Shown here one piece after another: positions 1 to 64,000 of a stretch of 64,000 bases of DNA. The DNA lies in assembly GCA_043806635.1 (NCBI GenBank), contig JAZDGT010000002.1, positions 41,974 to 105,973 of the forward strand. Reading direction: 5' to 3'. Source of the DNA: Methanobacteriota archaeon (GTDB taxonomy: Archaea > Thermoplasmatota > E2 > DHVEG-1). Each line of letters opens with the position of its first letter. Positions within the stretch are counted from its first letter, which is position 1. A model generated the notes under the pieces. It had not been told where the DNA came from. It saw nothing but the letters and a program-made list of their open reading frames with translations, and did no database searches. Both the position numbers and the translations under genes were made by a program.

Positions 1-351
1 GATATCAGTAACACCAGTATCCGGGATAATAATACTTCTACTGACTTGAGGAAGTTCAGGTGATCCTTTCACTTGAGTATGAGATTCTTTTTCAAGAAGA
101 ATATGCGAATACTCTTGATTGTTTATGTTTACAGTTTTCATAGTGAAACCGTTCAGATGATAGGTGATTGTGGTGGTATCTCCAATTGTTTGTGCTGCGA
201 TATCTATGTTTTGCTGGTTTTGTATGGTTTCATCATTGGTGGATAGTGTTCCGTAAACGATCGGTAAGGTACTTGCTCCAAAAAACAAACCTATTATTCC
301 ACAGATAACTAGAGTTCGTACTATGCTTCCTTTTCCATTCAAGATTTTCAT
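1..351 (-). CDS. Secreted protein, N-terminal fragment that continues past the window start. It has a signal-anchor helix followed by a beta-rich region like the N-terminal (propeptide-type) region of the C25-peptidase proteins at 500..4777 and 54817..58431.
   Basis: Reverse-strand ATG at 351-349 preceded by AAAGGGGGT (SD-like). Translation MKILNGKGSIVRTLVICGIIGLFFGASTLPIVYG...SPELPQVSRSIIIPDTGVTDI stays open to base 1. Absent from the ORF track because no stop lies in the window. Confidence 0.55.
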   Translation of the reverse strand, partial: MKILNGKGSIVRTLVICGIIGLFFGASTLPIVYGTLSTNDETIQNQQNIDIAAQTIGDTTTITYHLNGFTMKTVNINNQEYSHILLEKESHTQVKGSPELPQVSRSIIIPDTGVTDI

Positions 352-499
352 ACCCCCTTTTAACAAAGTTAATTTTTTCAATATTAATTGACTATATAAA
401 TGTTTGTTGTATGGAGAGGATGGCAGAGGTATTTCTAATATATTTTAATGAAAAAAGAAAAAAAGAGGGGGGATGATGAAACACTGGTTAGGGGTGGTG

Positions 500-1792
500 T
501 TAAATTCCGTTTATCGTGAATTGAGTGAGCACTCCGGTCTTTGACTGTAGTTGCACGATGAAGGTGACTTGGTCGGTTTCAAATGTGATGATACAGGTGT
601 CTCCATGGTATAGTGGTTTCCCAACGACTGATGCTTCCGTAAAAAGATTGTAGAGTTCGGCTTGGTCGTATTTCAACACATTCTCAACTGATTTCCGTGC
701 TGCTGTAACGAGTGTATTCACTGCATAATCATGAAGCACACCAGAGCGTTTCAGGTTTGTTTGTACGAGTTTTATCTCAGAAGGAGTCAATGGTGAGGAC
801 GTCTCTGCAAAGGAGACTGTACACGTTTCGGTATTTGTGACAACGCCTTCAGGTGGGTCAGTGATCACCACATATTTATTCTTATACGTATCACCAATAA
901 TACTGATAGGTTGGAAATACGTGGTGAGGAACTGCTGAGTCGTCACATACGTGTTCCCACCCAAACCACCAGTCTTCGGATCATTCAACCAGAACCCATA
1001 CACCGTGATCACAGGGAAATCAGGGTAGTTCTGCCATGCGCTCCGGTTCGTGTGAATCCCTCGTACCGTCATCCAGTTGTTATAATTCCCATAGGTGGGG
1101 ATCGCTATTGGTACATTTGTGGGATGCCCGGGTTTCGGCCAAAACGTCGGGTACCCAAAATCACCGTTATGATCATAATCAACCCCGTACGTGAAATCAA
1201 GCCAGATACAGATATCCCGTAACACAACGGTTGCACTCGTGTTCGAAGCAGGCGTGAAGAAATACCCATACAGATCAATAGGCAAGGGTTTGAATTGATT
1301 TAAACCAGCACACATCTCATCAGTGGTGAGCGTAAGTCCACCCTGCGTGTTAAACCAGGTAAACAATTGTTGTTGATCCGCGTAGTGCATCGGTGGCCCG
1401 CTCGGGTTCAACGTACTATTCCACCACAAGTAGTTGAGCATCATCTGCGCTATTGCCGCCCCTGTATCCATCGTCGCCGTGTAGAATGGGAACTGCTTCA
1501 AATCACGGTAATGGACATTCAAAATCAGATTCTGGTTGATACTTTTCGCACTGATTTCTCCCGCGGTTACGACATGGTCAGTGACGTTGACTGATTCATC
1601 GTTGTCTCGTGCGGTGAAACGAAGTGTTTCGCTTGCGTTCACATCCCGGCCTGCATATATGACAAGGGAGTAATGATTATTGTTGGTACTTGCCTCCCAT
1701 TGTTCCCCGGTGTTCAGATTCTTTATTTCAACAGACACGGAGTTCACCGGACTCATATCATGGTAATAACAGTATCCCTCAATAGTGACTCG
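500..1792 (-). other. Shared C-terminal module, copy 1 (last 430 aa of the 1425-aa protein, plus stop).
   Basis: Begins RVTIEGYCYYHDMSPVN and contains HYRDLKQFPFY, DTGAAIAQMMLNYLWWN, GHPTNVPIAIP, NNWMTVRGIHTNR, YGFWLNDP and KYVVITDPP. Ends KTGVLTQFTINGI. Confidence 0.85.
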
Positions 1793-4777
1793 GTTGGCGC
1801 CAATCAGCCATTCAAGGACTCGGTTCATGACTTCGTTTCGGCTCGTCTGTGTATTAATCGCTTCAAAACCAAACGCAAAATACACGACTTTGTATCCGGC
1901 AGTATCTGTTTTCACTGCTGCTTTGTATGCTGATGACTGATACGTGAAGACCACGGTCCCTGGTGAAATCGCTTGAATTCCATCAGGATAATTTTGATTG
2001 TTTGCTCCATCACCACCGGAGATTCCCAGGGTTAATCCGTCACCGATAGGGTCACCAACGGTTCCTAATAACGTGTAAATATTAGTATCATCAACTTGAT
2101 ACGTCGCATGTAAATAGTTCGTATAGAATGGTGTCGTCCCGATATCGTATCCTATCTCTTGGCTGGTGAGGAAGAACCGACCACCATTGGTTAAAAAGTT
2201 TTGGAGGTTCGCCTGATCCGTCGAGTCAAGGGTGTCTGACCAGTCATCTCCACAGAACCAGATTACTGCGTCATAGGTTGCCATTATCGTTGATGAAGGG
2301 CTTCCTTGTGAGCTTCGATCCCATCGATCATAAAGGTAGTTACATGCCATAAGTGCATTTATATAATATGTCTCGTAAGATTCTCCGTAGTCATCATCAA
2401 CTAGCAACACGTACCCGTTTGCGATAAACACAGAAACGTTCTTACTCAGCTCATTATTCCCAAGATACGGTTCTTGACCAGCGATGGATGCAGCAATGGA
2501 GACCGGGTATGTCCCAGGAATGGTTGGTACCCAGTTGAAATTCACATTCGTACTCCCACCACTACTCAAAAATACTTGCTGTGTGGAGAGAACAACCCCG
2601 TTTTCTTTGAATGAAACCGTGATTAATTCATTTGTTGTCCCCGGGTTTGCTACGGTACCGACGACTATTGTCAGACGACCAACCGCGGCATAATCATTCA
2701 CCGTGATACTCGTCACCGCAACATCAGGACCAGCTACCACAAGCGTGCTCATCTCATTATCATAGTAGACATCCTCGATTACTCCAGGGATTGAAACGTT
2801 TATCGTTAAAAGGTAGACCCCAATCTCCAGGGGCGTCCATTCGAAATTCACCTGAGTAAACGATTGACTCGCACTAAATGGTATAGTAAACGTGTCGATT
2901 TCTTCATCATCGACAAGGAATTTCACCAAAACATTATATTCATCGTTTTGCCCGTTATTTGCGATAGTTGCCTCAACAGGCACCAGCTGACCAGGAAGAA
3001 CATGACTAGGGACATCAATCGATGTAACTGCAACGTTATGCTCAGGTAAAAACCGTGGTTTGATAGACAATGACGGATCACCTAATAAATTGTAACATTC
3101 CATGTAATACGTGCTCAACCCGCCACCACTATAATGTTGCCAGGTGTCATATTTTGCTTTATCAGTCATACCCGCTAAAAACCAGAGGCCTTCAACCCAC
3201 CACGCATGAAACATGGCTTTCTCCAAGATATCATCCTCATCCCAATACGTTGAGGCGGAGCTTCCCCAGAACGCGAGACCCCCTTTGTCGGGGACACGCA
3301 GCCAGGTTTCCCCAAAACATTCACTGATATCAAACGGGTTAGTGCTACAAGCATGGCTGCACACAAACGGGTACATATGGGCGTTCGTGAGATCATATCG
3401 GACATTATTCTGATCAAACGGTGGTCCATCAGCCCACCCCCCTGAATACCCATGACCTGAATAAACCGAGATCACACGACCATCGTTATGGGCATTAATC
3501 ACCTGCTGAGTCGTCGCACTATAGGTGTGACAATAGAGTTTATCACTGACATACCCCTCAGGATCAAGATACGTGCTAATCACATAATTATGGGTTCCTT
3601 CGGAAACCTGCCAATTATCCTCTGATGCCATAAACACTGCTTTCCCAAGCCACTCTGTTGAAGGAAACGTTCCTTGTTCGTACTCCAATGTTTTTCCTAC
3701 GATGATATTCATCTCCGCTTCAGTTGCTGCGGGAAAACGACCGATGAAGATATCTGGGAAAATATCACCTTGACTGATTGTGACGTAATAGAGATCCGTC
3801 GCAGTCCCACTTGAAGATCCGGTGTAGGTAGGAATCTGAGGGACGTCACCGGCTAGGAGAACGAACGAGGGAGGTACCGGCCATTCCTGATACGCTTGAT
3901 CAATATAGGTATGGATGTTTTCTTTTGTGGGACCGCCGGGGATTTGTGAGGTTTTGGTTACCGTGACCTCATATCCTATAGAATCTTTCCAATTCGCAAA
4001 GGGAAGAATCGCTGAGTAGAGCACATCAGGTACGATGATTAAAAAACCGGTTTGATCCTTCCCACCAATTGCATATCCTTGATTGAATTGACCATAATTA
4101 TCAAAAAAAGATTGATACAGAAGATTAAAATCAGATGAATAATATCGTGCTTTATTCGTATATGTTTTTACCAGGTCACTACCTGGTAGACTAATCTGAA
4201 TATCACAGGATTTCATCACATGTAATTCCCCGGAAACAGGGTTATATTGGACTGGGGAGATCTCAATAAGTATGAATCGACTCCCTCGTATTTCTCCCTC
4301 TTCGGTTATCCGTGCAGGTGTTTCTGGGAAAAACAGGTCTTGATGATAGTAATTTTGATTAATCGTAAAAGGTGTATTCTTGTTTCCGTCCAAGGTTTTT
4401 GGTATTGATGGTTGCACAGGAAGTATTCGGTTTGAGAGACCTATTTGTTGAAGCGATGTGGTTCTCCATTCCACCGATGAAAGTGTGAGCGAAGGAGTTG
4501 ATTCGTATGGTATTTCAAGTATTTTTGTAATAACCGGGAGTTTCGCCTCGCCGACGATGGTTGTATACCCATAGTTTGGAAGGTCGAGTGTTGCGAATAT
4601 GCCTTGTGTGGTTTGGATATTTCCGTAAGTGATACTTGGGATGTCTATATGGAGATTTATTGTTTGGTTATTTTCGTCTAGAGTGTTTCGGCTTCCTATT
4701 GATGGAACAATGCTCAATAAAACGAATAGACACACTATTCCATACACTATCTCTTTTTGTAGTATTTTCTCTCGCAT
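500..4777 (-). CDS. Giant secreted protein (1425 aa). Order: signal anchor, propeptide-like region, C25 (gingipain/clostripain-fold) cysteine peptidase domain, two CARDB-like Ig domains, an unassigned alpha/beta region, then the shared C-terminal module.
   Basis: N-terminal hydrophobic helix IVYGIVCLFVLLSIVPSIGS. His motif VYSGHGYSGGW and Cys motif FVCSHACSTNPF with C25-like spacing. Two repeats of the type DVAVTSI...G....V...ANNG/ANPG (CARDB-like). C-terminal 430 aa homologous to the ends of the next three genes. Confidence 0.8.
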   Translation of the reverse strand: MREKILQKEIVYGIVCLFVLLSIVPSIGSRNTLDENNQTINLHIDIPSITYGNIQTTQGIFATLDLPNYGYTTIVGEAKLPVITKILEIPYESTPSLTLSSVEWRTTSLQQIGLSNRILPVQPSIPKTLDGNKNTPFTINQNYYHQDLFFPETPARITEEGEIRGSRFILIEISPVQYNPVSGELHVMKSCDIQISLPGSDLVKTYTNKARYYSSDFNLLYQSFFDNYGQFNQGYAIGGKDQTGFLIIVPDVLYSAILPFANWKDSIGYEVTVTKTSQIPGGPTKENIHTYIDQAYQEWPVPPSFVLLAGDVPQIPTYTGSSSGTATDLYYVTISQGDIFPDIFIGRFPAATEAEMNIIVGKTLEYEQGTFPSTEWLGKAVFMASEDNWQVSEGTHNYVISTYLDPEGYVSDKLYCHTYSATTQQVINAHNDGRVISVYSGHGYSGGWADGPPFDQNNVRYDLTNAHMYPFVCSHACSTNPFDISECFGETWLRVPDKGGLAFWGSSASTYWDEDDILEKAMFHAWWVEGLWFLAGMTDKAKYDTWQHYSGGGLSTYYMECYNLLGDPSLSIKPRFLPEHNVAVTSIDVPSHVLPGQLVPVEATIANNGQNDEYNVLVKFLVDDEEIDTFTIPFSASQSFTQVNFEWTPLEIGVYLLTINVSIPGVIEDVYYDNEMSTLVVAGPDVAVTSITVNDYAAVGRLTIVVGTVANPGTTNELITVSFKENGVVLSTQQVFLSSGGSTNVNFNWVPTIPGTYPVSIAASIAGQEPYLGNNELSKNVSVFIANGYVLLVDDDYGESYETYYINALMACNYLYDRWDRSSQGSPSSTIMATYDAVIWFCGDDWSDTLDSTDQANLQNFLTNGGRFFLTSQEIGYDIGTTPFYTNYLHATYQVDDTNIYTLLGTVGDPIGDGLTLGISGGDGANNQNYPDGIQAISPGTVVFTYQSSAYKAAVKTDTAGYKVVYFAFGFEAINTQTSRNEVMNRVLEWLIGANRVTIEGYCYYHDMSPVNSVSVEIKNLNTGEQWEASTNNNHYSLVIYAGRDVNASETLRFTARDNDESVNVTDHVVTAGEISAKSINQNLILNVHYRDLKQFPFYTATMDTGAAIAQMMLNYLWWNSTLNPSGPPMHYADQQQLFTWFNTQGGLTLTTDEMCAGLNQFKPLPIDLYGYFFTPASNTSATVVLRDICIWLDFTYGVDYDHNGDFGYPTFWPKPGHPTNVPIAIPTYGNYNNWMTVRGIHTNRSAWQNYPDFPVITVYGFWLNDPKTGGLGGNTYVTTQQFLTTYFQPISIIGDTYKNKYVVITDPPEGVVTNTETCTVSFAETSSPLTPSEIKLVQTNLKRSGVLHDYAVNTLVTAARKSVENVLKYDQAELYNLFTEASVVGKPLYHGDTCIITFETDQVTFIVQLQSKTGVLTQFTINGI

Positions 4778-4989
4778 AATATTTTTATCCCCCTTATAAG
4801 AGTGAAATATTATATTTTATGAGTGCTTATAAGTTTTTGTTTCCTTAAAAAAATGCAACAAATAATATCATATTTGTTATTACTATAGAAGAATAATCAT
4901 TTGTTATATCGTCTCGTTGTTGTACCGTACGATAGAGCAGTACGGTGTTGTTTATGATCGCTGAGACGTGCTTTGAATCCGATGTGTGG

Positions 4990-6240
4990 TTATTTCAGGT
5001 GTACTGAGAATTGTTGTCCTGCACCATCAACGCCAAGCTTCACTGTGATATCCATGTTGGTGTTACCAACGGTGATGATATAGCCGTTTCCTGTGCGCAT
5101 TGGTTTTCCAACCGTCCTAAGACCAGAGATGAGTGAACCATAGGTGAGGTCGTTACTCAGGACACTGTTCACAAAATCAATGGCTTGCTGTCCTAGAACG
5201 AAAGATCCAACGTTCGTTTTCAAAGTCTTGATCTCAGTTAGGGTGAATCCGCTCTGTGTTCCTACTTTTAAGCTGATGCTATTCGTGTTAACTGCGGGTG
5301 CATCGCGTGGCGGATCAGTGATCACCACAAACTTGTTATTATAGTAATCGCCGGGGACGTTTAATTTCTGGAAATATGTACTATTAAAGTATTGATACGT
5401 AACATAGACATTATTCCCGACGCCACCGGATACAGGGTCATTCACCCAGAACCCATAAATCGTTACCGGACCATTAATGAGCTCGTGATCACCAGGTACA
5501 TTAGTGTCCCACATGCTCCGGTTCGTGTGAATACCACGGATCACCATCCAATGATCATACGATCCACCAGTGGGGACCGCGATCGGGACATGATACGGAT
5601 GACCCTCTTTTGGTACATCAACAAGTCGGTGTTCGTTCGACCCACTAATATTATAATCAAGCCAAATCACCGCGCTCTTCAACGCATCCACTGCCAGATC
5701 ATGCCCAGACGGAGCGAAGAAATAACCGTAAATCCACCCGTGACCATGGTCATCGATTTCCGCGTTCAAACCACCAGAAAGTTCACTGACGTTCATCTGG
5801 TTCCCACCCGCATACGTATTGTATAATGTTTGTTCATTGTACACACTCTGCGGTTCTGGGAACAGGGTGTCGTTCCACATACAGTAATCAAGCATCTGCT
5901 TCATCACCATCGCACCACTATTTACTTGTGAGAGGTAGAATGGGAACTGTTTCAGATCGCGATAATGAACTTTAAGAGTCAGATCAAGTTGAACATATCC
6001 TGCAGCGATGTCTGACGTGGTTATTAATCGATTCGTGACATTGACTGAGTTATCATTATCTCGAGCGATAATGCGGAGGGTGTCTCCCGCATGTATCTCA
6101 TCACCTGGTACCAAGAACTGGGTATAATAATTGTTATTCGTGTCTGCTTGCCATTGCCCTCCCGTATTAAGATTACTGATGTCAACAGTGATGATATTCG
6201 CAGGACTCATATCGGGGTAGGTACAATATCCTCTAACCTC
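4990..6240 (-). other. Shared C-terminal module, copy 2 (last 416 aa).
   Basis: EVRGYCTYPDMSPANIITV, HYRDLKQFPFYLSQVNSGAMVMKQMLDYCMWN, GHPYHVPIAVP, DHWMVIRGIHTNR, YGFWVNDP, KFVVITDPP. Confidence 0.85.
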
Positions 6241-9200
6241 GAACAAACTCATTTCGCCAATCATGAAACTCATAATATCAGTGCTTACAATGTTGTAGCT
6301 TGTATCACCGAACGTTATTTTCCATCCAACTCGGGTTCCTTCAGGTATTCCGGGGTTCTGCCAGGTGAAGTTCGCCCAGGCCCATACACCTGGTTCTGTG
6401 TTCAGATTTAATGGTGAACCATATGCTGATATGCCTTCGGTTTCTTCTCCGATTATTGCGAACGATGAGGGCTGAGACATCATGATGTATTCTGTTCGAG
6501 TCCATGCATCACTTCGAATCACATTTGCTATACGAATTTCATCGATCTTTCCGTTCATCCAATATGCATTGTTATCCATGTTGGTTCCGATGTTGAGACC
6601 GATTGTTTCAGGGTTTATGGTACCGGTGAAATAGATCCCGGCTTCGGTTAATCCATTCACCATAACTTCGAGAAGATCAGTCGTAGGATTCAGTCTCGTA
6701 GATGTGTAATACCATTGTGGGTTAGATGTGCTGATGTGGGTATCACTATAACACACAGGGATATCTGTCGAAGTATGAGTCCGAGCTTTAAAGCTCTCAT
6801 TAGTCCAAACATGTAAGGAGATACTGTAGTCTCCGTCTCCTTCGAAAAGATACCGTCGTTGTCCGTTGTTGCCATCAACATATACCCAGGCACTAGCAGT
6901 ATATGCTGCATCTGCTGGTATTCGGAATCCTGATGTTTGTACATAATCATTGGATCCATCGAAATCTACGCATTTTCCAATCTTGCCCTGCTGATTAAAG
7001 AGAGGGCCGCCTCCGGAGCTTGTGATATCCCAGTGATTCGCAGTGCTATCATCAAGTTCTGTATAGCTTGCTCCGCTCATATGTTGTACCATAATGAACC
7101 CATTACTCCAAGTTTCTTCAACGTATTCTTGATTATTGCAGGATGGGTTTCCATAATATAGATAAAGAATTGTATCTGTTGTTGAGCTAAGAAACGGGAT
7201 CTTCACCCAGGCAGTTAACTCGCCTGTTGGGCTGTAATAATATTCGATTTCATGAGCATATTGGGTTGAGTTATCCTGTGAAACGAAGACGAAGTCGTCC
7301 CCATCAGGTTGCGCATGGTTAGTGAAATCCGATGAGGTGCAGGTGATTACCACAGGAAAATCTGTGAAATCAGCTTGGACTTTGGTGTGATCAATCGTTA
7401 TCCTTTTTGAGTATTCCCAGTTGAAATTCCACCAGTTTAATGTAGCGTAATCAACCCATTCACCAGTTTCATTTGTGGAGAGGTACGCAAAATCAAGTCC
7501 TATGTTGTCCCGGCTTTGAGCAGAAAGCGTAACACTTCCTCCAGGGGGGATTGCGGATGAGGACTGTCCTTGATTGCGTATCTCAGGGTCGAGAGTATCG
7601 ATGATTGTTACGATTTTTTCAGCGGTATGACCCCAGAGATTCAGGTTATCTTTTGCGTGTATGATATAATATAATAGTGTTTTATCTGCTGCAGCGGTGA
7701 TAGTCCGCTGGTAATATCCACCGGTGAGCATCATACTCACATTCGTGTGAACGCCACCTTCATACCAATAGTCGACGTACACAGCTGCGATACCGTCATC
7801 GTCATAGACAGAAGCGTTGAATGTGAAGCTTGATCCCGTGGATGCAATAAGGCTTGTGTAATCATAGATGATCGGGTTTCGGAGAACATAGAAACTCATA
7901 ATATTTGTTCGATTCCAGTTACCTGAGGTGTCATTGTAGTAGATGCGCCATCCGACTCGTCGTCCTTGGGGAACTGCCCAGGTGTGCCAGCTGAAGTTTG
8001 ACCAGACCCATTGATCTTGAATACCACCATAACTTATTGGTGATCCATACATTCCTGATGTAATGTTCTGCCAGACTCCAGTCTCATTGGTGGCAAGGAA
8101 TGCTTTATTCAATGAGATACCGTCTTTTCCTTGGCTAGTCAGGAGGATGGGTTCTCCTCGTTGGATTGTTGTACGGTTCTGCCCTTGATTCTGCCATTGG
8201 GGTTTGAAATAATCGATGAATCCAAACTGAACGGTGACGTACCCTGGAGTGTTTTTTGGTGTATCCGGGGATTCTGGGGATGTTCTCGTTGGGCTCCCGG
8301 GGGTATAGATGGTTTCATAATATTCTACTTTAAACGAGGTGATCGTTCCATCCTGCGCGGCATCTCCTATCTCTAGATAGAACGAGTCTCCACCGCTAAT
8401 CCATTCGTTAAAGAATTCTGAGATATCGAGACACATGAATGAGGGATACGTATGCATTGAACCTGAGTATCCATTCCACCAGGGTTGTCTCGTCTCAAGA
8501 GGGGCTCCATGTGGACCAATCCCGAGGGTTACAGAAGCGTCACGGTTCGGTCGAGGGTTTAAGCTCCATCGCCCAAGAATTGTTGGGTGTGTCCCAGGAG
8601 TATAAAGGGCTGTCACATAATTCATTGGTTGAGTGTTCCAGCTTCCTTGTAACGCAGCGTACGTCATCCAGTAATAGCCTGTACCTGTGGGTCCCCAGTA
8701 TCCCCAGGAGTTCGCGACTTTAAATGCACCGGTTTCACCTGTTTCCGCATCGACTTTCGTATCATCATATCCAACGACCGTGTTCGCATGATTAATACTA
8801 TAGCGCATCGCGTTTAAACCTAAGACATTGTCACTTCCGAAATACCCATAACTATCTGCATCAAGCGCAAACGTGATAGGGTATCCTGCATCAAGTGTTG
8901 CTTTTAATACGCTAAGACTTTTTGTAACCTGATAGATCTGATTCACTCGGTACGGGGGGGCGTCTCTCCATGCATTTTCGTTTCCCCAACCTACAGGGTC
9001 TCCATCGTTATACGGCATTGTGCTCAGTCGAGCAGTGCCGACTCGTTGAGAAACCCGCATGTTCTCCCAGGTGACAGACCCGCTATCATATCCATAGTTG
9101 CATTTGTTATACGTCCATGCTGGGCTTAATAATTGATTGGAATTCCCTGAATGCGCCTGAGTCCAATCATAGTTTTTCGATATGACATACCCAGTAGCAT

Positions 9201-9672
9201 AGTAAGTGGCTGCCCATGCGGCACACGACCCTTGTCCGCCCTGGTTACCTATTATTGGAAAACATGAATCAGCGGAGAGGTCGACGACAGACCGCAGTGG
9301 ATTTGGTGGAGGAAGCTCATCAACGATAATAAGAGACCCAACCATCTCGATATAGTCTGCTTCACTCGGTGGTGCGTACCCTGTTCCATGACCATCGTAG
9401 ATGATGTTATAGTTTTTTGCTGGGTCGTAAACCCCAGCCTGTTGTTTCAATGCTTCGATGTCTTCTTTTGTCGCAAGATGGGTGACTATACCGGTAAGAC
9501 TGTCATTTGTTTTTTGTTCGGCATAAGGTGTAGTTTCTTGTTTCATTGGTTGAGCAAAGGCTCCTAAGATGCAGGGTGCAATGCTTGTTCCAATGAACAG
9601 TAGGATGATTCCTAGAACTAGAAAATATTTTAACACATTGTTTTGCATGGTTTCGTATTCCTCCCTATTCAT
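4990..9672 (-). CDS. Giant secreted protein (1560 aa). Order: signal anchor, papain-like C1 cysteine peptidase, several Ig/beta-sandwich domains, DUF2341-like plus LamG (concanavalin-like) domains, then the shared C-terminal module.
   Basis: C1 triad motifs NQGGQGSCAAWA (Cys150), SINHANTVVGYDD (His295) and VANSWGYWG (Asn321). DUF2341-like WEYSKRITIDHTKVQADFTDFPVVI...ILYLYYGN. LamG-like VDFDGSNDYVQTS...ASAWVYVDG. C-terminal 416 aa homologous to the other modules. Confidence 0.85.
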   Translation of the reverse strand: MNREEYETMQNNVLKYFLVLGIILLFIGTSIAPCILGAFAQPMKQETTPYAEQKTNDSLTGIVTHLATKEDIEALKQQAGVYDPAKNYNIIYDGHGTGYAPPSEADYIEMVGSLIIVDELPPPNPLRSVVDLSADSCFPIIGNQGGQGSCAAWAATYYATGYVISKNYDWTQAHSGNSNQLLSPAWTYNKCNYGYDSGSVTWENMRVSQRVGTARLSTMPYNDGDPVGWGNENAWRDAPPYRVNQIYQVTKSLSVLKATLDAGYPITFALDADSYGYFGSDNVLGLNAMRYSINHANTVVGYDDTKVDAETGETGAFKVANSWGYWGPTGTGYYWMTYAALQGSWNTQPMNYVTALYTPGTHPTILGRWSLNPRPNRDASVTLGIGPHGAPLETRQPWWNGYSGSMHTYPSFMCLDISEFFNEWISGGDSFYLEIGDAAQDGTITSFKVEYYETIYTPGSPTRTSPESPDTPKNTPGYVTVQFGFIDYFKPQWQNQGQNRTTIQRGEPILLTSQGKDGISLNKAFLATNETGVWQNITSGMYGSPISYGGIQDQWVWSNFSWHTWAVPQGRRVGWRIYYNDTSGNWNRTNIMSFYVLRNPIIYDYTSLIASTGSSFTFNASVYDDDGIAAVYVDYWYEGGVHTNVSMMLTGGYYQRTITAAADKTLLYYIIHAKDNLNLWGHTAEKIVTIIDTLDPEIRNQGQSSSAIPPGGSVTLSAQSRDNIGLDFAYLSTNETGEWVDYATLNWWNFNWEYSKRITIDHTKVQADFTDFPVVITCTSSDFTNHAQPDGDDFVFVSQDNSTQYAHEIEYYYSPTGELTAWVKIPFLSSTTDTILYLYYGNPSCNNQEYVEETWSNGFIMVQHMSGASYTELDDSTANHWDITSSGGGPLFNQQGKIGKCVDFDGSNDYVQTSGFRIPADAAYTASAWVYVDGNNGQRRYLFEGDGDYSISLHVWTNESFKARTHTSTDIPVCYSDTHISTSNPQWYYTSTRLNPTTDLLEVMVNGLTEAGIYFTGTINPETIGLNIGTNMDNNAYWMNGKIDEIRIANVIRSDAWTRTEYIMMSQPSSFAIIGEETEGISAYGSPLNLNTEPGVWAWANFTWQNPGIPEGTRVGWKITFGDTSYNIVSTDIMSFMIGEMSLFEVRGYCTYPDMSPANIITVDISNLNTGGQWQADTNNNYYTQFLVPGDEIHAGDTLRIIARDNDNSVNVTNRLITTSDIAAGYVQLDLTLKVHYRDLKQFPFYLSQVNSGAMVMKQMLDYCMWNDTLFPEPQSVYNEQTLYNTYAGGNQMNVSELSGGLNAEIDDHGHGWIYGYFFAPSGHDLAVDALKSAVIWLDYNISGSNEHRLVDVPKEGHPYHVPIAVPTGGSYDHWMVIRGIHTNRSMWDTNVPGDHELINGPVTIYGFWVNDPVSGGVGNNVYVTYQYFNSTYFQKLNVPGDYYNNKFVVITDPPRDAPAVNTNSISLKVGTQSGFTLTEIKTLKTNVGSFVLGQQAIDFVNSVLSNDLTYGSLISGLRTVGKPMRTGNGYIITVGNTNMDITVKLGVDGAGQQFSVHLK

Positions 9673-9829
9673 ATGTTTTGTTTCATTATGGGGTGTTAAT
9701 ATTAATATACATTATCTTAATATTTAAATTCTTCTTCTTTATGACAATATGCTCAAATAGAATTTTATTAACAAGACGATTACCCGATATGTCTGTATCA
9801 ACGAAACAGATAAAAAATAAAAAAAGAGT

Positions 9830-11110
9830 TTATTGATTTTTTTCACTAGTTTTTTCTGAGCTTTTAATAACGATTTGGGCAAGAGCACCAGTTTTTGTAT
9901 AGAGTTGCACTTCAAAGACCAATCCAGCGGTGTCAAAGAAGACCGTACAGGTATCATCTTTATTATAGACTGGTTTTCGTATGACTCGTGTGTTTTCAAA
10001 GCAAGGACTATACACAGAATCATATTGGAGTACGGTTTTCGCGGCTTTTGCTGCGGCATGGATGACAAGGTTATCAATTGGTTTTGTAGTAGTTGTTTTA
10101 CTTCTTTCAGCAACAAGTTTCATTTCAGTTTTGGTGAATCCCGTCGCAGGTTCAGCGATCGTAACAGTGACTTGATCAGTATACACTAGTATATCTCGTG
10201 AGGGGTCAGTTATAGCGAGGCGTTTCCCGTTGTAGAGATCCCCGGGTACGGTGAGGTTGAGGAAGTAGGTGCTGAGGAATCGTTGCGTGGTGACGTACGT
10301 GTTTGCTCCTAACCCTCCTGCTTTTGGATCATTAAGCCAGAACCCGTACACATTAAGTTGCGTTGGTGGCAGCCACGCGTTCCGATCAGTATGGATGCCT
10401 CGGATCGTCATCCAGTTGTTGTAATTTCCACCTGTAGGGATGGCGATGGGGACATGGTTCGGATGACCGGGTTTGGGAACATCGACATCTCGGATGTTGT
10501 TGTAGTAGTTGACGGGGTAGTCGAGCCAGATGCAGATCTGTTTCAGGACATCGTTCGCGTTGGTGCTAGCATACGGTGAGAAAAAGTACCCGTAAATCCA
10601 CCCATGTCCATAGTCGTCAATTTCGTTATTCAATCCTGAGGTGAGTTCACTTCCATTAATAATGTTATCAGTTCCTTTATAGGTGTTGTAGAGGGTTTGT
10701 TCGTTGTAGACATCGGGTGGCCCTTCAGGGTTCATTGTCTGATTCCACATGAGGTAGTCCATCATCATTTTCATCGTCATCGCACCTGTATCTATTTGAG
10801 AGAGGTAAAAGGGGAAGTCTTTCAAGTCCCTATAGTGGATATCTAAAATAAGATCACGAATGATGGTTCCATTATTGATATCATCAGTGGTGACTTGATA
10901 ATCGTACACCTTGACTGATTCATGAGTATCTCGTCCGATAAATCGAAGCATATCACCAACATTAAAATCACTCCCAGGATACAATTGAAGGGAGTATATG
11001 TTATCAAACGCGTGTGCACACCATTTCATACCTGTGTTAAGATTACTGATTTCTACTGTGATGTTGAATACTGGGCTTTGATTCTGATAATATACTGATC
11101 CAGTGAGTAT
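9830..11110 (-). other. Shared C-terminal module, copy 3 (last 426 aa).
   Basis: ILTGSVYYQNQSPVFNITV, HYRDLKDFPFYLSQIDTGAMTMKMMMDYLMWN, GHPNHVPIAIP, NNWMTIRGIHTDR, YGFWLNDP, KRLAITDPS. Confidence 0.85.
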
Positions 11111-13756
11111 GTATCTCCACCCAGTCGGTTTCATAAACGGGTACGTATCCTGGTTACTCTGGGGTGGAATAAGGTATGGTATGTCACCGATGCCATCAGG
11201 TCCAGGTATATCCTGATTTGGACCATGATTATTATCTACTCCAGAGTAATCGTCCCAATAGTTACCACCTGAAGGGTACCCATTATCCCAAGTATTGGTG
11301 GTATCATATTCATTCACCTGTTGCATATTATTCATGAAATTATTATGATAAAAATAATTATCTTCGCAAGTCATGGTGGTCAGCCCATAGCTACTGCTAT
11401 TTGAAATCGTGTTATCCAAAAGAAGGTTGTAGCTTGAATACCCAAAATGTAATCCAATTTCTTGATGATCAATGAGATTACCAATAATCTGATTCTCACT
11501 TGAAAGCCACAGTTCAATACCATCAGTGTTTTCTTGGATACTATTACCGGTTATGACGGTATTATCGCATACATACAATGAGATACCAATACCAGAGGTA
11601 AGCGGAAAACGGATTGTATTATTGGTTATCGTGTTTTGAGTACTATACCCAAGGGAAACACCAGTTTCTAGGTACTGATCGATCGTGTTGTTTGAAAACA
11701 AATTATTGAATGATTGATCAGCAAGGATTCCTATTAGGTTTTGTGACAGCATATTATAATTTATTATGTTCTGTGATGACCCTGTTTGCAGGACAATGCC
11801 AGTACCTTCGTTTTCATAAATGTCGTTTTCAACTAACGTGTTTCGATGCGCATCATAGAGGAACACCCCGTTCCCAGGATTGAGGATGATTTGATTGTTA
11901 CTGATGATGTTGTCTGATGAGGACCGTACCATAATCGCATCATGAACATTATCAGTGAATATGTTGTCTATAATAGTGTTGTTGTTTGCGTTGGAGAGTA
12001 TCGTGCCTTCCCCAGGATTATTCTGTATCGTGTTGTTTGAAATAGAATTATTATTGGAGTGGATATCAAGGCCTGCGTCTTCCCAACCAACTCCACAATT
12101 CTGCAGAGTAAAACCACTGATATTTACCTTGTTAGCTAGTACGAGGAGGGTATCGTCTCGTGCGTGGCCGTCTATGATGGTTGTTTCTCTTTGTTCTCCA
12201 AGTAGATTAATGGTTTTGTTTACGATCACGTTTTCAGTATACATCCCATTGTAGACGTGTACGGTTCCTCGTTCTATGACGGCATCAACACCATCCTGTA
12301 TCGTATTGAAATGATCAAACTGCCAGCCTGGTGTAGACGGATCATAATTATCATCGACATACACAACCGGTGGTTCAATCAGATAATGAAAATTCCCGCT
12401 ATGATGGATGTCATGACGGAACATTGGCCACCCTGGTTCGGTGCCGTCTCCTGCGGACAGCAGGTACGCCCGTCCATGGTTATTGGTTGGTGGTGAGGAG
12501 ATCCCGTATCCTCCGATAATAAAAATATCGAGTTTTCCGTCGTTGTTGAAATCAGCGATGATGGGTGCATGGTCGATTTCAAAGGTTCTGCCGTAATGTG
12601 CTTGGATGTTGTATGTCCATACGACACCGCCATTATCACCTCGGAGTACACGAAGGATTCCATCATCTGCACCGAACGCGACATCGAGAATATGATTTCC
12701 ATCAACATCAGCAATAGCTATCCCACGGAAGTTTCCTCCTCCCGCAGAATAACTCCATTGTTGACCCCCTGTGTGAGACAGGACTCCTATTTTTGTGTAG
12801 GCTGCATAGACGATTTCCAGATGGTTATCATTATCAAGATCAGCAATACTGGTTGGTGCACCAACGTAATAGGTGGTCGGATAATTCCAGAGTGGTCCAC
12901 CGTTTTCAGCATTAAACACGTACACATGATTATCATAGCAGCCGATTGCTAACTCTGGTTTTCCATCTTCATCAATATCAGCAAATGAGCACCCATGGTA
13001 CATGTAATCATTCGGTTGATCCGTAAACCATTTGGTTGCACCCGTTGACCCATTCAATGCGTATACACGACAAGTTCCTGCCCATTGGGAGACCACCACA
13101 TCAAGTTGACCATCAAGATCAACATCAAGGATGTTTGGCTCAGATTGAATATAGCTGTTTGTGCCAAGGTTAATCCTCCATTGAACGGATCCGTTCTCCC
13201 CATTCAAACAATACACATACCCATAGAATGCTCCAAAGATGATTTCTGGTTTCCCGTCGTTATCAACATCAGCAACCGCAGGAGGAGAATCAATAGAGTT
13301 AGGAGATGTAGAGCGCGACCATTCAACTGCTCCCGTAGAGCCGTTAAAACAATACACTCGACATGGTGAAGACGCAGGAACCACGACTTCTAAATCACCA
13401 TCTAAATCTACATCAGCAATCACTGGTGATGCATCATTACACCCACCAGTATCATACTTCCACAGCAACGTCCCATTTTCTGCGTTTAATGCATAAATAT
13501 TTTCATCGTTGAAATACGTACCAAACACAATCTCTAGATTCCCATCATGGTCAATGTCCGCGGTTGCTGCAGAACCAAACGATGGCGCAGAGAGATTATA
13601 ATACCAGAGAACCTGAGGAACCAAAGGTTCTCTCTGCATGTCATTTATTTTATCTATACTTGCTGATTGTGAATATAGTAATCCATTTGCTAATGGCGGT
13701 ATAGTTCCAATCAACAACAGAACAACAATAAAACTAAACAATTTTTTTTCTATCAT
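9830..13756 (-). CDS. Giant secreted protein (1308 aa). Order: signal peptide, FG-GAP/PQQ-like Ca-loop beta-propeller, right-handed parallel beta-helix (NosD/PbH1-like repeats), then the shared C-terminal module.
   Basis: Eight loops of the type ADIDHDGNLEIV, ADVDLDGDLEVV, ADVDNDGKPEII and ADFNNDGKLDIF, alternating with Y.LNG..G...W strands. A long series of roughly 22-aa repeats (N.I.NN.I..N..GI.L) typical of beta-helices. C-terminal 426 aa homologous to the other modules. Confidence 0.85.
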   Translation of the reverse strand: MIEKKLFSFIVVLLLIGTIPPLANGLLYSQSASIDKINDMQREPLVPQVLWYYNLSAPSFGSAATADIDHDGNLEIVFGTYFNDENIYALNAENGTLLWKYDTGGCNDASPVIADVDLDGDLEVVVPASSPCRVYCFNGSTGAVEWSRSTSPNSIDSPPAVADVDNDGKPEIIFGAFYGYVYCLNGENGSVQWRINLGTNSYIQSEPNILDVDLDGQLDVVVSQWAGTCRVYALNGSTGATKWFTDQPNDYMYHGCSFADIDEDGKPELAIGCYDNHVYVFNAENGGPLWNYPTTYYVGAPTSIADLDNDNHLEIVYAAYTKIGVLSHTGGQQWSYSAGGGNFRGIAIADVDGNHILDVAFGADDGILRVLRGDNGGVVWTYNIQAHYGRTFEIDHAPIIADFNNDGKLDIFIIGGYGISSPPTNNHGRAYLLSAGDGTEPGWPMFRHDIHHSGNFHYLIEPPVVYVDDNYDPSTPGWQFDHFNTIQDGVDAVIERGTVHVYNGMYTENVIVNKTINLLGEQRETTIIDGHARDDTLLVLANKVNISGFTLQNCGVGWEDAGLDIHSNNNSISNNTIQNNPGEGTILSNANNNTIIDNIFTDNVHDAIMVRSSSDNIISNNQIILNPGNGVFLYDAHRNTLVENDIYENEGTGIVLQTGSSQNIINYNMLSQNLIGILADQSFNNLFSNNTIDQYLETGVSLGYSTQNTITNNTIRFPLTSGIGISLYVCDNTVITGNSIQENTDGIELWLSSENQIIGNLIDHQEIGLHFGYSSYNLLLDNTISNSSSYGLTTMTCEDNYFYHNNFMNNMQQVNEYDTTNTWDNGYPSGGNYWDDYSGVDNNHGPNQDIPGPDGIGDIPYLIPPQSNQDTYPFMKPTGWRYILTGSVYYQNQSPVFNITVEISNLNTGMKWCAHAFDNIYSLQLYPGSDFNVGDMLRFIGRDTHESVKVYDYQVTTDDINNGTIIRDLILDIHYRDLKDFPFYLSQIDTGAMTMKMMMDYLMWNQTMNPEGPPDVYNEQTLYNTYKGTDNIINGSELTSGLNNEIDDYGHGWIYGYFFSPYASTNANDVLKQICIWLDYPVNYYNNIRDVDVPKPGHPNHVPIAIPTGGNYNNWMTIRGIHTDRNAWLPPTQLNVYGFWLNDPKAGGLGANTYVTTQRFLSTYFLNLTVPGDLYNGKRLAITDPSRDILVYTDQVTVTIAEPATGFTKTEMKLVAERSKTTTTKPIDNLVIHAAAKAAKTVLQYDSVYSPCFENTRVIRKPVYNKDDTCTVFFDTAGLVFEVQLYTKTGALAQIVIKSSEKTSEKNQ

Positions 13757-13861
13757 ATAGCCTCCAACTCCCGTATTGGTATTTACATTTCAATATATAA
13801 AACATACTTCATAATAATAGGTTAAAATAATATAAAATAAGAAAAAAAGGAGAGATATGTT

Positions 13862-15145
13862 TTACTGCACGGATACCTGTTGGGTCGATATCTGTATTTC
13901 TAAAAGGGATCCATCGAGTGTATTGATGAGTATTTTAAAGGTGGTACCTTGGTGAGCAAAGTTGACTAAGCAGGTGGCTTTCTCATATCGTGGTCTTGCG
14001 GTTGGTTGTGCTGACGTAAAAAGATCCGCATACACAGGATCGTTTTTAAGGACATCACTTGCTGCCTCATACGCAGCGCGAATAACAATGTTATCAGTGA
14101 TGATATTGGTTAGTTTTCCTTTCACTAGTCGATTGACAAGTCGTGCCTCGTTTGCTGAGAACTTAACAGGTGATTCAACGAAATTTACAGCTGTATCAGC
14201 AACAGGAGAAGCAATATCTCGTGGCGGATCGGTTATCGCTAGGTATGTCCCATTGTAGGTATCATTCAGAATAGTGATGGGTTTGTAGTAGACGTCGAGG
14301 AATCGTTGTACAGTCACATAGGTATTACTGCCGACTCCGTTTGGTTTGGGGTCGTTGAGCCAGAACCCGTACACATTGAGTTGTTCAGGGGGTAGCCACG
14401 CGTTCTGATCCGTATGTATCCCACGGATTACCGCCCAGTTGTTATAGGCTCCATATAAGGGTATCGCGACGGGCACGTGGTTCGGGTGACCGAGTTTAGG
14501 GACATCGACATCACGAAGGTAGTTGTAGTAGTTAACAGGGTAATCCAACCAGTAACAGATATGTTTTAACGCAGGGGTGGGACTCGCGTTGTGATAGGGT
14601 GCGAAGAAGTATCCGTATTGCCATGGTGGTGTTTGGTTGCGATCGTCAATGAGTCTGTTGAGTCCGCTGCAGAGTTCGTCTCCATCGAGGTATGTTCCTC
14701 CATGAATGTTAAGTGAAATAAATAATTCGTGTTGATCAGGGTACGTCAGGGGTGGCTCTGAATATTGGGTGTTGTTCCACATGAGGTAGTTCAGCATCAT
14801 CTGTGCAACGGTCGCACCGGTATCAACTTGGGATACATAGAATGGGAAACTCTTGAGATCACGGTAATGTACAGTGAGAATAGGATCAAGGGTGATACTT
14901 CCCGTGCTGATATCAGAACTGGTAACGATGTGATCAGTGATGTTCACGGACTCATTTTCGTCTCGAGCGATAAATCGGAGGATCTCTCCTTGGTGGACAT
15001 CAACACTATTAATGATAGCTGTAGAATAGTAATTAGTCTCTGTCTCTGCCTGCCAGGTCTCTGTCGTATTCAAATTACGGATCTCCACGGTGAGGTTATT
15101 CACCGGTTGCATACCCGGGTAGTAACAATGTCCTTGAATGGTTAA
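13862..15145 (-). other. Shared C-terminal module, copy 4 (last 427 aa).
   Basis: LTIQGHCYYPGMQPVNNLTV, HYRDLKSFPFYVSQVDTGATVAQMMLNYLMWN, GHPNHVPVAIP, NNWAVIRGIHTDQ, YGFWLNDP, TYLAITDPP. Confidence 0.85.
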
Positions 15146-18100
15146 TAAGGGGAGTGATGTGGTGATTTTTACTTCATCGATAACACCGAGGAACGGGAGG
15201 TAACCGCCCCAGCCGCTGAGTCGTTTACCGATACCTAGGTTTTGGGTTGTCGCCGCTGGTGCATACGACCACGGTGTTTGTCCTTGTGGTTGTCCATCGA
15301 CATAGATTTTTATGGCACTTCCATCCCAGGTTCCGATAACGTGATGGCATATGTTATCTCGAAGATCAGTCGTTCCCATGACGTCTTGGTTCCCATGAGA
15401 ACCGCTGTAGAGGGAGAAACGGAGTCTCCCGTTGGTGAGATACAGGGTGAATCCTCTGGAATCAGAACCGCTAATATATTGATACTTATCCGCAATCGTG
15501 AGGTAGTTATCTGATCCGGTGGCTTTGATGTATGCTTCGACGGTGAATGGGCTGGTGATTGCTAAACTAGTTGAATGTGGGACGGTGACACAGTCGCCGT
15601 CGTACCATTGTCCGCCACCGTGGAAGTAGAGTGCGTTTCCTTGGCAGCCGGTGGTCCAGGTTGCTCCTGTGATGGTGCCATCGTTATGATTTGGTGAGGA
15701 ATCATGAGCAATCGTTCCTGATCCTTCTTCGAACCGCCAATACCCTGCGACGGCTCCAGTAGTAATGGTTTCTGTGGTGAAATGCCAAATCGAGCTTGCG
15801 GTAGAATACCCGTAGGAATCATAAGCCATTATCATCCAGTAGTAGGTGGTGTTATCATGAAGCGTACCAGGGTTATAGGTTGTTGTGGTTTGTCCTTGTG
15901 AAACAATAGTGAAAAGAGTAGGATCGTATCCCCAATACACATCATAGGTGAGGGTATCCTCAGGATCGGGGTCACTACAGCTCCAACTCAGGTGAGAATA
16001 AATCGAGACGTTCAGAGCATCATTACTCGGTGTGGGTGATTGAGGAGTGGTAGGTGCGAGGTTGGATTTCGTGGTAAACGACCAGATTGGCCCAAGTGTT
16101 GAGAGACCAGCGTTATCCCAGGAGATAATCTGCCAATAATATGTGGTATCGTACGCGAGATCGGGAAGATTATAAGCAGTTGAGGATTGATGATCGGAGA
16201 TTAATGATGGGTTTGCTGTCTCTCCAAAGTAAACATCATAGGCAACGGTTTCACCAGCGTCAGGGTCGCCACCCGTCCAGCTGAGATCACTGGTGAGGAT
16301 GACCGTTGTTGCCTCATGTGCTGGTGATGGATTAGAGGGTTGATAGGGTGGACTATATACGTAGTGTACGGGGAGGGCATAGGTTGCACCGATATCGTCG
16401 CTGATGACGACATCTTGGTATCCATCGCGATTGTTATCTGTAATTGAGACGCCTCGTGGGTTTCCTATTCCCATGAATTCTTTGAGTAGCTCATGATTCT
16501 GATTGAAGATGGTGACTCCACCAGTTTGGACGATCGCAAGATCATTTTGACCATTTGTGTCGTAATCACCGATAGAAATCCCCTGTGGATTGGCGAGTCC
16601 ATAAAATTCATCGATGAGTTGTCCGTTGGTTCGGTAGATATAGACGACCCCCGTCTCAGAGGATATTGCAACATCGTTCAGCAGGTCGTTGTTGTAGTCG
16701 CCGATAGAGACGTCACGTGGGTTTGGAACGTTGTATTCTCGTAGGATTTGCCCATAGCGATTATAGACGCGGACCCCTGCCGGATTAATAAGTGCGATAT
16801 CCTGGGATCCATCGTTGCCGAAATCTCCGACTGCGGAACCGAGCGGCTCAACAAGTTTCGTCAGCATCGTCTCGTATCCAACGTCACAATAGTCCAGTAT
16901 ACTCTTATACGGTAAGGGAGCCGCTAAACAGTTCTCGTAGGTATCACCGATGAACGGGTTGTAGGTTTGTGTGGCATTGGTTCCATTCCGATGATCAATG
17001 AAACCGAAGAAAATAATCACGGGTCCATCCTCGGTTGCGACTGCAAGATCGTTGTATCCATCGCGGCTGAAATCCTTAATCGTTACACCCTCAGGACCAT
17101 CCAACCCGGTGAACCGGGTGATAATATCACCGGTGTTAGAATAAACAGTGACACTTCCTCGTGTGTATTCAGCAACAACGAGATCGTTATCGCCATCATT
17201 GTTGAAATCACCGATAGAGACACCCAAAGGACCACTCAGGTTCGTGAGTTGCAAAATGATCCCTCGGGATTGATCATGGACGGTTACCAGTCCACGTTCA
17301 TATTCTGAGATAACGACATCATTGAATTCATCATTATCAAGAGTACCAATGGCTAAACCACGGGCTCCTGCCAACCCGGTGTATTCAGATATGAGCCCAC
17401 CAAAACGATCGTAGATACGAACACTCGCATTGAAATCTTCAATGAGTCCAACATCTAAGTGAGTATCATCGTCGTAGTCATCAATCGAAACACCCATGAC
17501 TTGACGTAACCCGAACAGGCTGTCTTCGATGTCCCCAAGGCCATTTTGCACAACCATACTACCAATATTCGTATTGAGGAGTTCTTTGAACCTGGAATTA
17601 TCCAGTTTTTGACTTAAAATAGTTCGTCCCTCATTGTTACCGAAAAATAATCCTATATCATTCTGTATAAAATGGGATATTCCTCCGGGGTTCTCTTCAC
17701 CACCACCAGGGGAACCTGGAATAAGGTTCGCGTAAATAGGTGTTCCCCAGTTTAAAGGACCGCCAGAGAATTGCCGTGCGAGTCCGCAGTAGTTCCCACC
17801 GATCACCCGGAACGCAGCAGGTGGATTTTGGTACGCCTGTGGAAGGAACAAGCTGATACTTGTTGCTGGTCCACTGTATTCTTGACCACCAGGTTTTGCA
17901 GGATCTGATGGAAAAATCCATTGTCCACCGACATATTCACCTTTTTGGAGAATATAAAACGTTGCCCCAGGTACCGATGTCCAGCTTATCGTGAATTGCT
18001 GCTGAGACAAAATATTCGATCCATTAATCGGTGCCGTGATTATGGGTGTCCCTACAGGTGGACTCATGCCAAGCAGGGTACAATCTGGGACAAGGACTTG

Positions 18101-21100
18101 CATGTCAACGTTGCTGCTCCAGGGGGAAAAACCATGACCATCTATGGCTCGAAGTCGGTAATAGTAGGTGGTTGAACTCGTGGGTGTGTGTATGATTTTT
18201 CCGATTGCTTGGGAGAAATTCGTGTAATCACCTGAGAACGAAGAAAAATGTTGTACGTTTGTGAGGAACGAAGGATCAATGCTTTCTTCTACCTGAAATT
18301 GCACGTTATCCATGGACTCCCAGCCTACATCATATGCTTGGTATGCAGCGCGGACGTACCCTGGATCATGGATGATGGGTGTGGCTGGAGCTTTGCTGCC
18401 GATAACATCAACTGCGATTACGTTACTATATGCTCCTTCAGGGCCGACACCGATTCCTTTCACTTTATAATAGTAGGTGGTGGAGTTGTCTTGTGTATAA
18501 TTAAATGTTTTTTTCATGGGTGGGAGGAGGTGAAGACCGCCGAGGAGGTACTCTTGTGATTCAGCGAATGTTTCGCTCTTGGATTCTTTTATTTTATAGA
18601 TGCATTCCGCGTCAACCCGCGTCCATTGAATCGTATATGGTTGCCCTGAGTACACCAAGGTCTTGTCTGTGGAGAGCACAGGGGTTCCGGGGGTGGTCCC
18701 TTGAGGGACAACAGTTTTTTGGATGGTGTTACTCCAGGGTCCTCGTCCGCCGATGTTTTCCGCGCACATCCGGTAAATGTATGTGCCGGTTTCACTGTTT
18801 GTGTGTTTAAACGAGAAGTATGTGGTGTTATCTGTTTCTTTCTCAGTTGGGGAACCGAAATAGGGGTCAGTGTCTTCTTGAATAACGTAGTGATCAGCAT
18901 CACTGACGTTGTTTATGAACTCGATACGATAGGAGATGTTCGAGGCAACCGTATTTATAGATTCAAGGAGAACGGTGGTGTTCTGTGGCGCGCGGACGAT
19001 AACGATGCCGTCGAAGTTACTGGAGCTCCCCTCATGTCCCCATTGATCAATTCGGGTGATATTGTAATCGTAGACCGTATGTTCTGAGACGGTGTGTGTC
19101 ATGTTCACTTTACAGATATTTACGCCCCATTCTGATGAGTATGTCGCGTTTTGTGGTCCATCATAGTGAATGGTTCGAATCGGTTTTCGTTCTAACCGGT
19201 AGGTATCCCCTGCGGTGAGGTTCACCCATTGATATTCGGTGAGATTATACCCATATACTACGCCGTCTCCGCGTTCCCAGACAACACCGTAAACGTCTCC
19301 AGATCCGATGCGGTCTCTGTTCACATCAAGTTTAAGAGCATCGAGTGGTGGCGCTGAGATTATCGTTTGGACGATATTACTTGCAGAACTTGCTTGATCA
19401 AGTTTATCATATGCAGTGACACGATACTGGAGCGTATCCCCAACAAAACTATCGTTTTTTATGAATGCTCTAAACGTGTAACTCCCCTGTGCTGCGTGTG
19501 TGTACCAATTATTTGTCCCATGTTTTTCTTCAACAACATAGTAATACCCGCGGTCCACTGGTTCCCAATCAATGAAAAAGATTTCACTAAAATTCGGAGA
19601 GGTATCGGAGATCCGCACGGAGGGGGCGCTAGGTGGCTCAAGGACTTCTAACACATAGGAGTCGTTATCTATACCACCGTTTCCATCAATTAATTTACAG
19701 AGAATCAGGTACTTCCCCGGTGACAGGATTTTATTGAAACTGTAATCAAGACTATTTGTTTGACCAGAGGTTTGAAACAAGGTTTTACTGGTAATATCAC
19801 CGTGTTTATCCTTGGTGATATTATACCATTCATACGTGTATGGTGGATCCCCCTTGATGACTTCCGCGCTAAAATGGATGGATGATCCTTTTCGATAGGG
19901 ACCAGGATCATTATAGTTAATATTAACAATTGGGAGTTCCTCTGGTTCAAAATAAATTACTGCACTATGCATCCAGATTCCTCTCTCATGATTGTTCTCT
20001 CGATCATTCCAGATATCAAGGAACGGTTCACCGCTGTACATGAAATTCACGTACCCAGCGGCTGCACCACCAGCTTTCACAGAGGAAGACGCAGCAATCC
20101 AGATATAATTCTCTGAGTTCTTACTGAGAGAAACATCACGAAATTGGAGTTCTTTATGACCTTTTGTTCGTTCATCAATAAGCGCCATATCAATGGAGAA
20201 ATCAAGGATACTCAATAAGGCGCCGATACCAACAGTCCCCAATACACGCGCACCACCGGCTCCTGCTTGGGTTGCAATACGTGCTAAATAAACATCTGCA
20301 ATTTCTGTGGCTAACGTCTCCATCCCATTAAATGTGAAATCAAAAAGAAGATCCGAACCACCTTTATCCAATACTTGGGATTTTACTTTTTCACCAGGCG
20401 GATAATTGGTACAAACTCCTGCGCTTACCTGATATCCCCATTCAGCACACCCGACAGGATACACTTTGTTGGTATCAGTGGTCCCTTGCCATGTAACAAC
20501 AAAGGCGACATCTGCTTTTCTCTTCTCTGAAATAGATCCAGGAATACCAAATCCCTTATAGTTAAAAATCGTCAGACTTGAATAGGCTCTCCGCCAGTTC
20601 GTCACAAACGTAGTCCAATCATCAGGATCAGGAATGAAGGAATAATGGTACCCATGAGCAAACACCCACGATTGAACTAATGTACCAAACGCGTTCTCAT
20701 CCTGATAAACCATCCCGTTATAACCTGTATAATAATCACCAGCATACGCAGTAACCCGTGCGTCATCATCAGAAGTACTAATATCGATATACGACCCCTC
20801 ACGCATAAGGGGATAACATCCGTAGGAGTTTAGTGTGATATCAAGTTGGTGAAAATCATACGGAAGAGAGGAGAGGAAAATGCTATCATGGACGACACCA
20901 ACGTCCTGTTGATTTTTCTTTCCACAGATATATGGTTCATGGATACTTGACATTGAGGGATGGTGCCCATGAAGCATAAAGGTGATGTTATCATTGAGAT
21001 TAACGGATGAGGGATCACCCAGGTCCGTAATGAGATGACTAGTGACCATAGAACCGTAGGTGTCTTCAAGATCGATGTGGTAAATTGCTTGATTTTCATT

Positions 21101-21373
21101 ACTCGCGTATATCCATGCGGGGTCAAATTCATAACGAGTGACCGTTCGCTGTGTTTCTTCGTCATAAAACACGAATGGTTCTGATCTTTGTTTAGTATTT
21201 TCTTGATTTGTTGATGGACAGTCGCATGAATTATTTTCTACTGGTAATATCGGTAATGTATTTTGAGAGAATCTGGTAGCAACCGTTGGTAAAACTCCTG
21301 AGGTTATTAGTATAAAAAAGAGGATACATACTACAGCTTTTTTTATTTTAATTTGTAACATATTTTTCTGCAT
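13862..21373 (-). CDS. Giant secreted protein (2503 aa). Order: signal anchor, orphan domain of about 480 aa, PKD-like domain, a series of FN3-like domains, FG-GAP/VCBS repeat region, two FN3 domains, LamG domain, then the shared C-terminal module.
   Basis: FN3-like repeats with W..V..A..Y patterns. Repeats IGDFNNDGDNDLVVAE, IGDYNNDLLNDVAI and IGDYDTNGQNDLAIV (FG-GAP/VCBS). LSWTGGDPDAGETVAYDVYFG...YYWQIISWD and LSWSCSDPDPEDTLTYDVYWG...YYWMIMAYD (FN3). AGYWRFEEGSGTIAHDSSPNHNDGTI (LamG_3-like). C-terminal 427 aa homologous to the other modules. Confidence 0.85.
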   Translation of the reverse strand: MQKNMLQIKIKKAVVCILFFILITSGVLPTVATRFSQNTLPILPVENNSCDCPSTNQENTKQRSEPFVFYDEETQRTVTRYEFDPAWIYASNENQAIYHIDLEDTYGSMVTSHLITDLGDPSSVNLNDNITFMLHGHHPSMSSIHEPYICGKKNQQDVGVVHDSIFLSSLPYDFHQLDITLNSYGCYPLMREGSYIDISTSDDDARVTAYAGDYYTGYNGMVYQDENAFGTLVQSWVFAHGYHYSFIPDPDDWTTFVTNWRRAYSSLTIFNYKGFGIPGSISEKRKADVAFVVTWQGTTDTNKVYPVGCAEWGYQVSAGVCTNYPPGEKVKSQVLDKGGSDLLFDFTFNGMETLATEIADVYLARIATQAGAGGARVLGTVGIGALLSILDFSIDMALIDERTKGHKELQFRDVSLSKNSENYIWIAASSSVKAGGAAAGYVNFMYSGEPFLDIWNDRENNHERGIWMHSAVIYFEPEELPIVNINYNDPGPYRKGSSIHFSAEVIKGDPPYTYEWYNITKDKHGDITSKTLFQTSGQTNSLDYSFNKILSPGKYLILCKLIDGNGGIDNDSYVLEVLEPPSAPSVRISDTSPNFSEIFFIDWEPVDRGYYYVVEEKHGTNNWYTHAAQGSYTFRAFIKNDSFVGDTLQYRVTAYDKLDQASSASNIVQTIISAPPLDALKLDVNRDRIGSGDVYGVVWERGDGVVYGYNLTEYQWVNLTAGDTYRLERKPIRTIHYDGPQNATYSSEWGVNICKVNMTHTVSEHTVYDYNITRIDQWGHEGSSSNFDGIVIVRAPQNTTVLLESINTVASNISYRIEFINNVSDADHYVIQEDTDPYFGSPTEKETDNTTYFSFKHTNSETGTYIYRMCAENIGGRGPWSNTIQKTVVPQGTTPGTPVLSTDKTLVYSGQPYTIQWTRVDAECIYKIKESKSETFAESQEYLLGGLHLLPPMKKTFNYTQDNSTTYYYKVKGIGVGPEGAYSNVIAVDVIGSKAPATPIIHDPGYVRAAYQAYDVGWESMDNVQFQVEESIDPSFLTNVQHFSSFSGDYTNFSQAIGKIIHTPTSSTTYYYRLRAIDGHGFSPWSSNVDMQVLVPDCTLLGMSPPVGTPIITAPINGSNILSQQQFTISWTSVPGATFYILQKGEYVGGQWIFPSDPAKPGGQEYSGPATSISLFLPQAYQNPPAAFRVIGGNYCGLARQFSGGPLNWGTPIYANLIPGSPGGGEENPGGISHFIQNDIGLFFGNNEGRTILSQKLDNSRFKELLNTNIGSMVVQNGLGDIEDSLFGLRQVMGVSIDDYDDDTHLDVGLIEDFNASVRIYDRFGGLISEYTGLAGARGLAIGTLDNDEFNDVVISEYERGLVTVHDQSRGIILQLTNLSGPLGVSIGDFNNDGDNDLVVAEYTRGSVTVYSNTGDIITRFTGLDGPEGVTIKDFSRDGYNDLAVATEDGPVIIFFGFIDHRNGTNATQTYNPFIGDTYENCLAAPLPYKSILDYCDVGYETMLTKLVEPLGSAVGDFGNDGSQDIALINPAGVRVYNRYGQILREYNVPNPRDVSIGDYNNDLLNDVAISSETGVVYIYRTNGQLIDEFYGLANPQGISIGDYDTNGQNDLAIVQTGGVTIFNQNHELLKEFMGIGNPRGVSITDNNRDGYQDVVISDDIGATYALPVHYVYSPPYQPSNPSPAHEATTVILTSDLSWTGGDPDAGETVAYDVYFGETANPSLISDHQSSTAYNLPDLAYDTTYYWQIISWDNAGLSTLGPIWSFTTKSNLAPTTPQSPTPSNDALNVSIYSHLSWSCSDPDPEDTLTYDVYWGYDPTLFTIVSQGQTTTTYNPGTLHDNTTYYWMIMAYDSYGYSTASSIWHFTTETITTGAVAGYWRFEEGSGTIAHDSSPNHNDGTITGATWTTGCQGNALYFHGGGQWYDGDCVTVPHSTSLAITSPFTVEAYIKATGSDNYLTIADKYQYISGSDSRGFTLYLTNGRLRFSLYSGSHGNQDVMGTTDLRDNICHHVIGTWDGSAIKIYVDGQPQGQTPWSYAPAATTQNLGIGKRLSGWGGYLPFLGVIDEVKITTSLPLLTIQGHCYYPGMQPVNNLTVEIRNLNTTETWQAETETNYYSTAIINSVDVHQGEILRFIARDENESVNITDHIVTSSDISTGSITLDPILTVHYRDLKSFPFYVSQVDTGATVAQMMLNYLMWNNTQYSEPPLTYPDQHELFISLNIHGGTYLDGDELCSGLNRLIDDRNQTPPWQYGYFFAPYHNASPTPALKHICYWLDYPVNYYNYLRDVDVPKLGHPNHVPVAIPLYGAYNNWAVIRGIHTDQNAWLPPEQLNVYGFWLNDPKPNGVGSNTYVTVQRFLDVYYKPITILNDTYNGTYLAITDPPRDIASPVADTAVNFVESPVKFSANEARLVNRLVKGKLTNIITDNIVIRAAYEAASDVLKNDPVYADLFTSAQPTARPRYEKATCLVNFAHQGTTFKILINTLDGSLLEIQISTQQVSVQ

Positions 21374-21511
21374 TCTTTCTACTCCCCTTTAATAGATATT
21401 ATATAGAGAATGATGAGTAAACACGTATTTAAATATTCCTTTTTCTTTATAAAATTATGTAACATTTAGAATATATCACGAAAAAAAGGGAAAAAATAAT
21501 TCAAATATATT

Positions 21512-21706
21512 TTATTTCCTTGAACATTGCAAGAAAATCTCTACACTCCGATCATACGTCCGCTCCACCGTATCAGGGAAATAACATGCAGGAAGCTCAT
21601 CCCGATCACGATGATAACTAATACACTCACAACACATCCCCTTCCTACTACACGGATAACTACAATTACAATCTTCTTTATTCTTTTGTATTTTACACTC
21701 AACCAT
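21512..21706 (-). CDS. Small cysteine-rich protein (64 aa), resembling the DUF6485-type CNC..PC..KG.CCEC family.
   Basis: [23 protein letters not shown]. Starts 2 nt after the ligA stop, so it is likely co-transcribed. Confidence 0.5.
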
Positions 21707-21708
21707 GG

Positions 21709-25421
<3,713 letters not shown>

Positions 25422-25423
25422 TC

Positions 25424-26131
25424 CTATTTCTCCAACTTCACCACGATCTCGACGTCATCCCCATCCTTCAGCTTCAGACCATCCCGTAAAAACTGGGGAG
25501 AAATCACTTCAATAATCGTTGAGTAATGACTCCGTGTCGGTAGCACGATCGCCCCTTTTACTCCATTAATCGTCGCCTGATAACAGCGTACCTCACCAAA
25601 TGTTCGATTCTCCGTCTTAAACTCCTCCAGACACACGCCACCATAGTTCTTCAACAATCGGAGTTTATTCCGCTCAACTGGTTGAATCTCCACATTCAAC
25701 GTCCCCGGATACGGGACAAAATGGAGTTTCGCCTCAAACTGATCACGATACCCTTTCTGACTCGTGTAATATTTCCCTTCACCAAGACCAGAAACAAGTT
25801 TCCCCTTGAAACGCACCTTCTTCTCCAGTTCAAACACCTGTTGATACTGCGCATACTCATCCTGCAACACATCAACCCCGGACTCCGTAATCGAAATCAG
25901 TTGTTTCTTCACCCCAAGCTCACGAATAATACATCCTGTGGTATCAAGCTCAAGGAGATACCGTGACGCGGTCTGCTGACTCGCCTGCAGTTTCCGCGCA
26001 AGCTCTAACGAGGAAATCTCCACTTTTTGATTCATCGCACCAAGCAACGCGATCTCTTTTAGTGTTTGTAATAGATACGGTTTCACCTTGCCTCCCTCCA
26101 TATTCACATCCTCATCGTTGTAACGTGACAC
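25424..26131 (-). CDS. ribK: CTP-dependent riboflavin kinase (archaeal RibK) fused to an N-terminal winged-helix DNA-binding domain.
   Basis: The C-terminal half GLGEGKYYTSQKGYRDQFEAKLHFVPYPGTLNV...GAIVLPTRSHY matches the archaeal riboflavin-kinase signature. The N-terminal ~90 aa is HTH-like (SSLELARKLQASQQTASRYLLEL). Confidence 0.8.
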   Translation of the reverse strand: MSRYNDEDVNMEGGKVKPYLLQTLKEIALLGAMNQKVEISSLELARKLQASQQTASRYLLELDTTGCIIRELGVKKQLISITESGVDVLQDEYAQYQQVFELEKKVRFKGKLVSGLGEGKYYTSQKGYRDQFEAKLHFVPYPGTLNVEIQPVERNKLRLLKNYGGVCLEEFKTENRTFGEVRCYQATINGVKGAIVLPTRSHYSTIIEVISPQFLRDGLKLKDGDDVEIVVKLEK

Positions 26132-26345
26132 CCAATTTTTCCCCCTCAGGGGTTAACCGATACTCATCTCCCTTCTTCACCAGAAGACCCTCTGTAATGA
26201 ACTCCGCAATCACTCGTTTTGCCACCACGGGAACAATATGATGCTTTTTTATGATACGATCCAGACGGGTTTCCCCAGAGGTGAACGCATCAAAAATCAT
26301 CGTCCGATATTTATTCGAGAGAATAAACCCTTCATTCATACTCAA
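26112..26345 (-). CDS. Small winged-helix transcriptional regulator (77 aa).
   Basis: RTMIFDAFTSGETRLDRIIKKHHIVPVVAKRVIAEFITEGLLVKKGDEYRLTPEG. Overlaps the ribK start by 20 nt. Confidence 0.55.
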   Translation of the reverse strand: MSMNEGFILSNKYRTMIFDAFTSGETRLDRIIKKHHIVPVVAKRVIAEFITEGLLVKKGDEYRLTPEGEKLGVTLQR

Positions 26346-26394
26346 AGCACCAACATCTTAATTTAGATGTTCCACATAAAGCTTTTCACGACCT

Positions 26395-27366
26395 ATGAGC
26401 CTAAACCTCCCATTTATCCGATCAGCAGATGAAATCATTGATCATGCCATCAAAAAAACAAAAAAAATCCAGATATCGGACAGAAACATAGAGTATAAAA
26501 AAAAGAAAGAGATCATCGCGAAAACAGAAACATTCGTCTCCGTACTTACCTCAGAGCTTGAACACTACGTCAAAGAATTCCCCTCCATCGGTCACCTCTC
26601 CCTATTTCACCAGGATATCCTCAATATCTATCTGCAAACCGATAGACTCAAGAAGGCGTTAGGCGCAGTAGACTGGGCACGAAAAACAAGCAATAAGATT
26701 TATTTTAGAGAGAAGAGACGATTAAAGAAAACAGAAACCGTTATGTATCTCCAATGTAAACAAAAAGAACTTTACGGACGACTCTCCTCCGTCGTAGAAC
26801 AAATCGATGACCAATTACAAATACTCATACAAGCACACAAACTCATGAAACACTTACCAGAGATCACCGATGTACCCACGATCGTAATCGCAGGGTACCC
26901 AAACGTGGGGAAATCCTCCTTGTTACGGTGTTTGTCTGATGCGAAACCAGAGGTTGCACCCTACCCGTTCACCACAAAAGAGATCCATGTCGGTCATATC
27001 CACAGAACGATACGACATATTAAATATCAATATCAGGTAATTGATACTCCTGGTCTTCTTGATAGACCAATGGAGGAAAAAAACCAGATTGAGCGTCAAG
27101 CAATCTCAGCATTGACGCATCTCGCTGACCTGATTGTGTTTGTGATGGACCCATCGGAGACAAGCGGGTATCTGATGGATGACCAGTACCATTTATTGGA
27201 GCGGATGAAGAAGTTATTTATCGATACTCCTCTGATTATTGTTGAGAATAAAGTTGATGTGAAAAACACTGATTCTCCATATTTGAAGATTTCCTGTACA
27301 ACAAAGGAGGGTATTGAGGATCTCCTGAAGAAGATTCTCGAAATAATTGAACAGGAGAAGTGCTAG
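26395..27366 (+). CDS. NOG1-family GTP-binding protein.
   Basis: G1 GYPNVGKSS, G3 DTPGLLDR, G4 NKVD, plus an N-terminal helical NOG1-type region. Confidence 0.8.
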   Translation: MSLNLPFIRSADEIIDHAIKKTKKIQISDRNIEYKKKKEIIAKTETFVSVLTSELEHYVKEFPSIGHLSLFHQDILNIYLQTDRLKKALGAVDWARKTSNKIYFREKRRLKKTETVMYLQCKQKELYGRLSSVVEQIDDQLQILIQAHKLMKHLPEITDVPTIVIAGYPNVGKSSLLRCLSDAKPEVAPYPFTTKEIHVGHIHRTIRHIKYQYQVIDTPGLLDRPMEEKNQIERQAISALTHLADLIVFVMDPSETSGYLMDDQYHLLERMKKLFIDTPLIIVENKVDVKNTDSPYLKISCTTKEGIEDLLKKILEIIEQEKC

Positions 27367-27473
27367 AAGATAATTATTCGGGAAAATAGTGGTTTTTATA
27401 TAGTTTTTTTAGAAAATGTTATATATTTCTAAATCCTGCCAGTAGCAAATTAAAAATATTGGGGAGGTGAAAA

Positions 27474-27722
27474 ATGGTAACCATAAAAGAAATAAAGAGC
27501 ACGATAGCAGTATCGATAGCTGCAGCATTTGGTTTTATTATAGCTCTAATCTGGAAGGATATTATTATTGGAGCTATGAAGCTACCCGGATGGTGGCAAG
27601 AGGGCGGATTTGCAGATGTAAATGCTCTTATTGTTGGTATAGTTGTTGGACTAGTAATTACCGTAGTCTCCGTCCTAGGTATTATCTTTATCTCAAAATG
27701 GGGCGGCGTCGGACAAAAGTAA
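27474..27722 (+). CDS. Small two-helix membrane protein (82 aa).
   Basis: SD GGGGAGGTGA lies 4 nt upstream of the ATG. Two hydrophobic helices (IAVSIAAAFGFIIALIW, LIVGIVVGLVITVVSVLGIIFI). Preferred over the overlapping frame 27467..27751. Confidence 0.6.
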   Translation: MVTIKEIKSTIAVSIAAAFGFIIALIWKDIIIGAMKLPGWWQEGGFADVNALIVGIVVGLVITVVSVLGIIFISKWGGVGQK

Positions 27723-27948
27723 ATCCCCTCTTTTTTTTCCTTTTTTTTTAATAGTTTATAGTATATTTTCCTCTGATAATATGGTAAGTGTTATATTTTT
27801 CTCTTTATGACAAAGGATCAAGGAGATGTATCTAAAGAATGAAAAAAAATAAGAAAAATACCGCGTTTTTCTTTGTATGAATAGAGGTATACAAATATTT
27901 TTATCCAGGTTGTTGCTTATCCCTCGCTACATACGCAGGTGATCTACG

Positions 27949-28203
27949 ATGAAGACGAACGAGAAAATCTCTCAGATTTGCGACGGGTTGGATATGCTTA
28001 GTGGAGACACCTCTATACCCAGGAATATTCGACGTGGAGCGGAGGATGTGAAGCGTATTCTGCGTACGGATTCTGACCCTATTGATCTTCGTGTAGCTTC
28101 TGCGACCTCGTTATTAGATGAATTAGCGAATGACCCGAATATTCCGCTTCATGGGAGAACCTTGATTTGGAATATTATGAGTCGGTTAGAAGAACTTGCC
28201 TAA
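27949..28203 (+). CDS. UPF0147-family small helical protein (archaeal conserved).
   Basis: DTSIPRNIRRGAEDV is recalled as characteristic of UPF0147. Family assignment is from memory only. Confidence 0.5.
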   Translation: MKTNEKISQICDGLDMLSGDTSIPRNIRRGAEDVKRILRTDSDPIDLRVASATSLLDELANDPNIPLHGRTLIWNIMSRLEELA

Positions 28204-28299
28204 TCAATGAATGGTAAGGGTTGTTAGAAAATATTTCCGTTATTGTTTCTTGTGAGATGAACGAGTATGAAGAAAAAGAAGAGCGGGGGAGAAGGAAAG

Positions 28300-29175
28300 A
28301 TGATTCGTATAGGGCCTGCGGGGATACCATTATCATGCAAGGGTCGGACGCACAAGGATGGTGTCGTGTATACGAAGAAGAATCTGGATTTGAATGCGAT
28401 TGAGATCCAGTTTGTCCGCGGGTTGTATATGATGTCTGATGAAGAGTCGCAGTTTATTAAGGATTTTTCTCGTGAGAATGATATTGAAGTTCATGTTCAT
28501 GCTCCGTATTATATTAATTTAGCGGGTGATGATGAAGAAGTGAAAATGAGTTTTGAGAAGATTAAGAACTCGGTGCAAATGGCGGATAAGATGGGGGCGA
28601 AAACCGTCGTGATTCACCCCGGGTTTTATGGGGAGAATAGTGAGAAGAAGACGTTGAAAAAGATCATTAAAAATGCGAAGAAGATTACGAGTTCTTTCAA
28701 AAAGGAGAAGATTAAGACGCGTCTTGGTTTGGAGACGATGGGGAAGCAGAAAGTGTTTGGAACTCTTGAGGAGATTGTGAGTGTTTGTAAAGAAGTGAAA
28801 GAGGTTGTTCCTGTTATTGATTTAGGGCATATTCATGCTCGGGGGAATGGGTGTTTGAAGGAGCGGGAGGATTTTGAGAAGATGTTTGCGACGTTGAAAC
28901 CCCTTCGGTTAAGACATTATTTGATGCATATCACTGGGGTGTTGTATGAGAATGGGAATGAGTATTATCATCTGCCGATTAAGAAGGGGGATATGCCGCT
29001 TGCGCCGTTGATAGAGATTATTATGGATAATCAGTATAATGTGACGTTGATTTCTGAGTCACCGTTGTTGGAGCATGATGCAGTGTATATCCGATTGCAG
29101 GTGGAGAAAGCGATTATGAAGCGGACGGGAAAGGAGCAAGCTTATTACAAGGATTTGTCTGAGATTTATGACTAA
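28300..29175 (+). CDS. nfo: Endonuclease IV-like AP endonuclease (xylose-isomerase-like TIM barrel).
   Basis: MIRIGPAGIP..., HVHAPYYINL, VVIHPG, LGLETMG, IDLGHIHA. ATG at 28300 follows GGGGGAGAAGGAAAG. The ORF track begins at 28267. Confidence 0.7.
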   Translation: MIRIGPAGIPLSCKGRTHKDGVVYTKKNLDLNAIEIQFVRGLYMMSDEESQFIKDFSRENDIEVHVHAPYYINLAGDDEEVKMSFEKIKNSVQMADKMGAKTVVIHPGFYGENSEKKTLKKIIKNAKKITSSFKKEKIKTRLGLETMGKQKVFGTLEEIVSVCKEVKEVVPVIDLGHIHARGNGCLKEREDFEKMFATLKPLRLRHYLMHITGVLYENGNEYYHLPIKKGDMPLAPLIEIIMDNQYNVTLISESPLLEHDAVYIRLQVEKAIMKRTGKEQAYYKDLSEIYD

Positions 29176-29734
29176 TGAGCCAGTATTTGAGCAGACGGTC
29201 GTGTATATTGACCGTAAAATTCAGGATATTCTGGGGCGTGTTTCTCGTCGTGATTTGAATAAGATCATGACGTTGTTTTTTGATGCGAATCGGATTTTTG
29301 TGTATGGCGCGGGTCGTTCCGGGTTGGTTGCTCGTGCGTTTGCGATTCGGCTGGTTCATCTTGGGTTTCAGACGTTTGTGATTGGGGAGACAATTGGTGC
29401 CCCGATTAAGAAAGGGGATTTAGTGGTGTTGGTTTCTGGTTCAGGTGAGACGATTCCTACGGTGATGACGGCGGAGATCGCTCGGGATATTAGTGCTGAG
29501 GTGGTGGTGATCACGACGGAGAAGAATTCACGGATTACGAAGTTTGCGGACGTGGTGATTGTGCTTGCGTTGGATTGTGAGGAGCCAGAGCAGAAGAAGT
29601 TAGCGCCGTTGGGGACGTTGTTTGAGGCGAGTGCATGGGTGTTTCTTGATGGGTTGGTCGCGGAGTTGATGGAGCGGAAAGGGGAGACGGAGACGTCGAT
29701 GCGGTTGCGTCATGCAACCTTGGAGCAACCGTAA
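29168..29734 (+). CDS. phi: 6-phospho-3-hexuloisomerase (SIS domain).
   Basis: VYGAGRSGLVARAFAIRLVHLGF, VLVSGSGET, LAPLGTLFEASAWVFLD. Confidence 0.8.
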   Translation: MTNEPVFEQTVVYIDRKIQDILGRVSRRDLNKIMTLFFDANRIFVYGAGRSGLVARAFAIRLVHLGFQTFVIGETIGAPIKKGDLVVLVSGSGETIPTVMTAEIARDISAEVVVITTEKNSRITKFADVVIVLALDCEEPEQKKLAPLGTLFEASAWVFLDGLVAELMERKGETETSMRLRHATLEQP

Positions 29735-29847
29735 TTAAGTGGGTTTGTTTTTTTTCATTTTGACATTTTTACGCGTAACGTTTATTAAGGATGAGTTACA
29801 GACTGTATCATGCTATGAGATAACATAGCATTTGAAGAGGTGAACAG

Positions 29848-29946
29848 ATGACCTTAACCCCCCAACAGAAACAACTCATCAAGATGTTCCTTCAAAAAAC
29901 CGCAGAGGACAGCCCACTCGTGAAGGAAATCACAAAAAAAGAATAG
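29848..29946 (+). CDS. Possible micro-ORF (32 aa), MTLTPQQKQLIKMFLQKTAEDSPLVKEITKKE.
   Basis: ATG preceded by GAAGAGGTGA (SD) and by an 8-bp inverted repeat at 29810..29831. Too short for the ORF track. No homology recognised. Confidence 0.25.
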   Translation: MTLTPQQKQLIKMFLQKTAEDSPLVKEITKKE

Positions 29947-30053
29947 AAAACAGTTCTATTCTTCCCTTTTTTATTTCTTAATACTAAAAAAAAAATTTAC
30001 TAGAGCGAACTAGAAAAGAAAAAAAAGGAAAAAACACAGAGAACCATATTCCC

Positions 30054-30380
30054 TTACAGTTGTTTCTTTTTCTTTAAAACTTTCTCCACAACATCACGTT
30101 CATCATCAAGAAGAACCGTATCACCGACATCATGCTCATGAACCGTATCCGATAATTCTTCAGTCATCCGAGTTTTACCAGGTTTCGCTTCAATGCCGAA
30201 CATCTCAAACGCTTCATTAATAAACTCGACCTCTTTCAACGTGGGATGCCAACGAGTCATATTATTATCAGTAACAAAATTCGGTGCGTTCTTATCAAAA
30301 ATAATCGTAAATTGCAGATCCTCAGTATCCTGAGTCTTCTGTAACTCTAATTTAATAAAAATTTTTTCAATCTTTTCCAT
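30054..30380 (-). CDS. Hypothetical protein (108 aa), paralog of the adjacent gene.
   Basis: MEKIEKIFIKLELQKTQDTEDLQFTIIFDKNAPNFVTDNNMTRWHPTLKEVEFINEAFEMF aligns with the neighbour along its whole length. Confidence 0.6.
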   Translation of the reverse strand: MEKIEKIFIKLELQKTQDTEDLQFTIIFDKNAPNFVTDNNMTRWHPTLKEVEFINEAFEMFGIEAKPGKTRMTEELSDTVHEHDVGDTVLLDDERDVVEKVLKKKKQL

Positions 30381-30389
30381 ATTCGCACC

Positions 30390-30587
30390 CTATTTCTTAT
30401 ACCCAGGAATCATCCGAAACGCTTCGTTAATAAAGGCGAGCTCTGCGGGAGTGGGAACCCAGCTGATACCATAATTATCTTGATAAAAATTCGGGGCTTC
30501 AGGATCAAACCTCGCTTTCAGCATCAACTGATCAGTTTGGGCATCTTTCTCAATCTGGATTTTAACATATATCTGCTTTTTTTCCAT
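30390..30587 (-). CDS. Hypothetical protein (65 aa), paralog of 30054..30380.
   Basis: ATG at 30587 preceded by GGAGGTTGGTC. MEKKQIYVKIQIEKDAQTDQLMLKARFDPEAPNFYQDNYGISWVPTPAELAFINEAFRMI. The ORF track starts at 30614. Confidence 0.6.
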   Translation of the reverse strand: MEKKQIYVKIQIEKDAQTDQLMLKARFDPEAPNFYQDNYGISWVPTPAELAFINEAFRMIPGYKK

Positions 30588-30755
30588 GACCAACCTCCAA
30601 ATACTAAACACCATGTATACCGTGAGAGAACTTATACTTTTGGAAAGAAATGAACCAGAAAAAAAATTCTCGTTTCAAGGTAAAAAACCTTGTTTCGGTA
30701 CCAAATGAACAACATCGTTTAAATAATCCTTAAAACAAAAAATCATTCAGAGAAT

Positions 30756-31079
30756 ATGACAAAATGCAAAGCATGCGGTCAACAAGTCCTCATGAGAGAA
30801 CGAATGTCGTTTCCCATAGAACATATTAAAAAAGTGTGCGAACCCTGTTTCGACCATCTCATGAAAGAGAAAGGATACACCATAACGCTTACGCCACAGA
30901 ACTATAAAATCTATACATTAGACAACGGAGTGAAATATCGACAATACATCCCTCGCGGACCAGCCCATCAACTCCTTCCACGAAAAGAACAACACACCCT
31001 TCAGGAGGGCATAGTCCTCGATATGTTGAACCGAAAACTGGAGACAGCCGCGAAACGGATAGAACAACGATATAACTAA
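30756..31079 (+). CDS. Hypothetical protein with an N-terminal CxxC...CxxC zinc-ribbon-like motif.
   Basis: MTKCKACGQQV...KVCEPCFDH. Confidence 0.45.
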   Translation: MTKCKACGQQVLMRERMSFPIEHIKKVCEPCFDHLMKEKGYTITLTPQNYKIYTLDNGVKYRQYIPRGPAHQLLPRKEQHTLQEGIVLDMLNRKLETAAKRIEQRYN

Positions 31080-31170
31080 AAAGGGTCTCGTTCACACAAT
31101 AAAAACCTTTTTTGATTGAAGAGTAAGCCATAGTTTTTAAAGAGCCTACCCCTTCACCTATTTCACTCAC

Positions 31171-31593
31171 ATGACCCAGAAACCTGTTGCCGTCGCCGCG
31201 GCAATCATCAAACGAGGTGACCTCATCCTTATCGCTCAAAGAAAAAAAGATAGCTGGCTTGAGCCAAACAAATGGGAGTTCCCCGGAGGAAAAATAGAAC
31301 AATCCGAACACCCTGAGGACTGCCTCGTCCGAGAAATAAAAGAAGAACTCGACCTAGACATCTCCATAAAAGAGCTGTTCACAGTTCATTCACATACCTA
31401 CCACAAAGAGGGAAAAGAATACCCGGTTCAATTATACATATACCTTGCTGATTGGAATCAAGGTCAAATCAAGAACCTTGACTGCCAAGATAGCCGATGG
31501 GTTTCAGTTGATCAATTAACTAACTACGAGTTTGTTGAAGCTGATACACATGTTTTACATCAATTAACCACAAGATTAAAAACGCTAGGCTAA
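31171..31593 (+). CDS. Nudix hydrolase (MutT-like).
   Basis: Nudix box GGKIEQSEHPEDCLVREIKEELDLD. Confidence 0.85.
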   Translation: MTQKPVAVAAAIIKRGDLILIAQRKKDSWLEPNKWEFPGGKIEQSEHPEDCLVREIKEELDLDISIKELFTVHSHTYHKEGKEYPVQLYIYLADWNQGQIKNLDCQDSRWVSVDQLTNYEFVEADTHVLHQLTTRLKTLG

Positions 31594-31734
31594 TAAATGT
31601 GTAACTAATACTTTTTTACGTTTTCTGAACAAGAGAAGAACGCGAAAATCAATATTTTACCCGAAAAAAATAATTATGATCGTTATCGAAAAACATTTAT
31701 TTGAACCAGGATTTCCTTGTACACGTGATAACCA

Positions 31735-31980
31735 ATGGCTGAAAGACAGACAAGTCATTACTCAACAGAGGATGTCATCAAAAGTGCGAACAAATTACTC
31801 CAATATTCTCAGGATGAAAAAATCAGCCCAGCATTATTCCTACACTCCCTGATTTTCACCTCAGAATTCATGATTAAAAAATTTGGTTTCATCCCCAAAG
31901 ATGTTGCGGAAATCCGACGACAATCACGACAAATCATTGATCATGTTGACGCGATACCAGAAAAACCACAAAAAAAATAA
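31735..31980 (+). CDS. Hypothetical protein (81 aa).
   Basis: ORF only. No recognisable motif. Confidence 0.35.
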   Translation: MAERQTSHYSTEDVIKSANKLLQYSQDEKISPALFLHSLIFTSEFMIKKFGFIPKDVAEIRRQSRQIIDHVDAIPEKPQKK

Positions 31981-31999
31981 AGAAAAACCAGACGAAGCA

Positions 32000-32551
32000 T
32001 CAGAGTGCTATCGCAACGTAATTTTTATCTTCCTCAGAAACTTGAAACATTTGCTCGTCGATATATTTCAACATTTTTGCGACAAGAAGATCAGGGAACG
32101 AATGAATCCGGATATTATAGACGTTCACACTATCATTATAAAACTCTCGACGATCCGCAAGCTCATTCTCAAGAGCAGTAATCCGAAGCTGCAACTTCAG
32201 GAAATTCTCATTCGCCTTTAAATCAGGGTAATTCTCGGCCACCGCAAAAATCGTTTTCAACGAATCAGAGATAGCAGTATCCACTGCCGCCTTCCTCGAC
32301 AACGAGGATGCCTGCAGAACATCAACACGAGCACGTGTCAACATCTCCAGTGTATCCCGCTCATGCTCCATATACCCCTTCACAGACGCAACAAGATTCG
32401 GGAGTTCATCAGAACGCTGCTTCAACAACACATCAATATTCGCCCAGGATTTCCGTATATTATTCTTCAGACGAATAAGACCATTATAGATTACCACCAG
32501 AAAAAGAACGAACGTCAGGAGCACCAAACCAATAATCAACAACACAATCAT
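32000..32551 (-). CDS. lemA: LemA family membrane protein.
   Basis: MIVLLIIGLVLLTFVLFLVVIYNGLIRLKNNIRKSWANIDVLLKQRSDELPNLV...AENYPDLKANENF. The internal ATG at 32551 avoids overlap with the upstream gene. The ORF track starts at 32662. Confidence 0.85.
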   Translation of the reverse strand: MIVLLIIGLVLLTFVLFLVVIYNGLIRLKNNIRKSWANIDVLLKQRSDELPNLVASVKGYMEHERDTLEMLTRARVDVLQASSLSRKAAVDTAISDSLKTIFAVAENYPDLKANENFLKLQLRITALENELADRREFYNDSVNVYNIRIHSFPDLLVAKMLKYIDEQMFQVSEEDKNYVAIAL

Positions 32552-32598
32552 TCCAAGATCCAGTATACCAACACACTCCTTCTCCGTATCATAACCAA

Positions 32599-33312
32599 TC
32601 AGACCAATCCTAACAACACAATAAGACCAATAACAATGAAGACAACACCCAAAGCCAAACACACATAGACTTTAATATTCAACATCTTCAGAATATCCTT
32701 CTCAGATTTATCCGAGATGAAATAAAACTTCTCATACTTCCCTTTCTGAATAAGGATGTTTTCAATGCTCGTAATCGCCCCTTTTTCCGCCAAAGGATTC
32801 TCACCCGCACTCCCCATAATATACAAAGAATCATTCGGCTCAATTACCCATTCATGATACCGCATATTCCCCATACGAGTCTGAAAATCAGTAGAAATCT
32901 CAATATGGGCACCCTTCGGGTCCACTAGCACCGTCCCCGTCTCATCTTTGACATAAAAAGAGATACGCTCCGAGATATTCTTCACCGTAACCCAACGACC
33001 CTCAGTACGCTTCGTACGCGAATCATAATGTGTCTCATATCGCTCCACAAGATACCGATAATAGACACACGACTTCTGCGTATGAGGACTAATAAGGAGT
33101 TTATCCCCCACCGGAAACACTTGCCCATAGATTTCTACAAGCCCCATCGCAAGCGAACGGATCTTCGACGTGGGAATATTCTCGATAAGACGCTTATGTT
33201 TAAACCAGACCATTCCCAGAACGAAAATAACACTACCAATAAGCAGTAATATTAAACCAATAACAGTATGAACCATCCCAAAAACCTGTGCAAAGGGATT
33301 AGGAAACATCAT
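32599..33312 (-). CDS. GIDE-like (E3-ligase-named family) two-TM membrane protein, a frequent LemA partner.
   Basis: N- and C-terminal TM helices flank a beta-rich domain. PTSKIRSLAMGLVEIYGQV...CVYYRY resembles the GIDE family. Assignment from memory. Confidence 0.45.
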   Translation of the reverse strand: MMFPNPFAQVFGMVHTVIGLILLLIGSVIFVLGMVWFKHKRLIENIPTSKIRSLAMGLVEIYGQVFPVGDKLLISPHTQKSCVYYRYLVERYETHYDSRTKRTEGRWVTVKNISERISFYVKDETGTVLVDPKGAHIEISTDFQTRMGNMRYHEWVIEPNDSLYIMGSAGENPLAEKGAITSIENILIQKGKYEKFYFISDKSEKDILKMLNIKVYVCLALGVVFIVIGLIVLLGLV

Positions 33313-33399
33313 CGATGGGGAGAAACAAAAGTTATCATTTAAATCTTTTTTAAAAACATGAATAAAAAAAAAAATGATTTAGAGTAAAAAAAATTGTAT

Positions 33400-34449
33400 T
33401 CAAGGGTGCTCCTGGATAATCCCCACTTCTTTTATTTTCAAATAATTCGCAGGATGACTCTTGAAATACGCATGAACCGGTTCAAGAATCGTATTCACAT
33501 ACCTCGTTGTAGCATTTTTTAAATCCAACGGATGCAGACCAGAAGCAAACGCGTGCTCCAAGTCCTGGTACTGAGAAAAGGTGAGGTCTCCACCAAACTT
33601 CTCTGGTCGCTCAATGATAAAAGATTCATTTTTTAATTCAGGGAAAACGACGTATTTGCATATTTCGAGTACAGGGTTTCCTTTGATTTGTTTTTCTGGG
33701 CAGAATGCCTTACTCATTTTCTTCTGAATCTCCTCAGGGGAGTCGTGGATAGAAATCATGGAATCCGGTTTACTTTTACTCATCTTTACCTCAACTGGGT
33801 TCATCCGTCCACCCGCTTGTAACCCGGTGAGTAACGGTGTATGCAAGGCAACTGGGGGTGTTTTACCAAGTTTTTTAGCGACATCACGTGCAAGCATATG
33901 AGCGTGACGTTGATCCATCCCGCCATACACTACATCTAAGTTCAGATAAAAGATATCAGAGACCTGCATTGCTGGGTAGAATAGTTTCGATAAATCTTTC
34001 TCTGCTTCATCTTCTGATCGACCCATGATGTCCATTGCTCGTTTTACTCGTGCAACTGAGGTCGCTTTGGCTGTTTTGAGGACGAGCTCCCAATATTTTG
34101 GATCATTGACGTAGTCGCTCGCGTATACAAACTTGATCTTCTGGGTATCGAGACCCATCGCTGCGAAGCAATCCTCCATGTATTTTCCACAGAGTTTTAT
34201 TTTTTTAAGATCGCCTTCGAGTTTATCGTTAATGTATGCATGCCAATCAGCAAGCAACACGATGAAATGAAACCCGCTAGTGAGGAAATCTTTTATTTTG
34301 TTGGTACAGATTTTCCATCCGAGATGAACAGTGCCTGACGGTTCGAAACCGATATATGCGCGAGGTTTATCTTTTTGTAGTACCTGTTTTAATTCTTCTT
34401 CTGTTACCACCTCTTCGGTGTTCATCGTCAGGAGTTGTAGTTTATCCAT
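33400..34449 (-). CDS. tyrS: Tyrosyl-tRNA synthetase, archaeal type.
   Basis: AYIGFEPSGTVHLG (HIGH-type), LLADWHAYIN, KMSKSKP. Close overall resemblance to the Methanocaldococcus TyrRS N-terminus. Confidence 0.9.
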   Translation of the reverse strand: MDKLQLLTMNTEEVVTEEELKQVLQKDKPRAYIGFEPSGTVHLGWKICTNKIKDFLTSGFHFIVLLADWHAYINDKLEGDLKKIKLCGKYMEDCFAAMGLDTQKIKFVYASDYVNDPKYWELVLKTAKATSVARVKRAMDIMGRSEDEAEKDLSKLFYPAMQVSDIFYLNLDVVYGGMDQRHAHMLARDVAKKLGKTPPVALHTPLLTGLQAGGRMNPVEVKMSKSKPDSMISIHDSPEEIQKKMSKAFCPEKQIKGNPVLEICKYVVFPELKNESFIIERPEKFGGDLTFSQYQDLEHAFASGLHPLDLKNATTRYVNTILEPVHAYFKSHPANYLKIKEVGIIQEHP

Positions 34450-34560
34450 ATGAAGAGGGTAAATGGCTTATGGTATTTATGGTGATTTCGATAATGAAAA
34501 GAACGTTTTTGTGAGATTTTTTAGAAAACTATTTATATGAATTCAGATAAATAATATAGG

Positions 34561-35880
34561 GTGTTAAGGAAACCTGTGTATCACCTTGTGTTTGGTCTTC
34601 TTATTGGTTTGGTTTTGTGTACTCTTTTTATTCCAGTGACTGGTGAAATCACTTATGAGAGTCTGAATAAAAATATCTGGTGGTCAATGCATCATCATGA
34701 TCTGAGTAATACCGGGTTTTCTCCATCGAAAGCACCGGACACGAATACTCTTTTCTGGGTGAATTCGACTGGCGATCGTATATTTTCCTCACCAGCGGTT
34801 GTCTCAAGTCGTCTCTACGTTGGATCTGATGATACCTACATGTATTGTATGAATGCGAATACGGGTCAACGACTATGGAGATACTCAGTCGGATCCATGG
34901 TCAGGTCGTCTCCTACGGTAGGACAAGGGAAAGTGTTTTTTGGGGCGGATAACGGTATCGTGTACTGTCTTCGCGCGAATGATGGAAGCTTTTTTTGGAG
35001 TTATCAAACCCTTTCATGGTGGATATATTCTTCCCCGGTACTTACGAATGATAGAGTCTACATTGGTGGTCAGGATGGGCGCGTCTATTGTCTTGACGCC
35101 AACCCTGATGATAACGGCGATGGAGTAATCAACTGGATGGACAGTGATGAAGGGTACAACGATCCTGAAGGAGTCACCTATGATCTCATCTGGTGGTATC
35201 AAACCGGGTACTGGGTTGATGCGACACCCGCAGTTGCTCAAGAGCGGATCTTTGTTGGATCATATGATGGTTTCATGTATTGCCTTAACGCACAAAACGG
35301 AGGATTCATCTGGTCCTATGATACGAGTAGTTATCTAACAGGAGAAATCCATGATGAGGATGAAGAACCATTGATCTATCAACGATACATCGCCTCATCA
35401 GCAAGCATCTATAAACAGAATGTGATTTTTAGTACCACGGATGGTATGGTGTTCTGTCTGAACACCACCGATGGATCATTGAAATGGAAAACCCAGGCTG
35501 GACTCGGAGGAGATAGAACGTCTCCCGCAGTCGCCTATGGTCGCGTCTACATAGGATCGTATATTATCGAGATGCAGCCGCCGTATCCTCACTACGGAAA
35601 ACTGTTTTGTCTTGATGTGAACACGGGCCAACAACTCTGGAATTATACTGTGGAATCAACCGTACATTTTTGTTCAGTTGCTGACCATAAAGTCTACTTC
35701 GGCATCAGTAATTTCTGGGTTGAACCCGATTATCTCTACTGCCTAAATGCAACCAGTGGAATGTTTATCTGGAGATACGAGGTTGGTGATTATCTCATGT
35801 CGACGCCAGTACTCGCATGTAACAGCGTCTACGTGACATCCTGCGATGGGAATCTCTATTGTTTTAGAGGGCATGAATAA
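34561..35880 (+). CDS. Secreted PQQ-like (BamB-like) beta-propeller repeat protein.
   Basis: GTG start and a signal helix. Eight repeats of the type YCMNANTGQRLWRY, YCLRANDGSFFWSY, YCLNAQNGGFIWSY and FCLDVNTGQQLWNY. Confidence 0.8.
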   Translation: MLRKPVYHLVFGLLIGLVLCTLFIPVTGEITYESLNKNIWWSMHHHDLSNTGFSPSKAPDTNTLFWVNSTGDRIFSSPAVVSSRLYVGSDDTYMYCMNANTGQRLWRYSVGSMVRSSPTVGQGKVFFGADNGIVYCLRANDGSFFWSYQTLSWWIYSSPVLTNDRVYIGGQDGRVYCLDANPDDNGDGVINWMDSDEGYNDPEGVTYDLIWWYQTGYWVDATPAVAQERIFVGSYDGFMYCLNAQNGGFIWSYDTSSYLTGEIHDEDEEPLIYQRYIASSASIYKQNVIFSTTDGMVFCLNTTDGSLKWKTQAGLGGDRTSPAVAYGRVYIGSYIIEMQPPYPHYGKLFCLDVNTGQQLWNYTVESTVHFCSVADHKVYFGISNFWVEPDYLYCLNATSGMFIWRYEVGDYLMSTPVLACNSVYVTSCDGNLYCFRGHE

Positions 35881-35900
35881 TAAAAAAAAAAAAGATCTTG

Positions 35901-37268
35901 TTATCGCGTTAATCGTTTCACAACAGAATCAACGATCACATTGGAGACTCCGAGGTAGTTTTTCGGGTTCATCGTTGTTTCAAGCTCTCGTTTTGATAAA
36001 AGTTTCATCACTTTTTTCTCCCGTGCTAAGACCGTTTTTAACTCCGTTTGTTCGGCAACCGCTTTCATGGAACACACACGGACGAGCTCATGAGCATCTC
36101 CTCGCCCCATACCTTTCGCAACAAGTTTCGTCATCACTGCCTCAGCCATTGGTAACCCGCGTGACCGCGCTAGGTTCTCCCCCATTTTTTCAGGGAAGAC
36201 CTGGAGATTCTTGAATACGTTCGTCATCTGATACACGATCCAATCCGTGAGAATCAATGCATGCGGGAGAATAAATCGTTCAGCAGAAGAGTTACATAAA
36301 TCTCGTTCGTGCCATTGAATCGCGTTCTCATACCCAGGGATGATATTCGCCCGAACAACCCGTGCAAGACCACAGATTTGTTCACACATGATCGGGTTTC
36401 GTTTCTGCGGCATCGTCGACGAACCCACCTGTTTCTTCGCCTCAAATGCTTCAGAAACCTCACCAATATCACTGCGTTGCAGATTCCGAATCTCTGTCGC
36501 GAACTTCTCCATACTCGTCGCAATATTCGCAAGAACCGAGAGCAATTCGATATACCGATCTCGACCAACGATCTGCGTCGCTGCTTCCTCAACCCCTATC
36601 TTCAGATCCTGCATCACATACGTTTGAATCCGTAACGCATGTTTCCCCATCGCTGCTCCAGTACCCACGGCTCCAGACATTTTACCAACTAAAACACGTG
36701 ATTTTGACTCATATAACCGTTCCATCTGACGATCCACTTCCATGGCATAGACCGCCATTTTCAACCCAAACGTGATTGGGACGGAATACTGCCCATGCGT
36801 CCTCCCTGGCATGACCGTGTTTTTATGAGTTTTTGCTAGGGTGACCAACGCTTTTCGTAATTCTTTCAACTGCGCTGAGATCAACCCTGTAGCTGCACCG
36901 AACTGTAACGCATTCGCGGTATCAACGATATCATAACTTGTCGCACCAAGATGCACATATTTTCCTGCATCACCTTGACACACCTCGCCGAGTGCCCTAG
37001 TTACCGCCATGATATCATGTTTCGTTTCCTGTTCTATCTCGTTCACTCGCTCCACTTTCACGTACTTCACTGTTGCTTTCTTTGTTATCTCCTCCGCAGC
37101 ACTTTTCGGGATGTTCCCTACTTTTGCATGGGCTCTTGCTAAGGCTGCTTCAACATCGAGTAAAAACTGAAGTTTACTTCGTTCACCGAACACGTCGGTT
37201 ATCTCTTTTCTTCCATAGCGAAAATCTAGGGGACAGACAGGGTTATCCATAGTCGTTTTCTCCATCAA
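35901..37268 (-). CDS. purB: Adenylosuccinate lyase.
   Basis: Fumarate-lyase signature GSSTMPQKRNP. N-terminus PLDFRYGRKE typical of PurB. Confidence 0.9.
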   Translation of the reverse strand: MMEKTTMDNPVCPLDFRYGRKEITDVFGERSKLQFLLDVEAALARAHAKVGNIPKSAAEEITKKATVKYVKVERVNEIEQETKHDIMAVTRALGEVCQGDAGKYVHLGATSYDIVDTANALQFGAATGLISAQLKELRKALVTLAKTHKNTVMPGRTHGQYSVPITFGLKMAVYAMEVDRQMERLYESKSRVLVGKMSGAVGTGAAMGKHALRIQTYVMQDLKIGVEEAATQIVGRDRYIELLSVLANIATSMEKFATEIRNLQRSDIGEVSEAFEAKKQVGSSTMPQKRNPIMCEQICGLARVVRANIIPGYENAIQWHERDLCNSSAERFILPHALILTDWIVYQMTNVFKNLQVFPEKMGENLARSRGLPMAEAVMTKLVAKGMGRGDAHELVRVCSMKAVAEQTELKTVLAREKKVMKLLSKRELETTMNPKNYLGVSNVIVDSVVKRLTR

Positions 37269-37314
37269 CCATGAATACTCTGGTGGTTTAATGGTTTTTT
37301 GGACGATTGTTTTT

Positions 37315-37680
37315 TCATAAAATTGTGGGTAAAAACGTGGAAAGCTCCTTTGAAATTTGTTGTATTCGAGGATAATGTCGATTCAGTTTTTCGATTAACT
37401 CATTCAGTTGTTTAATAGTCCCTATGAGGAGAATATCTGCTGTTGTTTCTTTCAGCGCAAATGCTTCTTTGGGTAGTGCGACCTCACCCCCAATTGATAA
37501 CATGTCTTGTTTGATGATGATTGCATCTTGAAGGACGACGTGTTCGAGGCGTATGACTCGAGTAATCGCCTTTGGTGCCATGATATCGATACTACGCGGG
37601 TCACTTCCGATATTTTGTATTTCTCTTTGTGCATCCTTCAATGATGCTATGGGAATGATGCAAGGTTTATGTGTTACCAT
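37315..37680 (-). CDS. Conserved hypothetical protein (121 aa). Tentatively like the small accessory domain fused to some dihydropteroate-synthase-like proteins.
   Basis: DAQREIQNIGSDPRSIDIMAPKAITRVIRLEHVVLQDAIIIKQDMLSIGGEVAL. The family link is recollection only. Confidence 0.3.
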   Translation of the reverse strand: MVTHKPCIIPIASLKDAQREIQNIGSDPRSIDIMAPKAITRVIRLEHVVLQDAIIIKQDMLSIGGEVALPKEAFALKETTADILLIGTIKQLNELIEKLNRHYPRIQQISKELSTFLPTIL

Positions 37681-37832
37681 CTTTATTGGGCAACGTAATT
37701 CTTGTTATTAATACCTTAGGCAAAAATGTCATATGATATATAAAAAATAGGTAAGAAGATATTAAAAAAATTGGCATTCAATATATTTATATAGTGGTAA
37801 AATATAATATTATTACGTGGGATTTTGAGATC

Positions 37833-38282
37833 ATGAGAAAAAAAAATGGACTAAGATTTTTTGCTATCAGTGAAATTGCTCTTTTGATTACTTTTGGTCT
37901 GATGTCGACCTTGGTTGCTGGACATATCATTCCGCCTCCAATCTGTTTAACAGCTAAACCACAAGTACGAATAGACGAATTAGAGATATACGAATTTACT
38001 GATCCACTGTTTGAAATCCATACACTCATTGTCAACCACGATTACTCTACCGTCAACATTACTATCAGACATATTATGATTTATCCTGATGGGGAAAGAG
38101 AACAACAGTCGTGGTATCAAGGGACGATGTATGGTGGTAATGGTTTTGAATTCTGGATACTCTGTGCATACACGGATAATCAATTTGGAAAATACACCTG
38201 GATAGTCACCGTCACACAGGATAGCAATGGCATGGTTCTAGATCAAGAAAAGATCACGTGGGAACGAGAACCAATACCCTAA
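37833..38282 (+). CDS. Hypothetical membrane-anchored protein.
   Basis: MRKKNGLRFFAISEIALLITFGLMSTLVAG is a signal/anchor sequence. The ORF track begins at a GTG at 37794. Confidence 0.4.
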   Translation: MRKKNGLRFFAISEIALLITFGLMSTLVAGHIIPPPICLTAKPQVRIDELEIYEFTDPLFEIHTLIVNHDYSTVNITIRHIMIYPDGEREQQSWYQGTMYGGNGFEFWILCAYTDNQFGKYTWIVTVTQDSNGMVLDQEKITWEREPIP

Positions 38283-38308
38283 TTAGTGAAATAGTATTTC
38301 ATACAATA

Positions 38309-38716
38309 ATGAAGGGTACCTATCTTTTAGAAGTATATTTGAAAGAAAACACGAATATATGTATCGGTAAATTGGGATGGAGACGATTTCCTAAGGGATT
38401 TTATTTTTATGTTGGCTCAGCATTAAATGGACTTGAAAAACGAATTCACAGGCACATGGATCCTCATAAAAAGATACATTGGCATATCGATTATTTCTTG
38501 AATCATGCAATAATCAAATCCATCTATTACCAAGAAAGTACAAAAAAGACAGAATGCTTTATTGCTGAAACCTTTAAAAAAACATGTCAATCAATCCAAG
38601 GTTTTGGCTGCAGCGATTGTTCCTGTGAGAGTCATTTGTTCACTGGTTCCCTATCTCAATTTACTTCTGTAATGAATAGGTTAGGAATGAAAAAATATAT
38701 AAATGCAAAATCTTAA
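38309..38716 (+). CDS. GIY-YIG-like DUF123 family protein.
   Basis: GFYFYVGSALNGLEKRIHRHMDPHKKIHWHIDYF. ATG at 38309; the ORF track starts at 38258. Confidence 0.65.
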   Translation: MKGTYLLEVYLKENTNICIGKLGWRRFPKGFYFYVGSALNGLEKRIHRHMDPHKKIHWHIDYFLNHAIIKSIYYQESTKKTECFIAETFKKTCQSIQGFGCSDCSCESHLFTGSLSQFTSVMNRLGMKKYINAKS

Positions 38717-38743
38717 AACATCTATTTCTTATAAGAGAGAAGT

Positions 38744-39055
38744 ATGGTTTCGATTATTTATTCAACGACTAGTAGTGAGGAAGAAGCACAGAAGATTGCG
38801 CATATACTTGTTAAAGAAAAACTGGTTGCTTGTGTTCATATCATTCCAAAGATAAAGTCAATATATCGATGGAAGGGAGAAATCGAAGTAGGAAATGAAT
38901 GCGTTTTATTGGTGAAGACAACGGAGAAGAATGTTGAGAAGTCGATTCAGAGGATACGAAGTCTTCATTCGTATGATGTTCCTGAGATTCTTGTGCTTCC
39001 ACCTGTTGGTGGGTTGAAAGAGTATTTAGAGTATGTTGAAGATGAAACCGTATGA
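38744..39055 (+). CDS. cutA: Divalent-cation tolerance protein CutA.
   Basis: AQKIAHILVKEKLVACVHIIPKIKSIYRWKGEIEVGNECVLLVKT...HSYDVPEILVLP. Confidence 0.85.
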   Translation: MVSIIYSTTSSEEEAQKIAHILVKEKLVACVHIIPKIKSIYRWKGEIEVGNECVLLVKTTEKNVEKSIQRIRSLHSYDVPEILVLPPVGGLKEYLEYVEDETV

Positions 39056-39681
39056 AGTATGTCTCTTTGATTTCTAGTGGTATTGATTCTCCGGTTGCGA
39101 CGTATCTGCTTTCGAAAGAAGCTGAGGAAGTGGTTCTGTTGCATGCGGATAATCGGCCGTTTACGGATGATCGTGAGGTGGAGAATTTTGTTCGTCTGGC
39201 TAAGTATCTGAAATCGTTGGGAGTATCGAAATATTCAGCGTATCTTATTCCGCATGGAGAAACTTTAGCGATGTATCAGCGTATGAGTGAGCGTCGTTTT
39301 ACTTGTGTGTTTTGTAAGCGGATGATGCTTCGGTATGCGGAACGTATGGCGGTGAGGGAGCATGCGGATGCGATTGTGATGGGTGATTCGTTGGGGCAGG
39401 TGGCATCGCAGACCCTGCAGAATATCAGGGTGGTGGAGCAAGCGGTTAAGTTACCGGTGTTGCGGCCATTGATCGGGTTTGATAAGGAGGATGTGGTGCA
39501 GATTGCGAAAGAGATTGGTACCTATGAGTTTTCTATTATGAAGTCTGCGGGGTGTGGGGCGGTACCGGTGAAACCATCAACCAAAGCATCGCTGGATCAG
39601 GTGTTAGCTGAGGAGCAAAACGTGGATGTTGAGCGGTTGGTTAAGCAGGCGATTGCGGGTGTTCAAATCGTTCAATTATAG
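39052..39681 (+). CDS. ThiI-like PP-loop ATP pyrophosphatase (tRNA sulfurtransferase catalytic domain only, no THUMP domain).
   Basis: PP-loop LISSGIDSPVA, MGDSLGQVASQTLQN, RPLIGFDKEDVVQIAKEIGTYE. ATGA overlap with cutA. Confidence 0.7.
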   Translation: MKYVSLISSGIDSPVATYLLSKEAEEVVLLHADNRPFTDDREVENFVRLAKYLKSLGVSKYSAYLIPHGETLAMYQRMSERRFTCVFCKRMMLRYAERMAVREHADAIVMGDSLGQVASQTLQNIRVVEQAVKLPVLRPLIGFDKEDVVQIAKEIGTYEFSIMKSAGCGAVPVKPSTKASLDQVLAEEQNVDVERLVKQAIAGVQIVQL

Positions 39682-39789
39682 TCTTTTTTTTAGTTGACTC
39701 GATGGGCTGTGGTGGGTGTTAATTTTTGGTTAAATGAAAAAGTTTAAAAACACCACGGATATACCATATTTAGTAGGCTGAAGATTTTT

Positions 39790-39809
39790 ATATACAATCT
39801 ATTGTATAT
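39790..39809. promoter_or_regulatory. Perfect 9+2+9 palindrome ATATACAAT-CT-ATTGTATAT overlapping a TATA-like element upstream of nrdR. Candidate NrdR-box-like operator.
   Basis: Read directly from the sequence. The central ACAAT..ATTGT resembles the published NrdR box consensus (acaCwAtATaTwGtgt), with mismatches. Confidence 0.45.
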
Positions 39810-39821
39810 GGAGTGATGAGG

Positions 39822-40277
39822 ATGAAATGCCCCTATTGCAACAATCCAGACAGTAAAGTCACCGACTCCCGGGACACCGAAATGTACTCCATCCGACGAC
39901 GACGAGAATGCCTCAATTGCGGCAGACGATTCACCACCTACGAATACATCGAAATGTCACCCCTCTTCGTCATAAAAAAGGATGGACGACGAGAGAAATA
40001 CGATCGGAATAAAATAAAAAACGGTATCATGAAGGCCATAGAAAAACGACCTATCAGCCACGAAAAAATAGAAGAAATGCTCGATACCATAGAGGAAAAA
40101 ATACGACGATACGGAAAAGATGAAATCGAAACATCCGTCATCGGAGAATACGTCATGGAAGCGCTGAAACAAGTCGACCAAGTCGCGTACATACGATTCG
40201 CCTCAGTCTATCGATCATTCACCGATGTCACCTCATTTGAAAAAGAGGTAAAAAACCTAATAAACGAACAAACATGA
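39822..40277 (+). CDS. nrdR: Transcriptional repressor NrdR (Zn ribbon plus ATP-cone).
   Basis: [18 protein letters not shown]...[17 protein letters not shown], then an ATP-cone. The ORF track starts at a GTG at 39813. Confidence 0.88.
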
Positions 40278-40300
40278 ATTAAGAGGAGAGATGGAAGAAT

Positions 40301-43300
40301 ATGATACGAAAAATCATCAAACGAGACGGAAAAATCGCGGATTTCAACCCGATAAAAATCACAGAAGCTATCTGGAAAGCAGCGCAAGCAGTCGGAGGAA
40401 AAGACTACAAAAAAGCAATCGAAATTGCTGATAAAGTGGTTACGTATCTCGAGAAAAACCTGAAACGAGGAGAAATCCCGACTGTTGAACAAGTCCAAGA
40501 TATCGTAGAAAAAATCCTTATTGAGGACGGCCATGCAAAAACCGCGAAAGCCTACATCCTCTACCGGAAACAACACCAGGATATGCGAGAAATCGGTGGA
40601 CTACTCAAAGACATCGATGTCGTCGATGGATACCTGAGCATGATGGACTGGAAAGTCAACGAAAACAGTAACATGAGCTACTCACTCCAAGGACTTAATG
40701 TGTATGCTACCGAGAACATCATCTCCCATTACTGGTTGAATAAGATATACCCGCCAGAGATCGGAGAGGCACATTCGAAAGGATTATTCCATCTTCATGA
40801 TCTCGGCACCCTTGGGGCGTATTGTGTTGGTTGGGACCTCAAAGATCTTCTCCTTCTTGGATTCCGCGGTGTCTCTGGAAAAATTGAGAGTAAACCTGCG
40901 AAACACTTCAGCACCGCGCTCATGCAAGTCGTCAATTACCTCTACACCCTCCAGGGGGAAGCAGCAGGGGCACAAGCACTCTCAAATTTTGACACATTAC
41001 TTGCTCCGTTCATCGACCATGATGGATTGAATTATACCCAAGTCAAACAAGAGATGCAAAAATTTATGTTCAACATGAACGTGCCTACAAGGGTCGGGTT
41101 TCAAAGCCCGTTCACCAATATCACCATGGATCTCACCGTCCCTAGCTATATGACGGATGAACCAGCAATCATCGGTGGAGAACTCGTGGATGATAACTAC
41201 AATAGTTACACCGAAGAGATGGACATGATAAACCATTCATTTGCTGAAATCATGTATGATGGAGACGCGAAAGGACGACCATTCACTTTTCCGATACCCA
41301 CCTATAATATTACGAAGGATTTCAGTTGGGAGAATAACGGTCTTGAACCACTTTGGGAGATGACCGCAAAATATGGTATCCCCTACTTCTCCAATTTTAT
41401 TAATAGCGATATGAAACCCGATGATGCACGATCTATGTGTCCTTTAGCGGGTGATGAAAAAGTCCTTATTAAATCTTCCAGAGGAAGAGTTGTTGAATAT
41501 TCATCAATTCGAAATATCTATGAGGGGAACAGTAACCAAGAGGAATACGAAATCTATAGTGACGGGGAGTTTATCAAAGGGAGATTTAACAAATGGAATG
41601 ATCAACAAATGGTAAAAGTTAAACTGGTAAATGGACACGAAATTAAAATGTCCTCTCATCATTTGAACTATGTAATGAATAATCAGAAGGAAAAGAAAGA
41701 GATAGTAGTGAAAGCAAGGGAATTACAACCTGGTATGTATTTACCATATTCGTTACATGAATATGAAGGGTCTGGAGGAACAAAAGAACTAGGGTATTTT
41801 ATTGGAGCATATGCTGGAGATGGATCATTTGATGGAGATACCACTGTTATATTTTCTTTAGAGAATCACTATAAGAAGAATGTTATTACAAAGCTTCGAA
41901 AAATAGCTGAAGATTATTTTGGTGCACATTGTACAGTCATTGCTGATAAAAAAACGAAATTGACAACATTAAAGGTTCATTCTAAAGCAGCTGTCGGAAT
42001 ATGCAGAGATTATGTTGAAGGAATAAAGAGAAATAAAAGATATAATGCAAGAGTCTTTACAGCGAGCTCGACTTTTAGAAAAGGAGTAGTAACAGGTCAT
42101 TACGCCACTGATGGAGGCAACAGGAGCAGAATCTATACATCTTCACCGCAAATGGTAGAAACGTTAAACATGCTAGCTGCAACATTGGGTACGACTACCA
42201 GTATTTACGAAGATAGTCGAGAAGGAAGGCTTGGAGAAGAACCCAATTACGCAGTATTAGTATATAAATTAAATAGAGAAAATTATAGTGACATTTGGTT
42301 TAAGAAAAATAAAAAATTATGGGTAAAAATTAAAAAAATCATACCTATAACTAATAACGCTGCGTATTGTTTTGAGGTGAAAAATGGATCTCCTGTCTTC
42401 ACAATAGGAACAACAGGGGTTTTAACACATAATTGTCGTTTGAGATTAGATAATCGGGAGCTCCGGAAACGCGGTGGCGGACTTTTTGGAGCGAACCCGA
42501 AAACCGGGTCCATCGGTGTTGTCACCATCAACATGCCCCGAATCGGGTACCTCGCGAAAAACGACGCGGATTTCTTCGAACGACTTGATCAACTCATGAC
42601 GCTCGCGAAACATAGCTTGGAGATCAAACGTGAACTTATTGAAAACCTCACGTATAGCGGGCTTCATCCGTACTCCCGGTTCTATCTTGCAGATGTGAAA
42701 AAAACCTTCGGTGAGTATTGGAAAAACCATTTCTCTACTATCGGCCTTGTTGGCATGAATGATGCGTTACTGAATTTCATGAATAAAAGCATTGGTGATA
42801 AAGACGGGAAAATATTCGCAGAAAAAGTACTGGATTACATGAGGAAACGGATAGCGGATTTCCAAGAAGACACAGGAAATATCTTTAACCTCGAGGCGAC
42901 ACCTGCTGAGGGGACCAGCTATCGACTCGCACGAATCGATAAAGCAGAGTACCCTGATCTTCGTGTCTACAACCAGGAAGTCTATACGGTGAACCGCGGA
43001 ACAGACGTTGAGCCGTACTATACGAACTCAACGCAACTACCTGTCGGCTACACCTCAGACATCTTTGAAGCCCTTGACTTACAAGATACTCTGCAATCAA
43101 AATATACTGGTGGAACCGTACTGCATATCTTCCTAGGAGAAGAAGAACCCTCGCCAACAGCAACGAAAAAACTTGTTCGACGTATCGCAGAAAACTACTC
43201 ACTCCCATACTATACGATCACCCCAACATTCAGTGTCTGCCCAGATCATGGGTATATTGCGGGGAAACACCAGCATTGCCCGACCTGTCAAGCAGAGAAA

Positions 43301-43438
43301 AAAACGACGGAATGCGAGGTGTACTCTCGTGTTGTCGGGTACATCCGACCGGTGAACCAATGGAACAAAGGAAAACAACAAGAGTTCATTGACCGGAAAA
43401 CATTTGATATGACTGAACGTGTTTCAGTGACAGCATGA
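40301..43438 (+). CDS. nrdD: Anaerobic ribonucleoside-triphosphate reductase NrdD (class III), interrupted by an in-frame intein.
   Basis: N-terminal ATP-cone (IIKRDGKIADFNPIKI). C-terminal Zn site CPDHGYIAGKHQHCPTC and glycyl-radical motif VYSRVVGYIRPV. An insertion of 332 aa has intein junctions. Confidence 0.92.
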   Translation: MIRKIIKRDGKIADFNPIKITEAIWKAAQAVGGKDYKKAIEIADKVVTYLEKNLKRGEIPTVEQVQDIVEKILIEDGHAKTAKAYILYRKQHQDMREIGGLLKDIDVVDGYLSMMDWKVNENSNMSYSLQGLNVYATENIISHYWLNKIYPPEIGEAHSKGLFHLHDLGTLGAYCVGWDLKDLLLLGFRGVSGKIESKPAKHFSTALMQVVNYLYTLQGEAAGAQALSNFDTLLAPFIDHDGLNYTQVKQEMQKFMFNMNVPTRVGFQSPFTNITMDLTVPSYMTDEPAIIGGELVDDNYNSYTEEMDMINHSFAEIMYDGDAKGRPFTFPIPTYNITKDFSWENNGLEPLWEMTAKYGIPYFSNFINSDMKPDDARSMCPLAGDEKVLIKSSRGRVVEYSSIRNIYEGNSNQEEYEIYSDGEFIKGRFNKWNDQQMVKVKLVNGHEIKMSSHHLNYVMNNQKEKKEIVVKARELQPGMYLPYSLHEYEGSGGTKELGYFIGAYAGDGSFDGDTTVIFSLENHYKKNVITKLRKIAEDYFGAHCTVIADKKTKLTTLKVHSKAAVGICRDYVEGIKRNKRYNARVFTASSTFRKGVVTGHYATDGGNRSRIYTSSPQMVETLNMLAATLGTTTSIYEDSREGRLGEEPNYAVLVYKLNRENYSDIWFKKNKKLWVKIKKIIPITNNAAYCFEVKNGSPVFTIGTTGVLTHNCRLRLDNRELRKRGGGLFGANPKTGSIGVVTINMPRIGYLAKNDADFFERLDQLMTLAKHSLEIKRELIENLTYSGLHPYSRFYLADVKKTFGEYWKNHFSTIGLVGMNDALLNFMNKSIGDKDGKIFAEKVLDYMRKRIADFQEDTGNIFNLEATPAEGTSYRLARIDKAEYPDLRVYNQEVYTVNRGTDVEPYYTNSTQLPVGYTSDIFEALDLQDTLQSKYTGGTVLHIFLGEEEPSPTATKKLVRRIAENYSLPYYTITPTFSVCPDHGYIAGKHQHCPTCQAEKKTTECEVYSRVVGYIRPVNQWNKGKQQEFIDRKTFDMTERVSVTA
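41438..42433 (+). mobile_element. Intein with a LAGLIDADG homing-endonuclease domain inside nrdD (332 aa).
   Basis: Starts with Cys (CPLAGDEKVLIK) and ends ...GVLTHN, followed by a +1 Cys (CRLRLDN). Two LAGLIDADG-type motifs, LGYFIGAYAGDGSF and VVTGHYATDGGN. The segment is visibly more AT-rich than the flanking exteins. Confidence 0.85.
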
Positions 43439-44130
43439 AGATTGGTGGACTACAAAAAACATCACTCTTAGACTATCCGGATAATGTGAGTGCAATAGTC
43501 TGGACCATAGGGTGTAACTTCCGGTGCCCATTCTGCTACAACAAAGCCATAGCATTGGGCACGACGCTCACTTTTTTTCCTGAGGAAGAAATCATCCAGT
43601 TCCTTGAGAAACGACAAGGACTCCTCGACGGCGTCGTCATCACCGGCGGAGAGCCGCTCCTGCAAGAAGGCATCATCGAATTTGTACGACGAATAAAACA
43701 AATCGGATATCGTGTCAAGATTGATACGAATGGCTCACAACCAGAAAAACTACTCGAGCTGATTAAACAACATCTTGTCGATTATATTGCGATGGATATC
43801 AAAGCACCACGAACAAAATACGACGAGCTTGCTGGCATAAAAGTAGATCTTGCTAAGATAGCCCAATCCATTGAACTGATAAAAAACGCGGGAATCGATT
43901 ACGAGTTCCGCACCACGGTTGTTCCTGATTTACTCAAACAAGAAGATATTGTTGAGATCGCGCAATGGATCCAGGGAGCAAAACGATACTTTCTCCAGCA
44001 GTTCCGGATTAACCCACCGTTAGTCTCCTCAAAACTAGAAAAAATTCAACCCTACACAAAAGACCAACTTCAAAAAATGTGCGACGCCGTAAAATCCTTT
44101 GTTCAAACCTGCTATATACGAGGCGTATAG
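43435..44130 (+). CDS. nrdG: Anaerobic RNR activating enzyme NrdG (radical SAM).
   Basis: GCNFRCPFCYN cluster motif and VVITGGEPLLQ. ATGA overlap with nrdD. Confidence 0.88.
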   Translation: MKIGGLQKTSLLDYPDNVSAIVWTIGCNFRCPFCYNKAIALGTTLTFFPEEEIIQFLEKRQGLLDGVVITGGEPLLQEGIIEFVRRIKQIGYRVKIDTNGSQPEKLLELIKQHLVDYIAMDIKAPRTKYDELAGIKVDLAKIAQSIELIKNAGIDYEFRTTVVPDLLKQEDIVEIAQWIQGAKRYFLQQFRINPPLVSSKLEKIQPYTKDQLQKMCDAVKSFVQTCYIRGV

Positions 44131-44149
44131 ACGGAAAACCAGGTTAGAA

Positions 44150-44797
44150 TTATTTCTTACGGACCAATCTCGTCTGAATTTTTTCACTCGATAATTCTCT
44201 GAGCGCGTCACGGGCAATCCACCGAGCAGACGACGAATCAATTTCCATGATTTCCTGTGCACACCATATTGCTTTTTTATTCAAAGTCTGGTTTCTTTTC
44301 CCAATATTTCGCAACGCCCAATTCACCGCTTTCTTCACATAATTCCGTTCATCAACCGCATATCTTTTCATCAACGGAAAAACGTTCTCAAACTGTTTAT
44401 CAGCAGCTGTTTTATCATGAACCGCTAGACCGGCAACTAACGAAAATGCGGCACGTCGAACAAACTCTTCGTCTCGTTTCGCCCATTCAAACACTTTCTT
44501 CCACGCATATTTTGTTTGATCAAAAAGACTCGTGCATGCTTGATCGCAGACATCCCATGAGTTAAAATCCTTTGCCCACTGATCCATTTGTTCGCTAGTT
44601 ACTTGTGTAGGATCATCAAGAAGTACTGCAAGCAACCGAGCATCATGAATACCGGAATCCCATAATTGTAACGCAAGCTGATGATTTGTCCCTATTTCTT
44701 TTGCTAGCGGTCTGAGTTTATAAATTGAGACTCCAAGGTTATTCTGTGGATTGATTCCGTATCGTGCCATCCCTTGTACTGCATTCGTATCAGCCAT
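44150..44797 (-). CDS. DNA alkylation repair protein (AlkD-like HEAT-repeat family).
   Basis: LWDSGIHDARLLAVLL, EFVRRAAFSLVAGL, NYVKKAVNWALRNIGKR. Confidence 0.6.
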   Translation of the reverse strand: MADTNAVQGMARYGINPQNNLGVSIYKLRPLAKEIGTNHQLALQLWDSGIHDARLLAVLLDDPTQVTSEQMDQWAKDFNSWDVCDQACTSLFDQTKYAWKKVFEWAKRDEEFVRRAAFSLVAGLAVHDKTAADKQFENVFPLMKRYAVDERNYVKKAVNWALRNIGKRNQTLNKKAIWCAQEIMEIDSSSARWIARDALRELSSEKIQTRLVRKK

Positions 44798-44848
44798 AGC
44801 TGTAAGTCTTCCAATAATATCGTGGTAATTTACTATAGACTATCACTC

Positions 44849-46015
44849 CTATAATAAACTGTTAAAAAGATAACCGACTAACAGGACTTGAGGGACGGTA
44901 AGAAGAGGCAACCATATCGCTGCTTTATGCCCAATATTACTCCAGATAAGCCCGATCTCAGTCATATCGGTCGAAACCCCTGCCATCAGGAAGGTTACGC
45001 TATTCCCAAACGCGCGGGTCTGATTAAAAATCTCAAACGCAAGCGGGGAGCTCCCTTCTGAGCAGACTTCAATGACGGTTGCAAAAAACAACGTGACAAG
45101 AAGTCCTAGTAATGATGGTCCCATATATGTCATGAATATATCGTGAGGAATGTATGCTCGTGCAACTGCTGCCATCACCATGCCGATGAGCAGCCACCAC
45201 ATCACCATTTTTGTCAGTGACCATGATCCTTTCAATGTTCCTTTGGTTGCTTCCCACACATTATGACGGGTGAAACGGAACTCGTCCCATCGTCGTCGTA
45301 TATCTTGAAGAATAGAAAAATCTGTTAAAACTGGTCTGTCTTCGCCTTTATTACACTGCTGACATTCAACAAGTCCTTTTCGCTCAAGCATCTGATACAG
45401 TAAACCGGTGATAATCGCTATGATAAGGGCTGAGATAACAATGAAAAATGCTTTCCAACCAAAAAACCCGAATAAAAGAATTGTGATGGGAAGGTTAGCC
45501 CAGGGTGACGCAAGTAAGAATGCAACCACTGATGAGGTACTTGCTCCTTTTCTATAAAGCTCGATAGAGATCGCTAAAATCCCATGAGAGCATGCACTCA
45601 TAAGAAAACCAAAAATGACCGAGTAGATAATAGTGCGTTTCTGATGCCGGGAAAGATATTTTTGAATATAGGTTCGTGGAACGAAATAATCAATGATACC
45701 ACCGATAAGAAATCCAATGAGGACTGCCCACCAGATTAACCGAAGGTAATCGATAAACCCGTTATAGTATGGATTAAGGAATGGGATAAAATAACTGATC
45801 ACGACTGAGACAACAACAAATGAGAGAACGATGTAGAGTCGCTCTTGGTACCATTTCTTCGCTGGTTTGGCACAAGATGGGCAAGAGGGCTCGGGTTGAA
45901 GATTGTGTTCTTTCTCATATTTTTTTATGCAGTCGTTACAACAAAAATAGTGGCCATGCGCAGGTATTGTTCCTTTCATACCACAGATGGGGTCGATACG
46001 CTCATCAGTTTTCAT
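44849..46015 (-). CDS. Permease of the DUF318/ArsP-like family with an N-terminal YHS/TRASH-type metal-binding motif.
   Basis: DPICGMKGTIPAHGHYFCCNDCIKKY followed by about 8 TM helices. ATG at 46015 preceded by GGAG; the ORF track starts at 46099. Confidence 0.6.
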   Translation of the reverse strand: MKTDERIDPICGMKGTIPAHGHYFCCNDCIKKYEKEHNLQPEPSCPSCAKPAKKWYQERLYIVLSFVVVSVVISYFIPFLNPYYNGFIDYLRLIWWAVLIGFLIGGIIDYFVPRTYIQKYLSRHQKRTIIYSVIFGFLMSACSHGILAISIELYRKGASTSSVVAFLLASPWANLPITILLFGFFGWKAFFIVISALIIAIITGLLYQMLERKGLVECQQCNKGEDRPVLTDFSILQDIRRRWDEFRFTRHNVWEATKGTLKGSWSLTKMVMWWLLIGMVMAAVARAYIPHDIFMTYMGPSLLGLLVTLFFATVIEVCSEGSSPLAFEIFNQTRAFGNSVTFLMAGVSTDMTEIGLIWSNIGHKAAIWLPLLTVPQVLLVGYLFNSLL

Positions 46016-46147
46016 TTGGTATCTCCTACAACATGTAGACCGTGTATAATAAAAAGGAGAATCATGTGGTCGTCTTAAGATTATCGATGAGGAAACCAAG
46101 TCGGGTGATAAAAAAGCTAAATATCACTTTCCCCTTTTCGTTTACGT

Positions 46148-47068
46148 ATGGACTACGAATTAGCAATTATTGGTGCAGGACCGGCAGGGTACTCCGCAGG
46201 GATTTATGCGGTTCGTTCTGGTATTACCACAGCTCTTTTTGATCGTGGTGATGGTGGAGGTCGAGCAGTGCTCTCCCCGAACATTGAAAACTATGCGGGG
46301 TTCGAATCTATTTCCGGTACTGAATTAATGGAGAAGATGAAACATCATGCGAGTAAATATGTGACGATGCATTTGTATGAGGAAGTAAAAACCATTAAAC
46401 CGATGGAAAACCTGTTTGCATTGCAGACAAGTAAAGGAAATTACAAGGTTGGGGCGATTCTCCTCAGCACAGGAACCGAGCATAAAACATTGGATATCCC
46501 TGGAGAGAAAGAGTTCCAGGGGAAAGGAGTCTCGTATTGTGCAACCTGTGATGGGTTTTTTTTCCGAGGGAAACCAGTGGCGGTGATTGGTGGTGGGAGT
46601 ACTGCGGTGATGGAGGCGTTGTTCTTGAAACAGATCGGGTGTTCTGAGGTGTTTCTGATTCATCGGCGGGATCAGCTTCGGGCTGAAAAAATTTATGAGA
46701 CTGAGGCTCGGGAGAAAAATGTTCAAATAGTGTTAAATAAAGAGGTTGAAAAGATTTCTGGGTTGGATGTTCTGCAGATGCTGCATCTGAAGGATATGGT
46801 GACAGGGAAACTATCGACGCTGAGGGTTAATGGCGTGTTTGTTTCTGTTGGGCATATCCCGCAGAATATGCTTGCTCAGCAGCTTCAAGTGGCTCTTGAT
46901 ACGGATGGGTATATTGTGGTTGATCGGATGCAGCGTACTAACATAAAAGGGGTGTATGCTGCGGGTGATATCACGGGTGGTGTGCGTCAGGTGATTACTG
47001 CGTGTGCGGAAGGAGCGGTTGCTGCTCTTTCGACGACGGAGTCGTTAGGGAAAAAATACCCATATTAA
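46148..47068 (+). CDS. trxB: Thioredoxin-disulfide reductase.
   Basis: IIGAGPAGYSAGIY, redox CATCDG, GGGSTAVMEA, YAAGDITG. Confidence 0.9.
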   Translation: MDYELAIIGAGPAGYSAGIYAVRSGITTALFDRGDGGGRAVLSPNIENYAGFESISGTELMEKMKHHASKYVTMHLYEEVKTIKPMENLFALQTSKGNYKVGAILLSTGTEHKTLDIPGEKEFQGKGVSYCATCDGFFFRGKPVAVIGGGSTAVMEALFLKQIGCSEVFLIHRRDQLRAEKIYETEAREKNVQIVLNKEVEKISGLDVLQMLHLKDMVTGKLSTLRVNGVFVSVGHIPQNMLAQQLQVALDTDGYIVVDRMQRTNIKGVYAAGDITGGVRQVITACAEGAVAALSTTESLGKKYPY

Positions 47069-47074
47069 TGGTTA

Positions 47075-47145
47075 TTGTGAGCGAGTCGTAAGCCTCTTTG
47101 CAACAGGAGAAAAAGACAAATTTTTATGAAAATTGAGGACAGAAG
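47075..47145 (+). repeat. Cassette-boundary repeat, copy A (degenerate core plus conserved extension of about 46 bp).
   Basis: TTGTGAGCGAGTCGTAAGCCTCTTT + GCAACAGGAGAAAAAGACAAATTTTTATGAAAATTGAGGACAGAAG. Begins 7 nt after the trxB stop. Confidence 0.8.
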
Positions 47146-47168
47146 AAACTTGTATATCGAAAGTTATA

Positions 47169-47203
47169 TATACCATGGTATACATAGGTATACTTAGGTG
47201 TAC
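47169..47203. promoter_or_regulatory. Candidate operator of the toxin-antitoxin pair: a 14-bp palindrome plus three GGT(A/G)TAC repeats at 10-bp spacing.
   Basis: TATACCATGGTATA at 47169..47182. GGTATAC at 47177 and 47187, and GGTGTAC at 47197, ending 1 nt before the ATG at 47205. Confidence 0.5.
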
Positions 47204-47204
47204 T

Positions 47205-47444
47205 ATGAGTACGACAACCATTAAAATCCAAAATGATACGACATCACAAATCGATCAATTTCGCGAATATAAAAACGAGAGCTATGACGAGGTTATCAAA
47301 AAGCTTATCTATATTGTAAAAAACTTAAAAAAAGAACCAGAAGTCAGTAAAGAAACCATCAAAGCTATTGAAGCAGCAAGAGAGCGCATTAAAAAAGGAC
47401 ATTTCGTCAGCGAAGAAGTGGCAAAACAACGTCTGGGGCTTTAA
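47205..47444 (+). CDS. Type II antitoxin (small DNA-binding protein, RHH/CopG-like by size and position).
   Basis: MSTTTIKIQNDTTSQIDQFREYKNESYDEVIKKLIYIV... lies 3 nt upstream of a RelE-like gene. The ORF track starts at 47133. Confidence 0.6.
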   Translation: MSTTTIKIQNDTTSQIDQFREYKNESYDEVIKKLIYIVKNLKKEPEVSKETIKAIEAARERIKKGHFVSEEVAKQRLGL

Positions 47445-47447
47445 TGA

Positions 47448-47702
47448 ATGTATACCGTTGAATACGATGAAGAAGCTTTACTAAACCTAGAAAAATTAGA
47501 GAAGAAAATTAGGAAAAGAATTTTTGAAAAAATTAGTTCAACAAAAGAAAATCCATTTCATTATTTTGAGCGATTAACAGCAAGAGAAGAGTATAAACTT
47601 AGAGTTGGAGATTATCGAGTTATTGCTGATATCGATGAAAAGACAAAAAAGATATCTATTCTTTTCATAGGTCATAGAAAAAATATTTACGAAAAAAATT
47701 AA
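47448..47702 (+). CDS. relE: RelE/ParE-family type II toxin.
   Basis: YTVEYDEEALLNLEKL...KKIRKRIFEKI...YKLRVGDYRVIADIDEKTKKISILFIGHRKNIY. Confidence 0.8.
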   Translation: MYTVEYDEEALLNLEKLEKKIRKRIFEKISSTKENPFHYFERLTAREEYKLRVGDYRVIADIDEKTKKISILFIGHRKNIYEKN

Positions 47703-47710
47703 TTTTTTAG

Positions 47711-47778
47711 GTGCTGGGTATAGGCCGTAAGCCTCTTTATAATTCCTGTAAAATAAGAAATTTTGAGATTTTAGAAGA
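47711..47778 (+). repeat. Cassette-boundary repeat, copy B.
   Basis: GTGCTGGGTATAGGCCGTAAGCCTCTTT, with one mismatch to copies C and D, followed by a diverged AT-rich extension ending TTTTAGAAGACG. Begins 8 nt after the relE stop. Confidence 0.8.
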
Positions 47779-47863
47779 CGTAATTTTCACGAAATAAATT
47801 ACTATTTTTTCAATAGGTTTTATAAATCATTACCTGATAACAACACAGATTGAGGAGAACAGG

Positions 47864-48385
47864 ATGACTGATATAATTCTTAAATTCAAATATACAGAAG
47901 ATGAATTTGTTAAAACAATGAAAAAATTAAATTATAAATTTTATAAATGGCAAATATTTTATTACATTTGCTTTATTATCATGGGATTAATAAATTGGCT
48001 TTTCTGGAACGAGACAACTTTGATTGTTATATGGATTAGTTTGGGTATTTTTGGATTATTCATATTTTCTTATGATTTTTATATACAACCTCGTAGATTC
48101 TTCCGAAAACATCCAAAATTACACGATGATTTTAATATCACTTTTACTGATGAAGGAATTGAAATAAAAACAAAACAGATTAATTTGATATTGGGATGGA
48201 ATAATTATAAAAAAGTTTTAGAAGATAAAAGTACATATATTCTTGTAAGGAGTTTACGTTCTAAAATAATCACTGAATTATTTCGCACTTTTATTCCTAA
48301 ACGCGTATTTGAAAATAGCCAACAAGAAGAAGATTTTAGAAAATTATTATCTGAAAAGGTTTCCAAGGATTTTAATAAAATTTAA
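47864..48385 (+). CDS. YcxB-like membrane protein (two TM helices plus a small beta domain).
   Basis: SD GAGGAG. WQIFYYICFIIMGLINWLFW and LIVIWISLGIFGLFIF. Very AT-rich. Confidence 0.5.
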   Translation: MTDIILKFKYTEDEFVKTMKKLNYKFYKWQIFYYICFIIMGLINWLFWNETTLIVIWISLGIFGLFIFSYDFYIQPRRFFRKHPKLHDDFNITFTDEGIEIKTKQINLILGWNNYKKVLEDKSTYILVRSLRSKIITELFRTFIPKRVFENSQQEEDFRKLLSEKVSKDFNKI

Positions 48386-48499
48386 ATTCATTGTCAACGT
48401 TGAGCATAAAACAAGATGTTCTAAGGGAATGTTGTAAAGTTAGGTGTTTCTGATTTAAAGATTATTCTTTGATATATAAAAGGTTGAAAGAAATAATTA

Positions 48500-48596
48500 T
48501 TACTTTTTTGCGGCTTTAAAATAATCTATAAGTCTTTGTATCACTTCTGAGTAAGTTTCTCCTTTTTCTGCTATCACAAAACTTCTACCTTTTAAT
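48500..48596 (-). pseudogene. 3' remnant of an antitoxin-like gene, truncated at repeat copy C.
   Basis: The reverse-strand reading ...LKGRSFVIAEKGETYSEVIQRLIDYFKAAKK* matches ...NESYDEVIKKLIYIVKNLKK of the 47205 antitoxin. No start codon occurs before the reading frame enters the repeat. Confidence 0.45.
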
Positions 48597-48671
48597 TGTG
48601 CTGGGTGTAGGCCGTAAGCCTCTTTGCAACAGGAGAAAAACACAATTTTTATAAAAATTGGAAGACAGAAG
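48596..48671 (+). repeat. Cassette-boundary repeat, copy C (full core plus extension).
   Basis: TTGTGCTGGGTGTAGGCCGTAAGCCTCTTT + GCAACAGGAGAAAAACACAATTTTTATAAAAATTGGAAGACAGAAG. The extension is about 90% identical to copy A. Confidence 0.85.
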
Positions 48672-48861
48672 ATCATGAAAACATTATTTTGGAAAGTAAT
48701 CGGGGCGGCGGAGTAAGCTATCAACCTTTTTCTCAATCCTGTTGAATTTGAACTTTAAAGCTTTAGAATATGTATTTTTTTCGTGAAAAACGTCTAATAT
48801 AGATAAAGATTTTAATAATGGAAAAATGATATAACATTATTGTTTGGTGGAGGTTAAAGAA

Positions 48862-49176
48862 ATGAAAATCAAGAAGTATGTCTTTAATTTAAGTAATGTT
48901 ATAGAGGAATTGAACTTACTCAAGAGGCATATAATTATTCTTAAAACTCTGCGAAAGAATGAACCTCTCGGGATCGTGAAATTATCCAGATTAACAAAAT
49001 ATCCGGGACATTTAGTACGATATTCTTTGAGCGAACTAGAAAAAAGAGGAATGATAAAACCATCTAGCAAGGGAGCTCTCACAACAGATTCTGTAGATAA
49101 TAATCTTGTTTTATTAGAAAAACAATTGAAAGAAATAAAAAAAGAAATTAACAAAGTAATGATGATCCTTAGATAA
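48862..49176 (+). CDS. Winged-helix transcriptional regulator (104 aa).
   Basis: SD GGTGGAGGT. LKRHIIILKTLRKNEPLGIVKLSRLTKYPGHLVRYSLSELEKRGMI. The ORF track starts at a TTG at 48844. Confidence 0.55.
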   Translation: MKIKKYVFNLSNVIEELNLLKRHIIILKTLRKNEPLGIVKLSRLTKYPGHLVRYSLSELEKRGMIKPSSKGALTTDSVDNNLVLLEKQLKEIKKEINKVMMILR

Positions 49177-49225
49177 GTTGTTTCATATTGCAGATCAGAT
49201 AATTTCTAAATTCAAATTTAAATAG

Positions 49226-49255
49226 TTGTGCTGGGTGTAGGCCGTAAGCCTCTTT
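49226..49255 (+). repeat. Cassette-boundary repeat, copy D (core only).
   Basis: TTGTGCTGGGTGTAGGCCGTAAGCCTCTTT, 30/30 identical to copy C. Confidence 0.85.
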
Positions 49256-49267
49256 CTGTTTCTTATT

Positions 49268-49708
49268 TTATAGGATTTTTATTCGCTTAAAATTTTTACT
49301 TTTAATGATTTGTATTAAGTTATCTCCACTATTTTTTACCGGACTTGTCAGTGGACCATGCATGGTTTTTGATTGAATTCCGATAAAAAATATTTTTTTT
49401 ACATATTGTTCCAGATATGATATGAGAATAGAAAGGGGAATCCCATGAGTGCTGATGTGCATGGTTCCTATTTTTTCTTTGGGGATGATTCGGATTTTAC
49501 CAGGGGGTAACTGCATTTCTGCGGCGTCAATGAGGAGGAGGGTGGTTGGTTTCTGTTGTTTCACAACGGAGGTATAGTTTTCTGGTGTTGTTCCGCAATC
49601 AATCGCAGAGATAGTGGAGTGTTTTTTATGTAAAGTGTCATAAATATAGGGGCCAACAGCATCGTCTCCGCCGTCTCGATTTCCGATGCAGAGGATTAGG
49701 AGGCTCAT
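49268..49708 (-). CDS. hycI: Hydrogenase maturation endopeptidase (HycI-like).
   Basis: LILCIGNRDGGDDAVGPYI...IDCGTTPENY...LLLIDAAEMQLPPGKIRII...STHGIPL parallels E. coli HycI throughout. Confidence 0.8.
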   Translation of the reverse strand: MSLLILCIGNRDGGDDAVGPYIYDTLHKKHSTISAIDCGTTPENYTSVVKQQKPTTLLLIDAAEMQLPPGKIRIIPKEKIGTMHISTHGIPLSILISYLEQYVKKIFFIGIQSKTMHGPLTSPVKNSGDNLIQIIKSKNFKRIKIL

Positions 49709-49807
49709 GTCGTGTTTCGTATAACCTTCTTTTACATAAGGGTTCCGAATGCTTTAAATCCCTTCTGGATATACACGAAATCTAAGAAATATGAAGGAGA
49801 TGAAGAT

Positions 49808-50920
49808 ATGACGAAACGTGTCTACAATTTTTATGCAGGCCCAGCAACGTTACCGCTTACTGTTTTAAAAAAAGTTCAAGAAGAACTCCTTGATTTCCAT
49901 GGAACCGGGATGTCCATCCTTGAAATCTCCCATCGATCGAAAGAATATGATGAAGTCCATAAGAAAGCATCCGAGCTTCTGAGGGAGCTTATGGGTATCC
50001 CAAGCGATTATAAGGTTCTCTGGTTACAGGGTGGTGCCTCGTCGCAGTTCTTCATGGTGCCGTTAAATCTTCAGCAACCCGGGAAACCGATGGAATACGT
50101 CCTCACGGGTGCGTGGGCGAAGAAAGCCATTAAAGAAGCAAAGCTGTATGGTGAAGTAAAAATTGTTGCCTCCTCGGAGGATAAAAAATTTTCGTATATC
50201 CCTAAAAATGTGGTGTTTAATGAGAACGCCGCGTTTGCTCATATCACCGGGAATGAGACCATCGGAGGTGTTGAATGGTTCGAATGGCCGAAAGTCCCAA
50301 GCACTGTTCCTCTAGCATGTGATATGTCCTCGAATTTTATGGATAAGGTTATCGATGTGAAAAAATTTGGTGTTATTTACGCGGGTGCTCAGAAGAACCT
50401 CGGGCCAGCAGGAGTCACCGTTGTGATCGTCCGAGAGGATCTCCTCAACCGGGTTCCTGAGAATGCACCTACGATGCTGAAATGGAAGACCCATGTCGAA
50501 AAAGATTCTTTGTACAATACGAGCCCATGTTTCGCTATTTACATTTGTGAGCTCGTGCTGGAGTATCTGAAATCCCTTGGTGGAATCCCTGCCATGGAGA
50601 AACAGAACCGGAAGAAAGCAAAAATGGTGTATGACGTAATTGATAAATCAAATGGATTCTATCGTGGTGTTGCACAGCCTGATTCTCGATCATTGATGAA
50701 TATCACCTTTAATCTTGCAACCCCTGAGCTTGAAGCGAAATGTGTTGAAGAAGCAAAGAAACGAGGGCTCATTGGTTTGAAGGGTCATCGAGACGTTGGT
50801 GGTATGCGCGCATCGGTGTATAATGCGATGTCTCTTGAAGGTGTCGAAGTATTGTGTAAATTTTTAAAGGAATTCCACGAGCAAAACCAACAAGAATCAG
50901 TTGTGAAAGAATATCGATAA
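49808..50920 (+). CDS. serC: Phosphoserine aminotransferase.
   Basis: YNFYAGPATLP, GGASSQF, YAGAQKNLGPAGVT (PLP lysine). ATG at 49808 follows GAAGGAG; the ORF track starts at 49712. Confidence 0.9.
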   Translation: MTKRVYNFYAGPATLPLTVLKKVQEELLDFHGTGMSILEISHRSKEYDEVHKKASELLRELMGIPSDYKVLWLQGGASSQFFMVPLNLQQPGKPMEYVLTGAWAKKAIKEAKLYGEVKIVASSEDKKFSYIPKNVVFNENAAFAHITGNETIGGVEWFEWPKVPSTVPLACDMSSNFMDKVIDVKKFGVIYAGAQKNLGPAGVTVVIVREDLLNRVPENAPTMLKWKTHVEKDSLYNTSPCFAIYICELVLEYLKSLGGIPAMEKQNRKKAKMVYDVIDKSNGFYRGVAQPDSRSLMNITFNLATPELEAKCVEEAKKRGLIGLKGHRDVGGMRASVYNAMSLEGVEVLCKFLKEFHEQNQQESVVKEYR

Positions 50921-51188
50921 CATAACCCAATATCGGTACTCTTTTTTTCTTTTATTCAGAAGTAATACGGCATTGTCTTAAAAGTCAATATAGCTCTCTG
51001 GGGCAAGAATAGAACGAGTAAAGACTATCAGGAGGCAACCAATACTTTCGAGACAAAGCCAAGTAATACTTTCACTGACCCTATTTTGACGTATATAAAT
51101 AAAGACAGCGATGACGTACTAATTAGACGCGAGATACGGGGGATAATGCCAGCCCCAACAAACGCTGGCATTTCTGCCACATTTTCTT

Positions 51189-51845
51189 TTAGAACTCATC
51201 CAAAGTTTTCGTCTTATGATTCCTCATGAGTTGTTGAGCAGTTTCCCAGGATCGTCGAACATGAGGAGGAAGATCACCATACCGCTCAACCCACGTCATA
51301 AGAAATTTTTTTGTGATTGGGTCAGCCGGGTACCCACTCCCTAATGGGAGCCCAAGTGTTTTTTCTAATTCATACGCTATCTTTCGAACATGCTGATCAC
51401 GGGTTGTCTTCGCAATGATAGACGCGGCACCTACCACGGGGTAGATCTCATCTGCTTTATGTTCTGAAATAATCCTTGGTTTCCACGATAGTCTTGAAGC
51501 AATATTTTTACCGAAACGGACCTCATTCACATCAGCAGCATCCACATAACACACATCAGGTTTCAGTTTCTCGATAACCTTACTAAAAAGAGAGACTTCA
51601 AGCTCATTCAATGTCATTGTTTTCCGTAAATCATCAATATCAGTAGCAGAAACAACGATAACCTCAGAGTTCACAGCAAGGTGCTGTATCTCGGTGACTA
51701 ATTGTTCTCGTTTCGCAGGAGAGAGCTGTTTGGAATCACGAACCCCAATTTGCATCAGGGGAGCATCATCCTGGACAGTTACTCCAGCAACGACGAGCGG
51801 ACCGAACACGGGCCCACGCCCAGCTTCATCAATACCACAGATCAT
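51189..51845 (-). CDS. rnhB: Ribonuclease HII.
   Basis: MICGIDEAGRGPVFGPLVVAG, DSKQL, ASIIAK. Confidence 0.9.
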   Translation of the reverse strand: MICGIDEAGRGPVFGPLVVAGVTVQDDAPLMQIGVRDSKQLSPAKREQLVTEIQHLAVNSEVIVVSATDIDDLRKTMTLNELEVSLFSKVIEKLKPDVCYVDAADVNEVRFGKNIASRLSWKPRIISEHKADEIYPVVGAASIIAKTTRDQHVRKIAYELEKTLGLPLGSGYPADPITKKFLMTWVERYGDLPPHVRRSWETAQQLMRNHKTKTLDEF

Positions 51846-51937
51846 CAGTGTCGTGTATCAATTATCAGTAAAAAGAGGTTACGTATAAGAAAAGAGAGGC
51901 AATTCTTTTAATATGAGACTTTATTCCAGCTAAGAAC

Positions 51938-52011
51938 GCCGCCGTAGCTTAGCCCGGTAAAGCGGCTGATTCGTAATCAGCAGACCAGGGGTCCAAATCC
52001 CTTCGGCGGCT
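51938..52011 (+). tRNA. tRNA-Thr (anticodon CGU).
   Basis: Acceptor GCCGCCG/CGGCGGC. Anticodon stem GCTGA/TCAGC with loop TTCGTAA. T arm AGGGG-TCCAAAT-CCCTT. Discriminator T. Folded by eye. Confidence 0.85.
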
Positions 52012-52168
52012 CTGATAATAATTAGCACGGTTATTAAACAGAAAAAAACCAGAATAATTACAACGTCCATATGCTCAATCCTTCACCTTGATCAAAGCTA
52101 TGTATTATTGGGGACCTTATCATAAACATGTTATTAAAAATTGATTTTTACTTATAATCTTTCCTTCA

Positions 52169-54352
52169 CTAATTGTAGATGCCATTGTATGCATTTATAA
52201 TTTTATTTAAATCATATTTTTCAGGATCTAAACAATCATAACACCAAATAAAAAAACCATCTCCGTTTGATTCCATTGAACTTTTTATAGCATTCACAAT
52301 ATCATTATCTGTATTATTATATGGACCGTAGATTTTGATATTAGACACTATTTGACAGGATACTTTTTCCTTAGTTTTATTACAGATTCGCCCAGCAATA
52401 TTAAGATCACTAACATTATCTAATGCCACAAATGGAAAAATTGTATTCAAATTACTCTCTAATTTTGACATATCTTGAGCCATATTGTAAGCTCCATATT
52501 CTTCCGGAAGTAAAACTGAACCGATTTCCAAATTTGGATAAGACTGTTTAATATAATTTCTCCATTCTTTAATAAATTCTTCAATTTCATCGCTCCTCCA
52601 TTCCATCCACAAATCATATTTTTCCATTCCCTGTCTGAAAAATCTTGGAAATCCTAATGTTTTTGTTTCTAAAATGAATTTAAGGTTGCTTTGGAAACAA
52701 TAGCAGCAATCAGATAAAAAGCGTGGATCGTATAATATGATACCATTGACCATTGGATATTTTTCTAATAACTTATCAGACCAAGATATTGCCCAATCTC
52801 GACTTTTTTTGTTACTAAAACAAATTTCTCTTTCATCTATTTCCCCATTTCGATGGACCTGATGTGGTATATTATATCCATCTCCAGGCAGAGTTCTAGC
52901 TCTATACATTAACCATAGCGTTATGTTTCTTTGTTGTGTTTCATTTAGAAAATCAGCTACTTTTTCAAATTGAGTATTCTCCCATGACCAAGTAATCCAT
53001 CCAAAGTCAACGATCACATGATTTATGTTACATTCTTCAATAAATGTGAGTATTTCTGAAATCGATGATTCATCACCAATTATATCAGAACCTACAGCAA
53101 TACCACGGAATTTATCCTCAATCCTCTGATATTCACTAAGAGAATAGCTCATATTTTCAATATAACCTTCAAGATTTTTCACCTCAAAACAACCGATAGC
53201 AAGTTTCTGAGAATTTGTTGCATTTAGAAAATGATTTTTTTGTTTATCTGACATATTTCTATTAAGATAATCCTCATAGTAATCCCAAACTTTTTCTGTA
53301 ATGTTAAGTACCTTATCAATAGAAAATATATTTGAAGATAATTGAAATATTTCTTGTTCGCAAAATGACCAGTTAAAAGACCACGTTATATTAGCATTAG
53401 ATGTGCCCCAATAAGCAATCAAACCTCCTTCAGGATGATGCCCATTAATAATATTACTTGAAGTTTCATCACAAGGAAATGCAATAAATTGTATTGTATA
53501 GTTTTGATACCATTCTGGCATTCTTCCAATGTCTGATTCTAACCTAATCCAACCATATGGATGAGCATAATATTCGATAATATAATGAGTTGGATATACC
53601 ATCAGTACTCTTGCAGGTATACCATTAGCTCTTAGAAGAGCTGAAGCAAGATTTGCTGATCCCATACAATTACCGCCCTTAGTTCTAAGAGTTGTTAGCG
53701 CATCTTGATACCCTCCTCTGGATTCTAAAGGTCCTGTAAAATCAGCTACTTTTTCTGCGAGTTTTATAACATCGTTACTCATTCCTTTTAACATCTTAGC
53801 CCGTAGGTTAATTCTCCAATGATCAGATTGTATAAATTCAGAGGGCAACAACCATTTTTTAACATCGTTTGGTAAATCTTTTCTAGGTGTAACCCTAATG
53901 TTTTCAGGTAAATCGTCGAAGTTATTTTCTCTAACAACAACAGATATGGACCAAAAAAGCTTCAGAGTTTCTCCTTTAGTCATACCTAATAAATTAATCC
54001 TCAATAAAGAGTTTAAACTTGAATAATCATTAGCTATTCCAAATTCTGTTACTTTGTTGACAGGTTCAGTCCAAACATTATTTACGATTATAGGAGACTG
54101 ACTTTCACAGACTATTGGCATATGACAATATATTTGAAATGAGTCTACTGAATCAGAAGCAATTAAATCATAACATCCAGTAAGATTTTTTAAATAGATA
54201 TTTTTAATATCTAAAATATTGTTATAAATAGTGTTCATAATATTTGAAAAATTATCAGTTTTAATATTACTCGAAACTACGGGTAAAAGGAATGAAGTAA
54301 AGATCATGATGGTGATAATTGCTTTAGTATTCATTGCTAGATAATTAACCAT
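52169..54352 (-). CDS. Secreted or membrane-anchored transglutaminase-like cysteine protease-fold protein with a C-terminal TIM-barrel-like (glycosidase-like) region (727 aa).
   Basis: N-terminal helix AIITIMIFTSFLLPVVSS. Transglutaminase core GGNCMGSANLASALLRANGIPARV...AHPYGWIRLESD (Cys-His-Asp). The C-terminal half has alternating beta/alpha patterns. Very AT-rich. Confidence 0.6.
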   Translation of the reverse strand: MVNYLAMNTKAIITIMIFTSFLLPVVSSNIKTDNFSNIMNTIYNNILDIKNIYLKNLTGCYDLIASDSVDSFQIYCHMPIVCESQSPIIVNNVWTEPVNKVTEFGIANDYSSLNSLLRINLLGMTKGETLKLFWSISVVVRENNFDDLPENIRVTPRKDLPNDVKKWLLPSEFIQSDHWRINLRAKMLKGMSNDVIKLAEKVADFTGPLESRGGYQDALTTLRTKGGNCMGSANLASALLRANGIPARVLMVYPTHYIIEYYAHPYGWIRLESDIGRMPEWYQNYTIQFIAFPCDETSSNIINGHHPEGGLIAYWGTSNANITWSFNWSFCEQEIFQLSSNIFSIDKVLNITEKVWDYYEDYLNRNMSDKQKNHFLNATNSQKLAIGCFEVKNLEGYIENMSYSLSEYQRIEDKFRGIAVGSDIIGDESSISEILTFIEECNINHVIVDFGWITWSWENTQFEKVADFLNETQQRNITLWLMYRARTLPGDGYNIPHQVHRNGEIDEREICFSNKKSRDWAISWSDKLLEKYPMVNGIILYDPRFLSDCCYCFQSNLKFILETKTLGFPRFFRQGMEKYDLWMEWRSDEIEEFIKEWRNYIKQSYPNLEIGSVLLPEEYGAYNMAQDMSKLESNLNTIFPFVALDNVSDLNIAGRICNKTKEKVSCQIVSNIKIYGPYNNTDNDIVNAIKSSMESNGDGFFIWCYDCLDPEKYDLNKIINAYNGIYN

Positions 54353-54519
54353 CTTAATATAAATATTTTTCTTAAAAATAATAAAGAACTTTTTAATAAT
54401 TGAAATAAACGTCTGTTCGGAATTTTTTCAAAGATAAAGTGATTTGAATTTGATATATAAACATCTTCTTACTGGAGTAAATTATTAGAACAATTGCTGG
54501 GGCTTTGAACCTTTTGTTA

Positions 54520-54536
54520 AAATCCCTTCGGCGGCT
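54520..54536 (+). repeat. 17-nt exact duplicate of the 3' end of tRNA-Thr (AAATCCCTTCGGCGGCT). Candidate att remnant.
   Basis: Identical to 51995..52011, in the same orientation. Confidence 0.8.
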
Positions 54537-54549
54537 TACAAGAAAAAAG

Positions 54550-54675
54550 ATTATATTTTTTCTGAAAAAAACGAGGCTTCTGTTTTCGCTTTCCACTCTG
54601 AATTCCCTTTGTTGATAAACCGCTCATAAAGGGCGTCTTCATTGAGTTGTTTTACGGCCTTGTTCACATCAATCA
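54550..54675 (-). CDS. Possible small ORF (41 aa), MIDVNKAVKQLNEDALYERFINKGNSEWKAKTEASFFSEKI.
   Basis: ATG preceded by GAGGAGTGATGTGAA. Below the ORF-track cutoff. No homology recognised. Confidence 0.3.
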
Positions 54676-54816
54676 TTTCACATCACTCCTCAATCCTTAT
54701 TCTGTAGGATTACCTTATAAAGTGTTGTTGTACACGTAGTACCCAGCTTCTGTACAGTTGTTACCGGAAATCGATTCTAATATATTTCACAGGTATCTTC
54801 ATTAAAAAAAATTCAT

Positions 54817-57800
54817 TTAACGTTCTTCATATGCATACGCGGTTTTAAACCACCAAACCGGACCATCACGATGATTACCGTGACCATCATAGACGACAAT
54901 CATCCAGAAATATTTCGTCATACCCTCCATATGTCCACCAGGGAAAAGCACCCCTGGCATGAACTCAGCGACGGAGAACCTCCTCTGTACTAATGGAGGA
55001 GGATTCGTTTTCCCAAAATACACATCATACATCACCGGGTCATCATCAGGATCTCCTCCAGTCCACTGCAACGAGGAATACACATTCACATAGCTTTGAC
55101 CCCGATATGGCACCGGATTATACGGTTCAAACGGAGGATAATTCAAATCCCAGCCGCTCCAAGACATAAACGGGTACTGATCCTGATTAGTTCCACCTGA
55201 AATATTCATGGGGGTATCCCCGATACCATCATATCCTGACCAGTTCTGTCCCGGCCCTGAAAAACGATCACAACCCGGATATGTATTCCAATAATTCCCA
55301 CCATCAGGATACTCGATGTTCCATTGGTTATTCCCCAAATCATACGCGTTTTCAGGGTTATCAAAAGTATTATGATAGAAGAGGTTGAATGCTGTACTGT
55401 CTTCTAACCTAACACCCTGATTATTATCAAGAAAAATGTTCTCAACAAAAACATTGTATCGTGATGCAGAAAGATACCCACCCATGATGTTGTCTGTGAT
55501 ACGGTTTCCCGTGATACTATTATTCTGCGACCAATAGGCAAGCTCGATTGCTTTCGTATTATTTATAAAAGTGTTTTCCATCAGCGTGTTATTCGAAGAC
55601 CCCACAAACATAACCCCGGTTGAATACCCTGCGATGGTTCCAAGAAACGTATTTCCGATGATCGTATTGTAGGAGTTCTGAAAAAAGGGACTATACAAGA
55701 TCAGACCAAGGCGATTATGAGTAAAGAGATTCCCAGAAATAACACAATTCTGTATATCATGCAGACAGAGACCATAATTTGCATCAGTAATACTGGTTTC
55801 CAACACCGTGACGTTGTTTGCATAAATGTTGATCCCAGCGAAGATATCAAATAACATGAACCCGGGATTACGAATGGTGAGTCGCCTCAGAATAACGTCC
55901 TCAGCATCCACACAGATACCATCGCGTATATGACACGAGTCAATAACAGGGTGATATGCAGCATTTCCAATAAGGGTAAGTGGTTTATCAATGTACACGC
56001 TTTCATAATACTCTCGACCATCAATGGAGAGGAGATCACCAGTATCCGCTTCATCGACAGCATCCTGAATCGTCCAATAATACGTTTTTTTGAGAATATT
56101 GTACACCGTTGATTGATTTGCTATCATGACAACAAGGTGATCCTGGCTCACTTGTTTTTCTTGACTCATAACGGTTAACCGCAGGGTGTAGGGGCCATTA
56201 CTCAGATTTCTGGTATCCCAGTATGCGACAACATCGTCAATGATTTCTTCAGTACCATTCGCAGGTAACACTATTCCGTTATTCATCCAGAGTGTTGGCT
56301 GAAAACCAGATCCATATTCAACGATATAATGATGAAAAGTGGATTCTGGGGTATTCCCGCGACAGGCACGTCCCCTCAGTGAGACCTGTTGATGATATGA
56401 GGGGGGAAACACAAGGTATTTTCCCTGCTCAATCACGGTCATAAAATGAGCAGTAGGGCGGGTAAGATTCATCTGAATCTGGGTTTCAGGATCCCCTAGT
56501 AAGTTTAAGGTGTATTGAGTCCATCGATCATAGCAATCCTGAACACCCTCGGATTCCTTTGATTGTTGCAGAGCCACCCCTAGGTTTGTTGGTTGATGAT
56601 GCGCGGAAAACTCCATTAACGTCCGAAAAAACGATCGCTCAAATCGATCGTTCTTCCCTTCAATAGTTCCCGGTTCGTACCACCCATACCGGGAGTTACC
56701 AATATATGCAAATGCTCCACCTGATGCAACCACGAATTCTTCACCAAGAGCATCCGTTGTGTATTCACCATAGAAATCACGGTTATCAAAAGCAGCGGAA
56801 TAACACCCACCGCTATAAAACAGACAATAGCGGGTATTCGTGAGCTGATGAGCCGTCTGGACAGTAACACCTTCGCATCCATGATTATTCGCATGCCCAC
56901 TGTAGCTTACAATATGTGTTCCTTGATTTAATTCGGTAAATATTCTCGTTTGATTAAAGGTATGATCACGAGTATACACACGAGTAACGGTATAGTGAGG
57001 GATGATGCCGAGGACCGCGTCTTTTGAGGTCCCTCTTTCTGTTCTGCTATCTGAGCGAGGACCGATCATAAGCGCTTTCTGCACATAGGAATCATCATGT
57101 GTTACAGTATATTCATAGGCGATTGTTTTATTCACAAAATGATTTGCTTCAGCGACTGAATCAACGGGTGCTCTCCCGATACTTATCTCCGCATAAAAAT
57201 CAGCTTCTTCACCGTTATCACCTGATTCAAAATCCTCTGGTGGATCACCAGGATACGGCCAGGGTGTTTCACCAAAAATACCATCCTCGTCAGCATCCCA
57301 GCTTCCATCAAGACACGCGTAATACATATCGCAGGGGATATCATAGTCAGAATAGAAGCTCTGATTCATCGTATACACGTACATCCCTCGATGAGGAATC
57401 ACGGGTTCTTCTGCATCACCGCCTAACAATACATAGGTCGTACTCCAGTTCCGATATGCCATTTTTATGAAATTCCGTATCTGACAAGACGTATCATTAA
57501 AGTGGTTTTCGTCTCCACCATCACCCCAAAATCCATTGACCCAGAAAGTAGTATTCCTCACGATATCCTCAACAGAGACTAGCTTGCAGCTGAGATTACG
57601 ATAGGGTGTGTATAAACCACGAGTTGACTTCCATTCAAGAAGGCGTTCAAAAACATCCTGATACGCAGAGGAGGTGATGATCACATACTCATAACGCGTA
57701 TCATTTACCTGGGTACGCATCGGATAGGTATCAAGAATTTCGGGGTTATCAACAAGACCACTAACGTATTCTTTATCCAGGGTGCACCCTCGATACCAAT

Positions 57801-58431
57801 CAGACGAAGAAGGACTCTCAATAGTATAAACCGTAACCGTGATTTCATTATAATAGTGTAATTCCCGTAATCCTGGTAGATACTGAAGAGGGTAGAGATC
57901 AACAGATACCAGCGTATATCCCCTACAGTGTTGGAGACGTATATTCCCGGATAACTGTGAAGGGTAGGGATCCTCTGAGGAATAGACGGTTTTATCAGGT
58001 TCAACACACTGAGTATGGTTCCCCTGTATCCACCCCGTATCTGGGGTGGGGAGTTGCCCTGACTCAATAAAAAGAGTATCATATTGCTTAATGAATTGTT
58101 GGGGATACGCGATTTCAAGGTGAGTCATTTGTTTTTCGAAAGGAAGTACGAGTACAACGTGTTTCACGGGTAATACTGGTTTTCCTAAATCACCGTGGTT
58201 TGGTAAACCAGGTATGGTTACTTGGTTATACCGCTGATCTTGTGTTTTCTTGGTGAGATTAGGTGTTTGAAATGAGAATGTTAAAGTAAAACTCTCTCCC
58301 CAGTCATTTCGTGTATTGATTCGAGTTATATCCGTATTTACTCCGTTAATATTTGAAAGCGGAGCAACCGCAACAACTAAAAAGAAAAAACAGCAACAGA
58401 GTACCTTCTTAAAACGTAATAATCTCTCCAT
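54817..58431 (-). CDS. Giant secreted protein (1204 aa). Order: signal peptide, propeptide-like region, C25 (gingipain-like) cysteine peptidase, Ig-like domain, right-handed beta-helix (NosD/PbH1-like), then a C-terminal FN3 domain. It lacks the shared C-terminal module.
   Basis: VSYSGHANNHG (His) and CLFYSGGCYSAAFD (Cys). Beta-helix repeats (NVTVLETSITDANYGLCL, NCVISGNLFTHNRLGLIL...). LQWTGGDPDDDPVMYDVYFG...KYFWMIVVYD is the same FN3 type as in 13862..21373. Confidence 0.85.
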   Translation of the reverse strand: MERLLRFKKVLCCCFFFLVVAVAPLSNINGVNTDITRINTRNDWGESFTLTFSFQTPNLTKKTQDQRYNQVTIPGLPNHGDLGKPVLPVKHVVLVLPFEKQMTHLEIAYPQQFIKQYDTLFIESGQLPTPDTGWIQGNHTQCVEPDKTVYSSEDPYPSQLSGNIRLQHCRGYTLVSVDLYPLQYLPGLRELHYYNEITVTVYTIESPSSSDWYRGCTLDKEYVSGLVDNPEILDTYPMRTQVNDTRYEYVIITSSAYQDVFERLLEWKSTRGLYTPYRNLSCKLVSVEDIVRNTTFWVNGFWGDGGDENHFNDTSCQIRNFIKMAYRNWSTTYVLLGGDAEEPVIPHRGMYVYTMNQSFYSDYDIPCDMYYACLDGSWDADEDGIFGETPWPYPGDPPEDFESGDNGEEADFYAEISIGRAPVDSVAEANHFVNKTIAYEYTVTHDDSYVQKALMIGPRSDSRTERGTSKDAVLGIIPHYTVTRVYTRDHTFNQTRIFTELNQGTHIVSYSGHANNHGCEGVTVQTAHQLTNTRYCLFYSGGCYSAAFDNRDFYGEYTTDALGEEFVVASGGAFAYIGNSRYGWYEPGTIEGKNDRFERSFFRTLMEFSAHHQPTNLGVALQQSKESEGVQDCYDRWTQYTLNLLGDPETQIQMNLTRPTAHFMTVIEQGKYLVFPPSYHQQVSLRGRACRGNTPESTFHHYIVEYGSGFQPTLWMNNGIVLPANGTEEIIDDVVAYWDTRNLSNGPYTLRLTVMSQEKQVSQDHLVVMIANQSTVYNILKKTYYWTIQDAVDEADTGDLLSIDGREYYESVYIDKPLTLIGNAAYHPVIDSCHIRDGICVDAEDVILRRLTIRNPGFMLFDIFAGINIYANNVTVLETSITDANYGLCLHDIQNCVISGNLFTHNRLGLILYSPFFQNSYNTIIGNTFLGTIAGYSTGVMFVGSSNNTLMENTFINNTKAIELAYWSQNNSITGNRITDNIMGGYLSASRYNVFVENIFLDNNQGVRLEDSTAFNLFYHNTFDNPENAYDLGNNQWNIEYPDGGNYWNTYPGCDRFSGPGQNWSGYDGIGDTPMNISGGTNQDQYPFMSWSGWDLNYPPFEPYNPVPYRGQSYVNVYSSLQWTGGDPDDDPVMYDVYFGKTNPPPLVQRRFSVAEFMPGVLFPGGHMEGMTKYFWMIVVYDGHGNHRDGPVWWFKTAYAYEER

Positions 58432-58592
58432 TTATCCCCACATTACTATAATATCTTAGTGGTTTATGAGGTTGTCTAATTTTCTAAAAAAACCCTTTGT
58501 TTTTGAATCAATAAAATATGGGGAATAGTTCCTTTTCATTTACGATATGATATGATGACAATCTTCACATTTTTATAGTAATAGTTTGAAAA

Positions 58593-58763
58593 TTATTTTC
58601 GAAGGACGGTGTATGAGACTAAAAAATCTCCGTCGCATGTTGTGCATTTACATTCTTGGAAGCTATCTTGCTTTCGTATCTCCCCTCGTATTGTAAGGAT
58701 TTTTTCACTTCCACATAAAGGACATACAAGGTCGTCTACTCGGGTGAATGTCTCCTTTTTCAT
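58593..58763 (-). CDS. Small zinc-ribbon protein (56 aa), missed by the ORF-track length cutoff.
   Basis: ATG at 58763 preceded by CAGGGGAGAC. MKKETFTRVDDLVCPLCGSEKILTIRGEIRKQDSFQECKCTTCDGDFLVSYTVLRK has CxxC...CxxC. Confidence 0.5.
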   Translation of the reverse strand: MKKETFTRVDDLVCPLCGSEKILTIRGEIRKQDSFQECKCTTCDGDFLVSYTVLRK

Positions 58764-58944
58764 GTCTCCCCTGATTTTTAGAATGGATATCTGTCTTTGT
58801 TATAATAATATACTCATATACTGAAATAGAGAAAAAAGGCGTATTTATGAAAACTTTATAAAATGAGGAGCATCGATAAACCTATAATATTTCTCTAAAA
58901 ATAAGGATAAAAACAGAGGCTGTTACTCAGGGAAAATTGGGCTC

Positions 58945-58966
58945 CGATGGTCCCTGAACCATCGGA
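58945..58966. terminator. 8-bp stem hairpin (CCGATGGT-ccctga-ACCATCGG) just downstream of tbp.
   Basis: Inverted repeat read directly. Its function as a terminator is a guess. Confidence 0.25.
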
Positions 58967-58991
58967 ACATTCAGTGAATTCGTCTAAAAAT

Positions 58992-59561
58992 CTATTTTTT
59001 CAAATTTTTCTTCTTATGAATAAGCCCCAGCGAGATAAGCTCTTCTGATAACTTATCAACAGCCAAGGAGACATCAGTGATTTTTCGAGCACCCGTGCAC
59101 ACGATTTTTCCTGAGCCGAACAGTAACATAGCTACCTTCGGTTCTTTTATTCTATAGACCAGTCCTGGGAACTGCTCCGGTTCGTATTCAACGTTTTCTA
59201 AGCCTAGTGCCATCGCAACCTCATTAAGGTTTAGTTCACCACCAAGATCAGAGATGGCAACAATGTTTTGAATAACAATACTGGGGTCTTTGTATACGTC
59301 GACACCAAGTTTTTTGAGTTTATCAGCGATAATTCGGATCGTTGTCCTCACGTCTTCAATATTTTTTGCACCAGTACAGTTCGCTTTCCCACTGCGGAAC
59401 AATAATGTGGCAGTTTTTGGGCTAGCAAGACGATAGACCAAACCAGGGAACTGCTCCGGCTCATATTCTGCTTCTTCTAATGATTGCGCTATTACGTCTA
59501 AATCCAACTTGTCGGAGAAGGATGTGGACGCAACAATATTTTCTACGATTACTTCCGGCAT
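58992..59561 (-). CDS. tbp: TATA-box-binding protein.
   Basis: Two TBP repeats: VENIVASTSF...LDLD...EYEPEQFPGLVYRL...LLFRSGKANCTGAK and IQNIVAISDL...EYEPEQFPGLVYRI...LLFGSGKIVCTGAR. Confidence 0.92.
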   Translation of the reverse strand: MPEVIVENIVASTSFSDKLDLDVIAQSLEEAEYEPEQFPGLVYRLASPKTATLLFRSGKANCTGAKNIEDVRTTIRIIADKLKKLGVDVYKDPSIVIQNIVAISDLGGELNLNEVAMALGLENVEYEPEQFPGLVYRIKEPKVAMLLFGSGKIVCTGARKITDVSLAVDKLSEELISLGLIHKKKNLKK

Positions 59562-59579
59562 ATTTTTTCCTCCATCTTC

Positions 59580-60011
59580 TTATTTTATTCCATATGATAA
59601 TAGGTCATTCGTTATGTGTTCAAACGCACGAGTAACGTCATCAACGTTTGTTCCGGTGCAGACGATTTTTCCAGTATCAAAAAGGAGTACACTGATGTTG
59701 TGGTTATCATTTTTTTTGTAGATTAATCCGGGGAATTCAGAAGGATTATACGATGCTTTCATAACTCCAAGTGATTTCGCGAGTGCAGATAAATCAATTT
59801 TTTTCTGGAGTTCTTGTGATGCAACGATACTCTGTACGAGGATCTCTGGGTTTTCTTTCACAGGAAAACCAGCGGCGTGTAAGAGTTTTATGGTGGTATG
59901 AATGATGGTCTCAGTATCGTGTATGGTTTTTGTTCCCGTGCACATAAGAGTACCGTTTGGGAAAATCATAACTGCAGCCTGGACTGGCGTAGTTTTATGG
60001 ATGACAACCAA
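59580..60011 (-). CDS. Divergent TBP paralog. The ORF-track model starts at a TTG at 60011, but TBP homology continues in frame upstream to about 60134 with no canonical start, so this may be a pseudogene or a mis-assembled 5' end.
   Basis: MIFPNGTLMCTGTK and LLFDTGKIVCTGTN repeat cores. The upstream in-frame sequence reads VDTTRFTIENIVVTTKIADAFDLDHVSRTF (TBP N-terminus). SD GGGAGGGAGG and two TTTATATA boxes lie at 60137..60172. Confidence 0.6.
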   Translation of the reverse strand: MVVIHKTTPVQAAVMIFPNGTLMCTGTKTIHDTETIIHTTIKLLHAAGFPVKENPEILVQSIVASQELQKKIDLSALAKSLGVMKASYNPSEFPGLIYKKNDNHNISVLLFDTGKIVCTGTNVDDVTRAFEHITNDLLSYGIK

Positions 60012-60229
60012 TGAGGTCTCAGCAGGATTACGGTGTGAATCAGGAAACGTCCTTGAAACATGATCAAGATCAAAAGCGTCTGCAATCTTTGTGGTAACAA
60101 CTATGTTTTCGATTGTGAATCTGGTCGTATCAACAGCCTCCCTCCCTATAGTATATAAAGCCAGTATATAAAGGTTTATTCGCGTGAAAAAGGGCGTTCT
60201 TCTTAGAAAAAAGCACGGTGTCGTGGTTA

Positions 60230-60967
60230 CTACCCGACTTTATCTAGATCAAGATCAATGTCGTCATCATCTTGTTGTTTCTTTATTTGTTTCGGTTTCC
60301 CATGGTTCATTTCATCGAGTAACCCGCGGAATTCATTGGTTTTATCACCGATTCGTTGTTCACAGCTTGCGACTACTAATTCTCCGCGTGTTTTTTCGAT
60401 GATGCCGCGGACCATATCCTGCTTCTTTTTTATGGGGACGAGTGCAGAGGGGTAACTAAAACTCATGACCGCATCATAGATCCGATCCATGTGTTGTAAG
60501 TACTCATTCGCTCGTGTGGTGTCTCCTTCGAGCATGAAATCGAGCGCGCCTCGGCGGAGTTCACCAACGACGTCGCATAATCCCATGAGGTAGGAACTGT
60601 ACGTAGTTTGAAGCGTGTCAGGATCGGGTAACTCTTTTCCTTGCATAATATTGTATAAGCATTGGACTTCGACGAACTCCTGCGCGGCGTTCTCGACAAA
60701 ACCCGCATGAACAATATCAGGATGATCCTTGGTGAGCTCATACAACTGTGCTATTTTCGTGGAGGCTTGCGTGATAAAGCTTTCTGCTTCAGTGAGGTGA
60801 TCTTGATGGAGATGCTGGATTGCTTTTCTGCATGCGATGATGACGTCTCGTGAATGCTTCAGTGCTTCATCTCGAGCCTTATCTTTTTCGTTGATGTGAT
60901 GATCGATTTTCTCGATGATATGATCAAGGTTCTTTAACGCGTCGTTCACGTTCTCTTTTTCGCTCAT
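60230..60967 (-). CDS. Translin-family protein.
   Basis: YSSYLMGLCDVVGELRR (translin-type GL.D..GEL.R) in an all-helical protein. ATG at 60967 overlaps the serA stop as ATGA. The ORF track starts at 61102. Confidence 0.65.
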   Translation of the reverse strand: MSEKENVNDALKNLDHIIEKIDHHINEKDKARDEALKHSRDVIIACRKAIQHLHQDHLTEAESFITQASTKIAQLYELTKDHPDIVHAGFVENAAQEFVEVQCLYNIMQGKELPDPDTLQTTYSSYLMGLCDVVGELRRGALDFMLEGDTTRANEYLQHMDRIYDAVMSFSYPSALVPIKKKQDMVRGIIEKTRGELVVASCEQRIGDKTNEFRGLLDEMNHGKPKQIKKQQDDDDIDLDLDKVG

Positions 60968-61917
60968 TTTCCTTCCATCATTTTTTTGTTTACCCAAAAC
61001 TCTGGTGTCTTCCCGGATAACGCAATCATCATTTGTTCTGCACAGATTTTTCCTGCCCGGAGCTGCCCTTCTTTCGTAGATGCACCAATGTGCGGGGTGC
61101 ATACGACTTTTGGATGATTCACAAGCTCTTTGAACACAGGTGGTTCAGTCTCGTAGACGTCAAGCCCAGCAGCAGAGACTTTTCCATTGTTCAAATACTT
61201 CACCAATGCTTTCTCATCAATGGTTCCGCCACGGGCACAGTTTATCAAGATGACACCGGTTTTCATGTGTTCAAATTCCGGTTCTTTAAGTGTTGCTCCT
61301 TCGGTTTTTATAAAGGGGATATGTAGCGAGATATAATCTGATTCTTTGAGGAGTTTTTCTAGGGGAACGATGGTGATCTTTGGTGCGGGTGACTTCTGGA
61401 TGTACTTGTCATAGGCGAGCACGTTCATGTTAAAGGCAAGTGCTCGTTTCCCAAGCTCGGTACCAATGCGCCCTATTCCAATAATACCCAGGGTTTTCTT
61501 GTTGAGTTCAACACCTTTAAATGTTTTCTTCTCCCACATTCCTTGTTTCATGGAATGATCCGCTTGCGGGATCGATCGCGATGCTGCAATCATTAGTCCG
61601 AACGCGAGCTCTGCGACGCTTTCAGTTGTTCCTGTTGGTGCGTTCACCACCTTAATGTTATGTTTCGATGCGGTGGGGAGGTCTATATTATCAACCCCAA
61701 TGCCTGCACGACCAATAACTTTGAGGTTTCCTTTCGCACCAGCCTCAACCACCTCAGCAGTTGCCTTCGTCCGACTGCGTACCATTAACCCATCATACTT
61801 TGAAATCTCATTTACAAGGGTTGCAGGATCCATCTCGTTAAAAGTGACGTCATGTCCTGCAGTTTTTATTTGTTGAATAACATCATTTTCAATCTTATCG
61901 GTAATCAATATTCTCAT
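60964..61917 (-). CDS. serA: D-3-phosphoglycerate dehydrogenase / D-2-hydroxyacid dehydrogenase (short form, no ACT domain).
   Basis: NAD motif GIIGIGRIGTELGKRA, NCARGGTID, TPHIGAST. Confidence 0.8.
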   Translation of the reverse strand: MRILITDKIENDVIQQIKTAGHDVTFNEMDPATLVNEISKYDGLMVRSRTKATAEVVEAGAKGNLKVIGRAGIGVDNIDLPTASKHNIKVVNAPTGTTESVAELAFGLMIAASRSIPQADHSMKQGMWEKKTFKGVELNKKTLGIIGIGRIGTELGKRALAFNMNVLAYDKYIQKSPAPKITIVPLEKLLKESDYISLHIPFIKTEGATLKEPEFEHMKTGVILINCARGGTIDEKALVKYLNNGKVSAAGLDVYETEPPVFKELVNHPKVVCTPHIGASTKEGQLRAGKICAEQMMIALSGKTPEFWVNKKMMEGK

Positions 61918-61960
61918 AACATTGCCTCCACGAGGTGTATCGTCTCACAGATAAATATGT

Positions 61961-63253
61961 TTACGCTCTAAACGCGAGTTCTCTGAAATCAACGCCAGGA
62001 TACTCTGCAGCATTCCCGAGTTGTTCCTCTATACGAATCAACTGATTATATTTCGCGTTTCGATCACTGCGTGCAGGTGCACCGGTTTTAATCTGTCCAG
62101 CACTGGTTCCAACAACGAGATCAGCGATAAAGCAATCCTCGGTTTCTCCGCTTCGATGACTCACCACCGCAGTCCATCCTTCATCCTGCGCCAACTTAAT
62201 CGCATCTAACGTCTCAGTAACACTCCCAATCTGATTGAGTTTAATAAGAACCGAGTTCGCCGCCTGCAACTCAATTCCTTTTTGAATCCGTTTCGTATTC
62301 GTCACGAATAAATCATCACCCACGATCTGGATCCTACCCCCAAGTTTCTTCGTCATCTCCACCCAAGAATCCCAGTCATCCTCCGCAAGACCATCCTCAA
62401 TACTCACAATCGGATATCGTTTACACAGATCAACATAAAAATCAACCATTTCCCCACCAGAAAACGACTTTGTACCAATTTTATAAACACCCTCATAGAA
62501 AAACTCACTCGACGCAGGATCTAACGCGATCTTCATCTTCCCCGCATACCCTGAATTCTCCACCGCCTGCAACATCAACTCCAATCGCTCATTCACATCA
62601 GTAACCTGAGTAGGAGCAAACCCGCCTTCATCCCCAATCAGAATACCACCAGCGCCAAACTCGCCTTTTAAGAGTTTCGCAAGATGATGATAACACTCGG
62701 AAATCATCCGAATACCTTCTGTAAATGTTTTCGCACCAGTCGGCATCAACATATGCTCCTGAATAGAATTCTCCTGCCCAGCATGTTTCCCCCCATTAAT
62801 CACGTTACACATGGGAACCGGTAACCGATACGGTTTCACTCCAAACAACCCACCAATATACTCATACAACGGGATCTGCTTCGCCGCAGCACCCGCTTTC
62901 GTCACCGCCATAGAAACAGGAAGAACCGCGTTCGCCCCAAGTTTCCCTTTATTCTCCGTCCCATCCAATTTCAACATAAGATTATCAATAGTTTCTTGCT
63001 GACAACAATTCAAACCAATAAGCTTCGGTGCGATCTTCTTATTCACATTATCAACCGCGTTCAACGTCCCTTTCCCGAGATATCGCGCAGCATCTTTATC
63101 ACGTAACTCCAACGCCTCATGCTGCCCCGCACTCGCACCACTTGGAGTCATCGCCCGAAAAACACCATGTTCAGTTACCACATCAACTTCCACTGTTGGA
63201 TTCCCACGGGAATCAAGGACTTCACGTGCTCTCACACCTTCAATCTCAGACAT
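61961..63253 (-). CDS. eno: Enolase.
   Basis: REVLDSRGNPTVEVDV, GDEGGFAP, IKLNQIGSVTET, SHRSGETED. Confidence 0.95.
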   Translation of the reverse strand: MSEIEGVRAREVLDSRGNPTVEVDVVTEHGVFRAMTPSGASAGQHEALELRDKDAARYLGKGTLNAVDNVNKKIAPKLIGLNCCQQETIDNLMLKLDGTENKGKLGANAVLPVSMAVTKAGAAAKQIPLYEYIGGLFGVKPYRLPVPMCNVINGGKHAGQENSIQEHMLMPTGAKTFTEGIRMISECYHHLAKLLKGEFGAGGILIGDEGGFAPTQVTDVNERLELMLQAVENSGYAGKMKIALDPASSEFFYEGVYKIGTKSFSGGEMVDFYVDLCKRYPIVSIEDGLAEDDWDSWVEMTKKLGGRIQIVGDDLFVTNTKRIQKGIELQAANSVLIKLNQIGSVTETLDAIKLAQDEGWTAVVSHRSGETEDCFIADLVVGTSAGQIKTGAPARSDRNAKYNQLIRIEEQLGNAAEYPGVDFRELAFRA

Positions 63254-63401
63254 GGATCAATCCTCCTCAATAAGGAATCATCATAAGTCTGCAGCCTTTT
63301 TATAAATATCGTCGCCTCCTAGCATCAGCAATTAGGAATAAACCAATGTTACAGAAACACTTAAGAATATAGACTTGTTTATTCCAAATGGAGGCAACCA
63401 T

Positions 63402-64000
63402 ATGTTAGAAACACTCTTAATAGCCGCATTTATCATTGTAGTATTTTTGATTGCAGTTTTAGCATCAGCAATAAAAATCATGCCAGAATATCAACGAATC
63501 GTCATCTTCCGACTCGGAAGATTACTCGGGATAAAAGGTCCAGGACTCGTGTTCATTATTCCGATTATTGACCGACCTATCCGAATGGATTTACGGACAC
63601 GTGTCATCGACGTCCCAAAACAACGAGTCATCACCCGCGATAACGTCACCGTCGACGTCGACGCCGTCGTCTATTACCGGATTACTGACCCACAAAAAGC
63701 AATCGTTGAAGTCCAACGATACGATATCGCAACAGGCTTACTTGCTCAAACAACACTCCGAGATATCCTCGGACAAAAAAACCTTGACGAACTCTTATCA
63801 CAACGAGAAGAACTCAACAAAAGCTTACAAACCATCCTCGACATTGGCACCGACCCCTGGGGAATAAAAGTATCAGCAGTCACCATCCGCGACGTCTCAT
63901 TACCAGAAGAAATGCTCAGAGCAATCGCAAAACAAGCTGAAGCAGAACGAGAAAAACGATCACGAATCATCATCGCCGAAGGAGAATTTAACGCAGCACA
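63402..64000 (+). CDS. SPFH/band-7 (stomatin-like) membrane protein, 3'-truncated by the window end.
   Basis: ATG at 63402 after AAATGGAGG. TM helix LLIAAFIIVVFLIAVLA, then PEYQRIVIFRLGRLLGIKGPGLVFIIP...ITRDNVTVDVDAVVYYRI...LRDILG...AEAERE. No stop in the window, so it is absent from the ORF track. Confidence 0.85.
   Translation, partial: MLETLLIAAFIIVVFLIAVLASAIKIMPEYQRIVIFRLGRLLGIKGPGLVFIIPIIDRPIRMDLRTRVIDVPKQRVITRDNVTVDVDAVVYYRITDPQKAIVEVQRYDIATGLLAQTTLRDILGQKNLDELLSQREELNKSLQTILDIGTDPWGIKVSAVTIRDVSLPEEMLRAIAKQAEAEREKRSRIIIAEGEFNAA

What the first reader, a model, noticed from the sequence alone, without database searches (positions are those of the whole stretch)
47075..49255. Four copies of a novel repeat delimit small AT-rich gene cassettes between trxB and hycI (integron-like layout, no integrase seen)
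**Seen in sequence.**
- The 30-mer TTGTGCTGGGTGTAGGCCGTAAGCCTCTTT occurs identically at 48596 and 49226.
- It occurs with one mismatch and a shortened 5' end at 47711.
- A degenerate copy lies at 47075.
- Copies A and C are followed by the same tail of about 46 bp (GCAACAGGAGAAAAA(G/C)ACAA..TTTTTAT.AAAATTG.A.GACAGAAG, about 90% identical). The tail contains a TATA-like TTTTTATA. Copy B has a diverged version.
- The core contains a small hairpin, AGGC-cgtaa-GCCT. In copy C, AATTGTG...CACAATT forms an outer inverted repeat.
- Each copy sits at the 3' side of a unit: trxB|A|antitoxin-relE|B|ycxB-like + antitoxin remnant|C|wHTH|D|(hycI, convergent).
- The enclosed genes are typical cassette cargo (a TA pair, a small membrane protein, a small regulator) and are visibly more AT-rich than the flanks.

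**Inference.** The repeat may be a recombination site (attC-like) or a mobile promoter/terminator element that assembles cassettes. Integrons have been reported in Archaea, but this repeat does not fit the R''/R' (RYYYAAC/GTTRRRY) consensus and no integrase is present in the window. It may therefore be a different mechanism.
Basis: partly seen in the sequence, partly recalled or inferred. Interest (0 to 1): 0.8.

Follow-up and report, generated by a model that had tools for sequence, protein, structure and literature searches.

The report
RNase P gene-tail repeats flank cassettes
The repeated 30-mer copies the last bases of the RNase P RNA gene, which archaeal integrases use as a docking site; three small integrase-less cassettes have stacked at such a site between trxB and hycI, an integron-like collection system I found no description of.

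Summary
Four same-strand copies share an exact 13-nt core (chance 0.06), and the interval is 25-30% GC against about 44% in the flanks.

The repeat (R) is the reverse complement of the last 23 nt of archaeal RNase P RNA (rnpB, RF00373) plus 5 nt. The window holds no rnpB.

In 167 public Thermoplasmatota loci I found 303 R copies:
- They are always co-oriented and always on the 3' side of rnpB.
- A second docking site lies just after the hycI stop codon, as in this window.
- Inter-R units have a median of about 860 bp and carry toxin-antitoxin, defence and varied other genes.

Related contigs differ by clean gain or loss at R. One relative (L083) has trxB, 9 nt, R, 8 nt, hycI and no cassette.

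A XerA-like tyrosine integrase sits 50-140 nt before R in larger elements.

This is site-specific integration at an RNA-gene end, with integron-like accretion of integrase-less mini-cassettes. It is not an attC/IntI integron. No integrase is in the window, and mobilisation in trans is inferred. I rate it a new variant of a known kind.

The parts
46148..47068 (+). TrxB-like thioredoxin-disulfide reductase. This is the core-genome left flank of the array.
   Evidence: Pfam Pyr_redox_2, 2.3e-55. Homologues at 63-75% aa identity sit at the same position beside R in L058, L083, L094, L104 and L142.
47072..47099 (+). R copy A, the oldest and most distal copy. Its left half has decayed; the exact core CGTAAGCCTCTTT is at 47087-47099.
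   Evidence: Alignment A3 shows a full R at this same position after the trxB stop in L104, L142 and L083.
47100..47149 (+). T1-type tail, read as the P' arm of the attachment site. It reads GCAACAGGAG, then an AT-rich stretch, then GGACAGAAG (47137-47145).
   Evidence: It matches the T1 consensus of 28 junctions. The GACAGAAG motif is the same one repeated between the integrase gene and R in L122 and L183.
47205..47444 (+). Cassette 1, DUF7557 antitoxin. A palindromic TATACCATGGTATAC lies upstream at about 47169-47183.
   Evidence: Pfam DUF7557, 2.7e-08. It is 77-92% aa identical in 10 or more species.
47448..47702 (+). Cassette 1, ParE/RelE-family toxin. Its stop codon lies 8 nt before R copy B.
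   Evidence: Pfam ParE_toxin, 2.6e-10. The whole cassette, 47087-47738, is 73-89% nt identical to units in 24 or more other loci, with homology ending at the R cores.
47711..47738 (+). R copy B (28-mer, 1 mismatch).
47739..47786 (+). T2-type tail (P' arm). It reads ATAATTCCTG ... AGAAGACGTAA (47773-47783).
   Evidence: It matches the T2 consensus of 10 junctions. The GA(A/G)ACGTAA motif is repeated four times before R in the integrase-bearing elements L176, L118 and L117.
47864..48385 (+). Cassette 2, YcxB-like small membrane protein (24% GC).
   Evidence: Pfam YcxB, 2.1e-09. No homologue was found in the 178 related loci searched at that step (L001-L178).
48500..48592 (-). Cassette 2, inverted C-terminal remnant of a DUF7557 antitoxin that abuts R copy C.
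   Evidence: Weak Pfam DUF7557 hit, residues 57-75 of the minus-strand ORF.
48596..48625 (+). R copy C (exact 30-mer).
48626..48671 (+). T1-type tail (P' arm), with GAAGACAGAAG at 48661-48671.
48862..49176 (+). Cassette 3, small winged-helix-like protein. The start codon is uncertain (48844 TTG or 48862 ATG).
   Evidence: Pfam HTH_24 at 0.0029 and CggR_N at 0.0043, both below cut-off. No homologue in the 178 related loci searched at that step (L001-L178).
49226..49255 (+). R copy D (exact 30-mer). This is the platform copy, 12 nt from the hycI stop codon.
   Evidence: R sits in the same position, 3-12 nt after the hycI stop, in L058, L015, L017, L031 and L083; the same platform is also seen in L038, L045, L059, L094, L148 and L174.
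49268..49708 (-). HycI hydrogenase maturation protease. This is the core-genome right flank and the secondary docking platform.
   Evidence: Pfam HycI, 2.8e-17.

Best explanation
**What R is.** The repeat (R, 28-30 nt) is the attachment-site core of a family of integrative elements found in sediment Thermoplasmatota. It is identical to the last 23 nt of the RNase P RNA gene, which form the CR-V/P4 3' strand and the P2/P1 3' strands, plus 5 nt beyond.

**How integration works.** A XerA-like tyrosine integrase is encoded by the larger elements as the last gene before R. It recombines an element-borne R with the chromosomal R at the 3' end of rnpB, or with a second chromosomal R just after the hycI stop codon. 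Because the two R sequences are identical, rnpB is regenerated, and each insertion leaves one more co-oriented R.

**How arrays form.** Repeated insertion at the platform builds an array: platform, R, cassette, R, cassette, and so on.

**The window.** Three integrase-less mini-cassettes lie between a decayed distal R (copy A, beside trxB) and an intact platform R (copy D, beside hycI):
- a DUF7557/RelE toxin-antitoxin pair;
- a YcxB-like gene with an antitoxin remnant;
- a small wHTH gene.

**The tail.** The roughly 46-nt tail after each R is the P' arm of the attachment site. It carries one copy of the motif (GACAGAAG in type T1, GACGTAA in type T2) that is repeated 3-5 times, at 20-21-nt phasing, between the integrase gene and R.

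**Shown:**
- the identity of R with the rnpB end;
- the polarity of the arrays;
- clean gain, loss and swapping of cassettes at R;
- an empty site in a relative;
- the integrase lying next to R.

**Inferred:**
- that this integrase catalyses the events;
- that it moves integrase-less cassettes in trans;
- that the phased repeats are its arm-type binding sites;
- that the crossover lies around the AGGC-CGTAA-GCCT dyad.
For: **R is the rnpB 3' end**
- In 45 of the 303 R copies, R is followed by the reverse complement of rnpB. Every rnpB scanned with Rfam there scored 160-193 bits full length, or was cut only by a contig end.
- The Rfam alignment places R on model positions 266-288.
- The window itself has no rnpB.

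**Array structure**
- 167 loci hold 303 R copies. 81 loci hold two or more, and none has mixed orientation.
- In 24 of 24 rnpB arrays, all extra copies lie on the 3' side.
- Across 136 inter-R units the median is 857 bp and the mode about 600-640 bp.
- Cargo comprises 129 protein clusters, 95 of them singletons. It includes ParE/DUF7557, AbiEi/Eii, Fic, PIN, TIR, Schlafen/AlbA_2, Mrr and Imm5-like.

**Gain, loss and swapping at R**
- L010 has 3.9 kb more than L055, and L012 has 2.6 kb more than L039.
- L002 and L014, whose flanks are 92-97% identical, differ by cassette swaps.
- L031 and L045 are 95% identical only on the hycI side of R.

**Empty site**
- L083 reads trxB stop, 9 nt, R, 8 nt, hycI stop, with no cassette.

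**Cassette mobility**
- The window's toxin-antitoxin cassette is 73-89% nt identical in 24 or more loci (77-92% aa in the protein comparison), in at least 5 different neighbour contexts.
- TrxB is only 63-75% aa identical and HycI 56-62% in the same comparisons.

**Integrase**
- Tyrosine recombinases with an intact R-K-H-R-H-Y set lie 50-140 nt before R and read toward it (L176, L122, L118, L091, L102, L047, L077). In L117 three small ORFs lie between the integrase gene and R.
- Pseudogene fragments lie in the same place in L014, L010 and L133.

**Reverse test**
Seven integrase homologues were chosen only by protein similarity and contig length:
- 4 lie 77-137 nt from an R that ends a full rnpB;
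- 1 lies in an R-bounded island, 2.2 kb from rnpB;
- 1 lies beside an R that is not at rnpB;
- 1 (36% identity) has no R.

**Family and arm motif**
- The closest relatives are XerA (NCBIfam NF040815, 161 bits; PDB 5hxy, 162 bits).
- The arm motif occurs 2.46 times per 110 nt before R against 0.21 in background, with 20-21-nt spacing.
- L176, L118 and L117 (74-81% identical integrases) carry ACGTAA-type repeats; L122 and L183 carry ACAGAAG-type repeats; other loci mix the types. The same motifs form the conserved distal block of the T2 and T1 tails.
Against: - No integrase and no rnpB lie in the 64-kb window. Activity in this genome is therefore unproven.
- The window's cassettes lack the phased P-arm repeats. 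They keep only R and the P' arm, so their competence for recombination is assumed.
- No circular or excised form was found, and no virus carrying the integrase or R was found.
- R has only a 4-bp internal dyad. It does not look like a canonical 11-6-11 Xer site.
- How a perfect R came to lie beside hycI is unexplained.
- Most comparison sequences are metagenome contigs. Assembly across a 28-76-nt repeat could create some false joins.
- Shuffling by ordinary homologous recombination between R-plus-tail repeats cannot be excluded as a contributor.
Confidence: 0.8

Rival explanations
1. No dedicated recombinase is involved. Cassettes are gained, lost and shuffled by general homologous recombination (RadA) between the 28-76-nt R-plus-tail repeats, after DNA uptake or between array copies. 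The integrases would then serve only the larger elements.
For: Each junction offers 28-80 nt of near-identical sequence. The window cassettes lack the P-arm repeats. Arrays are mosaics in which the P-arm type and the neighbouring tail type can disagree, for example in L122 and L159.
Against: Breakpoints fall exactly at R even where the tails differ (T1 against T2 against rnpB against hycI). That leaves only 28 nt of homology, which is short for efficient homologous recombination. Strict co-orientation, platform polarity and the integrase next to R fit site-specific recombination. The tail motif matches the integrase-side repeats.
Confidence: 0.1
2. It is a true integron. An IntI-type integrase elsewhere in the genome recombines folded single-stranded attC sites, of which R plus tail would be a divergent example.
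For: Small cassettes, toxin-antitoxin cargo and no recombinase inside the array. On NCBIfam the family integrase is matched by the integron-integrase model TIGR02249, though far below its cut-off.
Against: Neither strand of any unit folds better than shuffles, and there is no bulged hairpin and no RYYYAAC/GTTRRRY boxes. Cassette genes lie in both orientations (184 same, 126 opposite). The platform is an RNA-gene end, not an attI beside intI. TIGR02249 scores 65 bits against a cut-off of 265, whereas XerA scores 161.
Confidence: 0.01
3. R is a generic intergenic element, such as a terminator, a REP-like repeat or a regulatory site, that happens to resemble the rnpB end. The genes between copies would not be mobile.
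For: R contains a short GC hairpin followed by a T-rich run and sits at gene 3' ends. In the empty site L083 it lies between two convergent genes.
Against: Only 4 copies occur in 64 kb, all in this interval. Relatives have different genes between copies, or none. The cassette is far more conserved than the flanks. The hairpin is not significant.
Confidence: 0.03
4. The copies act at the RNA level. Cassette transcripts that read through R carry 28 nt antisense to the catalytic-core strand of RNase P RNA, or minus-strand transcripts act as decoys of the RNase P 3' end. Either would modulate RNase P or cassette expression.
For: 184 of 310 cassette ORFs read toward R, and R often begins within 10 nt of their stop codon. 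The complementarity to RNase P RNA is perfect.
Against: No data here show such transcripts. 126 of 310 ORFs have the opposite orientation. This reading does not explain the polarity, the empty sites or the integrase adjacency. It could be a side effect rather than the cause of the repeats.
Confidence: 0.03

Closest known systems
Genomic islands and proviruses integrated at the 3' end of tRNA or tmRNA genes by tyrosine integrases (Islander-type islands, PMC4383910; tandem arrays at one tDNA)
   Same: The attachment core equals the 3' part of a conserved structural-RNA gene. The gene is regenerated and its displaced end marks the far boundary. The integrase gene lies next to the attachment site. 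Successive insertions give co-oriented direct repeats and tandem arrays, all on the 3' side.
   Different: The target is the RNase P RNA gene, with a second copy of the site beside hycI. Nine searches of the paper library found no report of this target, and I know of none. Most units are 0.6-1.5-kb integrase-less cassettes rather than islands of several kb.
Integrons (IntI, attI, attC cassettes), including chromosomal super-integrons rich in toxin-antitoxin cassettes and the integrons reported in Archaea
   Same: A fixed platform collects many small, highly diverse, horizontally shared cassettes that lack their own recombinase. Toxin-antitoxin pairs are the commonest cargo. Cassette sizes are similar (median about 860 bp).
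   Different: There is no folded attC and there are no R boxes. The junction is a double-strand-type core identical to an RNA-gene end. The integrase is not at the platform. Cassettes carry their own upstream regions and lie in both orientations. The integrase groups with XerA, not IntI.
Xer/dif systems and elements that exploit them (archaeal XerA/dif; bacterial IMEXs; pdif modules of Acinetobacter plasmids)
   Same: The integrase's closest relatives are XerA (PDB 5hxy and 4a8e). The core site is about 28 nt. Small modules without a recombinase are bounded by copies of the site.
   Different: The recombinase is element-encoded, carries a C-terminal extension of about 70 aa, and is accompanied by phased arm repeats. 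R lacks the 11-6-11 inverted-arm layout. All sites are co-oriented, not alternating as in pdif modules. The site is not a chromosome dimer-resolution site.
Cis-mobilisable elements and satellites lacking an integrase (CIMEs flanked by att sites next to ICEs; integrase-less satellites)
   Same: Units bounded by att sites have lost, or never had, recombination genes. They sit in tandem with integrase-bearing elements at the same att site.
   Different: The units here are much smaller and far more numerous and diverse. One discrete unit (the 639-652-bp toxin-antitoxin cassette) recurs across many species.
Lambda-type attP with arm-type integrase binding sites
   Same: Direct repeats of a short motif flank the core on both sides: several on the integrase side and one on the other.
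   Different: No N-terminal arm-binding domain is detectable. The extra domain is C-terminal. Binding has not been tested.

Membership tests
Integron | attC sites that fold as imperfect single-stranded hairpins with R''/L''-L'/R' boxes (RYYYAAC...GTTRRRY) | tested here: not met
   Both strands of all four window units were folded with DNA parameters. Scores ran from z -1.1 to +0.9 against shuffles, and only a 4-bp stem appeared. No R boxes are present in the consensus.
Integron | An IntI integrase gene with adjacent attI at the head of the array | tested here: not met
   The platform ends are rnpB or hycI. No recombinase was found among 10 mid-size window ORFs or among the conserved rnpB neighbours. 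The family integrase scores 65 bits on TIGR02249 (cut-off 265) against 161 bits on XerA.
Integron | An array of small, diverse, mostly single-gene cassettes in one orientation | tested here: inconclusive
   Small and diverse: yes. The median is 857 bp, and 129 clusters come from 310 ORFs. One orientation: no, with 184 the same and 126 opposite.
Integrative elements targeting the 3' end of a structural-RNA gene (tDNA-island type) | The attachment core is identical to the 3' part of the RNA gene, and the gene stays intact after insertion | tested here: met
   R corresponds to RF00373 positions 266-288 plus 5 nt. rnpB copies next to arrays score 160-193 bits over the full model.
Integrative elements targeting the 3' end of a structural-RNA gene (tDNA-island type) | A tyrosine integrase is encoded next to the attachment site | tested here: met
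   Met in related loci: 8 full or contig-truncated genes and 3 fragments lie between a distal R and the proximal R, most of them 50-140 nt before it. Four of 7 unbiased homologues lie next to R plus rnpB. Not met in the window itself, which holds only integrase-less units.
Integrative elements targeting the 3' end of a structural-RNA gene (tDNA-island type) | Co-oriented direct repeats bound the inserted DNA, and presence/absence polymorphism is precise at the repeat | tested here: met
   None of 81 multi-copy loci has mixed orientation. Indels and swaps at R were found, and L083 is an empty site.
Integrative elements targeting the 3' end of a structural-RNA gene (tDNA-island type) | The target is a tRNA or tmRNA gene | tested here: not met
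   The target is rnpB, with a second site after hycI. The only tRNA in the window (Thr, 51938-52012) has no repeated 3' end.
Xer/dif-exploiting modules (IMEX, pdif modules) | A 28-bp site with two roughly 11-bp inverted arms around a 6-bp spacer | tested here: not met
   Reading the sequence shows only the inner AGGC/GCCT (4 bp) is symmetric around CGTAA.
Xer/dif-exploiting modules (IMEX, pdif modules) | Recombination is done by the host's own chromosome-resolution Xer enzyme | not testable with these tools
   The element-borne integrase is a XerA paralogue. Whether host XerA acts on R needs biochemistry.
Heterobivalent (lambda-type) integrase/attP | Arm-type sites flank the core and are bound by a separate integrase domain | tested here: inconclusive
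   Phased repeats are 12-fold enriched before R, and one copy lies in the tail. Pfam finds only the SAM-like and catalytic domains, plus an unassigned C-terminal region of about 70 aa. Binding was not tested.

The most novel reading that the evidence does not exclude
Sediment Thermoplasmatota carry a functional analogue of the integron that arose independently. A XerA-derived integrase uses the invariant end of the RNase P RNA gene, and a copy of it beside hycI, as fixed platforms. At these platforms it inserts, excises and reshuffles hundreds of kinds of integrase-less mini-cassettes in trans. These cassettes carry toxin-antitoxin, defence and surface-protein genes. Each cassette needs only R and a half attachment arm.
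Probability: 0.5. Interest if true: 0.8.

Novelty: new variant of a known kind. Interest (0 to 1): 0.72.

Why it matters
**A new kind of integration target.** RNase P RNA would join tRNA and tmRNA genes as a conserved, essential RNA-gene end that mobile elements use as a landing pad. The 18-mer used as the search probe (TAGGCCGTAAGCCTCTTT) recurs exactly in MAGs assigned to dozens of different species, which explains the broad sharing of cassettes.

**A route to integron-like gene stockpiling.** The system shows how integron-like collection of small cassettes can arise from an ordinary Xer-type recombinase without folded attC sites.

**Practical uses.**
- R is a simple sequence tag for finding the flexible gene pool (toxin-antitoxin and defence genes) in uncultured sediment archaea.
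- The integrase, with its 28-nt site, is a candidate tool for site-specific insertion in archaea.

**Annotation.** Pipelines that see stray fragments of the rnpB 3' end should read them as island boundaries.

Tried and rejected
- **attC-like folding.** I folded all four units on both strands with DNA parameters. None beat the shuffles.
- **Rfam on the interval.** An E-value search up to 10 detected no RNase P fragment, because R is too short for the model, and gave only a chance snoRNA hit. The identity of R came from related loci instead.
- **Tail as cassette promoter.** The tail holds a TATA-like run. However, downstream ORFs mostly start 20-80 nt further on and have their own AT-rich upstream regions. 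The tail is also retained where a divergent gene follows, as in L176. I rejected this as the main role.
- **Exact-protein look-ups.** The window's TrxB, HycI, RelE and YcxB are not on record, so the source genome could not be extended.
- **Viral collection.** It holds neither the 18-mer nor a relative of the integrase.
- **Circular forms.** No contig has terminal overlaps.
- **A regex integrase hit in L100.** It is a GC-rich bacterial IS91-like locus that matches the 18-mer by chance. I used it only as a seed for jackhmmer.
- **L091.** I first read it as a partial R that would narrow the crossover region. It is a full R split by a 46-nt insertion.
- **"Half-R" junctions.** I first took them for a gene C-terminus (...YGLHPA), but the reading frames are short and broken. 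No Rfam family matches.
- **Copy A as a hybrid with a chromosomal pseudo-site.** I rejected this because relatives have a full R at that position.
- **Gradient of R decay away from the platform.** It is only weak: 0.7, 1.6 and 1.9 mismatches at ranks 0, 1 and 2.

Full report
**1. Checking the observation**

- The 30-mer is exact at 48596 and 49226. At 47709 it has three mismatches, or one mismatch over the 28-mer from 47711. No shuffle gave any match.
- A 13-nt core, CGTAAGCCTCTTT, occurs exactly four times, all on the + strand (47087, 47726, 48613, 49243). Chance gives 0.06 copies, and there are no other copies in the 64 kb.
- The tails after copies A and C are 85% identical over 60 nt, and B has another tail.
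- GC drops from about 44% to 24-32% between 47050 and 49300.
- Pfam confirms TrxB-like, DUF7557 plus ParE/RelE, YcxB, an inverted DUF7557 remnant, a weak wHTH, and HycI.
The small hairpin and the outer inverted repeat exist, but they carry no folding signal.

**2. What the repeat is**

I scanned one genome per species for the 18-mer TAGGCCGTAAGCCTCTTT.
- The scan gave 58 loci, nearly all from Thermoplasmatota MAGs and often with 2-3 copies. Viral contigs gave none.
- In about a third of the matches the repeat runs straight into a long conserved sequence.
- Rfam identifies that sequence as the reverse complement of a full archaeal RNase P RNA gene, scoring 168-174 bits.
- The Rfam alignment places the repeat (R) on model positions 266-288. 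These cover part of the conserved ACAGAA...GGCUUAC segment and the terminal helix strands. Five further bases lie beyond the model.
- The window contains no rnpB, so its four copies are orphan rnpB ends.

**3. Anatomy across relatives**

The combined picture is as follows.
- 167 loci hold 303 R copies. 81 loci hold two or more, up to six, and none has mixed orientation.
- In 24 of 24 arrays anchored on rnpB, every extra copy lies on the 3' side of the gene.
- The 136 inter-R units have a median of 857 bp and a mode of 600-640 bp.
- Their 310 ORFs fall into 129 clusters, 95 of them singletons.
- Cargo includes ParE/DUF7557, AbiEi/AbiEii, Fic/DOC, PIN, TIR, Schlafen-AlbA_2, Mrr, Imm5-like, nucleotidyltransferases, beta-helix and LamG surface proteins, and some metabolic genes.

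Each R inside an array is followed by a conserved tail of about 50 nt. There are a few tail types:

| Type | Sequence | Where in the window |
|---|---|---|
| T1 | gCAACAGGAGAAaAaca, AT-rich stretch, aGACAGAAgaAac | copies A and C |
| T2 | ATcaCTCCTgtAAAac ... TTTTGAAgaCGtAA | copy B |
| T3 | rarer | not in the window |

**4. A second platform at hycI**

- R lies 3-12 nt after the hycI stop codon in the window. The same holds in L058, L015, L017, L031 and L083; the same platform is also seen in L038, L045, L059, L094, L148 and L174.
- One MAG has both platforms: L012 at rnpB, and L024 with L031 at hycI.
- L058 keeps the trxB-array-hycI layout but with unrelated cassettes.
- L083, whose TrxB is 75% identical to the window's, reads trxB stop, 9 nt, R, 8 nt, hycI stop, with no cassette. 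This is an empty site.
- L104 and L142 have a full or near-full R plus T1 tail right after trxB. This shows that window copy A is a decayed R.

**5. Evidence that R is a recombination junction and the cassettes move**

Pairwise comparisons give clean differences bounded by R:
- L010 has 3.9 kb between the rnpB R and a cassette that abuts rnpB directly in L055.
- L012 has 2.6 kb that L039 lacks.
- L002 and L014, with 92-97% identical flanks, carry different cassettes in corresponding slots.
- L031 and L045 are 95% identical from R into hycI and unrelated on the other side.

The window's toxin-antitoxin cassette also looks mobile:
- It recurs over exactly 47087-47738, from core to core, at 73-89% nt identity in 24 or more loci (77-92% aa in the protein comparison).
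- The unit that follows it varies: rnpB six times, T1 or T3 five times, T2 three times, others seven times.
- TrxB and HycI are only 56-75% identical in the same comparisons.

The YcxB and wHTH cassettes have no counterpart in the 178 loci searched at that step (L001-L178).

**6. The recombinase**

- No integrase lies among the bigger cassette ORFs first tested, among conserved rnpB neighbours, or in the window.
- A Pfam census of 98 cassette representatives showed one Phage_integrase member.
- A jackhmmer search then found a family of tyrosine recombinases. Each is the last large gene of a 4-13.5-kb unit and reads toward R. In L176, L122, L118, L091, L102, L047 and L077 the gene ends 50-140 nt before R; in L117 three small ORFs lie between it and R. 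Truncated remnants sit at the same place in L014, L010 and L133.
- The catalytic R, K, H, R, H and Y residues are conserved.
- The closest families are archaeal XerA (NF040815, 161 bits, below its 220 cut-off) and then XerD and XerC.
- The closest structures are XerA of Thermoplasma acidophilum (5hxy) and of Pyrococcus abyssi (4a8e).
- A C-terminal region of about 70 residues has no Pfam match.
- At least 90 protein clusters belong to the family. One comes from Thermoplasmatales archaeon SCGC AB-540-F20.

I ran a reverse test on seven homologues picked only by similarity and contig length.

| Homologue | Finding |
|---|---|
| P0037, P0034, P0044, P0059 | 77-137 nt from an R that ends a full rnpB (160-193 bits) |
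| P0032 | in an R-bounded island, 2.2 kb from rnpB |
| P0049 | beside an R that faces a second, convergent integrase |
| P0085 (36% identity) | no R |

**7. The arms of the site**

- Between the integrase stop and R lie 3-5 direct repeats of a short motif, spaced 20-21 nt apart. The last repeat abuts R.
  - L176, L118 and L117 have GAGAACGTAA.
  - L122 and L183 have GAAGACAGAAG.
  - Others have GACATAAG.
- The motif class occurs 2.46 times per 110 nt there, against 0.21 in background.
- The same motifs form the conserved distal block of the T2 and T1 tails.
- Many integrase-less junctions also keep the last repeat (...ACATAAG or ...ACGTAAG) just left of R. The window's junctions do not.

**8. 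Mechanism**

Shown:
- R equals the rnpB end.
- Arrays are polar and co-oriented.
- Insertions, deletions and swaps break exactly at R.
- An empty site exists.
- An intact Xer-like integrase with phased flanking repeats sits next to R.

Inferred:
- The integrase exchanges strands within R, perhaps around the AGGC-CGTAA-GCCT dyad.
- Each insertion at the platform regenerates rnpB and adds one R.
- Mini-cassettes that carry only R plus the P' arm are moved in trans.
- The repeats are arm-type binding sites, possibly read by the C-terminal extension.

For the window, this means that three cassettes totalling 2.16 kb were inserted at the R between trxB and hycI. The toxin-antitoxin cassette is the oldest and outermost.

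**9. Comparison with known systems**

- The logic matches tRNA- and tmRNA-gene islands (PMC4383910), but the target is new. Nine literature searches found no report of rnpB as an attachment site or of such arrays. The one paper containing all the search terms was irrelevant.
- The system behaves like an integron in what it collects. It fails the defining integron features: folded attC, IntI with attI, and a single cassette orientation.
- It resembles Xer-exploiting modules in enzyme ancestry and site length, but not in site symmetry or site orientation.

**10. Caveats**

- The window has neither the integrase nor rnpB.
- Most comparators are metagenome contigs.
- I found no circular intermediates and no viral carriers.
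- The origin of the hycI-side R is unexplained.
- Homologous recombination between the repeats may contribute to shuffling.

**Verdict**

The feature is an attachment-site array built on copies of the rnpB 3' end. I rate it a new variant of a known kind and of clear interest.

Noticed in passing
L002 1142, L056 7260, L069 4536, L076 862, L081 1459, L089 909, L149 5163, L154 1081, L155 2657 and 5198, L168 957: A recurrent "half-R" junction. The first 21-23 nt of R (GTGCTGGGTGTAGGCCGTAAG) are joined to a different conserved segment of about 60 nt, in two subtypes. Each subtype has a small hairpin, for example TCGTCT-AAT-AGACGA or GAACC-GG-GTTC. The reading frames through it are short and broken, and no Rfam family matches. 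It may be another attachment-site variant or a small RNA.
   Followed up: partly
L091 13520-13612: The rnpB next to a 13.5-kb integrase-bearing element carries a 46-nt insertion inside R, between GTGCTGGGTG and TAGGCC. The insertion holds a GC-rich hairpin (CCCCTCCGTAAGGAGGGG). I did not assess whether this RNase P RNA is functional.
   Followed up: no
L180 8001-10417 (also L181): Two tyrosine integrase genes converge on a single R copy (4 mismatches, at 9231) that is not at rnpB. This could be back-to-back elements or an element carrying two recombinases.
   Followed up: no
window 51938-54352: A tRNA-Thr(CGT) gene at 51938-52012 is followed by an AT-rich gene (31% GC, 727 aa) on the minus strand with a transglutaminase-like core. 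No repeat of the tRNA 3' end occurs in the window, so there is no evidence of a tRNA-targeted island.
   Followed up: partly
window 47160-47200: Upstream of the toxin-antitoxin operon lies a TATA-like AAAGTTATATATA, followed by the perfect palindrome TATACCATGGTATA and tandem GTATAC-TAGGT repeats. This is a likely autoregulatory operator. It is conserved in the same cassette in L014, L024, L052 and others.
   Followed up: no
integrase alignment A2, columns about 300-380 (L176 residues about 280-349): The R-associated integrases share a C-terminal extension of about 70 aa that XerA lacks. It contains a conserved L-x-Q-x-L-A-x-G-x-I-T-x-E motif and has no Pfam match. It is a candidate reader of the phased arm repeats.
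   Followed up: no
L013 (WJKY01000019.1): One array-type R with a T1 tail lies in a MAG labelled Candidatus Woesearchaeota. This is either a binning error or evidence that the cassettes reach beyond Thermoplasmatota.
   Followed up: no
window 500-21373: Four very large minus-strand ORFs (1308-2503 aa) begin with signal-peptide-like N-termini. I did not examine them.
   Followed up: no

Follow-up and report, generated by a model that had tools for sequence, protein, structure and literature searches.

The 2.5-kb AT-rich segment that follows the tRNA-Thr(CGU) gene of this uncultured archaeon, hereafter referred to as unit 1, is probably a piece of cargo-only mobile DNA, placed at the 3' end of the tRNA gene through site-specific recombination by a tyrosine recombinase. 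This reading is based on analysis of the whole 64-kb stretch of DNA (the window) and on comparison with related archaeal contigs (designated by L numbers). Unit 1 would represent the tRNA-proximal part of a composite island of ~7 kb (52012-~58985), the distal part of which carries a C25 peptidase gene.

An exact repeat of the tRNA-Thr(CGU) 3' end

ARAGORN identified a single tRNA gene in the window, an intact tRNA-Thr(CGU) on the + strand (51938-52012), which was also called by Rfam (51938-52011, 65.8 bits) and which agrees with the identity assigned in an earlier note on this DNA, made by reading the sequence. The gene is located directly at the left border of the insert, and represents the likely integration target (attL side). 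Its left-hand neighbour, the RNase HII gene (51189-51845, - strand; Pfam RNase_HII, E=1.4e-45), is part of the host backbone, and the gene order PSAT, RNase HII, tRNA-Thr is kept across dozens of Thermoplasmatota contigs.

The 17-mer AAATCCCTTCGGCGGCT occurs exactly twice in the window, both times on the + strand, i.e., at 51995-52011 (att core copy 1), where it comprises the last three T-loop bases, the 3' T-stem and the 3' acceptor strand to the discriminator base, and at 54520-54536 (copy 2, the presumed attR of unit 1 and its junction to unit 2). The distal border thus carries a same-strand repeat of the tRNA 3' segment that is identical at 17 of 17 positions, just as the earlier note had reported, and its opinion that a chance match is very unlikely is supported by the lack of any match in 100 shuffles, even with up to two mismatches permitted. 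Identity is limited to these 17 nt, as alignments of the adjoining sequences (57 nt upstream, 60 nt downstream) scored no higher than those of shuffles. That copy 2 might be a second tRNA or a pseudogene is ruled out by this flank alignment and by ARAGORN and Rfam, neither of which finds a second tRNA-like gene at copy 2 in the window. The fold of 54470-54560, which encompasses copy 2, was no better than that of shuffles (z=+0.6), and revealed no attC-like hairpin.

Composition and gene content of unit 1

The DNA between the two copies, previously described as markedly AT-rich, has a GC content of 0.30, as compared to 0.42-0.44 around it (0.43 to the left, 0.44 to the right). It contains 325 nt of non-coding DNA and a single long ORF, located at 52169-54352 on the - strand, opposite to the tRNA, with a GC content of 0.31 and a GC3 of 0.22 against a surrounding GC3 of 0.38-0.45. 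The corresponding protein of 727 aa (721 aa in its database entry, which begins at M7) is predicted to consist of an N-terminal hydrophobic signal or anchor helix, a beta-sandwich, a transglutaminase-like cysteine protease core (Pfam Transglut_core, E=4.7e-12; triad positions C229/H264/D274) and a C-terminal TIM barrel, consistent with the transglutaminase-like secreted protein proposed from the sequence. PDB entry 3isr was found both by sequence match and by a Foldseek search with the N-terminal half of the AF2 model (pLDDT 81.8), and the C-terminal barrel returned PgaB-C, Cwp19 and GH42/35. Judging from these models, the cargo is likely to be a secreted or anchored two-domain hydrolase, combining a transglutaminase-like cysteine protease with a GH-like TIM barrel.

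The first 54 positions of unit 1 on the + strand (52012-52065), designated the type I trailer (CTGATAATAATTAGCACGG...), are homologous to the sequence that follows tRNA-Thr in L001-L005, L102, L103 and L106. Matches in nine relatives had suggested a native trailer, a reading which is opposed by its absence from the empty site in L113 (see below), by its repetition after the distal copy in L103, and by the finding that near-identical genomes differ in trailer type. L104 carries the type I trailer at the tRNA and another trailer type after the next copy. The type I trailer is therefore best regarded as a putative element-derived arm adjoining the tRNA. At the other end, the GGGGCTTTGAACC motif (54492-54504, + strand), located 15 nt upstream of copy 2, is a possible P-arm motif: it is the top window match to a profile of the relatives' trailers, at a non-significant E=0.11, and similar motifs precede the tRNA-end copies in L107 and L119. 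A P-arm profile searched against the window likewise gave a non-significant result (E=3.3), and assignment of the right flank of copy 2 to the relatives' 'type II trailer' was not supported (profile search, E=21).

An empty site and a composite island

In the related archaeal contig L113, the tRNA-Thr gene is followed by 30 nt and then by the gene for TBP (92% aa identity). This contig is colinear with the window at 50129-52011 and at 59017-63998, the colinearity to the right extending through TBP-like, translin-like, 2-hydroxyacid dehydrogenase and enolase genes. Since only 30 nt separate tRNA-Thr and TBP in L113, the ~7 kb at 52012-~58985 of the window represent an insertion. The host backbone (58985-59561, - strand) resumes with a short native spacer (TAAAAATC...), followed by the TBP gene (58992-59561). 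It appears unlikely that L113 secondarily lost a 7-kb block that was ancestral, because no relative shares any part of this block.

The 17-mer copy 2 splits the insertion into unit 1 and unit 2. The alternative offered in the earlier note, that the repeat-bounded segment is the edge of a larger element, is consequently borne out by L113, in which everything from the tRNA 3' end to ~58985 is missing. The search for empty sites that had been proposed there was successful only with respect to the entire ~7-kb island: the predicted junction of the tRNA end and the flank starting at 54537 gave 0 hits in an exact search of metagenome contigs, and no empty site of the 2.5-kb unit alone was found among relatives, of which none exceeds 73% RNase HII identity, so that no same-species empty site for this unit is available.

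Unit 2 (54537-58984) is composed of a gene for a C25 (gingipain-like) peptidase with a NosD/beta-helix region (54817-58431, - strand; Pfam Peptidase_C25, E=1.9e-61), a 56-aa Cys-rich ORF (58593-58763, - strand) and an AT-rich tail. Its GC content is 0.41 overall, with a GC3 of 0.40, and that of the C25 gene is native-like (0.43). No copy of the tRNA end was detected at the right end of the island, where local alignment remained at chance level. In L119, too, a repeat-bounded unit carries a C25 peptidase gene as its cargo. Separately, a hairpin at 58943-58966, unrelated to the att repeats, folds better than shuffles, and the window was found to hold a second array (47070-49260), which is built on a non-tRNA repeat and includes a ParE pair.

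The tRNA-Thr locus is a recombination hot spot in relatives

Alignment of related contigs identifies tRNA-Thr(CGU) as a recombination hot spot. For example, L001 and L100 share 99.7% identity across 1378 nt, their similarity ending ~11 nt beyond the tRNA, and L105, L106 and L007 are 88-91% identical up to 1-2 nt beyond the tRNA, from where they continue as three different sequences. Direct repeats of the tRNA-Thr end were found in L103 (19 nt, at +4.0 kb), L104 (18 nt at +4.9 kb and 16 nt at +8.0 kb), L119 (16 nt at +1.8 kb and 11 nt at +4.3 kb) and L107 (12 nt, at +3.4 kb). These repeats have the same left boundary, and in L103, L104 and L119 they begin at almost the same point of the T-loop as in the window. 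In L107, a homologue (71% aa) of the host-backbone gene at 60230-61102 of the window lies ~0.3 kb past the distal copy. In the window and in these four contigs, partial tRNA copies mark successive units of a tRNA-anchored island.

Integrases are encoded at the same tRNA-Thr end in relatives. Such genes directly follow tRNA-Thr in L007, where the integrase occurs together with a primase/helicase, and in L121; in L074 an integrase gene is located ~180 nt from a match to the tRNA-Thr 3' end at which ARAGORN calls no tRNA, and L104 possesses a truncated integrase after a distal copy. At these three or four loci, all integrases are Xer-like tyrosine recombinases, and they score far below the cut-offs for integron integrases. 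Integrases with a matching att site, for which the earlier note had advised a search of the assembly, were found in relatives only, where cognate genes are located at the same site (L007, L121, L074 and, truncated, L104). Unit 1 contains no integrase ORF or fragment, its sole ORF being the hydrolase gene, and tblastn searches with the integrases of L007, L104 and L081 returned nothing in the whole 64-kb window. These results, together with the exact repeat, agree with the previous interpretation of an attL/attR pair bounding a unit that lacks an integrase. Two histories are conceivable, namely loss of an integrase that unit 1 originally encoded, or movement in trans of a unit that had lacked one from the start.

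No relatives of the L007 and L081 integrases were found among viral contigs, and the 17-mer gave nine hits in IMG/VR, all of which were on high-GC contigs or did not extend past 17 nt. By a rough guess of collection size, nine is about the number expected by chance, and no attP candidate was recognized among them.

Homologues of the cargo gene at other sites

With 75% aa and 82% nt identity, the homologue nearest to the cargo gene is that of L081, which lies within a complete, integrase-bearing mini-element of 3.65 kb bounded by exact 21-nt repeats located 3653 nt apart. Besides the cargo homologue, this element comprises a 5'-truncated tRNA, identified as Val-UAC from its anticodon loop, as well as an integrase and a small ORF. 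In L088, tRNA-Leu(CAG) is followed by an array that is split by tRNA-Leu 3'-end fragments, and a homologue makes up the first unit of this array. The att sites of the cargo family therefore differ (Thr, Val and Leu), as does the orientation of the gene, which is opposed to the tRNA in the window, and the same as that of the tRNA in L081, L087 and L088. Because of these differences, the window unit does not simply amount to an L081-type element that lacks the integrase. Among the relatives, no cargo gene of native composition was found adjoining tRNA-Thr, an arrangement which, if present without a repeat, would have spoken for a resident gene. Comparison of these contexts shows the cargo gene family to be mobile.

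Origin of unit 1

The favoured explanation is that a tyrosine recombinase catalysed a crossover in the T-loop between the 3' segment of the tRNA and a circular donor with an identical segment, by which the tRNA would have been rebuilt (copy 1) and a second 17-nt copy left at the far end of the unit. Unit 1 is probably the youngest part of the island, as it is proximal to the tRNA. Its further movement would require a recombinase supplied in trans, i.e., the 407-aa Xer-like type of L007, L104 and L121, which in its L007 form has a C-terminal zinc ribbon. Both tandem integration at one tRNA and subsequent integrase loss have been documented for archaeal elements (PMC8371274, PMC6563490).

A possible, though on balance unlikely, alternative is that the unit never had an integrase and belongs to a pool of cargo cassettes with tRNA-3'-end-like sites and conserved arms, which are captured, excised and reshuffled at tRNA genes by recombinases encoded elsewhere, in the manner of an integron. 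None of the six tRNA-Thr units for which both boundaries were recovered (the window unit, that of L103, two of L104 and two of L119) has an integrase, nor does the L107 unit by homology search, neither of its two ORFs having a Pfam match. The repeat-bounded tRNA-Thr units are short (1.7-4.9 kb, one to three genes), units with different cargo have the type I trailer in common, and no integrase remnant was seen in the 325 non-coding nt of the window unit. Furthermore, L004/L109 and L088 contain arrays of single secreted-protein genes, split by tRNA-Leu 3'-end fragments, some of which share a flanking arm of 75-100 nt. However, the cargo family switches att site and orientation between contexts, which argues against gene and site forming one fixed cassette, the arm motifs in the window are not significant, and neither an excised nor a circular form came to light, the junction expected after excision of the unit being absent from metagenome contigs. 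Moreover, the decay of integrase-bearing elements that is visible in L104 could give the same picture. A broader version of this idea, which we advance tentatively and regard as doubtful, is that the tRNA genes of this group of Thermoplasmatota (Thr-CGU, Leu-CAG and Val-UAC) dock arrays of such integrase-less cassettes, with tRNA-3'-end-like sites and conserved arms, which a few Xer-like recombinases reshuffle in trans, thereby forming a tRNA-based functional analogue of the integron. If so, this analogue would distribute secreted peptidases, hydrolases, transporters, and toxin-antitoxin or defence genes, and the second array of the window, despite its non-tRNA repeat, might use related arms.

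It is distinctly unlikely that the whole 7 kb arrived in one step as a composite, for instance as a piece of the tRNA-Thr island of another genome, with the internal 17-mer as a relic. The empty site defines only the outer limits of the insertion and not its internal junction, and arrays with internal copies, as seen in relatives, could be transferred whole. Nevertheless, the two halves differ sharply in GC (0.30 versus 0.41) and GC3 (0.22 versus 0.40), which fits different arrival times or donors, and copy 2, in the interior, is exact, whereas the right-hand end of the island is too decayed to be recognized, as would be expected if the tRNA-proximal unit were the younger. Finally, that unit 1 is a native gene next to a 17-mer that arose by chance, by local duplication or from a second tRNA is highly improbable: a homologue in L082 (54% aa) is indeed tightly packed among housekeeping genes without space for att sites, but shuffles gave no chance match, copy 2 has neither a tRNA-like signal nor extended similarity, the block is missing from L113, the GC3 is 0.22, and repeats of this kind are present in four further contigs.

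Significance

Secreted C25, C11 and M14 peptidases are considered to be the means by which archaeal relatives of these MAGs break down detrital protein in sediments (PMC6461988). The tRNA-anchored, repeat-bounded units described here carry secreted enzymes, namely a C25 peptidase, an M14 peptidase (L088) and the transglutaminase/glycosidase-like protein of unit 1, and these units differ even among near-identical genomes, such that the set of extracellular enzymes would vary at the strain level and be exchanged horizontally. The ending of six contigs within 150 nt of tRNA-Thr suggests that assemblies tend to break at this gene, and accessory hydrolases may consequently be under-counted in MAGs. 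The short att core (~15-19 nt), together with the candidate integrases, constitutes a possible site-specific integration system for archaea.

Comparison with known systems

The window unit recalls the non-suicidal (pNOB8-type, Xer-like) archaeal elements, including the so-called 'cryptic integrated elements' (PMC6563490; reviewed in PMC8371274), with which it has in common the tRNA 3' target, the regenerated tRNA, direct att repeats, tandem integration, a possible loss of the integrase afterwards and a deviating composition. The complete form of this type is represented by L007 and L121 at the same tRNA-Thr, and by L081 at tRNA-Val. In contrast to the cryptic integrated elements, which by definition are recognised through their integrase, the window unit possesses no integrase, replication or regulatory genes, and consists of one cargo gene in 2.5 kb. 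The SSV-type elements of hyperthermophilic archaea, with their 'suicidal' integrases (PMC7253208), also target tRNA genes and create short direct repeats; however, when they integrate, their integrase gene is cut in two, with one half on either side of the element, whereas the border ORFs of the window unit show no integrase similarity, and the integrases of the relatives are intact when integrated.

Integrons and CALINs (clusters of attC sites without an integrase), including those of archaea (PMC9668308), similarly form arrays of short, mostly single-gene, integrase-less units split by a repeated recombination site. Toxin-antitoxin cargo is a further common trait, represented by an AbiE-like pair (L119) and by the ParE pair of the second array of the window. 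They differ in that the repeated site at tRNA-Thr is a copy of the tRNA 3' end rather than an attC hairpin, an imperfect palindrome with R''/L''-L'/R' boxes, there being no significant hairpin at copy 2 and, at the repeats of either window array, no attC-like fold better than shuffles apart from the unrelated one at 58943-58966. In addition, there is no IntI or attI, and gene orientation is not uniform.

The tycheposons and tRNA-anchored islands of Prochlorococcus (bioRxiv 10.1101/2020.12.28.424599) are comparable in being flexible islands beside tRNA genes with full and partial tRNA copies, in which successive integrations push older units inward, and in holding degenerate, integrase-less remnants and niche-adaptive cargo. 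The integrase of L007 is accompanied by a primase/helicase, as in complete tycheposons. Tycheposons, for which excision and circles have been shown, differ from the present case in both host and enzymes, which here are an archaeon and Xer-like recombinases. It is unlikely that the integrases of the relatives belong to the monophyletic tycheposon recombinase clade, given that their hosts are archaea, and the resemblance would thus be one of mode of working. The window unit is a known kind of feature in a little-studied lineage.

A repeat of the tRNA-Thr 3' end bounds an AT-rich islet

The only tRNA gene of the 64-kb window is tRNA-Thr(CGU), located at 51938-52012 by ARAGORN and at 51938-52011 by Rfam (65.8 bits). 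Its terminal 17-mer, AAATCCCTTCGGCGGCT, is present at 51995-52011 (copy 1, within the tRNA) and at 54520-54536 (copy 2), both on the + strand, while no third site was detected in the window at up to two mismatches, and 100 shuffles likewise returned none. The flanks of the two copies are unrelated, with alignment scores at shuffle level, and neither ARAGORN nor Rfam recognized a tRNA-like gene at copy 2. A GGGGCTTTGAACC motif precedes copy 2 by 15 nt, and similar motifs precede the copies of two related contigs, L107 and L119; this resemblance is only weakly supported by profile searches (E=0.11 and 3.3, not significant). The GC content between the copies is 0.30, compared to 0.43 for the adjoining PSAT/RNase HII block and 0.44 for the TBP-enolase block, and the only real ORF between them, at 52169-54352 (-), has a GC3 of 0.22 against 0.38-0.45 for its neighbours. 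An earlier note, made from the sequence alone, had proposed a tRNA-Thr(CGU), an exact same-strand repeat improbable by chance, an AT-rich islet and a single opposite-strand gene, all of which are borne out by these data.

The enclosed gene encodes a protein of 727 residues (721 in the database entry, which starts at M7) with a hydrophobic N-terminal helix, a Transglut_core domain (E=4.7e-12) with the triad Cys229/His264/Asp274, and a weak GHL10 signal in its C-terminal third. In an AlphaFold model computed with 20 homologues as input (mean pLDDT 81.8), Foldseek matched the N-terminal half to the putative cysteine protease 3isr, which was also matched by sequence, and a C-terminal TIM barrel to the C-terminal domain of PgaB, Cwp19 and GH42/GH35 galactosidases. 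The earlier designation of a transglutaminase-like secreted protein is thus correct yet incomplete, and the product is predicted to be a two-domain extracellular hydrolase. In related proteins (P0012, P0018, P0020 and P0025), the C-terminal barrel of ~310 residues is fused to clostripain-like C11 peptidase domains and other N-terminal modules, fusions which indicate domain shuffling among the secreted hydrolases of these archaea.

An empty site delimits a ~7-kb island

The window is archaeal, encoding TBP, PolX, NAD-ligase and NrdD (anaerobic ribonucleotide reductase); the NrdD gene (40301-43438) carries a weak intein-splicing signal, which suggests a possible intein insertion. Its RNase HII is at most 72-73% identical to those of the closest relatives, which are MAGs of uncultured Thermoplasmatota, and all relatives compared are represented by fragmentary contigs from MAGs or metagenomes. 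Many of the Thermoplasmatota relatives keep the order PSAT - RNase HII - tRNA-Thr(CGU). In the genome-collection loci, no window gene from the right side of the tRNA was found within 10 kb of the relatives' tRNA.

Both flanks are retained in L113, a metagenome contig whose RNase HII is 66% identical to that of the window. It aligns with window positions 50129-52011, i.e., through the tRNA end, and, beginning 30 nt past its own tRNA, with 59017-63998, where it encodes TBP (92% aa identity), a TBP-like protein, a translin-like protein, a 2-hydroxyacid dehydrogenase and enolase (83% aa identity). Since only 30 nt separate these aligned flanks in L113, window positions 52012-~58985 (~7.0 kb) represent extra DNA, which the 17-mer at 54520 divides into two units. 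Unit 1 (52012-54536, GC 0.30) carries the AT-rich hydrolase gene as its cargo, while unit 2 (54537-~58985, GC 0.41) encodes a C25 gingipain-like peptidase with a NosD/beta-helix region and a 56-residue Cys-rich ORF. Unit 2 has no recognizable copy of the tRNA end at its right border; a perfect 9-bp hairpin at 58943-58966 (CTCCGATGGT...ACCATCGGA; z=-2.05 against shuffles), ~20 nt before the L113 homology restarts, could represent a terminator or a relic of the right-end site of the island. Elsewhere in the window, the region 500-21373 contains four very large ORFs (1425, 1560, 1308 and 2503 aa) for proteins of secreted type, whose domains include a second C25 peptidase with CARDB, LamG/DUF2341, and FG-GAP/beta-propeller with NosD beta-helix.

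The 50 nt following the window tRNA (CTGATAATAATTAGCACGG...), here termed the type I trailer, match the sequence after tRNA-Thr in L001-L005, L102, L103 and L106. Were this trailer native, insertion at the tRNA end would be contradicted, but this reading was rejected: the trailer is missing from L113, it recurs after the distal copy in L103, L104 has type I at the tRNA and the more widespread type II trailer after the next copy, and the two types are intermingled across an RNase HII tree, even among near-identical genomes. These four results argue that the type I trailer is probably part of the inserted DNA.

A second AT-rich islet (47070-49260, GC 0.23-0.31), between genes for a TrxR-like protein and a HycI protease, is also repeat-bounded, with GTGCTGGGTGTAGGCCGTAAGCCTCTTT at 47711, 48598 and 49228 and a 13-nt partial copy at ~47087. 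Between these repeats, which have no Rfam match, lie a DUF7557/ParE toxin-antitoxin pair, a YcxB-like gene, a wHTH gene and small ORFs. The sequence following the repeat, CAACAGGAGAAAAA, is reverse-complementary to the TTTTTCTCCTGTTG motif found in the type II trailers after tRNA-Thr in relatives. This array, at a non-tRNA site, may be integron-like or a product of tandem integration.

tRNA-Thr is a recombination hot spot in relatives

Related genomes diverge abruptly at the same tRNA. For example, L001 and L100 share 99.7% identity across 1378 nt including the tRNA and diverge totally ~11 nt beyond its end, while L105, L106 and L007 share 88-91% identity until 1-2 nt past the tRNA and then continue into three unrelated sequences. 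Furthermore, six contigs terminate less than 150 nt past tRNA-Thr, which is consistent with strain heterogeneity or repeats at this position, and assemblies of these MAGs appear to break systematically at this locus.

Downstream repeats of the tRNA 3' end were found in L103 (19 nt, at +4.0 kb), L104 (18 and 16 nt, at +4.9 and +8.0 kb), L119 (16 and 11 nt, at +1.8 and +4.3 kb, with a degenerate copy at +85 nt) and L107 (12 nt, at +3.4 kb), and every one begins in the T-loop, like that of the window. In L107, a homologue (71% aa identity) of the host-backbone window gene 60230-61102 follows ~0.3 kb past the distal copy. The repeat-bounded units carry PKD and Big_1 secreted proteins, MatE and CorA transporters, a C25 peptidase, an 840-residue protein without a Pfam match and, as we presume from reading the translations, an AbiE-like two-gene pair and FAD-binding, reductase-like proteins.

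The cargo gene is mobile too, with homologues at other tRNA ends. The nearest (75% aa identity; 82% nt identity over the ORF) lies on the 3.7-kb contig L081 (1-3742), together with a 5'-truncated tRNA (Rfam 37.6 bits, anticodon loop reading Val-UAC), a 283-residue Xer-like integrase and a 59-residue ORF. An exact direct repeat (21 nt) of the tRNA end encloses them, with 3653 nt from one copy to the other. This 3.65-kb unit is a complete minimal integrative element and, to our knowledge, one of the smallest archaeal elements with an integrase. In L088, the first gene past an intact tRNA-Leu(CAG) is a 52% homologue, beyond which tRNA-Leu 3'-end fragments divide a 71-residue ORF and an M14 peptidase gene, and L087 has a tRNA-Leu-like fragment ~120 nt upstream of its homologue. 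Unlike in these three contigs, the homologue in L082 is tightly placed among housekeeping genes; the family is AT-rich in all of these settings, with a GC content of 0.30-0.35. Since the window gene is oriented against its tRNA while the others are co-oriented, and since the att sites also differ, the cargo gene travels from one element backbone to another and does not form a fixed cassette with its site.

A further array, in L004 (1340-6390) and also L109, consists of five direct copies of the tRNA-Leu(CAG) 3' end (GGGTTCAAATCCCTTCCCCTGCA), one of them degenerate, with one secreted-protein gene lying between successive copies (NosD-like, 154 aa, 614-aa PKD and 126 aa). Some of the copies also have 75-100 nt of their flanks in common. 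The locus lacks a full tRNA-Leu, and its array is directed towards tRNA-Thr.

Integrases and the origin of unit 1

In the proposed mechanism, a tyrosine recombinase would join the segment of tRNA-Thr from T-loop to 3' end with an identical segment of a circular donor, so that the tRNA would be rebuilt at the left junction and copy 2 left at the right junction, beside the already inserted unit 2. Unit 1 would then be the younger of the two, because it is tRNA-proximal, its repeat is intact and its composition un-ameliorated.

Candidate enzymes are encoded in relatives: L007 has a 407-residue tyrosine recombinase directly 3' of the tRNA, followed by a primase/helicase gene, in a low-GC stretch of ~7.5 kb; a related integrase gene adjoins tRNA-Thr in L121; and another in L074 lies ~180 nt from a match to the tRNA-Thr 3' end, where ARAGORN found no tRNA. 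These integrases, like the truncated one of L104 (below), are Xer-like, scoring well below the XerA and IntI equivalog cut-offs. No integrase was found in the 64-kb window, in agreement with the earlier proposal of an integrase-less element, and none is present in the six units for which both boundaries are known. Two facts lean towards mobilization of unit 1 in trans by a recombinase encoded elsewhere: integrase-less units predominate at tRNA-Thr in relatives, and no integrase remnant was seen in the window unit. Alternatively, unit 1 may formerly have possessed its own integrase, like L081, and lost it; such decay is directly visible in L104, where a truncated integrase (271 aa, 83% identical to that of L007) follows the most distal repeat.

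Comparison with known systems

Relatives of these MAGs have been credited with extracellular protein degradation (PMC6461988), and the cargo suggests that part of the extracellular enzyme repertoire is carried on exchangeable units. The literature searched returned no description of such an element in this lineage. Among archaeal elements, integration at tRNA genes, tandem accretion and loss of the integrase have all been documented (PMC8371274, PMC6563490). Integrons and CALINs also occur in archaea (PMC9668308), but these use attC sites, which the repeats at the window locus are not, and the split-integrase signature of SSV-type elements is absent here. In Prochlorococcus, tycheposons form islands anchored at tRNA genes, in which partial tRNAs and degenerate units have been described. 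The window unit belongs to an already known kind of tRNA-targeted element, in a little-described lineage.

What the first reader, a model, noticed from the sequence alone, without database searches (positions are those of the whole stretch)
59580..60172. Second TBP gene has full-length homology but no canonical start codon for its N-terminal repeat
**Seen in sequence.**
- Directly upstream of tbp lies a divergent paralog. Its TBP-fold homology starts at about 60134 (VDTTRFTIENIVVTTKIADAFDLDHVSRTF...).
- The frame is open from 60239, but the first ATG, GTG or TTG in frame is the TTG at 60011. Starting there would delete about 40 residues of the first repeat.
- A strong SD (GGGAGGGAGG, 60137..60146) and two TTTATATA boxes (60152..60159 and 60165..60172) sit exactly where a full-length gene would need them.
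- A TTG at 60133..60131 is correctly spaced from the SD but lies in a different reading frame from the TBP ORF and hits a stop after 10 codons.

**Inference.** There are three possible explanations:
- a 1-nt indel, either a real pseudogenising frameshift or an assembly error, somewhere between about 60100 and 60133
- non-canonical initiation
- programmed frameshifting
Basis: partly seen in the sequence, partly recalled or inferred. Interest (0 to 1): 0.55.

Follow-up and report, generated by a model that had tools for sequence, protein, structure and literature searches.

The report
TBP paralog start codon mutated to ACG
A fast-evolving extra copy of the archaeal TATA-binding protein gene lacks a normal start codon because one base change turned its ancestral ATG into ACG; this is an ordinary start-codon mutation, not a frameshift or recoding signal.

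Summary
The minus-strand frame 60239..59580 encodes a full two-repeat TBP, and its first in-frame ATG/GTG/TTG is the TTG at 60011.

The gene is the upstream member of a "divergent TBP paralog, then canonical tbp" pair. I counted this pair in 36 of 43 other near-complete genomes of the same family of uncultured Thermoplasmata.

- All 17 same-family orthologs aligned at DNA level read ATG, four codons, then [I/V/T]-E-N.
- The window reads ACG (60128..60126), four codons, then ATC GAA AAC, in the same frame and with no indel.
- The closest full-length relative (P0018, 52% identical) begins MTGYTIENIV, against the window's T-TRFTIENIV.
- The GGAGG lies 8 nt before ACG, which is within this genome's preferred spacing. 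It lies only 3 nt before the out-of-frame TTG at 60133.
- The 38 codons after ACG are as conserved as the rest of the gene and are predicted to form S1-H1-S2 of the TBP saddle.

So the start codon changed from ATG to ACG by a T>C change at 60127, recently. Expression is now lost or weak. A consensus error cannot be excluded without reads. An indel, frameshifting and a true start at 60011 are poorly supported. Interest is low.

The parts
59580..60128 (-). Divergent TBP paralog, read from the ancestral start position (ACG) to the TAA stop: 182 codons plus stop
   Evidence: Two PF00352 repeats. E 1.6e-26 to the solved TBP 2z8u. AF2 model with pLDDT 93.3. Collinear with orthologs.
60126..60128 (-). 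ACG codon at the position where all orthologs have the ATG start; inferred T>C change at 60127
   Evidence: 17 of 17 same-family orthologs read ATG + 4 codons + [IVT]EN. All paralogs with a complete 5' end in 28 of 29 related loci start with ATG there; L002 is cut by its contig end. P0018/P0165 start with M at this column.
60137..60146 (-). Shine-Dalgarno-like GGGAGGGAGG; its last GGAGG (60141..60137) lies 8 nt before ACG
   Evidence: The genome-wide GGAGG-to-start spacer peaks at 7-11 nt, with 29 cases at 8 nt and 4 at 3 nt. The motif is conserved in orthologs.
60152..60159 (-). TATA box 2 (TTTATATA), starting 31 nt before ACG
   Evidence: Conserved in all aligned orthologs. 29-33 nt is the TATA-to-start distance peak of genes without an SD in this genome.
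60165..60172 (-). TATA box 1 (TTTATATA), starting 44 nt before ACG
   Evidence: Conserved in orthologs, where CGAAA precedes it. 44-47 nt is the distance peak of SD-led genes in this genome.
60009..60011 (-). First canonical in-frame start (TTG); no SD upstream; a start here would give a 143-aa protein lacking S1-H1-S2
   Evidence: The model places S1 at residues 5-14, H1 at 21-27 and S2 at 31-33.
60101..60133 (-). Out-of-frame TTG plus 9 codons and a TAG; only 3 nt after GGAGG
   Evidence: A 3-nt spacing is rare in this genome. No ortholog has an equivalent.
58992..59561 (-). Canonical tbp, 18 nt downstream of the paralog's stop, with its own GGAGG (59573..59569) 7 nt before the ATG
   Evidence: PF00352 at 197 bits. 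83-95% identical across genera of the family.

Best explanation
The gene is the upstream, fast-evolving member of a conserved two-gene operon (TBP paralog, then canonical tbp) in an uncultured Thermoplasmata archaeon. Its ancestral ATG start codon has become ACG (60128..60126) through a single T>C transition at 60127. The reading frame, both TATA boxes and the Shine-Dalgarno sequence are unchanged, so no indel or recoding is involved.

The change is recent relative to the split from the nearest known relatives. The 38 codons that would go untranslated without this start are as well conserved as the rest of the gene, and the ORF has no other defect.

Inferred consequence: translation of the full-length paralog is abolished or cut to the low level that a near-cognate ACG can give behind a well-placed SD. 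That makes this a young start-loss allele, either a hypomorph or an incipient pseudogene. The downstream essential tbp keeps its own SD and is unaffected.
For: Shown by tool results:
- The tandem paralog-tbp pair is syntenic across the family and order. By my count of adjacent hits it is present in 36 of 43 other genomes that are at least 90% complete.
- All 17 same-family orthologs anchored on the start read ATG + 4 codons + [I/V/T]EN, behind the same TATA-TATA-GGAGGG upstream block. The window reads ACG ACC AGA TTC ACA ATC GAA AAC.
- All paralogs with a complete 5' end in 28 of 29 related loci start with ATG at that position.
- The closest full-length relatives, P0018 and P0165 (52% identity), start MTGYTIENIV, with M in the ACG column.
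- GGAGG lies 8 nt before ACG, within the genome's 7-11 nt optimum.
- The TATA boxes lie 44 and 31 nt before ACG, matching this genome's weak SD-led and leaderless distance peaks.
- N-terminal residues 2-39 are 57.9% identical to P0018, against 50.7% for the rest. The ratio of N-terminal to remaining conservation is 0.99, inside the orthologs' range of 0.94-1.22.
- The AF2 model has pLDDT 93.3, and residues 5-33 form S1-H1-S2.
- The window's terminal branch (0.54) is only modestly longer than its sister's (0.41) and is typical of this paralog class.

Against: - No reads and no second assembly of this species are available. Its 90%-identity protein cluster has a single member, so the C at 60127 is unconfirmed.
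- The closest relative by identity (P0003, 60%, 142 aa) is called from an M aligned with the window's TTG at 60011. If that contig also lacks an upstream ATG, the loss could be older and shared. That would favour maintained non-AUG initiation.
- An intact 182-codon ORF is equally compatible with a gene that still functions.
Confidence: 0.6

Rival explanations
1. ACG is a maintained, functional near-cognate start codon. The strong SD, 8 nt upstream, drives low-level initiation with initiator tRNA, so the paralog is made at a deliberately low level.
For: - ACG differs from AUG by one base and sits exactly at the ancestral start with optimal SD spacing.
- The ORF and its N-terminal 38 codons show no decay.
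- ACG-initiated protein carrying an N-terminal Met was detected in E. coli (10.1101/063800).
- About 30% of putative alternative initiation sites in H. volcanii Ribo-seq were near-cognate codons (PMC7261190).
- P0003's truncated gene call might reflect the same missing ATG in a sister lineage.
Against: - Every ortholog whose 5' end could be inspected has ATG there, in DNA or as a called M start.
- The tree puts the window next to the ATG-starting P0018 pair, with P0003 outside (99/83 support). A shared ancestral ACG is therefore not parsimonious.
- This genome shows no wider use of ACG starts: this gene is the only ACG candidate among 1273 long ORFs.
- In E. coli, ACG was in the 57-codon group at 0.1-1% of AUG.
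Confidence: 0.15
2. The C at 60127 is a consensus or sequencing error, or a minority strain allele fixed by the assembler. The real population carries ATG and the gene is normal.
For: - The genome is an 83-contig, 86%-complete metagenome-type assembly.
- This version of the protein has been seen only once in the 15-billion-protein collection.
- Everything but this one base is what an intact gene would show.
Against: - The site is not in a homopolymer or repeat (gttgatACGacc).
- From general knowledge, substitution errors in assembled consensus are rare.
- It sits in a 120-kb contig with no nearby anomalies.
- It cannot be tested here.
Confidence: 0.15
3. The true product starts at the TTG at 60011, giving a 143-aa N-terminally truncated paralog, as in the gene call for P0003.
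For: It is the first canonical in-frame start. P0003 (60% identity) is called from the aligned position.
Against: - There is no SD before 60011.
- The truncation would remove S1, H1 and S2 of the saddle, which are modelled at pLDDT 89-98.
- The 38 upstream codons remain open and are 57.9% identical to P0018.
- The promoter and SD lie 120 nt further upstream and are aligned with the ACG.
- P0003 comes from a 1183-nt contig, and its call may be a fallback or an effect of the contig edge.
Confidence: 0.04
4. A 1-nt indel, real or from assembly, between about 60100 and 60133 has separated a TTG start at 60133 from the TBP frame.
For: A TTG lies just after the SD, one base out of frame.
Against: - The TBP frame from ACG has exactly the ortholog spacing of start + 4 codons + IEN, and a Thr second codon as in 7 of 17 orthologs. 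No indel is needed.
- A TTG start would make the N-terminus 2 residues longer than in every ortholog.
- It would leave a 3-nt SD spacer, seen in 4 of 197 cases.
- There is no homopolymer run there.
Confidence: 0.03
5. A programmed -1 ribosomal frameshift moves ribosomes from the TTG (60133) frame into the TBP frame before the TAG at 60103.
For: A two-frame layout exists, with a stop 10 codons after the TTG.
Against: - There is no X XXY YYZ slippery heptamer in the 33-nt overlap (read).
- The region folds less well than shuffled controls (z = +1.37; 188 of 200 shuffles fold at least as well).
- There is no Rfam match at its gathering score; the only hit scored 16 bits against a threshold of 86.
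- No ortholog has the arrangement.
Confidence: 0.01

Closest known systems
Multiple TBP paralogs in archaea (for example the TBP families of Halobacterium and the TBP1-3 genes of Methanosarcina; from my own knowledge, with reviews PMC5501381 and PMC7221094 found but not read in detail)
   Same: An extra two-repeat TBP-fold protein sits beside a conserved housekeeping TBP. This genome carries four TBP-family genes.
   Different: - Here the paralog is fixed in an operon directly upstream of the canonical tbp.
- It evolves roughly ten times faster (terminal branches 0.3-1.25 against about 0.03).
- In this subclade it lacks the first DNA-kinking Phe of repeat 1.
- In this genome it has lost its ATG.
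Start-codon-loss alleles and young pseudogenes in prokaryotic genomes
   Same: A single base substitution in the initiation codon of an otherwise intact, probably dispensable paralog.
   Different: The usual further decay (stops, frameshifts) is absent. Because the substituted codon is a near-cognate behind a strong SD, residual expression is possible.
Natural non-AUG/GUG/UUG starts, for example the AUU start of E. coli infC (my own knowledge), and measured ACG initiation in E. coli (10.1101/063800)
   Same: A one-base variant of AUG at a well-placed SD can initiate with Met at a low level.
   Different: The infC AUU is conserved among relatives and serves autoregulation. Here ACG is unique to one genome, while every ortholog whose 5' end could be inspected keeps ATG. 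No archaeal ACG start has been shown, as far as my literature searches reached.
Genomic ACG start codons restored to AUG by C-to-U RNA editing in plant organelles (my own knowledge)
   Same: A genomic ACG sits at a conserved start position.
   Different: No mRNA C-to-U editing system is known in archaea and nothing here suggests one. It is listed only as a resemblance.

Membership tests
TBP family (Pfam PF00352) | Two tandem TBP repeats | tested here: met
   111 bits over two stretches for the whole protein. Repeat 1 scores 45.1 bits and repeat 2 scores 69.2 bits, both over the 22.9-bit cut-off.
TBP family (Pfam PF00352) | Saddle fold: S1-H1-S2-S3-S4-S5-H2, twice | tested here: met
   The AF2 model (pLDDT 93.3, pTM 0.84) shows the expected order of strands and helices in both halves. 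Sequence match to the solved TBPs 2z8u and 1pcz, E 1.6e-26 and 2.9e-24. The fold is predicted, not solved.
Canonical TATA-bending TBP | Four DNA-kinking phenylalanines, two per repeat (established knowledge from TBP-DNA structures) | tested here: not met
   Three of four are kept. The Phe of the QFPG motif in repeat 1 is Thr38 here, Thr in P0018 and Ala in the G044 ortholog. F56, F132 and F150 are kept.
Intact protein-coding gene | ATG/GTG/TTG at the orthologous start | tested here: not met
   ACG at 60128..60126, where 17 of 17 aligned orthologs have ATG.
Gene with a maintained non-canonical start codon | Near-cognate codon at the orthologous start with a properly spaced SD | tested here: met
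   ACG lies 8 nt after GGAGG. The genome's spacer optimum is 7-11 nt.
Gene with a maintained non-canonical start codon | The non-canonical codon is conserved in related lineages | tested here: not met
   All inspected orthologs have ATG, or a called M start in P0018/P0165. The DNA of the nearest lineages (P0003, P0018) could not be fetched.
Gene with a maintained non-canonical start codon | Protein N-terminus or initiating ribosomes observed at the codon | not testable with these tools
   The organism is uncultured and no proteomic or Ribo-seq data are at hand.
Programmed -1 ribosomal frameshift | Slippery heptamer plus a downstream stimulatory structure, conserved in relatives | tested here: not met
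   No X XXY YYZ heptamer in 60133..60101. Fold z = +1.37. Orthologs use a single frame.
Pseudogene | A disabling lesion plus signs of relaxed constraint (further stops or frameshifts, excess change at conserved sites) | tested here: inconclusive
   - The start codon is lost, but there are no stops or frameshifts.
- The window has 4 departures from 37 conserved columns, the same number as P0018 and the G044 ortholog.
- Two window-only changes (Y33R, P39S) fall in the N-terminal 39 residues.
- The terminal branch is 0.54, against 0.41 for the sister.

The most novel reading that the evidence does not exclude
An archaeon translates a TBP paralog from a genomic ACG codon, by near-cognate initiation helped by a strong, optimally spaced Shine-Dalgarno sequence. 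This keeps a transcription-factor paralog at a very low level, and selection maintains the arrangement rather than it being a fresh lesion.
Probability: 0.15. Interest if true: 0.5.

Novelty: new member of a known kind. Interest (0 to 1): 0.25.

Why it matters
The main value is for annotation.
- Standard gene callers give a 143-aa truncated protein from the TTG at 60011.
- The stored call for this genome gives a 199-aa protein that starts at ATA 60179 and runs through its own TATA boxes.
- The biologically meaningful unit is 182 codons from the mutated start at 60128. It should be flagged as start-codon-mutated.

If the ACG proved to be real and shared with sister lineages, it would be a rare natural test case for near-cognate initiation in archaea.

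The wider context may deserve more attention than the missing start: a family-wide operon of a fast-evolving TBP paralog and the canonical tbp, behind a strongly conserved double TATA box.

Tried and rejected
- **P0003 DNA.** The scan's own notes hold no look-alike. Whether that lineage also lacks the ATG stays open.
- **Closer relatives in reference genomes.** The GTDB representative genomes hold nothing closer than 43% identity (G044).
- **Genome-wide ACG starts.** I scanned for GGAGG, 6-11 nt, then an in-frame codon, with no canonical start for at least 15 codons. It gave 32 hits spread over 23 codon types. The only ACG is this gene, so there is no evidence of general ACG use.
- **16S anti-SD.** I searched for the 16S 3' end and found no copy in the assembly.
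- **Frameshift signals.** There is no slippery site, no structure and no Rfam match at its gathering score (one 16-bit hit against a threshold of 86).
- **dN/dS.** This was not possible, because no DNA of relatives close enough to be unsaturated was available.
- **Literature.** A search for 'ACG start codon' plus archaea gave nothing relevant.

Full report
**Observation.** On the minus strand, the frame that encodes the TBP-like protein is open from 60239 to the TAA stop at 59582..59580. Pfam TBP (PF00352) matches twice. Repeat 1 covers 59877..60119 and repeat 2 covers 59601..59843 (converted to window coordinates).
- The first in-frame ATG/GTG/TTG is the TTG at 60011.
- A 76-codon stretch with no canonical start is unusual here. 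Only 12 of 1273 long ORFs in the genome have 70 or more such codons.
- One detail is wrong. The TTG at 60133 lies 3 nt after GGAGG. In this genome the spacer between GGAGG and the start peaks at 7-11 nt, and 3 nt occurs in 4 of 197 cases.

**Context.** The window lies in a 1.93-Mb, 83-contig, 86%-complete assembly. The named relatives that carry similar genes are uncultured Thermoplasmata or Thermoplasmatota MAGs.
- The genome has four TBP-family genes. Two of them are the tandem pair in the window.
- The downstream gene (58992..59561) is the housekeeping type. It is 83-95% identical across genera of the family.
- It starts 18 nt after the paralog's stop and has its own GGAGG 7 nt before its ATG.
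- The layout of a divergent paralog followed by canonical tbp recurs across the family and in sister families of the order. Counting adjacent hits, I find it in 36 of 43 other family genomes that are at least 90% complete.
- In a maximum-likelihood tree the canonical copies have terminal branches of about 0.03, while the upstream paralogs have 0.3-1.25. The paralog class as a whole is retained but evolves fast.

**What happened to the start.** I anchored the 5' regions of 17 same-family orthologs on their start codons.
- All show the same upstream block: CGAAA-TTTATAAA, then TTTATATA 13 nt later, then GGAGGG.
- All then read ATG, four codons, and [I/V/T]-E-N.
- The window has the same block, followed by ACG ACC AGA TTC ACA ATC GAA AAC.
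- The codon at the ortholog start position is therefore ACG (60128..60126). It is in the TBP frame, with the same four-codon spacing and a Thr second codon, as in 7 of the 17 orthologs.
- In 28 of 29 related loci, every paralog whose 5' end is present starts with ATG at this position. The exception, L002, is cut by its contig end.
- An exhaustive HMMER search of 1.84 billion representatives found two closer lineages. P0018/P0165 (52% identical, 187 aa) begin MTGYTIENIV, with the M aligned to the window's ACG-encoded T.
- A single T>C transition at 60127 explains the missing start. No indel is needed.

**Expression signals point at the ACG.**
- GGAGG (60141..60137) lies 8 nt before ACG, the second most frequent spacing in the genome.
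- The two TATA boxes start 44 and 31 nt before ACG.
- In this genome, TATA-like hexamers peak 44-47 nt before the ATG of SD-led genes. They peak 29-33 nt before the ATG of genes without an SD, which are presumably leaderless. These peaks are weak, so this is supporting evidence only.
- The RNA around the site is less structured than shuffled controls (z = +1.37), which suits an initiation region.

- *Indel with a TTG 60133 start.* The frame from ACG is already collinear with every ortholog. A TTG start would add two residues that no ortholog has and would use a 3-nt spacer.
- *Programmed frameshift.* Moving from the TTG frame into the TBP frame needs a -1 shift within 33 nt. There is no X XXY YYZ heptamer, no stimulatory structure, no Rfam match at its gathering score (one 16-bit hit against a threshold of 86) and no ortholog with two frames.
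- *Start at the TTG at 60011.* There is no SD there. The AlphaFold model (pLDDT 93.3) places S1 (residues 5-14), H1 (21-27) and S2 (31-33) in the segment that would be lost.

**Is the gene alive?**
- The 38 codons after ACG are 57.9% identical to P0018, against 50.7% for the rest.
- The ratio of N-terminal to remaining identity against family paralogs is 0.99, within the orthologs' own range of 0.94-1.22.
- At 37 well-conserved alignment columns the window departs four times, the same as P0018 and the G044 ortholog. Two window-only changes (Y33R, P39S) do fall in the N-terminal segment.
- Its terminal branch (0.54) is somewhat longer than its sister's (0.41) but ordinary for this class.
- So either the start was lost recently or the region is still translated. 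Sequence alone cannot separate the two.
- In E. coli, ACG lies outside the four near-cognates that give 1-2% of AUG and belongs to the group giving 0.1-1% in the first assay. It does yield Met-initiated protein (10.1101/063800).
- In Haloferax volcanii, about 30% of putative alternative initiation sites from Ribo-seq were near-cognate codons, unvalidated (PMC7261190).
- This genome shows no general ACG usage.
- I therefore favour a young start-loss allele with no or very low residual expression (0.6). A maintained ACG start (0.15) and a consensus error or polymorphism (0.15) come next.

**Caveat.** The relative closest by identity, P0003 (60%, 142 aa, from a 1183-nt JGI contig), is called from an M aligned exactly with the window's TTG at 60011.
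- That could mean its lineage also lacks an upstream ATG, or it could be a fallback or contig-edge call.
- The tree places P0003 outside the pair formed by the window and the ATG-starting P0018 group (99/83 support). This argues against a shared loss.
- P0003 is partial and the branches are long.

**Comparison with known things.** The protein is a member of the TBP family: it has two repeats, the predicted saddle fold, and E 1.6e-26 to the solved TBP 2z8u. It is not a canonical TBP in one respect. The first DNA-kinking Phe of repeat 1 is Thr38, a trait shared with its subclade. The role of that residue comes from established TBP-DNA structures, not from a test here. Extra TBP paralogs are well known in archaea, and start-codon-loss alleles are commonplace. 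A maintained archaeal ACG start would be unusual, but the evidence does not favour it.

**Verdict.** The public-style gene calls for this ORF are both wrong: the 143-aa call from the TTG at 60011, and the stored 199-aa call from ATA 60179, which runs through the gene's own promoter. Interest is low for the start-codon problem itself. The conserved paralog-tbp operon with its double TATA box is the more interesting by-product.

Noticed in passing
window 58992..60172 (minus strand) and loci L003-L039: A two-gene unit recurs across the family and order: a fast-evolving TBP paralog, a short gap (18 nt in the window), then canonical tbp with its own SD. I counted it in 36 of 43 other family genomes that are at least 90% complete, and it is present in sister families of the order. 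The paralog evolves about ten times faster than the canonical copy. My literature searches found no description of it.
   Followed up: partly
window 60137..60185 and the aligned upstream regions of L005-L039: The promoter of this operon is far better conserved across genera than the paralog protein: CGAAA + TTTATAAA, a second TTTATATA 13 nt later, then GGAGGG. The two TATA boxes lie at this genome's SD-led (44 nt) and leaderless (31 nt) distances from the start. Two TBP sites in front of the TBP operon suggest autoregulation or dual transcript forms. This was not tested.
   Followed up: partly
window 60015..60017 (Thr38 of the paralog): In the window's subclade of paralogs, the first DNA-kinking Phe of repeat 1 (the QFPG motif) is replaced: Thr here and in P0018, Ala in the G044 ortholog. 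The other three Phe are kept. This suggests asymmetric or altered DNA bending.
   Followed up: partly
window 60177..60179: The stored gene call for this ORF (199 aa, P0002) starts at an ATA codon upstream of both TATA boxes, so the predicted protein would include its own promoter. It is a mechanical call rather than a real N-terminus.
   Followed up: yes
window 60230..61102 (minus strand): The translin-family ORF (PF01997) as listed overlaps the upstream dehydrogenase-like gene by 139 nt. An internal ATG at 60967 forms an ATGA overlap with that gene's stop (60966..60964) and is the likelier start.
   Followed up: no
own genome, outside the window: contig C3 + strand near 10074; contig C82 + strand near 45007: Two other long ORFs have a GGAGG followed at 7-10 nt by an in-frame ATA or ATC, with no canonical start for 133 and 43 codons. 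The second begins with a lipoprotein-like ...LLAGC. They are possible further non-canonical or mutated starts.
   Followed up: no
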